Shown in pieces: positions 1 through 64,000 of a stretch of DNA of 64,000 nt (position 1 is the stretch's first letter; each line of letters opens with the position of its first letter). This stretch comes from Catajapyx aquilonaris (lineage: Eukaryota). The notes beneath the pieces were generated by a model, which did no database searches, was not told the DNA's origin, and saw only the letters and a list, made by a program, of their open reading frames with translations. Made by a program: the position numbers and the translations under genes. The stretch is from the NCBI GenBank assembly GCA_000934665.2, contig KZ538410.1, forward strand, positions 1-64,000, given 5' to 3'.

Positions 1-82
1 AATTGTCCGCTTCTGTCCGCAAAGGGGAGGGGGGGAGGTAAAAAAGTGAAAAAATCTGTCCGCGCGGATTATGGACGGCCCC
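1..82. mobile_element. Right end of a PIF/Harbinger-like MITE, truncated by the window edge
   Basis: Ends ...ttatggacggcccc, the reverse complement of GGGGCCGTCCATAA, a Tourist/Harbinger-type TIR, preceded by a G-rich tract. The partner TIR is outside the window. Confidence 0.45.
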
Positions 83-196
83 ATTCTGGCTGTATCATTT
101 TCCAGGATTAGGGAGGGGTTTTTTGTTCTCCTCAAAAACTTTGCTACTTGGACTTGGGCACAGTGGATTCTTGGGTCCTCAATTGTTAACCCATTG

Positions 197-846
197 TCAT
201 CATTATTCATTGGCTGAAACAATAAGAACTGTAGCTATACATAACTGTAATACAAGTAGGGCTAAATACTGTTTTTGTGCCACATGAAGGAAATACATCA
301 CAAAAGCGTCTGTTACCAAAAAAGTGACAACTTTATTCACCTTGGTCACATACAAGTTGTCACGTACAGTATGACTGTCAGTATAACAGGTAATATAATA
401 TAAAAATGAAATAATGGGAACAAACAACAGTATCAAACGTCAACAGAGAATGCAACAAATGTTCCAATAGCAAGTTAGGGAACAGGTGACAACCCATTAG
501 ATATACTCTTGGAAACCGGAGTTAACATCCATGGGAAAGAGGGACAGTCCAGGACCAGGTGCATGCCCCATCATCTTGGGAGGGCCAGCAGACCGAGGCC
601 TCGGGGCGAAGTTAGGATGTGTGGCACCTGTGATGTGCTTCTGGAAACCTGTCGAGGTTTAAGAGAGGTCTTTGGAGGAAGCATACTGCCAGGGTGATGG
701 GCTGCCTCAAAATACTGCATCACGCTCCATCATCAGGCTCTGGGCTACATCATCTTCATCAGCCCTACGCAATAAGTTGAGCATATTATGCTTGCATTCC
801 TTTCCTGCGCTCCGCAACCTCTATAATCTCATCACTAATCCTGTTC
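197..846 (-). pseudogene. Degenerate duplicate of the last exon and 3' UTR of the orphan coiled-coil gene (5447-7309)
   Basis: Colinear similarity to ~4877-5790 (e.g. ggaaaccggagttaacatccatggg and gtccaggaccaggtgcatgccccatcatcttgggaggg occur in both). Indels break the reading frame and no upstream exons are present. Confidence 0.8.
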
Positions 847-1798
847 CTCACTAATCCTACGTAAAGCATATGCCAGAAACAATTGCTGAATTGGAGGCTT
901 CGTGTGACGAGGCTATCAAGGACATAGCAATCAAAAATAATAATTACAAAATAAGGAAGGGAATAGTTGTATAGTAGAGCTTTAGGCTACCACAGGACAC
1001 CTAACTTGATTGTATACTGATGAGATAACTTAAGTGGCTTGCATTTCAAGTTCTTACATGAGAATATATCTGAGGGTTTCTATTCTTGTCAGATTACAGG
1101 CAGTAGTTGCATTATCCATGTTCATGATGAGTTTCAATAGGCTTGAGATAAGTAGGAAGTGATCTTGTCAATCAGATTTATGATTGGTTAAGTGTACGTA
1201 CTGTCACTTTGACTTACAAGCCATAACAATAACAGTCCAAAGCAGTTTACATAGTGTACTAGTAATGGCTTTAAAAAATTTATACAAACTGAGCAGAAAA
1301 CATTCTAAATTTAAGAAATGTAGAGAAGTACTGCATATGATGTAAGGTTTTATCATAATATGTTAGAAATATTTTATGGCTAAGGTAGGCCTAATATAAA
1401 CCACCTTTTTCATGCTGGAAAGGTGTGCAACTGCACAAGAATGTGCATAACAACTTATCACTAGTTAATCACAAATGTATGTTCATGTTATCAATTTAAG
1501 GACATGGACTTATGGACTGGGCAACGATATTTTCTACGCCTGCACAGAAAGTCAATGAACATTGTGCTTCTAACGCCTTATGCAACAGTCGGAGGTTTGT
1601 ACCATATAAATTAATTCAACCAACAGAAATGGACTAACTCCTGCCACATTACAAGATGTGTCTGTTTACATAATCATTGTGTGCAGATAACCTGTCATGT
1701 TGACTAATTTCGGACTAAGCAGGAAGTGGGCACCAGCATTTGTAAGGGTTGGTTAGGATCTGTTAGATAACCAATCTTTTGAAGGGGCAGTCTGAGAC

Positions 1799-4567
1799 AT
1801 GGGGGCCAAGGTGGAGGAAGTGTTGGGCTTGGCGGGAGGATTTGGGAGGTGGCACTGGGGTGTCCTTTTCCTGGCCTCCATCCCCGGACTTTTCTTCTCG
1901 ACATCCAAGCTGGGCATGATGTTTGTCGGGGGTATCCCTGACCACTGGTGCTCCATTCCTGAGCTCAAGAGGGCCAACTGGACCACCGAGGATATAAAGA
2001 AGGTTGCCATTCCCAAGTACGTACTGTTGTCAATGTGCCGCTTCCATTTTTACATGATTACAGAACGAATGTGCAGTGAATGTTTTCCTTCAGGGATGAA
2101 CAAAAGGGTGAAGGAGTTTTCAGCCAATGTGAAATGTACCAGAGGAATTACTCTGCTTTGGCCTTAATGGACCCAAGTGATGCGAATTCATCAGAAGAAG
2201 GGGACTTCCTGACAGTCTCCTGCAACCATTGGGAATATGACTACAGCGTCTTCTCATCAAGTGTTGTCAGTGATGTACGTTTGATGTGTCATTATAATGC
2301 TCTGCTAACAACCTTCTGAGCAATAGAGAGATGTCACTTGAAACTTATTATTTATACCATTAGCTCTTGTTTATACTAATTGATTCCTCTGCAGTGGGAA
2401 TTAGTGTGCGACCGCCTCCACATCCTAGCCACAATTCACAGTGCGTTCACAGTTGGAATTTTGCTTGGTTCCATCATGGTTGGTCCACTCTCTGACAGGT
2501 AAAGGAATGGACTTGTGTTTGTCTTGCATCTCTTGTTACTGTGATTAGCGATGCATAAAATACTCTCAGTATTGCAGGTACGGAAGGCGCACTTGTGCCA
2601 TAATTGCTACTGCAATATTGATGGTTGTGTCCATAGTCAACGTGTTTTCAGTCAACTACATCATGATGTCAGCTCTTCGTGTGGTGATGGGAGGTTGCTG
2701 TTTTGCTGTTTATGTTTGCTGCTTTGCATTGAGTAAGTTGCCACGCTTCTCATTTGGTTGGAATTGAATCAGTTGTTTCGAAATGGACTTTAGTCCGGAC
2801 CTGGCCGTACTGTAGGCCTACCATATTGTTTTACTATTTATATATTTTGCCACAAATGCAATGCCCTATAGGGCAGTAGATAGGCACACGTTATTTATAG
2901 AATCCTACTGGAGCCATATGCACATGAATCATGGGCGTGGCAACCTTTCCAGACCCTCCAAGAACCACATTTTGGTGGTGCGACACATCCACTCTAGGAG
3001 AACTGTGCGCAGTTGTGCAGGAGTGTGTCCTCCAAACGTGGTTCCTGGAGGCCCTAGAAAGGTTGCCACAATCATGTAACCAGTTCATATGGCTTCATGA
3101 GGATTATATCGATAACGTGTGCCTATCTGTAAGGACACTGTATTTGTGGCAAAATAATTATAAATCAATTTGGTATGGCCCTCTGGACTTAGGTCCTTTT
3201 CGAAACAACTGATTCAATTAGTGTACATGTGGTCAATAAGGAGCATTTACCTTTTTCAGTGGTGGAGTTGTGCCCAAACAAGAAGAGGTCGATGATCACA
3301 TTTGTGTTTGATTTGTTCCCTGGTTGTGGTCCGTTGTTTGTTGCTGCGTTGGCCTACATCATTCCTGACTGGAGATATCTTCTTCTGGCTTATTCCCTGC
3401 CAACTCTCTCATGCATTTTCTTTTACTGGTAAGAATGCTACAGGCACAATGACTGAAGAAAGGATGCTAACTAATTGTTTAAAAATTTTAGGTTCCTGCC
3501 AGAATCTCCAAGATGGTTGCTGGTGAAAGGTCATATAGACGAGACTGAGAAAATTATCATGCGGGCTGCAAAGAGGAACAAAGTGCCCGCCCCTGATGTG
3601 GAAGTCTTTCATAGCTTGGTGGAAGCCAGCAAAGAGGAACAGGAAAAGGACACCAAGAAAGGTACTCAAACTACCCCTGTAGTGCTGTGCTCATCATATA
3701 ATAATTATACTGACGAGAATGTTCCTCATGTTGTTCAGCTACACCAACACTCTGCGGACTAATTACTGCAGTGACAGCTTTTGTGAAGACGAAGGAAATG
3801 CGTAAAAGAAGTATCCCAATGTTCTTCTGCTGGTTTATCATCTCCTTTGTATCGTACGGACTCCTATTCCATTTCTCCAAACTGCCGTTAAACATTTACT
3901 TGTTGCACAGTATCAACGGAATAGTTGTGACCCTCACACGCCTTTCCATTGTGGTGTGGCCACTGCCGAACTTACTTGGTCGGAGGACGTGCTTCTTGGG
4001 TTGCCTCGTATTGGGTGGTGTGTCTGGTTTGATCATCCTGGCTGTTCCCAAAGGTCAGTTCTACTTGTCAACATCATTATCAACTATACAGTCACTCATC
4101 CGCGGTTGATTTCTTTTCAGATATGGAGTGGCTGATGGTGGCCTTGTCATTGGCCTGCAGTGCTTTCGTGTCTCACACCTTTACTCTAGTGTACCTGTAC
4201 ACTGCAGAACTTTTCCCAACGGAGGTGAGAAACACTTCCATCACTACAGGTTCTGTGTTTGCCAGGTTTGGAGGAATAGCTGCTCCATACATTGCAAACT
4301 ATTTGGTGAGTAGGTTTTCTTGTCGGACATATTCAAGTGGGGTTTTTGTAGTTATTATTTTGTTATTTTTAAATTGTTCCACAGTATGGATTTCACTACT
4401 CTGTTCCATCTGCTGTGTTTGGTGGGTGTTCTGCATTGGCAGCAGCAGCCTGCTTTCTTCTGCCAGAAACATATGGAAAGGAAATGCCTGAAACCATTGC
4501 TGAGTTAGAAGCTGGATGCAAAGATATTGAGATGCATGATAAAAAAGACGAAAACTCCCACACGTAG
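1799..4567 (+). CDS. SLC22 family organic cation transporter (Orct-like), 9 exons: 1799-2016, 2094-2274, 2395-2498, 2578-2732, 3260-3428, 3492-3661, 3772-4053, 4121-4305, 4385-4567
   Basis: SLC22/MFS motifs [50 protein letters not shown] and [13 protein letters not shown]. All introns are GT-AG and in phase. Confidence 0.92.
2762..3219 (+). mobile_element. Internally deleted mariner-like element in SLC22 intron 4
   Basis: Imperfect ~38-bp TIRs (aattgaatcagttgtttcgaaa... / ...tttcgaaacaactgattcaatt). The internal peptide [26 protein letters not shown] resembles a mariner transposase C-terminus. Confidence 0.65.
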
Positions 4568-4899
4568 CTGCAAAATGTTTTGAAACTTTTGAGGCTAGTA
4601 AACTACAGTGGCTCAAGAAGTGGTGTCAGGGCAGTGTAAAGAGTCAGTGGGGGGATCAAAGGCATGTCTCACATTCTGACAGTGGATTTGCTCAAGGATC
4701 TTTTGCTTCCTTCCGCTATTTAAAATCCATCAGCAGCACACCAAATGACTCAAGTTGGGTATTTAAAAGGAGATCCTCTAAGTAAGAAGCCACAGGTGTG
4801 ACACACTAATTATTACATCATATTCCATTAATTGTTGATTCCATTGTTGACATTCATTGATTACCTATTGTGAAATCATCATTATTCATTGGCTGAAAC

Positions 4900-5165
4900 T
4901 TTTATTTTTTTAAACCCCTATGTTAACCTTGTTGGTCTGAAGGGGGAAAAAGAGGTTCCCAAGAGGGGGGCTCTGTATGATATAACTGTAACCACCAGAC
5001 CTTTTCTCCGGGCCCCGGGCAGAGTAGGGAGTGCAATTCTGCCCAGGCATGTCGGGTGAAAAGCGGAAAAGACCCGGCCAAGCAGAGGTGACAGGGACAG
5101 GATTTGAACCCCGGCCTCCCGCTTGGCTGCCCAGCGGCATAGCCGCTAGACCACCATGCCTCCCC
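4900..5165 (-). mobile_element. tRNA-derived SINE, family A
   Basis: A box TGGTCTAGCGG, B box GGTTCAAATCC, A-rich tail and TSD ggctgaaac/ggctgaatc. Homologous to 47981-48267 and absent from the paralogous site near 212-220. Confidence 0.85.
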
Positions 5166-5446
5166 GGCTGAATCAATAATTACTACTGTACATAACAATT
5201 GTAATACAAGTAATACGGTATCAGTTTTCATGCCACATGAAGGAAATATATCACAAAAGCGTCTGAGACCAAAAAAGTGACAACTTTATTCACCTTGGTC
5301 AAAAGCATACAAGTTGTCACCTATGACTGTCAGTCACAAGGCAAGTTCATATAAAAATGAAATACTAATGGGAACAGACAACAGAATCAAACATCAACAC
5401 GGGATGCAACAAATGCCCCAATAACAAGAGAACAGGTGACAATCTA

Positions 5447-7309
5447 TTAGGTGTACTCCTGGAAACCGGAGTTAACATCCATGGGCAAGTGAGACTGTCC
5501 AGGACCAGGTGCATGCCCCATCATCTTGGGAGGGTCAGTGGACTGAGGCCTTGGAGTGAAATTTGGCTGTTTGGTCCCTGTGGCATTCCTGGAAACCTGT
5601 CCATGTTTAAGCAAGGTCTTTGGAGGAAGCATACTGACAGGGTGATGGGCTGCCTCAAAATCCTGGGGAGGATCACGCCCCATCATAAGGTCTTGGGCTC
5701 CATCTTCATCAACGTTACGCAAGAAATTGAGCATATTATTCTTGAATTCCTTTCTGCGCTCCTCAGCCTCTATAATCTCATCACCAATCTTGTTCACTTT
5801 CTCTGCTACCTCATTCAGCATGAGCGCCTCCTCTTCCTCCCTCTTCTTCACTACTTCCTGCTTCAGGCGTGTGCCTTCAGCAACCTGCCAAGCAAGAAGT
5901 ACCAAGTGTCTACAGTGAAATACAGGTACTTTTCCAAAGCTGATTCCATACCATCCTTTTCATGTTAGCAGCCAAATTGCTGCATCGTTCAGCCTGACCC
6001 TTCTTATGCTCAAATATGTTTGCAAGGGTTTTTCTGACTGTCGCAGCGATGTCTTCCGCTTCCACTGCGAAGCGAATGCTACCCACCCTGAAAGAGCATG
6101 TGTTATAATTTCCTGCCAAGTGAAAAGATGTTTACAATTACTTTGATTATTTTGTTATCATGAAGCCTAAGCTGTCCCACTGACACATAGTACCACCACC
6201 ACTAACAATACTACAACAAATATCTAATTATAGCTAATTAATAATAATTACCCTTGAATAGGGGAAACTTCTTGTCCCTTGCATTTTATGGCAGCACATC
6301 CAGCTTGTCCCACACTGCAGACTCTGTTAGAGCCCTCAAGGATGGAGCATGTATCATTGCACACCTCGGTTAGACTTTGAGCCGTCTCCTTCTTGTTCAC
6401 ACTCCGAACCATGCATTCATTCAGGTATTCATGTACCTTCTGCGCCAAACTATGAAGCAAGTTATCATCCTCCTCATTTTTCTTTTTCCTTGCCATCTCA
6501 TTTGACCCAATGGCCACCATCACCTGAAAATCAAATTCAGGTCTTGAATACAGTGGCACTGGCTGACAACAGTAGTGCCCTGATTTTTCTACCCCCCATC
6601 TTACCACTTGGTTCGATCTGCGCTCCATATCCTTGTACTTTTCCAGGTTTCTGACACTCACATCAGAAGCAACATCAAGGTGCTCTTTTGCCATACGTAG
6701 GTAGGTCTGCACTTCAGTGAAAGTTGCAGGGTGAGTCGGGCTGAAGTCACAATTAAATTTGCAAATCTTAATTTCTCATTTTGCATGCTGTGAGCCGAGA
6801 AGTCATCATTTACAATAACATACCAGTAGTATAATATACGTGCAGTTTTATATATTATTTTATTTAAGGCATATATGCATATTTTATAATGATGAGTAGT
6901 GATCACTCTGCCAAAATTTGGCAACACTCCCCAGCCCGGCCCCCACTCGGACGTAGTACGATATGCCACAACCAGATGGCGTGTATCCTCCCTCTCTGCA
7001 CACTACTGCCACTTGAAGTGGGAACTGTAGGGTTACTACATGCACCTAGGTGATGAGTCTACCCGTGTAGCATCAAAGAAGTCCTGCCTAGCCAATTCTA
7101 CTTTCTACATGATAATTATAAGCATCATTGTCGACAACTATGAATCTAATGAGAATCGAACTGTCCTTGACACATTTCGAGCACTATTCACACACCCACC
7201 CTCCCCCTCCCAGTTCACTGTACCTCGAGATGGCCGCCTTCCCCACGGCCTTCCCCTGCTTGTTACGGACCCGCTGACCGCCACCACCGCCCAAAGGACC
7301 ACTGTCCAT
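5447..7309 (-). CDS. Uncharacterised ~355-aa coiled-coil protein, 5 exons: 7309-7224, 6740-6605, 6523-6252, 6087-5952, 5884-5447
   Basis: ATG at 7309 (MDSGPLGGGGGQRVRNK...). GT-AG introns with matching phases give a continuous 1068-nt ORF. It has E/K-rich helical segments and a Pro-rich tail, and is divergent from MRPS33. No family recognised. Confidence 0.7.
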
Positions 7310-7729
7310 CTTCCCAGCCGAATTCGAGACGGACACGACCCTGCACTTTGGGAAGGAACCGACGAAAAGAGCAAACGACACACAAGGTAACTGACCGACC
7401 CGAATGGAACACTGGGCTGACTGGGCTCAAATGAAATGAATTCGAGCAAGCCGCCACTCCGCCGCAACTGCCCAAACATGCCCATTAACGTCATACTTAC
7501 AACAAATATATACCTAACAGCAGTGAATTCAAATCGCTGGAACTACATTTACTTAATACATTAAATTACTAAACAATGATTTGGTGGTGGGCGGCGTGTG
7601 TTGGCAACGCTGATTGCAAATGGCGGCGTCCAGTTGGCAAACGCACGCTTCATATTTTTCTACTTTCCGGTGTTGAGGAGGCTGCAAATAATAATCGAGC
7701 TGGCTGTTTAATGAGAGAGTGCTGGAGAC
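7310..7729. promoter_or_regulatory. Bidirectional promoter region between the orphan gene and MRPS33
   Basis: 420 bp between divergent ATGs, CpG-rich. Contains a YY1-like AAATGGCGGC (7618-7627) and GGAACTACA (7539). Confidence 0.55.
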
Positions 7730-10700
7730 ATGACGTCGGGCGTGTACAACTACTTGAAGCTGGTGGCGAACCAGACTCAGTACGGCAGGAGGATGGCGAG
7801 ACTGAGCAACCGCATTTTCGGGGAGGTGGCCCGTCCCACGACCTCCAAGTCCATGAAGGTCGTGAAGCTGCTCAGCCAGGAACCGATCGACCAGAAGCCT
7901 GCCATTGTCGAGTACTACCCCAGGCATGTCGAGACGCACAACCTGGTCATGAAGCTGCGCTACTACGGACTTTTCAGGTATACGTTGCAATACAATGCAC
8001 AGCTGGTGGATGTGAAAGTTACAATGCAATCCACAGCTCGTGGTTGTGAAGGTTCCATTTCTGCAATACAATGCACAGCTCGTGGTTGTGAAGGTTACAT
8101 TGCGATACAATGCACAGCTTCTGGTTGTGAAGGTTACAATGCGATACAATGCACAGCTCGTGGTTGTGAAGGTTCTATTTCTGCAATACAATTCACAGCT
8201 CTTGGTTGTGAAGGTTACGTAAGCTTGTACACCTGAGTAATTGCATGATTGCGATGCTGCAGACAATTTATGTATAGTGCGGAAACCAAAACGACGATCT
8301 GGCGCAACTGTCACGCAACAATGAGTAAACCGTGTCAACAAAAAGAGCATTGTTTGCTACGATTGTTGCATGAGGACGAAATGATGACGTCAGATCAGCT
8401 TTTGTTTTCTGCACTATATATTGCTTTAATTTATGGGTTTATAAGGTACTGAGCAGACTTGCAGTGCACAGAAATTGGCTGCAGAAGTAAGTGTTCTACT
8501 ATCTGTATTTAGGGCATGGTCACCAGCCTACACGATATCTTTGTAATGGGTTGTGGCCACATTCACAATTTAATATTAAAGCCTTTTTTTGTGGACAGAG
8601 ATTTGGTGTAATGTCATACAACTGGCATACAGCAATACATTGAAACAGAATTGGGCTGAAATCATAAGGTACATCCGAAGTAATATTGGCCTAAAGTGGC
8701 AAATTAATATTTTTGGTACCCTTGGTAATTTAACATTTTGGTCAGCAGTGTATGCCACATATTTTAAAAATTTGTTGCTTCTTTTCCTTGCGTAGCACGT
8801 GCTTTTTTCGTAAATGTGTGTGTTTTCCCTAGTATTTCTGTCCACAGCAATTGTGCATACAGCCATTCAGTCTCTGAAATAAATTTCAGTAGCTTAGAGT
8901 TGCATCGCTCACAATCATATTCTTTACCCAGTTATAATCATCACATTTGTGTGGTGGTAACCCACCCCCCTAAGAGGGGTCTGTTCCCTCTAATGGGGCA
9001 AAAAAAAAAAAAAAAAAAAAANNNNNAAAAAAAAAAAAAAAAAAAAAAAAAAACAGAACAAAAACAAAAACAACAAAAAAAAACCAAACAAACAAACATC
9101 ACATTTGTGAATAATCTGAGCCTATCACAAGTTGGCTATACACAATTTGCAAGTTGGATATTTTGCACAATTTTAATTTGTCTAGACTGCATCAAGAGGG
9201 AAAAAGTGCTGTTCAGTTTACGGCAATTTCATTATTTTTACTACCTAGGTTGCAATTTTGTCTCCTCTTTTGGTCATTTGCCGCACTCTCCTAACCATAA
9301 TCAAAAGGTAAAAAAAATTGCAAACTACTTCACTTCAGGCAGTAATATGCAAGGGTGTGCAAGCTTTCCACTGGTGTGGATTTAAGCCGAGTTTAGGTAG
9401 GCATAAGCAGGAATATAACTATGGTCGAAGGCTGGGCTTCCCAATATTTTTCATTGGCGACACCAAAAAATCGTCTTGTAAAAGTCGCGACCCACTAGAT
9501 GTGCACATTTTGATTCACCAACATGAAAAGACACGTAAATAGTGATATGAAAATCATTGATAGCTATTGTAGAGTATCTGAATTTCTCTGTAACTTACCT
9601 TATGGGCATCATTATCAAGAGAGATAGAATTATTTTGTGAAAATAATTTTTGCCCTCCCTCGCGACCCCAATGGGATTGCGACCCACAGTTTGGGAAGCC
9701 CTGCCCCAAGGTCTGATAATCTTGCTCTGGATACACCTGATTACAATTACTTATGGCTTCATGCAATGACCTTCCGCAAGGACAGAGTAAGATAGCAAAT
9801 CTTACTCTGTCCTTGCGGAAGGCCATGGCTTCTGATAATTATAAGCTAAAATGTACACCTTAAGTGGCGTTCAGACGAGGCAACTTGGTTGCAACCTGGT
9901 TGCATGGAACCTGAAATACGCTGAGAGAATAGGAAGTTGCAGCAACCCAAAAAATTCTGCAACTTTTCTGCAACCGGGGGCTGCAACCAGGTTCCTATTC
10001 TCTCCGTGTGTTTCAGGTTGCAGCCACGTGTCTGCAACCAAGTTGCCTCGTCTGAACGCCGCCTTACTGAACAAGTGGGCCAACCGAAAGATGCTCTAAT
10101 ACAATGTGCCCGATGTACCCGACAATTTGGCTGCAGTAAAATATAAATTGTGAGTTTGTTTTGTAAATGTAATATTACTGACTCATGTGATTATTATTAC
10201 TTGTAGTACACTACTCAATCCATCTTTAGTAGTGTACTACAAGTAATCATAATCACATGAGTCAGTAATACATTTGTGCCAAAGGATTAATTATGGGAAA
10301 CTGTCAGTTGGTGATACGCGCACACACACAAATGGAATGCATACAGCTGATAATTATTATGTAACTATTATGCAAGTTACAGCAACGGAAGGGATTTGCA
10401 GATGGCATGTCTATCACAGTAGCTTCACATCCATCCCTTGTACAAATTGCTAAGTACCAGTATTACTGAACGTGCAATAGTGTAACTGCCATGGTTTTAC
10501 ACTCCCGTTTTCTTGGACATACCACGAGGTTCATTTCATGATCTAATAGGCTTTGAAGCATTTTCACCATGTGAATAGTTTGATAAAAGGAAGGGTGAGT
10601 AAAATAGGGTGAGGATTACCAAGCATTACTCAAGTTGTCGTTATGACACTGATGTCACTGATTTCGTACAGATTGGTGAAGCAATTTGTGGAGATAACTA

Positions 10701-12309
10701 TTTTCCGTCCTGCTCATTAGTACATTGCTAATTAATTCAATGGGTAGCGGCCATTTACTTCCAGTGATACTTGCGTGATGATGTGCATTGTTACTGAAAT
10801 GTGCGGAGGGCGTGGTAGGAACTTGTTATGCATGGGATGTGATGATTTAATTAGGAAAGAGCAAAGCAAGATTGGAGCATGGCCAAACTGGGGCAGGGGA
10901 ACATGGGAATCAATAAAATATGCAGAGAAACAAAAAGGCAGGGACAACCAAACAGAATCTCATTTTGGCTCCGGACCAGCTCCTGGCAACTCAGGTAATT
11001 TAAATTTTGTCACGCTGCACTGCACTTCTTTTGATTGTTGGTAACTACGGAAAATAAGGAATCAACACCTCATAAGAAAATAACAAAAAAAGAGGAGTGC
11101 TGCTAGCACTTCAGCACCCAAGTCCTCAGGGCTAATTTTAGGCTCAAAATTCTCAGTGTATGCACAGTATGGCCTTGACTAGAGGAATTTAAGTGATTCG
11201 CTAAAAAAAGAATTCCGCAGTCTGTTTGGATCATTGGAGAGAGACGAGCTTTTACACTTATGCGAATAACAGGAAGCAGATGGTACATTTGCACCGCACA
11301 CGCTTGGCTAGCGGATAGGTGAGGTAGTCTTGAAGCATCGGCTGTCTTCATGATTTTTATGACTAACACACTGTGATATCCCACTATCTGTGGCTTATTT
11401 CCTGCTTGTCTGGGCTCAAAATTCTCAGTGTATGCACAGTATGGCCTTGACTAGAGGAATTTAAGTGATTCGCTAAAAAAAGAATTCCGCAGTCTGTTTG
11501 GATCATTGGAGAGAGACGAGCTTTTACACTTATGCGAATAACAGGAAGCAGATGGTACGTTTGCACCGCACACGCTTGGCTAGCGGATAGGTGAGGTAGT
11601 CTTGAAGCATCGGCTGTCTTCATGATTTTTATGACTAACACACTGTGATATCCCACTATCTGTGGCTTATTTCCTGCTTGTCTGGGAACAGAATAATGCA
11701 TATGAACTACTGAGTTGTTGACAGCAGTTGTTCCTGCATTTATTTGCGCACATTACATTCATCTTCACATGCCGCTTCAGGTGTCAGTCAGAGTGAGTGA
11801 GGGTCTGCCTGGTGCTACCAACATAGTGGAGCTATTACATCAGTATTGTGAAATGATATTTTGTAACATTTTCCTTTGATTTGTTGATACCGGATTTGTT
11901 AAATTGTGCTGATAACTTGATATCTTAAAGGATTTATGTATCAGTGTCACTTTTGCGCTTCAGTGTTGCTCATTATGTAAGCAGAACTGGTCAGCTCTTC
12001 ACTTTTCCTTTGTGCTGACAGGTTTTGTGGTGCACACTTTTTCACCTGCTGATATAAGCCACGGGCTTGTTGCATAACTTTTTGCCCACAAGCTCTAAAC
12101 AAGGCTGCTGAATGATGTGTCTCAGACTTTGGTCTGTGGGTCACTGCCGTGAAGGTTGGTAAGGTGAAAATATTTCCTGACGATGCCTTTTTCTTTTCTG
12201 CAGAGATGAGCACGAGGACTTCAAGGAGGAGATGAAGCGGCTGCGAGCACTGCGAGGAAAAGGAAAGCCCAAGAAAGGAGAGGGAAAGCGTGCCACCAAA
12301 AACAAGTGA
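7730..12309 (+). CDS. MRPS33: Mitochondrial ribosomal protein S33, 2 exons: 7730-7977, 12204-12309
   Basis: [20 protein letters not shown]...YYPRH...[27 protein letters not shown] is the mS33 signature. One phase-2 GT-AG intron of 4.2 kb. Confidence 0.95.
7985..8220. repeat. Minisatellite, ~6 copies of a ~36-39 bp unit (tgcaatacaatgcacagctcgtggttgtgaaggttaca)
   Basis: Direct tandem repeats immediately after the MRPS33 exon 1 donor. Confidence 0.9.
8952..9096 (+). mobile_element. 5'-truncated SINE/LINE tail with poly(A)
   Basis: ccacccccctaagagggg...ccctctaatggggc followed by poly(A) (spans an N gap). Flanked by a 13-bp TSD catcacatttgtg (8939-8951 / 9097-9109). Confidence 0.7.
9864..10063. 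mobile_element. PIF/Harbinger-like MITE
   Basis: TIR ggcgttcagacgaggcaacttggttgca / tgcaaccaagttgcctcgtctgaacgcc, flanked by TAA/TTA, with internal GCAAC repeats. Confidence 0.8.
10173..10270. repeat. Near-perfect inverted repeat (43-bp arms, 12-nt loop)
   Basis: tattactgactcatgtgattattattacttgtagtacactact / agtagtgtactacaagtaatcataatcacatgagtcagtaata. Confidence 0.9.
11141..11686. repeat. Tandem duplication of a 272-bp unit
   Basis: 11141-11412 is repeated at 11413-11684. I saw one substitution (ggtacattt / ggtacgttt). Confidence 0.92.
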
Positions 12310-12430
12310 TTGCAGTGTGTTTAGTGATCCTGCGGACTTCAAAAGACTTCCTGGCCTGATAGTGACTGAATGCACGTGGAAAAATTCTAGCGGAAAAATT
12401 CTAGTCTGAAAATATAAAAAATCCTTAATC

Positions 12431-15400
12431 ATGAAGTACATCATATTCTTAACCCTTTGGACTATAATGGGAAATCTTCATGTGACCACTCCCCTAAGTG
12501 AAGTGTATCCATGCAACAGGTAAGCACAAAGTGCATGTTGTTTTACAGTACCAGTATATACATAATATGTGGATGCTTTAAATTGCCACTCACACAAGTC
12601 CGAGATTTCTGAGATAGTGAAGATAATATGTGCGTGGATCTGTAGTACCCAGAAAGTGATATCACTGATACGAAAAATGCTAGCCACTGCATTAAAACAG
12701 GTCATGATCTCTTATGTCACAGTGACGTCACCACTCTGCTTATGTTCACTCATGTATGATTGTGCAGTGCAGTACTAGAATATTGTAAGAATATGAGTGG
12801 CATGCGAGACATACAGGAAAGTTAGTACCAATTAAAAGCGATATTGATATCACTGTGCAATGAAATATTATATTCCTGTTATTAATAGTTATCAATTTGG
12901 AGTTGAAAATTCCTGCACCGCATAATTATTTATTTTTAAAATATCTAAAAATTTTGTGCCGATACTTTTGCTGCTGAGAATTATCAAAATTGGACAATGT
13001 CGTGAATTTGGGCAGTTCCCGAAGGCTGTCTCCATCACACAAGCGTCACAAATAATAATCACAAAATATTGTGAGGCAATATGGCCCATTCTGACAGGGT
13101 GTCACTTATTAATTTATTTTGAATAATTTTGAAGGGAAGTAGGAACTCACAAAAATGGTAATTCATGCTAGGTCAACCTCGTTTTGCTATAGGTCTAGGT
13201 CTATTGTCATTTGTCAGTGTTGACATTAGCAACGCTCACTGATGACGCATTGTAGAGCAGTAAGGTCAGTGATGTTACATTAAAGGTCTTATTTTGCTGA
13301 TGAAGTCATCATTAAATTTTGTTGCCGTTCTGCATATGATGGCCCTGGAAGCCCGTCACATTCTAAATGCAGACACATGCAAGCACATGTCTGAAGTAGG
13401 CTGAAGGAGCTGAAGTCTAGGGCACATTACACCTGCTGTTGTCAATTGGTGTTTATGGTAGTTTGTTGATCAATAAGATAGAAAATAAACCATGCATACA
13501 TATGACAATGTAGAGTTGAAACTGCAATGAGCTTTTGCATAGCCTGACACCCTGTTCTCACACTTCCCACTTTTTTTGAGAGCATATTTTGAAAACATTT
13601 GATGAATATTTTTATTTGTCTTTTGTGGCTCATTTGAGCTTAACTTTGCATTTCTTATTATCAGCAACATATTCTGCTATGGGCCTGTCCTGCAGACTGT
13701 CCAGTTGTCCCATATTTTCAATGACTCCAAAACCTTCGTGGACATGAAGCTTCAACATCCTCCCTCGGAGGTTCTCCAGGCTTATAATGCCATGATGAGT
13801 GACACCAAACAAAACCCAACCCAAGATGATGTCCGCAAGTTTGTGAACTCGAATTTCGACCCTCCTGGCTCCGAGCTGGAGATCTGGCAACCTACTGATT
13901 GGCACCCAAACCCAAAGTTCATATCGCAAATCTCAGACCCCACACTTAGGGAATGGGCGAAGGAAATCCATGCCATCTGGAAGCAGCTTGGTCGGCGAAT
14001 CAAGCAGGAAGTGGAGCAACACCAGGAGATGTATTCAATCATATATGTGCCGAACCCAGCCATTGTTCCAGGTGGGAGGTTCAGGGAATTCTACTACTGG
14101 GACTCATACTGGATCATCCAAGGTCTGCTTTTGTCTGAGATGCCGGACACTGTGAAAGGAATGCTGGAGAATTTCTTGCTCATGGTCGAACGGTATGGAT
14201 TCGTACCAAATGGTGGTCGAGTGTATTACGAGAGAAGGTCACAGCCACCGCTGCTGATTCCAATGGTTGCCAGTTACTTGAAGGCTCATCATGACCCTGA
14301 CTTCTTGAAGCAGAACCTGGACACTCTGGAGAGAGAGTGGCTATTCTGGTCGGCCAACAGGACAACCAAGGTTAGGATTAACGGGAAGGTCCACCGGTTG
14401 GCCAGGTATTTCGTGGATGTTGGGGATCCCAGGCCAGAGTCATTCAGGTGGGTCTTTTCTAACTATTACTGAACAATTTAACAGCTCAATCGAGGGAGCT
14501 TTCTTCGTTTTACTTAATGTACTTTACTTGATACCTCAGGGAGGACTACCTACTCGTGCAAAACCTCAGCTCAAAGGCACAGGATGACCTCTATGCAGAG
14601 CTGAAGAGTGGGGCTGAGTCTGGCTGGGACTACTCCACTCGATGGTTTATCAATGCAGCAGACCCGCAGGATGGACAGGAGAACTCGACACTTCTGGACC
14701 TCAAGACCTCCAAGATCCTTCCTGTAGACCTTAACTCCTTCCTATGCATGAATGCCCGCCTCTTGTCTGATTGGTTCAGGGAGACAGGCAACACGACTAA
14801 GGCAACCCAGTACGAGAACTATGCCAATGAATGGGCGGAGGCCATACATGATGCGTTTTGGGATGACAAAGATGGCATATGGTACGACTATGACGACGAC
14901 AATAAGTCACCCCGACGCAGGTTCTACCCTTCAAACATTGTGCCACTGTGGGCGGGTTGCTACAACAAATCTAAGGCGAATGAAATTGCGCGCAAGGTGG
15001 TCCAATACCTCCGGAAAGCAAAAGCAGTCCATTATATCGGAGGGGTCCCAACATCCCTGCGTCACTCAGGCCAACAGTGGGACTTCCCCAATGCATGGCC
15101 TCCCTTGCAGCACTTCATGGTGGAAGGACTGGATGCCACTGGATGCGATGAAGCAAAAGCATTGGCCAGAGAGCTTGCTGAGAAGTGGATCGCCACCAAC
15201 TGGCTGGCCTACAAAGAGTCAAACCACTCCATGTTTGAGAAGGTGAGAAAGTCACTCTAATGCACGCAAATGAAGAATACTAATGGTGTAAATGCTTCTC
15301 TCAAAGTACGATGCAACAGTATCTGGTCTTCCTGGAGGTGGAGGCGAGTACGATGTCCAGCTGGGGTTTGGTTGGACTAATGGAGTCGTCCTGGACTTCC

Positions 15401-15531
15401 TGAACAAGTACGAGAAGCTCACTCTTCCTGTACGCCAGTCAACTAGTGCAGCTGATGTCAAATCCCGAGCAGTTGCTGGACCAGTAGTACTCATTGGATT
15501 GGCCATCAGTCTGGCAGCTTTGTTAGGGTGA
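12431..15531 (+). CDS. Treh: Trehalase (GH37), ~599 aa, with signal peptide and C-terminal hydrophobic anchor; 4 exons: 12431-12519, 13665-14447, 14540-15242, 15307-15531
   Basis: Signatures DSKTFVDM, PGGRFREFYYWDSY, RSQPP, AESGWDYSTRW, QWDFPNAWPP and GGGGEYDVQLGFGWTNG. Exon 1 (MKYIIFLTLWTIMGNLHVTTPLSEVYPCNS) joins NIFCYG in phase 2 via AG|GTAAGC. Confidence 0.93.
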
Positions 15532-16271
15532 AGTAAGTTGATTGGCTGGCAATGGTATTGTTGACAATAAGTATTTTTCTTTGCATTTTAGGTACCGCTA
15601 TTTGATGGCGTCTGGGTGATGGGACTAGTTTGTAGCACACCTTTCCGTGTTTGTCTGGGGGAGTGACACGCATGGCTACCTTTGGGACTGCGGAAAATGC
15701 CAGTATTGTCCACAGAAGTCAAGCTTTGAGGGGTTCATTAATTTCTGTGTGTGAGAAAAAATTCATGGCAAGTAAATTAGATCTAATATTGCCTCTAAGT
15801 GGGTCTGAAATACTTTCAACTGTATCTACTGCATTGCACATTCCCAAGTGTGCAATTAGAGTACAATTGGCAGTGGTTCACAACCAAGCTGAAGCAATGT
15901 TATGTATTTCACTTGCCATGTACTTTTGTTCCATAGAGGGGTACTTAATATAATGTGTAAATTACAGTGAATAATAAATAGATGCACGGAACACTACAAA
16001 CGTGCTTCAGTTACGTACATGGTTAAGGAGCTCTGTCGTGTATCGTTAATTCCTGTGCTCATTCCACTGGGTGTCACAAAATGTTTGAGCAAGGCAGACA
16101 GCAGGAGGATCCTACTGTTGTTACCCTCCTGGGATGCTTTCGCATGAATTCTCACCTGTTACGTGATCCTTAATGTGAGCTCTCCCTCTCCAGAAAAATG
16201 GAGACAAGTAAAAAGCCAGGAGAAAATTGCAGATTCTTTAGTATGTGTGTACAGACCATGGCCTTAAGAAT

Positions 16272-16598
16272 AGACACTACCCTCTTATGGCCTTTGGGGG
16301 CGTGCTGGGGCGTTTTTCGGGAGGTGACGCTTTATGGCGGTTTTCTTCACGACAGCCCAGTGGCGACACCACCAGACTCAGTAGAAGAGAGGCAACTCAC
16401 TCCTCTTCTACTGACATTCAGAGGAGTCCGAGGAGTAGAAGAGGAGTGAGTCGCCTATTTCTTCTACACTGACTGTGAGTCCGGTGGTGTTGCCACTGGT
16501 CTAAGCCGTGAAGAAAACCGCCATAAAGCACTATCATGAGGTCACCTCCCAAAAAAAAGCCCCAGCAGGCCCCTAAAGGCGATAAGAGGGTAGTGTCT
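16272..16598. mobile_element. Foldback MITE
   Basis: agacactaccctcttat... / ...ataagagggtagtgtct, with arms complementary along most of the length (e.g. tttatggcggttttcttcacg / cgtgaagaaaaccgccataaa). Confidence 0.75.
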
Positions 16599-16630
16599 GG
16601 GGCTGGTACAGACCGTGGTATACACTACCC

Positions 16631-17630
16631 TGCATTAATAGCTATGCACATTCAGCTCCGCAAGATGGGGGACACGCAAAAATAAGAGCCGGTGGCTGTG
16701 TACAAAATACTTGGACAGCTCAAGACTGCTCAAGACATCGTGGTGGATTCAAACGCTTGCTACAAAGCTGGATCATAGATATTGTAGTGTCCTGGCAACC
16801 AGCCTATTGTCTGTTACCTAGGTTGCCAGGACGCTGAGGTTGTTGTTGACAAATGTTGTTAGTTCTATTCCTGCCATCTTGTGAGAAGGACGTGTTGTCT
16901 ATGTCCTGAAAATAGTGCCATTCTGGTTGTTACTTCTTCCCCCGTGTGTGATTATTGCGTGGTGTCCCTGTCGTCCTATCGAGGGGCACTACAATATATC
17001 ATATGTATCTATAGGATGGATTATAAAACCATTTCAATTCCTCTCAATGCACTGAAGTTGTATTAGTAATATTATTGTCTCCTGTTAATGTGCGGCTGTA
17101 AAGGGGACTTTTGGCAGTGCACATAAGCAGCATCACTCTTCTCTTATAATTTCACTGTTAAATTCAGGAGTTTTTAATACATTGTAGTAAAACGAAGCAA
17201 GTAATATAGGGTGGTGCAAAAGATTGGATATAGGAGACAACTGTCATTCGAGAGACTCCCGTATAACTGACTAATGATTGGCAATGGATGATGTTTCTTG
17301 TCAACCCCAGCAGATCCTACCCCTTCCTTGCAAATAACTTTTGAAGTAAAAAGCGAAATGATGAGAGAAGAGTGATGCTGTTTACACGCACTTCAAAAAG
17401 GCCCCTATACAGCCGCACATTAACATGAAATAACAATACACGTGGTCCGTGTAATAACTGGTTCACAACCTCAGTGCATTGATAGGCATCCCACAGATAT
17501 ATCTATGATCCATCTTCGTAGCAAGCGTTTGAATCCACCGTGATATCTTGAACTGCCTAAGTATTTTGGACGCAGCCACACCGCTGCTTATTTCTGCCAG
17601 GTGGCGATGTCTGTGTATAGCCATTAATGC
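16631..17630. mobile_element. Non-autonomous long-TIR (Mutator-like/foldback) element with inner inverted repeats
   Basis: ~150-bp imperfect TIRs (tgcattaatagctatgcaca...ggattcaaacgcttgctac / gtagcaagcgtttgaatcc...tgtgtatagccattaatgca). An inner IR spans ~17045-17145 / ~17360-17482. Confidence 0.65.
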
Positions 17631-18042
17631 ATTACTGTCCTGACAATGGAAAAGCCTTCCCATGCATTGTTGTGGCTTGCGTAGCGAGGGAAATGTCACA
17701 CACGTACTTCATGTGGGGAAACCGTCAAAGTGGCTATGATGTGAATGGGCCTGAAGACCTGACTTTGCCTGGTGAAATTACATGTTTACGAAATTTAACA
17801 CCCATTTGGCATTCTGTTTGTATGCAGCTTTTACTGTTTGCTTACTTCTTACGTATATTTCCAGACTTGCAAAGAACTTAATTAGTTACCAAAATCTTTA
17901 TTAGCGTGCCATTAAGAAATGCTTTAAAAATTCTTTTTTTGCTTAGATTGACAAGCAAAGGCCGGAAGGTGCTAACATGGTCTTGTACCCAACATGAAGA
18001 AAAGGCCGCTTTGATTTCATGGCACGCACGTCCATGAACTAA

Positions 18043-20949
18043 TCAGACAAATGCCTTGTCAGCGTAAGGTGTAACGGGTATTCCTGTGGGATTGGCTGTC
18101 CGGAGCTGGTAAAGCAGGGACTCCTTCTTCTTCCTCTCTACTTCCTTCTGCAGCAGTGTCTTGGGTCTCACCGAGAGAGTCAGTTGTCCACAGAACATGG
18201 AGTGAATAATCTTCCTGAGGCTGTAGTATGCAAACTGGAAACTATTAGAATTGATCACGGCATAGAACATGCCTGGATGGTCCAAATTGTACTGCAGGTA
18301 CACCTCTCGCAAATCAAGTGCTGCCCTTGCCTCGGCACACAGGGCAGACAACCTGGACTGCTTAAGGCGATCATTAGGTAGCAGGTATTGCAGTGGGACT
18401 TCCCGAATATTCAGGTCACCAAGATCAAAAGGCCACTCCTTCTCAGTTACATTCCTTGTCTTGAGGCCATCCAGAGTGGCGTTATCAAGTGGTTCCCATT
18501 CAGGAAAATCATCGGTCATAACATTGTTGATGACATGCTTGAGTCGAGAGGTGTGTATCTGCTCATCCATTGCAATGACCAGAACGGCACGAGCATGGGG
18601 ATGAGACATTTTCATGGTCAAGGCAGCTTCCAAGTCAAGAGTGATGACTAGGACCATCCGTCGGACTGCAGCTGTTTCAAGCTCCCTGCGAGCCAGACCA
18701 TACCTGTGAGGGAAGAAAGCTGGTGTAATTTACTTGTAAACTGTTGTGAAATATATCCTTCTGATCCTTTATGCATGCAGGAACTGTGTATGTATACAGC
18801 AAAGAATAAGTCATTTTTCTTAACCTCCTGTCTCCTACCTACCTGTCGCCAATTTTGCTGAATGTTACGAGAAGGGTGCCGTTGTTCTCCATTTCATCAA
18901 ATTCTGCTGAGGTGACAAAGTGGTGCACTTTATCAGTTTCTCCAGGGCGTGGGTCTCTGGTGGTGGTGATGCATCCATACCAACCCCTCCCCGGGAGGTT
19001 CTCGCACAGATGGAGTGCTAAATGGGTCCGCAAGCTGCAGGGTGGGCCTACCAGCACAAGTATGGGATTAGGCGCAGATCCAATAGGGAAGATATCTGGG
19101 GTGATGCGAAGGGGCTGCTGCAATTGAATGAGGATCTGGCGAGCATGTTTTTGGATTGCCTTGTACTCCATCGAAGGCTGCAAAAGCAAAGTTGCATTCA
19201 TCTGGTGGAAAGAGAGAAACGCATATTATTTGGCGTTGTTTCCTCAACAAATCAAAATTGTGGAGGACACTGTACCCTATCCTCCTCGGTAACAGGGTCA
19301 TTATCTATCATCATAATATTGGGCAGGCTGAAAATCAACATCTCTCTGTAGTGTGGAAACTCAGCCAAAGGATTGCCCTTCATGGACACCTCCCAAAGCT
19401 CGCTGATATGATGTAAACTTCTCAGATCCTGCACGTTGTGGATTTTATTATCTGAAATATCAGACAAAATTCAAGATTGTAACATTGACCTTATCTAACG
19501 ACTAACGTTTAAAGGGGTCTCCATAGTTGTCTCCAGGCTAGTCCTTATTCTTAACTTTCGGATGTGCCTCTCAATAGTGGGCACTTCCATCCTTTAAAAA
19601 GTTCTACCATTCTGATTGGAAGAACCTTAGAAAATGTTGCAGGACAAGTACTAGGGCCAACCCAGGGACTCTCCAAGGAACCCCAGCCTAATAGTTACAG
19701 ACGTGTGAGATCTAATTCTCTAAGCTGGTAGTGACGTGTCAGGTGTTCCATCGAAGTGACAGAGTTGCTACTAATGTCCAGCTTCTGCAACAGTTCCAGG
19801 TGCACAATGCCATCGAGACTGTCCAGATCGTTGTTAGTCTGAATGAGCACACAAGTAAGCCTATAAGTAATCCACTCCAGCAATAAAAATCACACCAACT
19901 ACCAGTTACAGTATTGTGAAGAGGTAGCAAGAGATCATTCGAAGTGAATAATGTAGCAACAATTATTTTTATATTCATTCTACGGCGACTCCTGAGTGCA
20001 CTAAATTTTATTTGATCGTAAGAACTGTGTGTATACCATTTCCACACAGCCTTTCAGCAATAATTCCCTCCCTCTCTTCTCTCTCTCTCTCTCTCTTTGT
20101 CCTCTTTCCCCATAAAGATCAAAATGCAATTAAATTTCTCACCAGCAAAAGAGTTCGCAAAGGTAAAGTTCCCATAGGGCAAATCTTCGACACATGGTTG
20201 AAGGACACATCTAGGTGGCGCAGGTAACGAAGTTCAGACAAGCCTTCAATGACACAAATCTGGTTGTCTGAAAGTCAACTGTTAAGTCAAATCACAATAA
20301 AATATGCACAATGTTACACCCTACTTCTCCAATACAGGCCACAAATTAACAAATTAGACAAATTTAACCCAAATTCAAGGATACGACATAACATGAGCTC
20401 CTGTAGGGTCCAAAACTCGGATAAGTTTGGCATGTTGCTGATGTAGTTGTATGAAAAGTCAGCTATGGCCAGTAGTAATGGAGCTTTAAACCCCAGCAGT
20501 CTCTCCAGGCAGTTATGGGACACATCTAGTTCAGTCAGGTATGGCATCCATCCGAGGGCAGAGAGATCAGTCAGCTTGTTCCCTCTAAGGTTGAGGTGTC
20601 TCACATGACACAGCTTCTGCAGGCCCCAGATTTCATCGAGAGACTTGTACGCCAGATTCAGTTTCACATACACGTAGGCTTTCCCATCTTGCGACAAGGC
20701 AGGGCCACCTTCCCAGCTGGGGGCAATCACATCATAGATGGTCGGCAAGTTCTGCTTTTCAGAGCTGCCATTGCTGGCATCACTCTTAGTGCTCTTGGTG
20801 TCACTCCATTTGATGCTCTTGATGCTCTTGGTGTCAAAAGATGTGCTATCATCTACGTAGCCGCTCTTTAAGGATTGTGACTCATCTGTGGTAGGGGTGG
20901 CTGTTGCCAGTGACGCTGATTCTTCCTCCTTCACCGCAGGCAGGGGCAT
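18043..20949 (-). CDS. LRGUK: Leucine-rich repeat and guanylate kinase domain protein, 6 exons: 20949-20385, 20267-20143, 19838-19703, 19451-19276, 19201-18843, 18703-18043
   Basis: SDS22-type LRRs (LRHLDVSFNHV, LQKLDISSNSV) and an LRR cap GNPLAEFPHYR, followed by GK motifs LVLVGPP, TTTRDPRPGE, HHFVTSAEFDEM and DRYGL. All phases are consistent. Confidence 0.85.
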
Positions 20950-21497
20950 CTTGACGAAAAGAATGTGTTGTGATCTATCATTTCCTAGGTTACACTGGTG
21001 TCTTTTTAAATGTTCATTCTTGAATCACATTTTGAGCTCAAGAAATATTAATTTTGTCCTTTAGCTTTAGAGATTTTCTTTTACACTCCAGCAATAAAAA
21101 TCATACCGACTACCAGTTACGCAGGATGCTTACAGCACATCCCCACTTCACTGGCAGCGTAAGAAAAAGATTTCATTATTATTCTGAATTCAGTTAACAT
21201 ATTATGTAAGAATATTTATATATATTTATAGGTTGCACACAGTAGTGGATTCCAAATGAAATGCCTGCAGTGGTTACTGTTTTTTTGAAACTAATCTGCA
21301 ATTATTTCCAAATAGCTTTAGCTTTGAGAATCCTAACCATGAAAATCATTGTTATGAAACGTTTTATTACTATTCTTCTTGTGTCGGTGTTTCATGTGTT
21401 TCATATCTTTTCCCACACTAATTTTTTAACTGACCACCCTTAGGGTGACAGGCAATCTGAGAAGGACAAAGAACAAAATGCAGGTGGCAATCCACCA

Positions 21498-23086
21498 ATG
21501 TCCATGTACTCATCAGAATCTGAAGAGGATGAGAGTATGTAACTATAATAATATTATGAGCACTGTTAGTTTTACAACATGCTTATTAAATTACTTTTAC
21601 AGAAAAAGGTAAATTACAAGATGAGGTACTCGAAGAGCGAGAGATAGTGGCATTTTCCCTTTATGAAGCAGTGGAGGAAGTACAGGCAGAAAGATCAGGG
21701 AAGATGGAAGAGTTGTTGAATAGAAGATTGCAAGTTAAAGGCCATGGTAGAAGAGGTGAAGTGATGGACAGCAAGGAAGTGATGCTGTTGCAAAAAATGT
21801 ATGAAGAAAAAATGAAACATGGTGGCATAAGCTTCTTTGATGACATAGCACACAGAAAAATCCCTTGTGACAATGTCATCAATCCTCAAGTATGGTACTA
21901 CAGGTATGTTAGCTATGCTTACATTTGTCTATGTCAGTACCAGCAGGAGTTTCTTACTAGAAACCAGCCAGCACAATAAACATAGATTCCATTCCTGCTT
22001 TCTACTGCATGAGGAAAGCACAGGACGTTTAGTCTCTAATTTCACTGAATTCTGGCTCTGAAAAATCCAATATAATTGCATAGGTGGCTGAGGAGAAAAC
22101 CCCCTAGCCAAACTGTGTCGCATGTCAAAGTTGAGAAAGGTCCTGTCCAGAAGCCAAAGACGGTGGAACGTGATGCGGATCCCCCACAAGACACTTGGGT
22201 TGTGCTTCCATTTAATGAGCAGGCTAATTTAGAAACACCACAAATGGATCACTGGGTGGAGACCAAGAATGCAGCTTCGCTAAGGAGGGTTCTCTTCTCC
22301 CAGATTCCAGACGGGCTTCTGTGCATCCAGTATCCTTTTATAGCATCTGTCTATTTTGCTTGGTCCACTAAAATTTTTGGTGCAAATGGTGCTTGATAGT
22401 GTATAATGGAAAAGTTAAAGTTAGCAGACCAAGCGATGCAGAGCTGAGATGCTGGTCTCAAAGTGCTGCAAATTTGTAAATATTTTTCCATCATAGTGTC
22501 AAATGGACACAGAAGGCACCAAGTCATAATTCACACTGTTTGATAACACATAAAGAAGGAAGGCCATGTAACTTTTTTGAGAGAACCTATTTTTGCAGGC
22601 ATGGATGGGCCTGGACGACCTTTTTAATGCCCTGTATTATCCGTGTTCATTCATGTGCCACTTGAGTATGCATCCATAAAGGTTGAGTCCTGAACTGTCT
22701 CCCAGATACTACTCAGGCAACCTTGCTATCTCCCAGATCCCAACCCGTTCTGGCCCAAGCACATTGGCTTTCAGGGACAGTAACAGGTCAGGCATTCTCT
22801 TCATAAGCACCCCTGAAGGCCTTTGCTGGCTGTTCGATAAACGCAAGCAGGTCCGTCTGGAGTTCGACAATGGGAATGTGACCGTAATTGATAAAAAAGG
22901 CAAAGTGACCGAATGCTACTCTTGGAATGAGCTCAATCGAGAACCTTTATCCTTCACGATTGGCCGCCACATCAGTTTCCACGTAGACAATAACAAGACA
23001 TCACTCTCCTTTCGGGAAATGCAAGAACTCTTTAAGGTCAAGATCGGTCATTTCGTTATGGAAAATAAAGATGACAGCGATACCAC

Positions 23087-23165
<79 letters not shown>

Positions 23166-23182
23166 GGCAGTGGCAGTGGCAG

Positions 23183-23219
<37 letters not shown>

Positions 23220-26200
23220 GGCAGCAGTAGCAGCGGCAGCAGCAGCAGCAGTGATGGTCTCTCTGTGGATTCAGATAGTTTGGATAGTCCAGACAGCGAC
23301 ACAGAGGAAGTAAAGAAAACACAGAAGGTAAAGAAAGGAAAGAAAACACGGAAGGTAAAGAAAGTAAAGAAAAAACACAAAGTAAGGAAAGCTAGAAACA
23401 CAGAAAAGAGTCACAAATTGAAAGAAGATCAAGGAAAGATGGCCGCTGTTAAGAAAGTAGCAAAGGTGGAGATGAAGAAGTTACAATGGAGACGAGGACC
23501 ACATCGAGCAAAACAGCAAGTCGTCAAAATTCTTGAGGTTATCAAAGAAACTGATTACCCATTCCCGAATAGTGATTGGCAGGGGGATAATAAAGAAAAA
23601 AGGTATGCCACAGGTGTTGCTATAAAGGAAGAGATAAGTGAACAAGGTGGAAATACCAAACCAAAGATGAAAATTAGCAAAAAGGCGGCTCCCCCTCACA
23701 GAACTAGAGTTGATAAAAATCAGGATGACGACGAAGAGGATAGCGACCACTACGATTATTATACTTCTCAATATGAAGACAAGAATTATTACAGCGACAG
23801 TGACACAAGTCTACTATTGTGGATTCCAGAGCCAGTGAATCGGTTTCAGTCCAAGTATGAGTCCCCGCAGGTGACAAAACTCGCCCTTACATCTGGTAAG
23901 TGCAACAAAAGAATATCAAAGTGTACTGTATGTTACACATACTCCCTGAAACCCAGTTTCACCTGCGTTATTGGAAGACACATGGTATTATTGCACCAAG
24001 GCGCTAACAAAATCTGAAACAATGCATAGAAATGCTAATATTACTTTTCTAATTCATTTTTTGTCACATATTCCTCACGAACATATGAGATAGAAAGAAG
24101 GGAGCTGGTTTTCCATTTTGCTTTTGAACGTGCTTCCACTTCATAACCGAGGTACACATTTAAAAGTAGCCCATGGTCTGTTTACCAATTTTATGCAAAT
24201 AAGTATTGTAAGTAATCTCAGTTTCACTCCCCAGCCATCAATCGCTACATTTTCTGGTACTTTCCCAGGCACAGAGAAGAAGTATCTTGTAGTAATCAAG
24301 CAAATATTATCTGAATTCCACACCTTGGTCGCACAGGCTAGAAAAGCCCTAAAAGCTGGACGTGATGCTGGGTTTCTCCAGACAGAAGAAAACATGAACT
24401 TACAGGAAAAACTCAAAACACGTTACGTCCATACATTTTCCACTTATGCGAATTACTACCAGGAAAATCAGGACATTGAAGTAACTCTAGGCGACCCTTG
24501 CTTATTCCAACATCTCCAGAAAAATGTAGATCTTAGCAAAAGGCGAAAGGCAATGCTCATGCCTCTCTTCAGCCACCCTAAAATTTTCTCCGGAGATTTT
24601 GAAAGTTGTGAGAAGCTGTTTGAAGAAAAATTTTCAGCTATGAATGCAGATGAGGAGGAGCTTCAAGTTCAATTGGATGAAAAGAAGTCAAGAAAAAAGG
24701 AAAATGTCTCCCAACAAAAGACGCCCCATATCCCATCTCTTACATCGGCTAGAAGGAAAAAAAGGGCAAGGACTCCAGTCAAGCCAGCAACAATAAGTGA
24801 GAATGAGGATGACAGATTTAGACACTTGCAAACTGTCATGAACACTGTAGCAGCAGATACACATAAGGGTGCCTCATCCGACAAATGTGGCAGCGTACCA
24901 CTTCCAATTGATTTTTCTAAATTCGAAAAATTAGAGACTCTAACAGACATCCAACTTAAGGAATTAACTCAGGTTCAACCAAAATCACAGCGAGAAGAAA
25001 GGTCTCGATATCTTCCAGAGAGCATGTATGCCACGACGTTCAGTCCACCAGCTGCTAGACAGCCCCAAGATTCTAAACTGACAGACCTTGCCAAACAACC
25101 TGCACAACCTGAACCTGCTGTCCAATCACAAGCAACACCTGACTCAACCTCACAACCTCAATCTCACAAAACGTCTCCTAGCTCTGCAACATCTCCACGA
25201 TATCAGAAAGTAAAATGCAAAAAACCTAAAAAACAAACACCACAGCACATGCCTGATGACCAATCAAAAGCAATAGCTGCAGCAAAATTGAAGATTTTAC
25301 AATGTTTGAGTCACGAAGAACCCGTTAGATCTGCATTATCTCCACATCTTCAGGAAAGGATACTCTCACAGCTTCAAAAACAAGCATCAGAGCAATCGCC
25401 TGTTGTTCAGGCAAGAGCAAAAGCCATAGCACAAATGAAGGTTTTACTACTTTTGCGTCGCAAACAAGCCATTAGGTCTGAAAAAACTCCCCACCGCCAG
25501 AAATTGAAACTCAAACAGCTTCAAGAGCAAATATCACAGCCCATGCCTGCTGTCCACTCGAAAGAGCAAGCCCTGGCCAAATGGCGAGTATTGCGATATT
25601 TGCTTCTCAAAAAATCTAGGTCTGCAACGTCTCCACGCCTTCACAAGAAACAACATGAAAAACCAATATCACAGCCCAAACATGCTGGACAATCAAAAGC
25701 AAATGCCCTCGCAAATGTGCAAGTTTTGCAAAGTATGCTTCTCAAACATTCCCCTGGTCCCACAAGAACTCAGTGCCACCGGCAATTGCTCTTCACTGGA
25801 CCCCAAAAGCAAATCTCACGACCCAAGCCTGATGTTCAATCAAAAGGAAAAACTCTAGTAAGATTCCAAGATTTACAAGATTCGCTTCCCACAAAATCTC
25901 CAAGCTCCGCAAAAACTCGACGCCTCCAGGAAGTGAAACTGTCAGGGCCTCAAAAACTAGCACCACAGTCCAAGTTTGCAATTGCTAAAGCAAAGGTAAT
26001 GGTTTTAAGGCATCTGCTTATTAAAAAAATCACTAGCTCTTCCAAAAAAACTTCACGCATCAAGGAATTGAACCTGGCAGGATATTGGCAACAAATCTCA
26101 GACCCCAAGTACGTTCTCCAATCAAATGCAAGAGCTCTAGCAATATGGAAAATTGCACGACTCTTGCATCTTAAAAAATCTGCTGCGTCTGAAAAAACTC

Positions 26201-29200
26201 GGCTCCATGAATTGAAACTCAAGGGAACTCCCCAAGCCAAGTCTGCGACCAAATCAAAAGCAACAGCTAGAGCAAAACTGAAATTTCTGCGTTTGTTTCT
26301 CAGAAAGATTCATGGGCTGAAGATCAAAAAAACTAAACCTATCCAAGAACCTGAAATAGAAACACCCAAACATGAATCGAAAGTTCCATCTTTTCCTGTC
26401 ATGCATCCTCAGAAGTGCAAACCCACAGGAATTAAAAAACAAACCCCACAACCCATTCCTAGTGCCCAATCAAAAGCAAAGCCTAAAGCACAATCGCAAG
26501 CTTCAGATGAGTCTAAAAAGAAATCTACAAAGGCAAAAGGCTTACTCCAATCAGAATCTGAGCTAAAAGTGACTAGAGAGCACGAATCGCATAAAAGGAA
26601 AAAACCAAAAAGGGGATCCAAAAAGTCCAGAAGCCCCGAAATATCCACGAGTACCAAACGATCCAAAAGTACCAAACGATCCAGAAGTACCAAAAGGCCC
26701 AAAAGCAGAGGCAAACCCAGAAAGCAATCTCCAACACCTGCCCCTGCCCCCCACTTGACAATGGCACCGGACACTCTCAAGAAAGTGTGCATTGGTGGAA
26801 AAATCCTGTATATGACTGCTCAGCAAATCCAGAAAGTTCTCGAGAAATTGAAACACTTAAAGCAGATGCATGACAAGACCAACAGAATAGCTTCCCCACG
26901 TCACAAGGTCACCTCTCCCCATGGCAAGATTGCCTCTGCACACGGCAAGAATGCCTCTCCACGTGAAAGAAAGACCTCTCCACAGCATGACAGAAAGGCC
27001 TCTCCACGGCGTGACAGAAAGGCCTCTCCCCGTGGCAGAATTGCCTCTCCACGTCACAAAATAGTCTCTCCACGAGGCAGAACACCTGCCAGGTTCGCGT
27101 CTCCAAGTGCCAGGATCAGATCTCCACATGTCAGGATCGCTTCTCCACACGCCAGGATCAGATCTCCACATGTCAGGACCGCTTCTCCACGTGTCAGGAT
27201 CATTTCTCCACGTGTCAGGATCATTTCTCCACGTGTCAGGATCACATCTCCACATGCCAGGATCGCTTCTCCACACGCCAGGATCAGATCTCCACATGTC
27301 AGGATCGCTTCTCCAGGCGCCAGGATCGTTTCTCCAGGTGTCAGGATCATTTCTCCACGCTCCAGGACCACATCTCCACGTGTCAGGATCATTTCTCCAC
27401 GTACCAGGATCCCATCTCCACATGTCAGGATCGTTTCTCCACGTGCCAGGGTTGCCACCCCAAGGAGCAGATTTGCCTTGCTTCTTGACAGAATTTACTC
27501 TGCATGTGCCGAGCCAGGGATTTATAATGGGCCCAAGGTTGCCTTAGAAACGAGGAAAACAACAGTTCCTGCCCCATACAATTTGCCTAGAATGCCTAGA
27601 CCTCCAGAAGGTACAAGTCCCAGACGAACCCGGAAAGCTACTTCACGTGTACCAGCCAAGAGCACACGCCAAACGATGAGTGTGTCTACAATAAAGGGTG
27701 CTTCCTGGAAGGATAAGTCAAATGAGTCGAGCAAGGCTTCATCCAGGATGCCCTCACTCTCCAAGGTATCTCAAGCTCTACTCCGTGAAGGTGAAAAAGC
27801 AAGTAAGTAGGAAGCATTTCTTTGTCACTCCAATGCTGTGAAATCTGTCCCTTATTACCAAAGCAAATCAATCAGACAAAGCACCTTGTTTTCTGTGTGT
27901 AAATTAGACCCAAAAATAATAGGCAGTATTGAGTGTAGACATCTCATCCAGTAGTTTTCACTTTCATTAAATCCATTCATGACATCATCTCCAACAGTGG
28001 GATAGGATAAAAAATGACTAATTACTTACTCCAGGCATGCATGCACTTTCCAACTAGTAGATCCAGATGTGTAAATAGGAATGGAGTCCACATAATTATG
28101 TAACAGGATCACATAATCCATCTTTAATCTGCCACACTGCTGGCATGATACCACCCTCTATGCACGAAATGGCTAATCAAAATGAATAAATTCCCAAAAT
28201 CAGGTAGGATAAGTTGCAAGTGTCTTTACGTTAACGAGGGTGATATGTCCCGGTAAATCAAAGCATGATTTTCCTTGATGTACTTTTCCCATATACACAT
28301 CAGGGAAAAGTATTGTACGAATGACACACTGCAACACATGAAACTGCAATGAGGGATCGAGTGTATGGGTTAAGCCATGAGCAAAAGGTAGGCACATAAT
28401 AATGAATAGCAACCTGGCAACATGAGTAAGAAACAATTATATGATGCTTTAATTATTATGGAATGGCATAGATAGTGCTGATCAGGGTGCTTATAGCAAG
28501 ACGGACAATGGTTGCAGCAACAAGTGAATAACACTAACATTAGAATGGCAAAGATCACTTTCAACAACGTAATTGATGTCAGTTCCCCTCTCAGCTCATG
28601 GGGAAAAGTCATGGATTGATTTTTAGTTTTTCAGAACCAACCCCATTCATTTCAATTACCCTTCTTAAATTAAACAATTTTTTAGAATCTAATCTTACTA
28701 GTGCAGTGTGAAGTTACAATGTTTTTATTAACTACTTTTCTGCACAGCACGGGATTCAAGAAAGCACATGACTCGCCAACATGACCTGTCAGCCTCCTAC
28801 ATGAAGCAGGGACCCCCTCCCAACCTATTGAAAGGACCACCTCCCAGCCTACCTCGAGGGCCTCCTCCACTCAGGACGGCATATACCAGCAAGCATGACA
28901 ACATCAGTGCCAAGCTGACACAGGCAGAAAAAATGAGCTTGTTGGTCAGTGGTGGCTCCCCATACTATCAGTCGAAGGGCATGAAGGTGCAAGAGGAGGT
29001 CACATCTAGCAATAATCTGCCAGGGCAGCGGTATGTTGAATGGCACTGTAATTGGAGTAATTCCTACCATCAAATTTTCATATAGAATGTCATGTTTTTC
29101 ATGACTTACATTAATGTGAAACAAAAATCACTTACACTGCATGAATAGTAATGTTCCACATGCAAACCAATGGGGTTGACTTACAATCATGTTCGGGCAC

Positions 29201-32200
29201 TGATCATCTGAATGGCGAACCCTGGCTGTGCTATTTTTTAACCAAATGGAAATAAACTTCACTCAAGCAACACTGAGCACATAGCATTGTGTAGCATTCA
29301 GGTAAAGTAAGGTTGAGGAAGCCAAGAACTATCCAAAGGCAATACTTTTCTACTTTCCATTATTTCTCGGATGCACGGGAAAAGGAGCATAAGATTTTTT
29401 TTTTTTTTTTTACTTATGCACTTTTTCCCGCTCATCCGAGATTTATGCTTCATAATTTTCGTAATTTTCATGAGGATTCAGGCAGATGAGTTAAGGAAAT
29501 TAAGGAAACAGTATCACCAAAATTGAGCAGCTGTGATTGGTCCAGACCTCATACATCTGCAACATATTACTCACCCACTTTCCTGCAGGATGAGCCACGA
29601 GTGGGTGCGGCCCCCAACACCCCAGCCAATGAAGAAATCCACCTTGTGCCCAGCAGTTCTTCGCCAACAACATATGGAAGTCATTTCTAAGGAAGCTGTC
29701 CTCATTCATGCAACCCGCAGTCGCAACCTGCCTCGACAACCCAAGCCCGTACTGTGTCCCCCTGGAGGAAGCCTCCGTGACAGGGCTAAATTCGGGCCCC
29801 CAGCATGGCGCCAGTGCCTCTGCAAATCAAATGCTGTTCCCGAAGTGACAGACGTGGAGCTGGATGACTTTCTGCATCAAGCCCCCCGTGGAGTCCCCGT
29901 CCTGGTGCATGTGGTGGACTCCCAACTGGGAGGGTCAAAAATGACTCCTGAGATTTTACGGTTGTACAGGATAATCCGGGATGCTGGTCCTGACCCAGAT
30001 AAGCCATGCTTTGGCAACACTAGTGACTCCTGCTTCATCCTTCAGTATGACATGGCCACAGCTGATGCAGTAATTAATCACCAAGCAGGGTGCTTGTTGA
30101 AGCGTAGGAACAATGTCCAGCCTGACACTTTCTTGGTGAGTTCAGGGAGTGTAATGGGATGCACCACCTCTGGTCTCTCCCTTTACATATTTTATTTCTT
30201 AATTTTATTTACCCCGTTGAGAGAGGACAGCGCTCTTTTAGGGGGGTGGAACACCACCATTTTTCAATCAATTTTCTGTATATTATTTTCGAACTCCATG
30301 CAGGGAAGAAAGGACAGGAGGTAGGGATGGGGATTTTTGGAGAGGAGACACAGGTCCTGGTGCATTGTCTGAAACTGGGTCTTGTGCAGTCTCCCTGGAG
30401 GTTAGGTTGCCAGAAGCCTCCAAGGAGCGGGGCAGAGACCCTCCCAGGCGGGGATTGAACCCGGGACCTTCCACTCAGCAAGGCGAGTCGTTACCAACTC
30501 GGCCACCCCCTACCCCTCCTTTTAATATTTATAGATCTTATAGAGGTTTCAAGTGATTTTTCTTGCTTCTTGGCAGCACATGCTACAAGGCAGGGTTAAC
30601 CTCATGATTCCCACACACATATTACAAACATATCAGGATTAAATTCACATTTCCTATTTGAAGGTTCTAACAAGCTCACTCGATAGTGAGGTCATGTGCT
30701 AGAAGATATCAGGACATTCTGCTTATATACCCTTCGTACTTTCAAGTCTCCTTAAGCCTCAAAAAGACCATCAAATGTAAGGCAATGAAACTGACATCTT
30801 TCTGGATCTGTTAATGGGCGCATGTTTTTTTATGCACTGACTCGAAAAATGATGTGCATATCTGCATCTCCTTGTATGCAATTATTTTACACTTTAATCA
30901 AGGTGTAAGTGACAGGGTCATAAATATTAATGTCCTGCCCCATCTAAATGGCAAGTTTTTAATAATAATAAAAAACAAAAAATTTAATGAACATGCCAGT
31001 TTACTCTACAAATTCCTGTCCCTTTCTTTCCGTTTCTCAGTAACTTATTTTCATAATGACAATCAGCACTAGTGCAATCACTAGTATCAAAGAAATTCAG
31101 GGCACTAGCAGAAATCACAATTTGGCAATAAACTAATAAAGTTTAATTGAATACAGTAAAACTTCTATAAGTCAAACTTCCCTAAGTCGAAGTTCTCTAT
31201 AAGTCAATGAAAATGATGAGTTTGGTTGGTCACAATGTAAAAGAATAGGAAATAAACTTCCCCAACTCGAAGTAGTTCTCCATAACTCGAAGCGCAGGCA
31301 AGGCCTTACGATGGGATATCAATGCATTTTCAGTCTCCCTAAGTCGAAGTTCATGTTGCAAGTCCGGAAAATTTTCTCATTTCCCAGCTGAAGGGTCGAG
31401 AGTAGGCCACATGTACAGAAAGGCTCAATTTCCTGATCTCCATCTACCAGACATACAGAAAGAAGTGTTTGACTTCATTGTGACAATTGAATCCTTGAAT
31501 CTAAGAGTAGGCAAATGTCCATAACGGAGCTTTTTGTTTACAGCAAAACAATGAGGAACATTGTGAGATAGTGACAGTTGTTTTTAAGTTTTGAACACCT
31601 TTCGTTGCTGGATATAAAGGTAGGCTCCTTATAGTGTCATGAGCTTTAAAAAATCCAAACTTCCCTAACTCGAATCTTCTACAACTCAGTTTTTTTTCCG
31701 GTCCCATGGAGATTCGACTTATAGAAGTTTTACTGTACATGTAAAATTGCTCTTGCACCTAAATTAGAAAATACCCAGGCAGGTATCCATTACAATTCCC
31801 CTCTCCAAAAATTATTTCTATCGTTTCCCCCCATCTGGTTTGGTTTCCCTAGACTTCAATGCCAAAAGAGTTTTGCCATTACCACTCAGTGCAAGCTCAA
31901 ACAGTAACTGTTCCAATTAGGCCCAACATTTCACATCTGATTTGAACAGTCAAGTCCCTAAAATTATAACATAAACTACCGTCATACTGCAACATGCAAT
32001 AAAAGTTTCTTAATAGGATACAAACATACATACTACCTTTCTTGGAACCTACAGAAAATTACACCAGGTCGATTAAAACAATTATTCTATCAATGTTGGG
32101 TGAGTAAACATTGTGCTCAGATATTGCCCTGATCTTTCCAGATATATGAGAATGGTCAGCTGCTTTTCTGTGACCAGGTATTTGATGGGTTCCATCTGGA

Positions 32201-32288
32201 TCTGCAACATCTGTGCAGCCAGCTGCACCGATGCCATGTCATGGCCGAATCCAACGTTCACATCCCTATGGACTTCAAATATGAGTAA
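21498..32288 (+). CDS. C3orf20-like (FAM194-domain) protein, ~2094 aa; exons 21498-21534, 21603-21903, 22084-22329, 22706-23895, 24269-27802, 28748-29030, 29589-30135, 32142-32288 (true start may be further upstream)
   Basis: DGLLCIQYYSGNLAISQIP...DKKGKVTECYSW resembles the FAM194 domain. CPAVLR...CLCK...PEVTDVELDDFL...LQYD...IYENGQLLFCDQVFDGF...IPMDFKY resembles the C3orf20 C-terminal region. All seven junctions keep frame (6285 nt total). Confidence 0.75.
23085..23252 (+). repeat. Coding (AGC/AGY-GGC)n trinucleotide repeat encoding a poly-Ser(Gly) tract
   Basis: About 55 codons, mostly Ser, inside exon 4 of the C3orf20-like gene. Confidence 0.92.
26884..27465 (+). repeat. Coding 21-bp tandem repeat encoding ~27 S-P-x-x-R heptads
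   Basis: Units such as tctccacgtgtcaggatcatt, encoding SPRVRII, SPHARIA and SPHVRIA. Confidence 0.9.
30193..30516 (-). mobile_element. tRNA-derived SINE, family B
   Basis: A box TGGCCGAGTTGG and B box GGTTCAATCCC. Homologous to 33456-33775, with an A-rich tail. Confidence 0.82.
31154..31735. mobile_element. pogo/Tigger-type MITE
   Basis: TA-flanked TIR cagtaaaacttctataagtc / gacttatagaagttttactg, with internal repeats of taagtcgaag and a subterminal GGTCCC. Confidence 0.85.
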
Positions 32289-32862
32289 GTTGATGTCTCC
32301 CTTAACTAGTTGAAGACTTTTGAGTTTGTCCAAAATTGCATGCAATGAAATTAATACACGCTCACATTGGTAACATTTAATGAAACATGTGGTTTTGGTC
32401 CACTGATTCCAGAATTACACACAGATTCTCACATTAAATTTTTGGGTTAGAGTGTGACAGTGTACCAAAGCATTCGTTAAAGCACCATAATTACCTTCTT
32501 ATAGTTAAGCAAGAGTTCATCAACATTTAAGAGCTCAAAAGTGTCTATTAACATAGTTGCACATGAAATTTTATCATCCTTGTGCAAAAAGAGCTGTCCC
32601 TGAAGGTCACGAATGAATGAGACATGTACTGTTTCAGTTGAATGCCCTGCTCTTGTGCCTTTAAATTCTGGTACTGATGTGTATGCATATATGCTTCAAA
32701 GTTGCACCCTGAAGATGCCTTGTTACCTTTCAAAAGTGACTATAATTGCAACAGGTCACATCTCACAACATCACTTCCAACTTTTCTCCTTTTCACCTCC
32801 ATTTGTTCCATGCTGGCTCAAAGTATATCACACCAGTAGAACAACCGCACTCAAAATTTTTG

Positions 32863-35800
32863 TCATGTGGGGCAGTTTTCCTCATCATCTGAGTCGGAAT
32901 CCTCCTTCTCTGTCGACTGGATTCTCTACACAAAAATTACACTGTTAAGAATCATGTGCAAATCTTTAAAAATATGTCACAGAAACACTAACCACTCGGA
33001 GAAGGTCAATTAGCCTGGCAGGATCACCTCCTGAGCACACATCCAGCACATCAGTGGGAACCTGGTAGTATCGGTATGGGCTGGGTTGCACCCCAAGGTC
33101 AGTGGTCACATACCTGAAAGCAACATCTCGATTTGGCTTGCTCTCTGAAGCAATCTGGTAAAGTTCCTCCCAGGAGAAGAGGATTGAATCAGTGGTTGCA
33201 CCAAAAGGATTGAAGTCAACCAGCTTCACCACATCCTTCTCTGAACGCACCACGTCAAATACATCTGGGGGACCAAAGGAGATAGTGTATATTTGCAGTA
33301 GTGCAGATGAGCATGCATCATGAGCAAAAGTTAAGCACAATATTGCCCTGAAAAACTTCCCGCTACACCCCTTGAGCAGCATTCGTGCCTCAAAATCCTG
33401 GCACAGAAAGTTGTATATTTTTGTTCTTCACTCAGCCAATCAACAAAAAGGACAGAAGTGTGTGTGTGTGTTTTTTTTAACCCCGTGATAAGGCTGAGCC
33501 TTTTTAGGGGGGTGGAATACCACCATTTGTGCAAGGAGTCAAGGATGTAGGGTAGGGATAGGGATTTTTGGGGAGGGGACACTTGTGCAGGTGCCTTGTC
33601 CTATGGCTTTTGGGCCATGTGCAGTCCCCCAGGAGGTTAGGTTGCCAGACACCTCCTTGGTGCAGGTCAGAGACCCTCCCGACGCAGGTGAAAGGAAAGT
33701 TCCCCAGGCGGGGATCGAACCTGGGGCCTTTCACTCAGCAAGCCGAGACATTACCATCTCGGCCATCTACCTCCCCAAAAAGGACTAATGTATTTGTGAC
33801 AAATTCAAACATTTAAAAATATACACCGTCACACATCAAGGTATCCTATGCGAAAACTGCAATCCAGGTCATGGTCATATATCACNNNNNNGGGGGGGGG
33901 GCTTGTTTTTGACGAAGTACAGTATTGCATAGTGTAATATTTAAATTAAATCTTGAGTGTGTGTTTTGAGGTGGACAGGGGTGGGGTGTGGGACGGGTTG
34001 TTTTTAGGTTTATTCTCATGAGTTTTATTAGTTCATATGTTGGGTTAGCTTGCGTCTCCCTTCATTGCTGACTACCCCTCATAGGGAAATGTCATGATGT
34101 TGTTGTTGTTGTTGTTGTTGTTGATGCTTTGAATAATCTGTGCATTTCAAATACTATAAATATAATACTTTCTTGCAGATACCACGAGGTAAAAGCTCCA
34201 TCAAAGGTTCCAGCAATCAAACTGCTGGAACCACGTGCCACCTTTCGTAATGACGACGTGAGCCCAAGTGAAAAAAAAAGAACAGGTGGTGTCAGGAGGT
34301 CTCCCAGGCCATAAACAAGGTGCATAAAAAAAACTTCCTGAGTAAACTCACAATTTCGAAGAGGGAAGTATCCTCGAATCTTCTCCTTGTAAAAACTCTG
34401 TATATCACGAATGATGTCCTTGGATTCTTGCTTTATATGTGCATAGCAGTTAATTCCATCTCTTTGGCTGGCACCTGGAACAAAGAAAAAAAGTGTAATG
34501 TAAATATAAGCGTCAAATATACATCTTTATTTTTACACTCACCAATGATGTTTGAATCATACACAAAGCATCGAAACTCTGTGCTTGGGTTCACATCTCG
34601 CCATTGCCTCAATACAAGGGTATATTTCACTTCACATGGTGTTGAGGCATCATTGCAGTCCTGTGAAGAAATATAAGTCACTTTTCACAACAGATATTAC
34701 TTGAAAATTCAGGGGTAACTAATATGAATTCTTTACTGTAGATGAATTTTTTACGAGCACAACTGAGTGCACACCCACACTCGAGCAAGTCCATTGTTCT
34801 GACAACAGGAAGAGTGGGTGGTTCCAGAGGTGTGTTCGACAGATTTCTTTGACTAACTTAGTAAGCTAAACGTCACAGTCATGTTACGCTGGGTTGACTG
34901 TAATATGGCCCCGATAAAAATTTGCCGCTCTAGGCAGTTGCCTACTTTGCCTATTGGAAAATATGGCCCTGCATACACCATGTACAGTAGTAGTACATTA
35001 AACACCTCTGATTAGCTCATTTTTACCATGTCTAAGACCATCTTCCAATTATCCGTGTTTTCTGATTATCTGGCGACACCTGTACATACATCAGCCTGGA
35101 TAACAATCGGGAGTACAGTGCTGGACATTAATTCCATCATACTGCTAGCAACATTTTCCGATGTGGCAGACGTGCAAATCGAAGTGATGGAGTATGAGCC
35201 ATGCGAGTAAGAAATGGTAGCCCTTGGGTGACGTCACAGGCTGGAGACAAGCCTTTTCTCCATTGCCCCCCAGCCTGTGACGTCACTCAAGGCCTACCTC
35301 TTCTTACTCGCACGACTCACACTCTATCACTTCGATTTGTACTTCTGCCGCATCAGAAAATGTTTCAAGCAGTATGACGCAATAAATATCCAACATTGTA
35401 CAATGTATACCCAATATTATAAAATTTCTTACCTTGAAAGGTTGTGTTAAGTCATGCGTCACAAAATCTGAGCTTTTGAGCAGCAGGTAGATGTCTGAAG
35501 GTGTGGTGCACTTCAGTGAGTTGTTGAGACCAATCCAAGATGCATCCTATGGGAACATCAATATTATTACAATATTATACCAAGTATTATGAACTTATTT
35601 GTATTTGATTTCCATTCATTTTTGTTGCATTACCTTCGGTGCACTCCAGTTGAGTTTGACAAACACTGCTCCTCCTAATTCTGCTATAGCACCTTTCACA
35701 GCTTTGTCAAATTCAGGAAAAGAAGGTCCCTGGAAAAACAAGTGGAAATAAATACAGTAGAATCCCGATTAGTATCCGACTGTCCCACTCCGGCAATAAA

Positions 35801-36146
35801 GCTGTTTTCTGTAAGGTTCTACATATTTGTTTGTTTTGCCTTAAATTGTAAATACAGTGCAGTAGAGTGTGTGTAAAAGAAAAATACTTCAATATTTCTT
35901 AGAAAACCATAATATGGTCCGCTATTTAATGTTTTTTGTTGTGTTTTATTAAAGTTTTTTTTACTCCTCAGATTATCCGACCTTTTTGGTTATCCGACGA
36001 TGCCTGTCCCGTGGGATAATCAGGGTTCTACTGTATCGCATTTAAATGACTCCTCCTCCATCTTTATGATCAATTGAAAGTATTACACCTGCAGCAATAA
36101 TTCCTCAAGTCTTTCAACTCCTAGCCAATTAGAATATAATAATAAT

Positions 36147-36217
<71 letters not shown>

Positions 36218-36962
36218 GATACCCCGTGATAGGCCCCTTGGGCCTCTTAGGGGATCATCTTTTGAATAACCGACTTTAATCATTTGCCTGTAATGTGATG
36301 GATTTTGATAGTGGGAGGAAATGGGAGAACCCCGAGAAAACCCACGCGAACACGGAGAGAACCCATCGAAACTCTATCCACATGAGTATCCTCCGTCCGA
36401 CCCGGGGATCGAACTCTGGACCTTAGAGGTGGAAGGCTGCGGCGCTAACCCCTCGGCCACCGTGTCGCCCTCCCTAGCCAATTAGAACATGATGCTAATT
36501 ATCATTACTAGAACATAAGTGCTAGACATGCAGTTAAGCATCTACATACCCCTATATGAAAATTCACACACATAACCATTGTCTTCTTCGAGGAAGCATG
36601 GTTAACATTCACCTTATTCAACCCTGCACATGAAAAATGTGGCGTAAAAATATATTGCCATAAATTATTATCAGTGGCAGCTCCCTGAAATATGAACATG
36701 CAAGCAAATTTCAGACCTGAAGTGTGGGTGTAGAACTCGCAGCTGCCTCCCAGTCAACTTCACCCTCCTCGTCCGAATCCACCTCCTCGCAGTTGTCATG
36801 GTGGAGAGGCGTGGACCCCTCTGGCAGAACTAACCCGCCATCTGCAAGAAGGTACTGCACCACCTCATCAGGCAAGGGAAGGACCTTGCTCTTGAAGGTA
36901 CATTTTCTGAAGTGAGGATACCACTTCCCAAAGGCACACTCCATTATGTCTTTGGTTTCCAT
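32863..36962 (-). CDS. CDC123: Cell division cycle protein 123 (eIF2 assembly factor), 7 exons: 36962-36717, 35729-35634, 35546-35433, 34660-34543, 34474-34352, 33264-32993, 32925-32863
   Basis: Motifs [11 protein letters not shown]...[53 protein letters not shown] and [21 protein letters not shown]. Phases are consistent. Confidence 0.93.
33456..33775 (-). mobile_element. tRNA-derived SINE, family B
   Basis: A box TGGCCGAGATGG, B box GGTTCGATCCC and TSD caaaaaggac (33444 / 33776). Confidence 0.82.
35114..35400. mobile_element. Foldback MITE (TA-flanked, Tc1/mariner type)
   Basis: tacagtgctggacatt... / ...aatatccaacattgta, with ~130-bp complementary arms (gtgacgtcacaggctgg / ccagcctgtgacgtcac). 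Confidence 0.78.
35755..36033. mobile_element. pogo/Tigger-type MITE
   Basis: TA-flanked cagtagaatcccgatta / taatcagggttctactg, with internal tatccgac repeats. Confidence 0.78.
36135..36472 (-). mobile_element. tRNA-derived SINE, family C, with microsatellite tail
   Basis: A box TGGCCGAGGGG, B box AGTTCGATCCC and a central GGGTTTTCTCGGGTTCTCCCATTTCCTCCCA resembling the V/Meta-SINE core. It has an (ATT)n tail and a 15-bp TSD cctagccaattagaa (36120 / 36473). Confidence 0.88.
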
Positions 36963-37148
36963 CTCCGCAGTAACACCTGGAAGGGATGGTGCATTACTAG
37001 ACTCAAGCAATTAGTTTGTAAGGTTGTCCAGAAACACTCTCTGTCTGGAAGCATGCACTGTGAGGAACTCAGGCCACCATTCCTGGCTAAAAGCATTATT
37101 CATATTTTTGCACTTGGAAATTATGTAATACAGTCCTCAACAAAGCTA

Positions 37149-37470
37149 AAGTGGGCTCTACACAGGCGGTCCAACTCCAACTCCGTGGAGGGTGGGGGGT
37201 AAGTTTGTTTACTTAAAAAAAGGTGGAGGTGAAGGTGATGTGTGGGGCAGAGAGTTCGACTAGAAGACCCCACTAGCCAACAGAGAGCCGGGATGAGTCG
37301 AACAGTCATTCACACAGTCAATCCGACGTTTGGCCCCGCCAACTCTCCCATCTCCGACCTGCCTACGTGACTTGAGCTGCCCTGCCTGGCTCCGACACGG
37401 AATGCCATTTACACAGAAGGTCCGATGGTTGAATCTGGTCAGAGTCAGACCTACTGTGTAGAGCCCACTT
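37149..37470. mobile_element. Harbinger-like MITE
   Basis: TIR aagtgggctctacacag / ctgtgtagagcccactt. Confidence 0.65.
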
Positions 37471-38780
37471 CAGGTCCTTTAAGAGTTTAAGTGACGGAAT
37501 GATATGACGTCGCACAAGCCATGTCTTCTGAGCATGCGCAGTAGTATGCTTGCAGAGCGGTTCGGAGATGTGAGAGGAGCTGGAAGAGCATGGTAGAGGC
37601 AGAGCTGGCCATAACATCAGCTCGATCCTTGGTTTAATGGACTTTGGTTGGACTCCGAAAGCGAGTAAAAAATTACTGATTCCAAACATGTCAACAGTTT
37701 CGGTATTTCATGATGCACATGGTTGAACAGGACTCACGAGGTTAGCAAAGTAGAATTTCTGCTGTAGCTGCATTCCATTCAACCGTTTCTGGCCTGGCAC
37801 TGTTTACAACAGTAGATGGCAAGTACCTGTCATTGCCTAACATGCCAAGGCTCAACACTAAGCAGCTCCTGTTGTCTTCCTCGTAAATGAACCCACTTTC
37901 TTCATTGCACACAATGGTGCAACACCATTGTAACAGTGAGCTCAACCATCCCAGTTCAGCTGTAAGCCCAACTTCCAATAATTTCCAGTCCCCTGCTGCT
38001 GCCTTTTAAGAACTTTCCCACACCCACTGCTGCAGCCACACCTCCGCCTCAAAATGTGATCCATGGAATTGAATAATTAACCAGCACTGCATGAACGCTA
38101 GGTCATCACCTTCCGGTCCAACTTCCAACGGTTCCGTGGCCCTCCTGGTCTCCACTGTCTCGCAGCAGCTTTCCCAACCAGCCCGGCAGAATAATGTTCC
38201 GGCTCTCAGAAGAACAAGACTGTCAGCTTTCCTCTCTCTCTCTCTCTCTCTCTCTCCCTCCCTACGTGGCGGCCATGTTGGATCAGATCAAGGTCGACTG
38301 CGTAACATAGCTGCTGCAACTTATAACTGGTAACGGCGATTGAATGTCGCGGCGATTTGTAGCGTTGAATAGCGTGATAGAGAAGAGCGTCAAATAAATT
38401 CGCAGCAACACTTTCACAAGTTTGTCATCATTCCGCATGGCTGAGACTGCAGAGGAGTGAAGCAAGTCATAAGTGGCTACCCTTGAAGCGACAACTCACC
38501 GCTCTTTTGTAAACACTGAACGCCCATGCAGTCACTCAGAGAAAGATCGGTCGCTGCCCGCTGGTCCCAGTTCCAGATCAAGACGGGGAGAAAGCCTACC
38601 GTAACTGGCATTGCAGGCTCTCAGAGGAGTGTGCTGAAGATGGCAGGTTACATAGCTATTCATTCAGAACAAATGCAATAAACTGTAAATTAAAGTCATG
38701 GCCATTTGGATAAAAAATGCAAATTGTAGTATAAAACATTAACATTTATGCACAACACCACAAGAAGAGTCTGCACAGAT

Positions 38781-41446
38781 TTACACTTTTGCTCGTTTTG
38801 TGGCAGGCTCTTCCTCATTTTCTGCATCATCTGCTGCATTTTGGAAAATTGGCTTGGGCTGCGTCCTGCAATAATATGCAAATAAGGATCATTATCACTT
38901 GCTAATAAATTAACACCAACTTACACACTAAACCCCAGTCATACAAACTAAGAGACCACTTCTGATTACATCTTGTGAATATTGTCCCTTAATTTTGTTC
39001 ACACAACCAAGCCTAAGCAATGATAATGACTGACAATAGTCTGTAAGTAACAAGCATGTAACACCAATCAGTTTACAAACTTAGATTGCAATGTAAATAA
39101 GCTACTCACGTTGCATATGCTGGTGAGACCCAGTATGGATTCTCTGCAGCCTCTTTGGCGTACTTCAAGATGGCCTCTCTTGGGTCTTGGTCATCCTCCA
39201 CCTTCTTGCTGAGCCCAAGGTTGCGTATCACATACGAAGAAAGGGTTCCTCCTGATGCTGCTACTCTTCCACCTTTGCCTGCAGTAATAGGAAGGTCTGG
39301 TCGTCTGCTCTTCACTGGGTCCTGCCTGTCCTTCTCCAGCTGCTTGCGGGTGGACTTGGGTCTCTCTTGGCGAAACATGGGCAATGCATGCGGAGTGATG
39401 ATATGCTGGGCAGCCATCATCTCCACTTGCTTCACCTTCTTACGAGTCTTCTGCACCACCAGCTTGGCACCACGATGGCTCCGCTCAGGCGAAAAGAGGA
39501 CCTTTACTGCACCGTTGCCACACCCAGTTATGACCTGGTTCAGCTTTGGATGCCACAGGCACCGAACCACATGCTGGAAAAGTCATACTGTTTAAGTCTC
39601 GTGATCAAAAAATTACAATGAAATGTGACGGTACTAGTTGTCTTTTCAGACCCATAACAACTTTAGCTCTGATCCATCACTAGAGCACCTCATGAGCACG
39701 AAGGAAAAAGATTGCCATAATTATAACATACCGAATCCACAATATCAACTTCAGATACAGTCTGGAAGGTAGCCCTGTCGAAGAACAGCAGCTTTCCTAG
39801 CTTCTCACCCTTGCGGAGTGAGATTCCAGTCAGCACCATCTTGTCATCTGGACTAAATGCGCAGTCAGTCCTGTCAACATAAAAAGAAATTCCTCGGTCA
39901 ATTAATTCAGCATGCGGTAGTAAAAATTATTCTGTCAATATGAGTGTCACACTCAGGACATAAAAATTGAGGCAAACTTACGTGGGAAATCTGCAAAACA
40001 GGTCAGAAGCCACATGCACAGGTGTCTTGGCCCTTCTCACATCCCATAACTTGAGGGTGTCGTCACCTCCTCTGGTAGCAAACTGCATGTTATCATACGC
40101 AAATGCCAGGCATGAAGTCTCACACCCAACTTCATGCGCTCCCCTTATGAGTATGCAAGTGTTGACAAACATCTTTCGATGGTCCCACATCTGCACCGAC
40201 CCATCCTCACATGCGCAAGCAACCAGGTTTCCATCACGACTGTACGAACAAGCTGTAGGAGAAGCCTTTAAACCAGCTGCTGATCTGGGCTTCATGATGG
40301 CACGGTGCTTCTTTGGGTCCCGCATGCGCCAGATGCGAGCAGTTCCATCACCAGCACAAGTCATGAATTCTTCTCTGTCACGTGGATGCCAACAACCATC
40401 ATTTAGTGTGGCAACATGTCCCTTTGTTTGAGCCATATCTGTCAAATACTGGTCACCCTTAACACACTCAAGCACTTCAAACCCATCTCGATCTAGTACT
40501 TTGGCCTGTGCATTTCCAGAGATGACCAGAATGGTGTCGCCAGTTGTTGAGTACTGCAGGTGCTTTATGACATGTGATTCACATGGACGGAGTGTGCGGA
40601 AACACTGCAATGCCGAGTCCATACCAGCAAAATCCCAAAAGGACACGTCATAGTCGACACCACCAGTTGCAAGACGGGCACCTGAGGGATCTGCTGCAAT
40701 TGCAGAGACAGTGCGCGTGCCATGCTGTAGTGTGATATCTCCGCCAGACGGTATGGTGGACGTCAGTGGCTCATCCACTTCATCGTCACTGTCATTCTCT
40801 TCCTCGTCATCATCCGGTTTCTTTGTCGTCTCAGATCTTGCCTCAGATGGAAGGGGTGGGCCTATAAACTCATCATCTTCCTTCTGACCCGCCTCCTCAG
40901 CCGGCACCTTTGGTGCTTTAACCGGTTCTGGCTCATCATCCGAGTCATCCGAATCGCCTTTATTCGACTTGCTCAGTTTCTCCCGACTACGTTCAGCTGC
41001 AGTCTTGCGCGCCTGCTCAAACACACTGTCCACATCAAACTGCCGAGCTTTCTTCCCAAACCCGGAGAAACCCATCAACTGGTTCATTTCAGAAGTCTCC
41101 GCATCATCCAGATCGGGCTCCACCTCCTGGATCTTCTCGGGCTTGCCTGAAAACCAAGAACACCATGATGCAAATGGAGTATTTTAGAAGTTACAACGCT
41201 ACGTCAGGGGCTACGTGGTGATTAGATATGTGGGAAGTTGGACACACAATTTTTGATATACCAGAGGCTAGCTGCCGTGTATTAAAGGCGCCTACCTTTC
41301 CGTCCGAATGTTCCAAACCCCCCTGAGCCCGAGGGCGGCCCCGCCCCTCCTCCGCCCCCGCCGCCGCCCTTCTTCTGGATGCTGAGCTGCCCCAGGTTGA
41401 TCCCGATCTTCCCGAAGGCGATCCCCTGCCGGCCTCCCTTGCTCAT
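38781..41446 (-). CDS. WDR70: WD repeat protein 70 (GAD-1 homologue), 5 exons: 41446-41296, 41146-39982, 39870-39732, 39573-39110, 38865-38781
   Basis: Motifs MGFSGFGKKARQFD, HGTRTVSAIAADPSGARLATGG, ECVKGDQYLTDMAQTKGH, WHPKLNQ, IITPHALPMFR and DPREAILKYAKEAAENPYWVSPAY. Confidence 0.95.
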
Positions 41447-41694
41447 CGCCCCTCCTTCCCACTCGGAGAAGAACCGTCCGCCCGACATATTCTCACTCTG
41501 ATCCGCATCAATGGCGGACGCCTACGAAGGCGACATCTACGCCCATCCTTCCTTCCATCACCAAGAAGAGGGAGAAGCAGCGGAGGGGACTGCCGGAGAC
41601 ACACCCGCACCCCCATGCCCATCCTCTGACCATTGCATTCACAGGGAGACGGACTTTCTTTTCTAGAGGGACGATAATGGGGTTCTAGGGCGCA

Positions 41695-42887
<1,193 letters not shown>

Positions 42888-43896
42888 TGCAGCTCGGAAT
42901 GCGGATTGCATTGTTGACAATACCCTTTTCCTCCAGAATTCCTGCGCAAATTTTTTCGACTTTTGTAATTTACCCACAAACGACAATTTGTAACGACGTT
43001 AAACCAAATGTATTAAATCCCCCCCCGCCACCTTTGGGTTTGGTTCCAGAAAAACCCATCGGACCTGCAGGGAGACATTTAAAAACAACCTGCAAGGTGA
43101 GTCATTTACTCCGCTTTCAGGATCAGGTGAAGGGCTGTGCAGGGTACAGTGCCAGACATTGGTCCAGTACTGACAGCGACACGAGCCGCAGAAGCGAACA
43201 TCACCCAAGGCGGTTCGATGTGCTCGTTTGCCGCTGAGGCTCATGTCACTGTCAGTACTCGACCATTAATATCCAGCCCTGTACCTGAAAAGTTTTCCAG
43301 GTCAGGTTTCTGCAGCACAAATTCAAATATGTCCAGCATTGTTGGAGGTATGACATTGTTGCTGCGACCGACGGTGGCTGCGATTGTTCTGTTTTTTTAA
43401 AGGTGATAGACATGTTATCAGTACGTATATACCACGGTCTATACTTTAAAAATTGAGAGCGTACTGTCATGCAGAAAGAGAACAGTAGGCTTTCCCAGTA
43501 TTACTTGGGTGCTACACACATTTCTCGCAGAGGTCTTGCTTTGCAGAAAATTCATCACTGCACTTTTCGGCACCCTGTTCAATGGAATGTAGGCAATATG
43601 AAGAGGCTTGAAGGTTTCAAAAAATTACAACTCTCTCACTGGCAGTAATATACTGTAATAGGTATGGGGTTGGTCACAAGTACTTCTACAACAACATGCA
43701 CTTAAAGTGCAACAAACACAAAGTAACGTGAGGGAGGGGGGAAAAAAAACTAGTCACGCCATAATGGCTAGGCTGTGACTAAACTTTTGGAAGATTTGTT
43801 TTGTTTTGTGGGAAGGGTTAAAAATAATGGTCGTGCTATTTTGCAAGGAGTACTGGGGAGGTGGAGAGGGGGGTGTGTCTCCCCCCCATCAAAAGT

Positions 43897-46800
43897 TCAG
43901 GTGCTGATGTTGATGGCAGCCAGCACCTGCTTCTCCTGCTGGTTTAGGTGCTGGGCAAATGCGGGAATGTATGGCTGCTGGCTGAACGTCTGCAGAAACT
44001 CGGTGAGGTACTGCTGCATGTTGATATGGTAAAGGGGATCTTCCAGGGCGTCAGGGTCATCATCATCATCACCGTCCAAGTCATCAAAACCTGCAGCCCC
44101 AAATTCAATTTTACACATTCAAAATTGTTGCTCAAACAATGGGCGCAAAGGTACGAAATCGCATTTTACTGTCATAATGCAAATTTCCTCCTGTGCATAC
44201 CTCCCTAGCAATCACTCTCTCACAGCTACGTGACCTAATTACATTCCGGACAAACATTTCGACACCCCTGGAGCAGTGTTGCTCAATCTGCGATATCTTG
44301 TATATACCAATATGTACCCGTAAGCAAAATATCATCCTTCAGCGAAACCCCAGTCAAGGAATGAAATTTTTGATCAGTTCATGGCCCTCTTATACTGGTC
44401 TAGTGCAAATGGGGCTCTCTGGCATGCCTATTGCATGTAAACTATGCTCTCACAGAGTCTACCCCTGTAGCGTAAGCACGTCTGTTATTGATACACAGCA
44501 ATGTGCTGGTCACAACACTCACCAAGATAGTCATAATCATTCCCTGAAGCATTCCCCTCATTGGCTTCGTCCTCCCAGTCTTCGTCATTTGCATCTCCTG
44601 CTCCACCCCTCTCCACATCCCTGACGCCTCCCCTCCCCCCATTTCCTGCCCTGTCCTCTTCTTCCTCGACCTCTTCCTCCTCGGTGGTGGAGCGGGTGAT
44701 GTTGGCCTCCATGGCATTGGATAGCTCGTTGATCAGAAGCTTGTAGATTTTGACAAGCAAGGGAACTGTTGTCCAGCTCTCCACCTGGCCTTTGGTTTTG
44801 GAGCGTGTCTGTACACTGTGATTCGCATCAGGCGTCAGAATCTGGTCACCTTTCACATCCATGTCCTTCAAGCGGGAGTCATTGGAGTTCACACCATGTT
44901 GCAAAAGCTTGCCTAGGGCCACTGTGCTGAATAATCAAGGAAGAAAGGCAAGCTGTCAGGGAATTGTTTCTGGTTACGTTGCGAGAACTATCGTGAAGCT
45001 GCACTAACCTGACTTTCCTGTCATATACTCCATAAAATAGGTGCTGCTTGGCACACCATTCAGTGAGCACAAAATGGAGTGCACTGAGCCCTGTGGGTCC
45101 CGGAACAGTGGAGAGAAAGTTCAGAACAGCGTCCATCTGGGTGTGGACCAGGTGGGCATAGACCATCACCAGGCTCTGGATCACAGAGAGTGTTTCCGCC
45201 CCTTGCATCTTGCTGAGGACTGCCCTCAGGAGGAGATCCAGGTGATCACCCAGTCGGTCCCCTGCTCTCCTGATCAGGGCGGTCACCAACCGGCCTACAA
45301 AGGCGGCTGTGAACTCTGATGCCATAGGGTTTAGAAGGTGGGCTGTGGCCTGAATGGCGTACCATAGCCCATTGCGGCCCTGGGTGTCTGCATAGCTGCA
45401 CACATGCTCTGGGACGCATGATATGAAGGATCGCAGGCACTCGCCACCATTCTGAGAAAAAATGTCAAACGTAAATGCTAGGGCTCTGCTAACACCCTGC
45501 TTCTTCTAGTGAGGATTAGTGTTATTATTATTAATCCGAGGTTATTAGCTGTTGACAATGGTACTGCTACCTAGCAGAAAGTACTCTTCATCTGCAAGTG
45601 AATGCCTCCTCAAAGGAAGGCCCTAATTTAAAAATCTGGCAAATTCTTGCACCATTGACATACCTGCATGGTGGAGTTGTCATCAGATCTTAATACGCAC
45701 TGAGCAACTGCGGGAAACATATTTCCAGTCACAGCCATGCTGAGTGGAGGGTTGGATGAGCGGACCACAGTGGTCAGCATGTCTAGAGCCACAGCCTGCA
45801 AGCCTGAAATATTCAAATTCAGGAACAGCTCTAATATGTGATTGAATGAAGCTCACCAGGTGGGATTTTGTCATTTGAGTCATTGAGGATGCTGGCTATA
45901 CATGGCATCAACTTCTGGTCTAATGACGCAGTGCAGGCCTCGTTTTGAGCCACCTCCTTAAATATGTCTTGAGCAAGCGAGGTCAACACGGGGTCTGAAA
46001 GGATATTAACCTTATGAAACAGTTCGTAGTACCACAATAAGAAGGTAGTCAGTGTAAACAAATCCTGACGAAAATTATTTCTCTTCGAGGATATGTAGCA
46101 GAGGTAATATTATTAACTGTCTGCCTCACTGTGTCATGGTTACAAAGCATAAGTGTCAAAACTATCATCTGTCAAGTGTGCGTCTATATCCAGACAGGGA
46201 TGGACTGACTTTACTACACAACGAAATCATGCTCATGACCACATAAAATAAGTCACTTACCACTATTGTATTTTAGGAAGACAGCTATGGCTAGAGATGT
46301 GACTTTGGATTCATAGGTAGCAGTGAATGCCTTGTCCATCTTCAAGAAAAAATATGAAAATTGTGATTCCCAATCTCAATATTCCACTCTGCTGAAACTT
46401 ACTGAGAGAACTATAACAACGGTCTCCACTACAAGGCACAAGACCTCGGTGGAATACTGGAAGGCCAGGGTGAGCAAAATCTCAATCACAGATGGCAAGA
46501 GCGGAACCATTATTGCTGTCCCATTAGCAGCCTTCAAGTGATCACAGAAACCCCAAACCGCTCTAGAAAAACAAAGAAAATTGATTTACAAATGTGCCAT
46601 TACACAACAGGACACATGAGTATTACAATGCAGTTTTTAATCAATCTATGTGACTTTCTTCTAACTTTTGATATCCAACAGAGTGTCCACAAATGCTCAC
46701 CTGACAGCCTGAACCCGGACACACGGTGACTGAACTGCCTGCAGCCCACTCACTGTGGCTTGGAGAAAGTGCTGGAGCATCTGCTGGTTCATCACATGTG

Positions 46801-49800
46801 GAAAACGACTTGCCAGCCACAGGCAACGTCCCAGCAGGAATGGAGAAACTGTACAAAAAATATTTCAAGCATTACACATTACCTTCAAGATCATAAATGC
46901 ACAGGCAGTACAAGGAGACACCCCTGCATACCAGTAAGATTGAGATCCTGCATGGCAATATTCTGCAGAAAACCAAGCAGGTCAAACTGCACCTTCCCCT
47001 CTTTTAGCTGCTCTATGACTAGATCCCTGGCAGATCCCAGTGCAAACATGCAAGCTTCATGGATCTTCCACCACTCGCAGTTTGCCGACATGGTTCGGGC
47101 AGCCTCTGCCTCCTGCATGTGGCGAGTCACTGTTTGGCACAGGGCAGTGCAGCTATCCTCACCATACTCTTGGCACAATATCTACGAGTAAAAAAGAAAA
47201 GAAAAAATTAAGTACTTGTTAAGGGCAAGTTGTACCACTCATGGTATACAAAAATGGCACATTACTTGTTATCTATTGTTGGCAACAACAAATCTAGGCA
47301 TGCAAATGCGCCATATTTTATATACTGTACCATGAGTGGTGCAATCAGACCTGATTAGCTGAGCCATTTCCTCCTCCTACGATTCTCTTACCAAAAGGAG
47401 ATCTTGAGCAGCAATCCTCACTGTGTACGAGATGGACTCATCATCTTCGTCCCCAACAAATTGATCCGGACTAAGTGTCCACACCTTGATCTGCTCTTCA
47501 GTAACTTGCATGTACAGGATCAGGTAGTACATGAGATCACCCATCCCCTGTTTCACAGTCTTACTAAACTTTGGTGTCTCCACAAGAGTGTCCACAAAGT
47601 CAAATATGCTGAATACCAGACTCTCAAATCCAAGAACCTCACCTATTAAGCGTAAAAGAGATTAAGGAAAATGTGCCATAATTCACTGCATTATGTGGAA
47701 TCTTACTACAGATGCAACCTAAAATAGTGCTTAACAATACCTACCATCTGAGTCAACAGCCTGGTCTACTTCCTCCACGTTGTTCACTACAGTCTTGACG
47801 TAAATCTGAGCACTCTGAGTCAGTGTCTGCCACACAGATGGAAGGATCTGGGGAAGCCACTGAGACATCTGCCTTGGCACATTCTTAATCAACACAGTCA
47901 GGGCTGAAAAAACATCACATATTAGCCACACACCTATGGCAATTTCATCGAGTCACTAAAAGTAACTTGAAATCATCCTGGGGGGCATGGTCTAGTGGCT
48001 ATGCTGTTGGCCAGCCAACTGGGAGGTCCGGGGTTCAAATCACATCCCCATCACCTTCGCTTTGTCGGGTCTTTTTCCGCTTTTCACCCGACATGTCTGG
48101 GCAGACTTGCACTCCCTTCTCTTCCCAGGGCCAAGAGAAAAGGTCTGGTACTTAAGAGGGTCAGAAATGACTACTTGAGCTCCCTCTCTTGGGAACCACC
48201 CCTTCCCCCCCTACGAGGGTCCCTGGCCCTATCACGGGGTATTAAAAATAAACAAACAAAACAAACAAACTTGAAATAATCCTGTTCATCTCAACAAACT
48301 TAAAATACAAATGCAGCAGAGAATTTAACAAGATTCTGCGCCACTATGTAGCACCAAATACCTTACTTCACCTACTTCATCACTGGCTACCCAATCACAA
48401 ACAATGATACAAACTAAATGCACTGAACTCACCCTTGATGATTTCCAGTTTCAATCCTGAATCACTGGTCATCCCGTTAGGCACTTGCAGCCCCTGAACC
48501 AAAGCTTCTGTGAAGGAAGGAAGTATGGGCCCCAGCAAGGTTCTGGTGATGCCCTTGTTCAACTGGTTCATGGCACAGATCATGTTGCTCACTGTGCAAA
48601 AGATCTCCACCGCTCTTCCTCTAGTACGGATTGAGTATTTCTGCATGCATGAAAGAACAACGGTTAGTTTACGCAAAATAATTACAATCAATATTTACAA
48701 CTCCCTTATCCACCAGATGCCCCTAACCATTATTAAAACACTGCCAGCAGCAAAAATTGAAGTTCAAAAAGTCATATTATATGACTTGCCAATATCGTTC
48801 CAAATCAATAGGAAGCTCATCCTATTCTATATTGATTCATTTAGATCGAAACTGCATACTGTGTTCAACAAGTTCTTAGACCCAAATTATTAAAAACTTT
48901 TACTATAAAGTAACCAAAATGTGGCTGAGAATAAAAAACTAGCATGAGGAATGTAGTTTGCATTAGTCCCCAATTGATTACATGAACCAAGTGCACGCAA
49001 TGTTAATTATCCATCCACACTGCACATCGTGGACTTCATGGCATTATGGCATCTGTCCAGCAGCAATCAATCAAGCAACTCCATCCTCACGCATTCGTCA
49101 GTTCACAATCTTCTTAATTGATTATGCAATAAAATTATCATCATAATATTTTACAGTGATAAGGGGGGCCTTTGAGGTAAGTTTATTTTCTAATCAACAC
49201 CTGAGAAAATTCCTGGAATAATCTTGGAATGCCATCCCACTCCCCTGCCCTAATAAATTATAGAAAAATTAATACCGTCAAATCACGATAACTGGAACCA
49301 CCGTGGGACCGAGAAAAAAATTTGTCTTGGCGAAAATTCCATTTATAGGATATGGTTGGGAAAACAACTTCCGCATACATTAAACACCTGCAGTATGCCG
49401 TGTGTCACTGTATCTGTATAGTGTACTGTATTGTTTATTGCTTTTATAGTGCTGAAACCCGTTTTTTGGGGTTACAACAGCACTGTGCAGTACGGTACAG
49501 TAGTTTACATGTCACCACCACAGAGGAATGCATGAGTCACTACCTACAGGAAAGGGAGCTTAAAACACGTGGATTTCAGAGGGATTTGTGCATTCCTTCG
49601 CAGCTTATTGAGAATTAACCAACTGGGGTGGAAATCTCCAATAATTAATCTTACAACATGTTCGCCCAACTTTGAAATTCCCCGGTGTTGACAAAATTCG
49701 ACTTATTAATAGTGAAAGTGCCGCGGAGTTCACAAGATATATTTGACATATCGAGAAAATCGAGTTATACCAATTCAAGTTATCGGAATTCAATGTGCAT

Positions 49801-51619
49801 TACAGAATCCGCCACATCCTAGATTTTCTTCGACTTATCGAGAATTTTGAGTTAGCGGTATTCGAGTTATCGGGACTTGACTGTATAAAAGTATTATCCT
49901 AAACACAGCCATCCAACCAAAATTTGACATCCACCTTTGGAGGCAATCCATAACATTACACAAGATTGTTAATATTCCACAAACTACCCTTAAAAATTTT
50001 AGTGTCCTCTCACCTCCTGTTCCAGAAATATTCTATACATTTCTGGCATCATGACAGGTGCGACTTGTGGAATCTGCTGGTCAGAGAGATCCCTGGAAAA
50101 CTCGGTCATGGCACGCATGGCCCCATGAACGGCATGGTCATTCCCACTGGTGAGGCATCGCATCAGCAGGTTAAATAGCTCGGGCCACTCTTCAGGCCAG
50201 TCCCAGTGGGCAATGGCAGAGATGGCGTAGGCCACAGAGGAGCGGACCTTGCTGATTGGCTCCTTCAGACCCACTGGAAGCATGACCCTAATAGCAGCCT
50301 TGGCCTGCTCAGTTGCCTCAGGAGGATTGAATTTGTCAGAGTGCTGCGACCAATGGGCCTCCACATACTGCTTCAGAAGGACTGACGCCAGCTGGCGGAT
50401 CGGAAGGACCCCATTTGGGTCGAGGGTCAGCTCTGCTAGGTGGACCCCAAATTCTGGAAGAAAATGGCAAATCAGTACAAGACTGGAATAATAAAATATC
50501 ACAAAACGCACACATTCTATGTCAGGCAAGCACAACATCCATAACACCCAAACATGCGACAAAATGTGCTAATAATATTCAGTTAATTCCACAAGATATT
50601 TAAAAACTATTTAAAAACTTTTTAAAAACTTTTTAAAACCTCTGCATGGCCTGGCCAGTCACCAGAGGATTAATTTCATTGGTCAAGTGAGATGGCCAGA
50701 TGTACGAGGGGTGTTCATAAAGTTCATAACTTTGGGTTGAAGGAAGAGAAACAGTTCAAATTGCACACATATAGTAGTCCTTCTCTCCATTCGAATCCTC
50801 CAGGGCCACACATTTTCCCAGTGATGTTCGACCTGTCGGACACCATCATTGAAGAAGTCAATACTTTATGCTTGGAAAAAGTTTTCAACCTCTGTTTCCC
50901 ATGGTGGGGGGTGCTTGTGTTTCTCCCATGACCCCAAAGACCTGCCCGTCTTGGGAGACCCTGTCAGTAGACGAACCTACCACTGGCATAGCTCTTCGAC
51001 GTCATGTACAACAGATATTGAAAACTGCTTTCAACCACAACTGTCGACTTCTACAATGACGGTGTCCAACAGGTTGTGCATCGTCGTGCATTGCAGGGAA
51101 AAGTATGGGGCTTTGCAGGGTTCATAATTATATAGAGAAGGACGTATGCAATTTGAACCGTTTCTCTCTTTTCCTTCAACCCACAGTTAGGAACTTTATA
51201 AACCCCCCTTCCCTCCCCCCCCCCTCCCCAAATGTGCCGGGTCATCACTGGGGATTGATGCCATGATAAAGTGAATTAATTAATGTTCATGTTTGACTGG
51301 GTGATTGTTTCCAAGTTCCAAGAAACACTGACATCCCAACTCTTTCATACCAGCCACCTGAAACAAAGTGTACGTAGCCACAGATATCACCCATTGCTCC
51401 GCGGGTACGACCCATGCATACCTTCCCATCATTCAAGTCCCCGCAGACTGTCAACCCATCTTTCTTCCATCTACTCGACTCACCTTCCGTGACCTCAAGT
51501 GCCTTCAGCTTCTCCTCCGAGGCCGTCCTGAGGGCCTGCTCCGGAGAGAGGATGCATGTGAGGGTCTGGAAGAGCTCCTCCTTCAGGCAGTAGCTCAGGT
51601 CGCTCCCACTCCTGGTCAT
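43897..51619 (-). CDS. IPO9: Importin-9, about 14 exons
   Basis: Motifs [100 protein letters not shown] and [12 protein letters not shown]. Confidence 0.95.
47981..48267 (+). mobile_element. tRNA-derived SINE, family A, in an IPO9 intron
   Basis: A box TGGTCTAGTGG, B box GGTTCAAATC, (AAAC)n tail and a 17-bp TSD aacttgaaat(c/a)atcctg. Confidence 0.85.
49275..49883. mobile_element. pogo/Tigger-type MITE
   Basis: TA-flanked ccgtcaaatcacgataact / agttatcgggacttgactg, with repeated gagttat/gacttat motifs and a subterminal GGGACC. Confidence 0.72.
50703..51208 (-). mobile_element. Internally deleted mariner element
   Basis: TACGAGGGG-type ~65-bp TIRs. The minus-strand remnant [20 protein letters not shown] resembles the mariner transposase C-terminus. 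Confidence 0.72.
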
Positions 51620-52089
51620 GTTTTCTGCAAGTGAAAAAAGGAGGCAACATGAGTGTCTCCAAAAAGGCGTGCATTGTGGCAACCTCACCTCTTATTATGT
51701 CACAACCGCAGGAATCCCCAGTTTACAGTGCGGCGCCTCTATTTTTATTGCGCGTCGTGGCGGTGCTGGCCCTGGCTGGGACGACGACTTCTCCCCCCCT
51801 CCTCCTTCTAGAGGCGGTCGGGCATCCTCCCCGATCCGGTCTCTCAGCTTCTGGCGTGACAACCGGAACGTTCCATTTCTACTCACCCGACACACGACCA
51901 CCACACCGACGGACCCTGCTGCAACTACTGGCCCGAGAGAGAGAGAGGGGGGGAAAGGAACCCCCCAAAAAAAGAACGACGAGACGAAAAGAGGCTGCAC
52001 GACCACCACCGAAGCTCGCACTTCCAGCGACGCCCGCAGGAGACATCGCGGCGCTTTTACCCGAGATTTTACCATTCAACTGCAATAGC

Positions 52090-52200
52090 CTAAACGCATG
52101 CGCAGTTGCTACAAATCCGGACTTTGCTCCACAATACGCATGCGCACTCTGATTCATACTATTACGTGTTGATTCTGTAAACGCGGCCATTTTGGCTCCC
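52090..52200. promoter_or_regulatory. Core of the IPO9/RPN1 bidirectional promoter
   Basis: Two NRF1/Ewg-like CGCATGCGCA motifs (52095, 52137) and a YY1-like GCGGCCATTTT (52183) in CpG-rich DNA between divergent genes. Confidence 0.55.
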
Positions 52201-52476
52201 ATTTCGCAGGGTGACACATCAATTATAACGAGATCAATTAGCTTTAAAATCGAATTAACTGTGCACATAATTAGTACCAGGTAATTAACAAAACTAAGGC
52301 TGTAAAGTGGTGGGGTAGTGTAAAATACCTGGCACCAGTGCCGGATAGCCAGCTCACTCCAGCCGGCTTGTAGGTGGTGTAGGCAGGGCTTGTGGTCGCT
52401 TCAGCATCTCTTCACCAGCTCTTTCTCGGCCTTTGGGAGGTAGCGAGCGACAAGCAGAGAGGACAGGGACTGAATA

Positions 52477-54718
52477 ATGGCAGGACAGAGGTGGTGGTGC
52501 CTGGCGCTGGTGCTGGGTTTGGCATGTGGGGCGTGGGGGGCCAACGTGGACACTGTCAGCAAGGACCTGGTGCTGAAGAGCGTGGAGAGAAGCGTGGACA
52601 TCAGCACCCAGCTGGTCAAGGTCAGCCAGAAGGTCACGCTGGACAACAAAGGGAAGGAGCCCATCAACGTCTTCCTCTACACCATGGACCCGGCGGAGAA
52701 GAAGAACCTCGCCTTCATCGGTGCACAGGTGAAGTCGCACTGTTAACGCGTTCTCAAGGGTAGAGACATTAACAGCGGTTTTCCCACAGCTTGCTGATTC
52801 AGAGAAGTCGACACTGGAGGTGGCAGAGACCAAAGTGGCAGAGCGCAAGAAGGAGCCCTTCTGGCGCGTAACGTTGCCTCAGGCGCTGGGAGCAGGGCAG
52901 ACCATTGTGGTTGAGGTGGAACTGGTGCTGATTCATGCTCTTCAGCCCCATCCGGCCCAGATCACCCAGAAGGAGAAGCAGCTGGTCATCTACAAGGGAT
53001 CCCACTATTTCTACACCCCGTACCGCGTGGAGACACAGACTACCAAGGTGGTGGTCGCAGGGCCAACCGAGAGTTACTCCAAACTGAAGCCGGTGCAGCA
53101 GACAGAAAATGTCGTCACTTATGGACCGTACAAAGGGATTGAACCCTTCACCTCAGTATGTTGCTCTCCAAGCGGCATGAAGCGTATGGTACAATTTTTT
53201 TACATGTCGCATTTTCCCCCAGGACCCAATGACAATCCATTATGAGAACAACAGCCCTTTCCTGACTGTGAGGAAGTTGGAGAGGATCATTGAGGTGTCA
53301 CACTGGGGCAACATTGCAGTGGAGGAGAGCATTGAGCTGCATCACACTGGAGCCATCCTCAAGGGTCCCTTCTCCAGATACGAGTACCAGCGGGAGTCCA
53401 ACTCAGGGGTGTCAAGCATCCGATCCTTCAAGGTAACCACTGGAAATGTCTGCTAAGAGAGCACCATTTGCTGAGCATTGTGATCTGTTATTCTCCAGAC
53501 GGTGCTGCCGGCAGCAGCAAAGGACGTGTACTACCGTGACGAGATTGGCAACATCTCAACGTCGCACATGAAGGTGATGGAAGATGCGGTGGAGCTGGAC
53601 CTTCGACCCCGCTTCCCCCTGTTTGGGGGCTGGCAGACCCATTACATCTTGGGCTACAACGTGCCTAGCTATGAGTACCTTTTCAGCGAGGGAGAGGATT
53701 TCATCCTGAAAATGCGCTTCTTGGACCATGTCTACGATGAAATGGTGGTTGACGAGGCTGTAGTCAAGGTTGTCCTGCCTGAGGGGGCCAACAACATCGA
53801 GCTGTTTCCACCCTATGTCATGAAGCGCTTGCCCGACTCCCTCCACTACACCTACCTGGACACCACAGGAAGGCCAACAATCACACTCAAGAAGACCAAC
53901 CTGGTGGAAAATCACATACAAGATCTCAGGCTGAAGTACCACTTCCCAAGGATACTTATGCTGCAGGTATGGCTTCTGATTGACGAATGGTGTGGTGCAT
54001 TGTAATGGGATTTTTGCAGGAACCCCTACTGGTTGTGGCTGCCTTCTACTTGCTGTTCCTGCTGGTGATTGTGTATGTGCGCCTGGACTTCTCCATTGCG
54101 AAGGACGATCAGGATGAGAGTCGTATGCGCACCTCAAGTGTGTGCGAGAAGGTTCTGTCCCATCAGGACAGGAGGGCCAATGCCTACCAGCGATATGAGG
54201 ACCAGCTGACCAAGCTTAAGGCCGTCAAGGACACAACTGCTTTCCAGGCCGCCCTCAAGAGCGTCAATGGGGAGCACAAGAGTGCCACTCAAGCAGTGGG
54301 TGAGCTGCTTGCAAAGCTCAAGACAGATGCACCAGATTTTGGAGAGAAGGTGCAGGAGCTGCAGAAGCTGGACAGGCAAGTGGAAATTTGGGTCCTCCAC
54401 ATTGAAGTTGCATGTTATGGTATTTTAGTTATTGACAACTTTGGAATGTAGAAATCAAATGACAGAGGTTCAGTGTCTATTACTATCAGCCAGTGCAGGA
54501 AGTTGCCCAAATTCCACTGTGTATCTACATTCTAGAGTACAAGATGAAATTTAAATTGCAGGACACTGTGGGACCTGTACAACCTGCATGGTCAACTGAC
54601 AGAGAAGCTCGTTGCCGGAAAGATAGGCAAGCAGCAGTTCCTGGAGCAAGAAGGGCAGACCAACAAGAAGAAGGAGGAGTGCGCCGAGAAGATCAATGCC
54701 ATCACCAAGTCCCTGTGA
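52477..54718 (+). CDS. RPN1: Ribophorin I (oligosaccharyltransferase subunit 1), 6 exons: 52477-52728, 52790-53155, 53223-53432, 53499-53966, 54020-54375, 54562-54718
   Basis: Signal peptide, then [59 protein letters not shown] and a TM segment [20 protein letters not shown] at 54932. Confidence 0.96.
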
Positions 54719-55031
54719 TTGTCCAGACTGCGCTGGACCATTCAACTGAAGAAAAGGCATTTTTACGGCTCAGGCGCTACCTGTTTTGCACACCTTTTAC
54801 TTTTCACGACCATCTATGACGGACGTTGAGTGAGCACACTTGCATTCCCAGTTTTTTCATGTCCTGTTTTGTGTGCCACCATTATTTGTGACTACATGCA
54901 CAGTTTGAGTGTTGGTTGGTATGGTGCGATTAATAAAAAGAGTAAGTGATACAGTTACTCGTCTTGCCTTTTTTTACAAGTTTGTGACATGGCCTTTTAT
55001 GCAGGGGAATTACTTCATGAGAAACAAGAAC

Positions 55032-55568
55032 ACTAAATAGGAATAATTTATTAGGGTTCCCTCCGGAGGGCAGCCGTGTACTGAAATAGCTTCTCTCCGG
55101 GGAGAAACCAATCAAAGATAAGGGTTACTGGATGGTTTCTCTCTGGGGAGGAGCACATCCGGTAAATGGGTTCCCACCGGAGGGAAGTCGTGTACTGAAA
55201 TGGCTTCTCTCCGGGGAGAAACCCACTTACCGGATAGGCTCCTCCCCGGAGAGACGCCATTCCGGTAAACTGGTTTCCCTCCGGAGGGAAACCAATCCAC
55301 CAAAAAAGGCTTCTCTCCGGAGGGAGGCCCATTTACCGGAATGGGGTCTCCCCGGGGAGAAACCATTCCGGCAAATGGGTTTCTCCCCGGAGAGAAGCCT
55401 CTTTGGTGGACTGGTTTCCCTCCGGAGGGAAGCCAATCCACCATAGAGGTTGCCAAAATGGCTTCTCTCCGGGGAGAAACCCATTTACCGGAATGGCGTC
55501 TCTCCGGAGGGAAGCCCTCTCCATAGGAGAGGAGCCATTTCAGTAAATGGGTCCTCTCCGGAGGGAAG
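55032..55568. repeat. Array of short CCGG-centred palindromes (satellite-like)
   Basis: Repeated tccctccggaggga, ttctctccggggagaa and ccatttaccggaatgg units. Confidence 0.85.
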
Positions 55569-58365
55569 CAGTTTAGTTTTTAATTTTTTGCAGCGTTTTG
55601 AAGAGGAATTGTTTAGCTGTAAATGGTAGGAATGCACATCACGACGGTGGGGATCTGTGTTCAAAATTTGGAAGCTCTACCTACATCAGAACTTGAGTTA
55701 AAACGAATTTTAAAAAACGTAACAACAAGATGTTGGATAAATTCATTGTTGAAATCTATGCTGTGGTCTTACTTAGTGGCTCCCGCCCCTAAAATATAAT
55801 AATTTTTGACGGGGCCCCAGAGACTGCTGGAGGGGAGATATTGATTCCCAAGTTTATGCTCAGGGCTGTACATTGCTCACCTGTAAATGGCTGCAGGGTT
55901 GAGTTGGATCTGCACAAATAATGCATAATCAAACACCCTTTCACCATGAAAAATGCACCTTTGCAGTGAATGTATGTGTTACTTGTAAGTAATACCATTT
56001 TCAGTCATACCTAATGTCAGACGCAGAGGCTGAATCACAAAACATTGAGAGGCAGGTGCAGCACAGGAGCACAAATGCAGCTGCTATGTATCAGGATGTG
56101 CTGACCAGTTTGGTATCCAATCTCTAATCAACTAGCAAAATCGTTGCAATGTGATCAACCGAGGCTGTAAGAAAATGGGCAGGAAGATAGCACAGAGAGT
56201 GTGATCCAGTGCGATGAAAATGAAATGTCGGGAAGCTTGTCAAAAAAAGGGGTTTACTGAACCATACCTCTTATAAGTATCTTACATTGTTTCAAGTTCC
56301 TAAAAGTTTGACAGTTTACAAAAATGTACAAAATAACAACCCAGAAGTTGGGATGGGAACAGAAGGTTTTTCAAAAAGAGAAAAAAAAAATGTTCCGGTT
56401 GCCAACTTTAGGAAATGAAACCTTGACAAGGACACGGTTTGAAACAAAACTGGCAAAACATGGGACATTTTTTTCACATGTTTGGCATATGTGCAAATGC
56501 AAAATGGGGAGGAAGGGTGGGGGGGCGATATGATTCAAAAAATAACAGAAAGTTTTAAATTGCCATACACGTTTTGGGGATCAGCTTTGTCAAGGGGGGA
56601 GGTGTCAAACATGGCAATAAAAAAGGATGCATCACCTAGACTTATGTACATACATGTACAATACTTTTTTTTTTGACACATGTGGGGGAGGAGGGCGTAA
56701 GTTCAGATCCCAAAGTCTACAGCACTACACAGTCACTGTAATAATGCTGTGGGGAAAAGGACAAAAAAAAAGCCTCTTGAGTAATACTACATAACCACAT
56801 TAGCATTATTTACCACAAAAGTGTGACACTGTATATTTCTTCATTTGGCCAGACTCACTCTCTTGATTATTTATTAAATCAGTAACGTACTGTATGCTAT
56901 GTCATTTATTATCCCCTCTTTTTTTGTCTTTTTTTTCTCTTTTTATATGGTCAAATCTGCATATGACACACAAGTATTTAGGTTTCTTATAATAATTATT
57001 TTCTCATCTTCAAGTCTACTACACGCTAGCAAAAAGTTTGTTGCTGACAGACATGCGTTAACCAGTTACACTGTTTAATTAGCGTGGCAATCAAAAACCC
57101 AAGTCAATGTAAAGAAATGAAACTGGGATTAGACTCTTGAAAATCATCTTCATAAATAACAGAACACACCGATGGTAATGGCAGTGAAACTGTGACTAGC
57201 TAACCTGATGTAATGTATGCTTCATGACGATAAAAATGAAGAAAAGGTGTACATGTGCAAGCATGTGTGTGTGTGTGTGTGTTGAGTGTAGAACCGAAGG
57301 GGGAGGGGGCTTGCATTTTTTTCTTTTCTTTCATAAATTTACATGAACACAATCATGGACTCTCTACAAGCCGCACGAGTTCATTCTTATTGCACCAAAA
57401 ATCCTGTACGTGCTACACTTCCCCACCAAATCTGAGTACAGAGGGAAAGATTTTTTTTTAAAAAAAAAGCTTCCCAACCTACACAGGTCACTATAATATT
57501 TACAAAGTCTGGCAAAAAACTTTCAACTCGCACGAGTATTATGCTGTGGGGAACACACAGGTGCAAAAAATATATATTGCCTTATGTAATGCAAACAAAA
57601 GATTGCCACTCATTCAATCCACACCCAAAAAAAGGGAGAACCAAAAATTATTCCCCGCCTCTCTTTTTAAGCGTCGTGTACACGTGTGGGAGCTAACGTG
57701 CGTGTCTTTCGTGTCTTGCACAAAAATACTTTTACGTCCAGCAATGTGGAAGCAAAAATTCTTTTTTTGGGGGGGAGATTTGGGAAATGGGGGTACCAGG
57801 GCCTGGAAAGTAGGGGGAGAGCGGTGGCATTCCTCACACATGTATATCAATATATATTTATATATGTATATGTATTTATACTCATGGTAATGGAGGGCCA
57901 AATAAGGGAGTGGGAAAAGTTGGGGCAGGTGATGACGTTGGGGAGAAGAAGGGGCCGAAACATGCTATTCGTCGTGGCCGTCCAAATATCTACAACATGA
58001 CCCCACATTGTACATGTATGGAACCCAACAGTTTGGATGGGAAGTATGGGATGGGAAGAAGGGGAAGGGTGTCAAAACAAAAAACAAGGGAAACAGTATT
58101 GCCTTTTGTACTTAGAACGATTCCTACTCCATTAGAAACGATGACACAGGAGAAAAACACACCACTAAGTTACTTTGAGATCACCTTGAAAATATGGCGA
58201 GATTACATTTTTGGGGGGGGGGGAAACGGTTGGGGATGATGGAGAGGACAGGGAGGTGACCACGAAGGAATATCCCAAACGAAAAAACAGCTCTCTTTAC
58301 ACAAAAATATGGTGGTCAACCCGAACTGAAAATACACTGCACATCACGCGTCCTGATCTGCGCTT

Positions 58366-59666
58366 TCACCTCCGCTTCACCACTTTTGGTGTTGCCTGTG
58401 ACGCGGATGGTGCTCTTTTTCTCGACGCACCGGCCCCCGTCCCAGCCCCGACAGCTTTCACCTCAGAGGCCTCTCTCTTGGTCTTCTTGGGTTCAGGTGC
58501 CCCGTTGCAGCAAGTACAGTCCTTCCTTATGTGCCCCCGCAGAGAGGAGCGTCTTGGAGCCTTGTCTTCATGGTGGTGATGATGGTGGTGGTCGTGATGC
58601 TGTTGGTGGTCTTTGGTTCTAGCCCGAGCTCGCAACAAGGGTACATGCCCATTGTCCGACGAGTGGACCGACACAGGTGTTTCGCTCCGAGCAGGCTCTT
58701 CACTGGCATCACTTTCAGTGGCTGTCTCGGGTGGCTCAGGTGGTGCTGGTTCATCATCCCCATTCTTAGCCACCTTTTCAGGGCTGAAATCACCTCGAAG
58801 CAGCCTCTCAAGGGTGCTGGGAGGCTTTTTCTTTTTTACTTCATCATCAGAGTCTGACTCCGTCTTAGTCTCCTCCTTAGGCTTTGGTGGTGAAGGTGGG
58901 GGCGATGGGGCTTCGTCAAACACATCGTATGTGCGTCCGTACCGCTTTCCATAGGTGTTAACAAATCGTTGTGATGCTGTTGTAAGTGGTGGTGATGGTG
59001 GTGGTGCTGAGCCAGCTGGTAATGGCAAGTCAATTTCAATTGACGAGAGCGATTCACTAGGTGATTGAGCCACTCGAGGAGACTCTTCTTCAATGTCAGG
59101 TGCTGGTGACCCAGATGAGTTGGACCCAGGTTTGGTTGCAGTTGCAGCAAGTGGCGAGGACACCCGCCTAACACCACAGTTGCTGTTGCGACGATGCGGT
59201 TTTGCAGCCTCTCCAGCTTTCCTGTACTCCATGATACCATGATGGTTCCACACCGGTACCCACTTCTTTCCCTCACTCCGGTTGAACATGAACTTCCGCG
59301 ACTTCTCTGCACCCCCACTGCTGTCTGGAGAACTCCCAGCAAAACTGGCCGGTGATTCTGGCTTGACAGCACCAGTGGCAGGTGAGTCCGGTTGTGAAGT
59401 TGAGGTCCCTGGAGTAGCAGGTGGGTCTGGCAGCATCTGGTCAAGCCCAAGAGCTGGGTTGGCATCCAGAAACAGTTCAGCCTCAGGGAAAAGATCACTG
59501 GTGTTTAGTTTGACCAACTCATCCACTCCCAGGTCTTCGCACTCATCAGCCAGACTCTTTTGCATGGACGACCCACTGCTCATCTCATCACCCAACTCCG
59601 ACTGAGGGGTAGAATCCATCTTGCGGGAGGCCCCAGTGCTGCCACCAGATGCACCCCGGCGGCGTC
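58366..59666 (-). CDS. Terminal coding exon of an unidentified low-complexity, probably nuclear protein
   Basis: Acceptor at ~59667 followed by ~430 open codons (S/P/E-rich, His tract, KDCTCCNG, C-terminal KVVKRR), then long AT-rich 3' UTR-like sequence. Confidence 0.75.
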
Positions 59667-59863
59667 CTAATTCCTTTGACTGACCAAAGTAGGATCTGAG
59701 GAGAAGTACTCATTAGATGGGCATATAAGTAAATCAGACAACACACAACTCAATAATGCCCTGAGAAGTACTTTCAGTTTATACTGATCAAAGTCAGTCC
59801 ACAAATTTTCATACCTATCATAATGACAATTCAAAAAAAAAATTGGCTGTAGGCTTAGCTTAT

Positions 59864-59897
<34 letters not shown>

Positions 59898-61556
59898 TTA
59901 ATCCCAATGAGCACGTTCTGGGCGACTACTCAACTGAAGCTTGACTTTGTGGTGTACATAATACACTTTGGCAATAATAATTTAACATCTGCGATATAAG
60001 GATTAGACAGACTCGGCTAGTATGCAATTAGACACAAAGGAGCCTCCCTAGCCGATAAACATGAACTGTTTTATCTGGATCAATCGCTACTATGAGCAAA
60101 ACCAAACAAGAACCACCACCTGATTGTTATAACACTATGTCCCCGAAACGAAGAAACTGGACCGCTGCTTTTAAAAAAGAATATATTTTGAATAGGAAAT
60201 GGGTGGTCCACGTTAATAAATAAAGTGCGAGATTTTATCTGAGGAACTTTTTTCACATTAAATAAGTATCTTTTCCTCATTGAGTGAAAAAATGTTAATA
60301 CAAAAAGCATGTGGTATAGGTTGAAAGGTACGAGAAAATTTCATAATGAACAACGTTCATCCTCGTTCTAGCGAACTTTGCAACCTTCGCACCAGATGTG
60401 AGATTTCTTGCAATGTAGATTATTTTTTATCAGTAAACCAATGAGATGAATCGGATAATTTAGTGCAAAATAGGTCTGGCTGAGGTAGGAAGGATTGAGG
60501 TCTAGATAATAGTTGTTGCTGGTTGAGGACTCAAGGTCAGCTTAATCCCGTTGTATTGCATTATCATTAAAGGATTTAGATCAGCAATGGCATAGAAATA
60601 TTGTGTGTTTGTCCAATAGTGCCATGAAATTCCCATCCTAGTCAAGATGTGCTTATGCACCTGTCCTATGTCATAGCTTATAAATCCATAATCAACAAAA
60701 ATGGTTCCAATTCAGCATTTGCAACTCTCGAGTCAGACTGAAAGTGCAAGATTCCATTACAAAGCCACTCGCATATAAGTTTACAAACATAATCACATCT
60801 CAAACAAAAGCAGCAACCACTGCATTGTGTTAATATAAACTGACACTTGTGCCAATCAACTGCATAAACCAAAACCATCAACACTATCAAACCTAGATGA
60901 AAAGCCAAGAGCTACAACCACCTTATCTAAAAGCATCTCACTCCAGATCACCCACCACAATAACCCACGGAAATGTGAGACTTGCAGACACAGAGAATTT
61001 TATTACGTTACGACTTCCAATTTGTTTACGCTCACCTACAAAAGCAAAAGGACTATGGGGACACCACCAGTGAGAAGGCCTATCTGACCTTCAAATAAGG
61101 TACGATTTTTTTTACCTGATGTAAATCATCACGTACTCGCAAAAATGAAAGACTTTAACTCAACACTGAAAACAGGGACATTTCTTGTTAATAACCCAAT
61201 GACCATATTAGTGACATCAAGAGTTGACTAGGTTGCAAGGTTCAGGGTGACAAACAATAAAACCAGCCACCAGTTGCCCAAAACGTGCTGTGACACACAA
61301 GCATGGTACTATGATGTGAGTTGAGGATGGGTGGCTTCTGGAAATACAGGTCCTGATCCACCCCTGTCTAGAGCTGCCATAAGTGGTGTTATAAGACTGC
61401 GTGTCCGACAAACGTTTACTCAACTCGCAGGCTGGAATAGTTCCATCTTTTGAAAGCTCTCAAGGGTATAAATTCGGGGGGATTACCTGCACTTCATTTC
61501 AAGAAACTAGGCACAATTTTACTACCTGAAATAATCAAAAATAATTCCATGCATCT

Positions 61557-62158
61557 TACAAGGGAACAACCAAGGTCGGTCGCCTCCGATTTGGTTGAAA
61601 CTGGCTTGAGGGGTCACTCATGTGCGATAGACACAGTGGTGAAAGTCCTAGATCAGGGCTACTCAACTGGCAGACCACGACGCAATTTTGTCCGGACCGC
61701 GACAATATACAGGACAGTTTGAAATAGCATGATAAATTACTAATTCATGATTTTTTTGGAAAAAAGGCTACCAATTTCATCAAATACACACCTATTCAAA
61801 TCTCACACATTCACCTAAATTCGTGTGACCTTGAACCCCCCCAAAAATTTCGCCTGCGGCTGGCTTGTTCCATGCCCTTTACGGCTTGTTCACCTTGCGC
61901 TTATGAAATGGGCCCCCCTCCGAAATTCTTCTGCCTACGTGCCTGTACAGGACATCATAAAAGACGAAAATGTCTTAATATGCCATGTCTTGATAAATCN
62001 NNNNNNNNNNNNNNNNNNGGGGGGGGTCCGGACCTTCAATGGCCCAGGAAAGGTAAATACTGGACCTTGTCATAAACTAGTTAAATACCCGTCCTAGACA
62101 AGGTCTGGTCCTAGATGCCACTGTCCAGCTGCTTCCGAAATATGAGACACCAAAAAAA

Positions 62159-62212
<54 letters not shown>

Positions 62213-62437
62213 CGAATTTTGGCCGCGCGTACAGGTGTTGGGCAGGAAGGGACATGTGCAAGGCCTGGAAAGGCCCCTATACGCGTGGCCAAATTGGGAT
62301 GTTTCTGTCGCTCATATCTCGGAAACTGATGGACAGTGGCATCTAGGACTTTCACCACTGTGTCTATCGCTCATGAGTGACCCTTCAAGAGAGTTTCAAC
62401 CAAATTGGAGGCGACCGACCTTGGTCGTTCCCTTGTT
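61557..62437. mobile_element. Long-TIR non-autonomous DNA element with a nested hAT-like insertion (61654-62090)
   Basis: acaagggaacaaccaaggtcggtcgcctcc...aaagtcctagat mirrors atctaggacttt...ggaggcgaccgaccttggtcgttcccttgt. The insert starts CAGGGCTACTCAACT and is flanked by tcctagat / tcctagac. Confidence 0.7.
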
Positions 62438-63249
62438 AGTACTACAATGTTCATGTCTTTGGAATGTATAAAATCTTGACTAGTTAGTTTGACGAGTATC
62501 AGGCGGAATGAAAATACTTTGCCCATGGCATACTAACAGAGTGGAAGCAAGGGCACTGCAAAAACCTGTCACAAGCGTCTACTAGCACTCCAAGCAGAAA
62601 GTGGGTCTAATTCAGACGGCTGAGAACAATTGCTGTAATGCTTGTAATAGTTTTACATGCTCACGAGCATAGCAACAAATGGTAATGCAGGTTTCCTGCA
62701 ATCATCATCCAAGTCTCCCTGGTACATTTACACCCACCCTGTACTACCATCATGAATGGCCATAGCCCATAGCAGAAGAATTTCAGTAAGCTAATTATAA
62801 AACAAGTCCTCAAAACACACCTGAAAATTATATTGCGGCCTTCTAACGCAATAATGTGCCATCAAGAAACGGCAACAAATTAAATTTAAATATTTCAGGA
62901 CACTTGGGAAAAACAAGGACAGCAAATATAAGGAATGGAAAAAAAAGAGAATTGGAAACAAAAAGCCAAATACCGTGTTAGAGGTAAGCAAAATTTTACT
63001 TTCCACACCCAGGCAATTTTTTTTATAAAAGGTGAGAAATGTCATACAAAAAGGAAGCAGATAAAAAAAAAACATTCTGCATAATAAACTGAACAAAAAA
63101 GCCATACAGGGCTGCTATCCAAACTCATTCCAAATAAACCAAATGTTGTTCATTTCCATATAATTCTTGCTTACAACGTCTTTTAGTTACGAGAGCTTCT
63201 GCTGGGTGTGAAGCACGGATAACAAACTTGCAGCTCAAGCATTGTGCAA

Positions 63250-64000
63250 TTATCGTGACGGCTTAGTGGTGTTCTCAAACGGATGCCCATATGCTGTAAA
63301 AACTTCAGAGGGGATTCTGAATCTTGCAACACGGGTTCCCCCCTCTGGAGGAGTATAGCGTACAAACCTGACCACTGAGCCCGAGGCAGGAGGAGGTGCA
63401 GCTGTCTTCAGGGTGGACTGCACTGCTGACATTGCCTGCATGGACACCAGGGTTTGCACAGCAGATGCGTCCAGGTTTACCTTCTGCACACGAGGTATGA
63501 CTTGAGTCATCAAGCCTGTCTCCGACTTCCCCTCCTGGGCAGCACTAACTGCAGTGGTCACTGCTGGGGCAGGCACCTGTACCTGTGGTACTGTGACCCT
63601 GGGTGATGCTTCAGCCATGACGGGTTTGAATGCCGGGTTGATGTGCACCCTTTTGACAACAGGCACTCCGGCTGGCCAACCTTCCTTGGGTGATTCGTAA
63701 AACTCCTTCTTTTCTTTCTGTGCCTCTTCTGGCTCCTGTTTTACATCACTGAATCTGAATGATTGCTCTTTAGCCTCCTGCAGTGACCCCTCTTTCAGTG
63801 TTTCCAAACCCGACTCAGTCTGTGCCAGTAGTTTGGACATGCTGTTATCATTGGCATCACCCCCAAAGTCGCTAAACTTGCTGGAGTCCGACGTCTCTTC
63901 AGGAAGAGATAAAACAGGGTACTCTGGCTGAGTCGAGTCAAGTGCATTTGGAGTGCCAACGGGAGTGTGGTTATATGTCTCGGTTGTTGCAGGTTGCTCA
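63250..64000 (-). CDS. Coding exon, open at the window edge, probably upstream part of the 58366-59666 gene
   Basis: Long open frame with low-complexity composition (VKQEPEE, a SUMO-type motif). The exact donor was not resolved (candidate AG|GTTTGT near 63368). Confidence 0.55.
   Translation of the reverse strand, partial: EQPATTETYNHTPVGTPNALDSTQPEYPVLSLPEETSDSSKFSDFGGDANDNSMSKLLAQTESGLETLKEGSLQEAKEQSFRFSDVKQEPEEAQKEKKEFYESPKEGWPAGVPVVKRVHINPAFKPVMAEASPRVTVPQVQVPAPAVTTAVSAAQEGKSETGLMTQVIPRVQKVNLDASAVQTLVSMQAMSAVQSTLKTAAPPPASGSVVRFVRYTPPEGGTRVARFRIPSEVFTAYGHPFENTTKPSR

Follow-up and report, generated by a model that had tools for sequence, protein, structure and literature searches.

We know of no function for C3orf20 or for its FAM194 relatives, which include ERICH6 and ERICH6B. 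Human C3orf20 is a protein of about 904 aa, and in C3orf20 the FAM194 domain is accompanied by another domain, N-terminal and functionally uncharacterized. To our knowledge, described mammalian FAM194 proteins have no basic exon of 1,178 codons and no long poly-Ser and K-rich expansions such as those in exon 4 of the gene described here. A literature search, judged on part of the titles and abstracts, found no functional study of C3orf20. According to PMC7436996, ERICH6 is testis specific in humans, and the legend of a preprint figure lists intron 5 of mammalian C3orf20 (4930590J08Rik) as a phase-2 U12 intron.

How does the present locus compare? The window, a stretch of 64,000 nt from Catajapyx aquilonaris, carries a candidate FAM194 gene of eight exons on the forward strand (21498-32288; Table 1). 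A scripted join of these exons encodes 2094 aa followed by TAA with no internal stop, and removal of exon 5 leaves the model open, with a product of 916 aa plus TAA. The ATG of exon 1 would be the start codon, and the N terminus that follows is acidic, as in C3orf20, ERICH6, and ERICH6B. The initial annotation had described the exon upstream of exon 5 as FAM194-like, and Pfam bears this out. Exon 4 matches FAM194 (PF14977) with an E value of 7.1e-9 and a modest score of 35.7 bits, above the curated cut-off of 27. The match spans profile positions 28 to 156 of 202; positions 157 to 202 were not found in exons 4, 5, 6, and 7, each scanned singly, and positions 1 to 27 probably fall on exon 3. 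Exons 2 and 3, scanned separately, gave nothing in Pfam at E values up to 5, although such a scan may overlook a domain that intron 2 interrupts. We take the gene to belong to the FAM194 family, probably as the C3orf20-type member.

Table 1. Features of the FAM194-type gene and of the repeats within it
Feature	Position	Strand	Description
Exon 1, proposed	21498..21534	+	ATG and acidic N terminus; phase 1 end at AGA/gtatgt; join open
Exon 2	21603..21903	+	...ttttacag/AAA to CAG/gtatgt; phase matches exons 1 and 3
Exon 3	22084..22329	+	3' end CCA/GTATCCTTT, U12-type donor
Intron 3, probable U12-type GT-AG	22330..22705	+	Phase 2; donor GTATCCTTT, branch-site-like TCCTGAAC
Exon 4	22706..23895	+	FAM194 domain, then poly-Ser, K-rich repeat, acidic tail
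Poly-Ser tract, exon 4	23087-23251	+	(CAG)n-register array; Tandem Repeats Finder
K-rich 27-nt repeat, exon 4	23308-23405	+	Tandem Repeats Finder
Exon 5	24269..27802	+	3534 nt (3 x 1178), contributing 1178 codons; both ends in phase 1
~47-aa unit, eight tandem copies	25249..26385	+	Exon residues 327-705; protein alignment and DNA repeats
18-nt repeat, 3.1 copies	26650..26705	+	(K/R)S(K/R)ST-type hexapeptides; Tandem Repeats Finder
SP-anchored units, n = 24	26914..27456	+	Exon residues 882-1062; mostly heptads SP[RHG]x R I/T x
Exon 6	28748..29030	+	...ctgcacag/CAC to GCG/gtatgt
Exon 7	29589..30135	+	182 aa; ...cctgcag/GAT to TTG/gtgagt; no family match
Exon 8, proposed last	32142..32288	+	48 aa plus TAA

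Another likeness to C3orf20 is found in intron 3, which adjoins the FAM194 domain and was examined with what we take to be the consensus motifs of U12 donors and branch sites. The pattern RTATCCTTT has three matches in the window, both strands included, and one of them falls exactly at the in-frame donor of exon 3. A branch-site-like TCCTGAAC lies at 22688-22695, which is 10 nt upstream of the acceptor. Intron 3, a probable U12-type intron in phase 2, agrees in class and phase with the U12 intron listed in the preprint legend for mammalian C3orf20, and the two may occupy the same position.

The genes nearby differ from those that presumably surround human C3orf20. A head-to-head neighbor lies on the minus strand, and the end of its first coding ORF is some 470 bp upstream of exon 1. 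Among solved structures this neighbor best matches LRGUK (E value of 5.7e-27), a spermatid and flagellum protein. The other neighboring genes are those for trehalase, an MFS transporter, importin-beta, and ribophorin I. No Rfam family was found in the window.

Exon 5 accounts for 56% of the coding sequence. The long ORF pointed out in the initial annotation is real, but it measures 1238 codons from stop to stop (24094-27807) rather than the 1230 aa claimed; it is the longest in the window, the runner-up having 447 codons. Within exon 5 the coding frame runs through 1,177 codons with no stop; each of the other five frames is interrupted by 29 to 70 stops. When the exon was subjected to mononucleotide shuffling (n = 500), the longest ORF averaged 121 codons and never exceeded 279. 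The heptad array described below is open in all six frames, so this array alone does not fix the frame. As for the splice signals, the acceptor of exon 5 (...ctttcccag/GCA, AG at 24267-24268) has the richest pyrimidine tract (0.75) among in-phase alternatives in the scanned ranges, and its donor (CAA/gtaagt, GT at 27803-27804) is the sole full GTAAGT among them. The facing sites are CTG/gtaagt after 23895 and the acceptor of exon 6 before 28748. With phase 1 at both ends, exon 5 joins its neighbors in frame to give about 2094 aa, as had been proposed, and the accompanying claim that it is symmetric and can be skipped in frame holds as simple arithmetic.

Could the ORF instead lie nested in a FAM194 intron without being joined to both neighbors, either as a transcription unit of its own or as an alternative exon at the start or end of a transcript? 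Upstream of the acceptor it does continue for 58 codons before a stop, and in-frame ATGs are present. We nevertheless consider this improbable, given the compatible phases at both ends of exon 5, the consensus acceptor, the GTAAGT donor placed 5 nt before the ORF stop, and an exon 4 that lies only 373 nt upstream. On balance, as part of the best explanation of the locus, we take 24269-27802 to be a genuine internal coding exon of the multi-exon gene.

What kind of polypeptide does this exon encode? Its product has a net charge of +165 and a pI of 11.0, with 143 K, 106 R, 29 D, and 55 E residues and 36 SP dipeptides. Counted in blocks of 100 aa (77 aa for the last), all blocks from exon residue 301 on carry net charges between +12 and +25. 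The segment is polycationic, basic, and Ser/Pro rich, just as the initial annotation stated; the label "protamine-like" that came with this description does not fit. The product does share a net positive charge with protamines and protamine-like sperm nuclear basic proteins, and possibly a germ cell context as well, to judge from the LRGUK-like neighbor and the expression of FAM194 members in mammals. However, arginine makes up roughly half or more of a protamine, whereas no 50-aa window of exon 5 exceeds 26% R (or 46% K plus R). The exon 5 segment is also twenty-fold longer and embedded in a large multidomain protein, and a Pfam scan of exon 5 matched no family, protamines included.

About half of exon 5 consists of three families of internal tandem repeats, which were recovered independently by Tandem Repeats Finder, a DNA repeat search, and protein alignment. 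(i) The ~47-aa unit, with the consensus P..QSKA.ALAK.KVLR.LL.KKS..S.KT...QEL.L.G.QKQIS.PK., was delimited by eye and then confirmed by protein alignment and by the DNA-level search. The mean pairwise identity is 29% in a protein alignment of nine units, that is, the eight plus a degenerate ninth. At the DNA level the unit recurs at spacings of 147, 147, 135, and 147 nt (families D3 and D4); these and a further exon 5 spacing of 630 nt are all multiples of three. (ii) The 18-nt repeat is located in the most basic 50-aa window of the exon, the one that reaches 46% K plus R. (iii) The SP-anchored units are regularly spaced, with 19 of 23 SP-to-SP intervals being exactly 7 residues. Here, at 27083-27450, Tandem Repeats Finder reports a 21-nt period (17.5 copies) and a higher-order 42-nt period (8.8 copies).

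An amphipathic helix was considered for the ~47-aa units and rejected, the hydrophobic moment being above that of most shuffles in only one of the eight. The moment of this best unit was reached by 35 of 500 shuffles, and those of the other seven were reached by 182 to 396 of 500. Single-sequence structure models had pLDDT values of 45.6 and 34.7, so low that neither disorder nor a fold can be read from them.

Several known basic or repetitive proteins invite comparison with the exon 5 repeats. The minor-groove-binding S/TPKK (SPKK) repeats of the sperm-specific histones H1 and H2B are likewise tandem short units with Ser-Pro beside basic residues, and the serines of exon 5 could be phosphorylated as well. 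They differ in that only 2 of the 47 [ST]P sites in exon 5 fit [ST]P[KR][KR] and in that the heptad here, SP[RHG]xRIx, is hydrophobic at positions 6 and 7. The C-terminal domain (CTD) of Rpb1, from RNA polymerase II, is also built of many heptads in tandem, every one of them with an invariant SP. In fact, one look-alike returned by phmmer (P0016) is an Rpb1, and its C-terminal repeats align at 39% identity. The likeness does not go beyond the period and the SP, however, as the present heptads have their own consensus, are basic rather than neutral, and have no polymerase attached. The basic repeat regions of tau and MAP1B are long, lysine rich, and Ser/Pro rich, with many proline-directed phosphorylation sites, and exon 5 resembles them in these respects. 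It differs in giving no sequence or Pfam match to them. The RS domains of SR proteins consist of Arg-Ser dipeptides in runs beside an RRM; exon 5, of 1,177 aa, has 19 RS or SR dipeptides, there are no RS/SR runs in the heptad units listed, and Pfam finds no RRM.

How did such an exon arise? The initial annotation invoked a lineage-specific fusion. In this view an independent gene, coding for a protamine-like or otherwise basic protein, was captured and came to lie between the FAM194 exon and those for the C terminus. Exon 5 is indeed one block without interruption, and its phases are symmetric. A phmmer search of exon 5 against 1.84 billion representatives gave 381 matches at E values up to 0.001; among the best 150 of these, the best stretch lies within exon residues 852-1140 in every case, and none of these 150 matches the nonrepeat part of the exon. 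A word-indexed protein search with exon 5 also found no relative. This lack of matches is weak evidence for a fusion, because the conserved flanks likewise matched nothing: word-indexed searches among longer proteins found no relative for the FAM194 part of exon 4 or for exon 7. The PDB gave no match, whether searched with sequences or with a profile of the repeats, and the ESM Atlas offered no usable lead. As mentioned, the composition is not that of a protamine (R at most 26% per 50 aa, two SPKK-type motifs) and Pfam places no family in exon 5, and both points speak against a captured basic-protein gene. Since about half of the exon is made of internal tandem repeats of three kinds, and since exon 4 shows the same tendency to expand, the anatomy points to growth in place, and we regard a fusion as very unlikely.

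What of the phmmer matches themselves? Thirty-two of the best 150, ranging from 898 to 2778 aa, were followed up. None of the 32 has a FAM194 domain, their families are mutually unrelated, and two pairwise alignments show nothing but period-7 proline repeats at 18-22% identity. On these grounds they were rejected as relatives.

The reading that we lean toward is that exon 5 encodes a basic, repeat-built, largely nonglobular linker that grew by in-place tandem amplification within a FAM194 gene. At least half of the exon would have been built by three separate amplifications, one yielding the eight diverged K-rich ~47-aa units, another the three hexapeptide units, and a third the 24 SP-anchored heptads, a young array that is still homogeneous. 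The divergence of the ~47-aa copies can be examined directly. Among the eight units, identities at codon positions 1, 2, and 3 are 0.53, 0.56, and 0.54, with a pN of 0.43 and a pS of 0.54. Amino acid divergence between the copies is almost neutral, and the frame is kept open. Such drift with stops excluded is expected if exon 5 must be read through to the downstream coding exons.

Near-neutral divergence of the repeats is also compatible with an exon that is usually skipped. Might exon 5, then, be a cassette that is mostly left out, the ~916-aa form doing the work and the long form being minor, tissue restricted, or inconsequential? Skipping keeps the frame, and the shorter product is close in length to human C3orf20. 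On the other hand, both splice sites of exon 5 are strong, and 1,177 codons have stayed free of stops despite about 45% divergence between repeat copies, which calls for selection on the frame. A look-up of exon 5 among sequencing runs listed no RNA run. We consider a mostly skipped cassette unlikely.

If the linker grew in place and is included in the mRNA, as we infer, its amino acid sequence would be under little constraint, with the open frame and the basic, Ser/Pro-rich composition being what is maintained. The segment is probably disordered and would form a polycationic linker between the FAM194 domain and a C-terminal domain. It could hold the protein on a polyanion, the candidates being nucleic acid or chromatin on the one hand and tubulin, through its acidic tails, on the other, and phosphorylation of its 36 SP sites could turn this binding off. 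In a bolder version, the polycation of K-rich 47-aa units and 24 CTD-like, phosphorylatable heptads, having evolved in this lineage, would be a new kind of sperm basic protein that anchors the conserved FAM194 module on the axoneme or on chromatin as it condenses, and inclusion of the symmetric exon would be the on/off switch. We give this version only a slim chance.

What would the linker mean for this family? If expressed, exon 5 offers a concrete handle on the FAM194 proteins, since a phosphorylatable, polyanion-binding linker would hint at a site of action and at assays. It would also illustrate cleanly how a coding exon can grow through successive tandem amplifications with only frame and composition retained. 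For annotation, such an exon is probably missed by homology-based gene callers. Of course, should it prove usual in relatives or a rarely used cassette, it would be an ordinary low-complexity expansion.

Exon 7 has no match in Pfam, the PDB, or the ESM Atlas, and a metagenome scan with it gave 127 pattern matches, 0 of which were confirmed. In exon 8 the stop codon overlaps a GTAAGT, and an extra splice after 32284 is conceivable.

How firmly is exon 5 tied to its neighbors? It lies in a 1,238-codon stop-to-stop open frame (24094-27807, +); no other frame in the window comes close, the runner-up having 447 codons. The coding frame of the exon contains no stops and the remaining five frames 29 to 70, while the longest frame in 500 shuffles of the exon averaged 121 codons (maximum, 279). 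The acceptor ctttcccag/GCA sets the first base at 24269, and the donor CAA/gtaagt sets the last at 27802, the stop codon of the frame falling within the donor region. In-phase alternatives were compared for acceptors in 24094-24499 and donors in 27400-27809; among them, the pyrimidine tract of the proposed acceptor (0.75) is the best, and the full GTAAGT is found only at the proposed donor. A second in-phase AG sits six bases downstream (cag/GCACAG/AGA) and would start the exon at 24275 (+); it is a possible tandem acceptor, use of which would lose two codons.

The gene was rebuilt from the DNA sequence and its eight exons were then joined by script. The introns are all GT-AG, range from 68 to 2,006 nt, and have fully consistent phases. 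The join of 6,285 nt encodes 2,094 aa plus TAA, free of internal stops, reproducing the length of about 2,094 aa proposed in the initial annotation; in every detail that could be checked (open frame, acceptor, donor, and phases), its in-frame placement of exon 5 was also borne out. This is a well-founded, sequence-derived gene model, and the predicted architecture is modestly unusual. At the last exon, the proposed stop TAA overlaps a GTAAGT (32284-32290, +), and a splice after 32284 into an additional exon is conceivable.

Exons of the FAM194-family gene and neighboring features
Feature	Coordinates	Strand	Basis
Exon 1	21498-21534	+	Gene rebuilt from sequence
Exon 2	21603-21903	+	Gene rebuilt from sequence
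Exon 3	22084-22329	+	Gene rebuilt from sequence
Exon 4	22706-23895	+	Gene rebuilt from sequence
Exon 5	24269-27802	+	Gene rebuilt from sequence
Exon 6	28748-29030	+	Gene rebuilt from sequence
Exon 7	29589-30135	+	Gene rebuilt from sequence
Exon 8	32142-32288	+	Gene rebuilt from sequence
MFS/sugar transporter	3475-4488		Pfam
Trehalase	13606-15257	+	Pfam
LRR gene	19255-21024	-	Pfam
Importin-beta, N-terminal domain	50002-50568	-	Pfam
Ribophorin I	52733-54002		Pfam

To which family does the gene belong? The suspected FAM194-like exon proved to be one: in the open frame of exon 4, residues 1-128 match Pfam FAM194 (profile positions 28-156 of 202) with an E value of 7.1e-9 and a score of 35.7 bits, where the cut-off is 27 bits. 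The other exons, each scanned singly by Pfam, gave no family match. Intron 3 (22330-22705, +) is in phase 2, and its donor, GTATCCTTT, has the U12-type consensus exactly at the in-frame donor position, one of three matches to this pattern on both strands of the window versus 1.09 expected; TCCTGAAC lies 10 nt upstream of its acceptor. The TOGA2 preprint, in the legend of a supplementary figure, describes a U12 AT-AG intron in mammalian C3orf20 (mouse 4930590J08Rik): intron 5, which likewise interrupts its codon after the second base. The correspondence of the two introns in position is putative. Intron 3 is consistent with a C3orf20-type gene, in a comparison restricted to C3orf20; the paralogues ERICH6 and ERICH6B may share such an intron. 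The titles and abstracts listed yielded almost nothing on C3orf20 function.

The translation of exon 5 (K 143, R 106, H 41, D 29, and E 55) has a net charge of +165 and a pI of 11.0. In blocks of 100 aa (the final one 77), residues 1-300 are approximately neutral and each subsequent block carries +12 to +25. Its SP sites number 36, and K/R residues cluster into runs of at least three at six places. The region had been described as protamine-like, of which the basic character stands but the label is too strong: arginine reaches at most 26% per 50 residues, the SPKK type accounts for just 2 of the 47 [ST]P sites, and no RS runs were found in the exon's translation.

Tandem repeats of three kinds make up about half of the exon. 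Eight tandem units of 44 to 50 aa occupy residues 327-705 of its translation (consensus P..QSKA.ALAK.KVLR.LL.KKS..S.KT...QEL.L.G.QKQIS.PK); including a degenerate ninth, these 47-aa units average 29% pairwise identity, and a repeat search on the DNA recovers the units too, 147, 147, 135, and 147 nt apart. An 18-nt unit repeated 3.1 times (26650-26705, +) falls within the most basic stretch (K+R 46% over 50 aa). Residues 882-1062 hold 24 SP-anchored units, mostly of the form SP[RHG]xRIx, with SP-to-SP intervals of exactly seven residues in 19 of 23. As the SP codons of this heptad array are near-invariant (TCTCCA in 22 of 24) and a higher-order 42-nt period is present, the array is young or homogenised. 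Exon 4 expands likewise, with a 165-nt trinucleotide array (23087-23251, +; 55 copies, 80% matches) encoding poly-Ser and some Gly and, 3' of it, a K-rich 27-nt repeat (23308-23405, +).

Where did exon 5 come from? A fusion with a protamine-like segment, as initially suggested, was set aside; with about half of the exon in internal repeats, it is best read as the growth of a low-constraint linker by in-place tandem amplification. The very large in-frame basic exon within a FAM194-family gene is itself real. A phmmer search with exon 5 of 1.84 billion representative proteins, animal proteins included (E up to 0.001), gave 381 matches, the best 150 of which are all confined to the heptad region. 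None of those 150 matches the unique 850 residues; the library's coverage of this gene family is doubtful, because word-indexed searches with the conserved flanking exons also found no relative, so this blank does not mean absence. Pfam placed 32 proteins chosen from the best 150 in families with no relation to each other, SEA mucin, HECT, Rpb1, RFX5, TAF4, and fibronectin among them; none of the 32 carries FAM194. Two pairwise alignments showed bare period-7 proline repeats only. Very similar heptads occur in two of the phmmer matches: a run of ISPKDRI-type units in P0013 is 49% identical to the heptad array, and the C-terminal heptads of P0016, an Rpb1, are 39% identical to it. They are read as convergent SP-heptad repeats in unrelated proteins.

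Among the eight 47-aa units, identity at codon positions 1, 2, and 3 is 0.53, 0.56, and 0.54, with pN 0.43 and pS 0.54; their amino acid sequence has therefore drifted almost freely. Across 1,177 codons there are no stops or frameshifts, and the spacing of the repeats is always divisible by three. Such a pattern is the signature of selection for read-through and composition, not for fold. Such drift is also compatible with an exon that is mostly skipped, and tolerated, for which there is room: the join without exon 5 (2,751 nt) encodes 916 aa plus TAA. Read-through, however, is of consequence only when translation of the same mRNA goes on into the downstream exons; indirectly, then, the divergence pattern, with 1,177 intact codons, favors inclusion. 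If included, the segment may best be seen as a disordered tether whose hold on a polyanion would be sensitive to phosphorylation; the polyanion could be nucleic acid or microtubules, neither being preferred. Reading the 47-aa units as amphipathic helices failed in seven of eight. Single-sequence AlphaFold models of exon 5 residues 1-325 (pLDDT 45.6, some helices predicted in 1-150) and of exon 7 (pLDDT 34.7) were too uncertain for use.

Genes in the window are closely packed. A minus-strand open frame of the LRR gene (20317-21024) stands head to head with exon 1 and ends about 470 bp upstream of it. Among solved structures, this frame matches LRGUK best (leucine-rich repeat and guanylate kinase domain-containing protein; E value, 5.7e-27). 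LRGUK is a spermatid and flagellum protein. The FAM194 member ERICH6 is described as testis-specific in humans (PMC7436996). On both grounds, germ-cell or ciliated-cell expression of the FAM194-family gene is plausible, and the two neighbors may be a pair of sperm- or cilia-type genes that share a bidirectional promoter.

Elsewhere, the ribophorin frame is about 64% identical to human RPN1 over 162 residues (alignment, hand count), and the DNA is therefore of animal origin. Two large frames (288 and 242 aa) account for profile positions 2-475 of 512 in the trehalase gene, which for an animal has few introns. Minus-strand frames at 43.9-48.7 kb are taken to belong to the importin-beta-like gene; among them, ATATCCTTT (45998-46006, -) has the AT-AC-type U12 donor consensus and may mark a second U12 intron of the window. 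A perfect 272-nt tandem duplication (11141-11684, 100% identity) is either a very recent event or an assembly artefact. A dispersed 156-nt repeat (477-632 and 5427-5582) shows 85% identity, and further short tRNA-like or SINE-like stretches occur in frame translations near 4913-5179, 30242-30553, 33498-33785, and 47971-48276.
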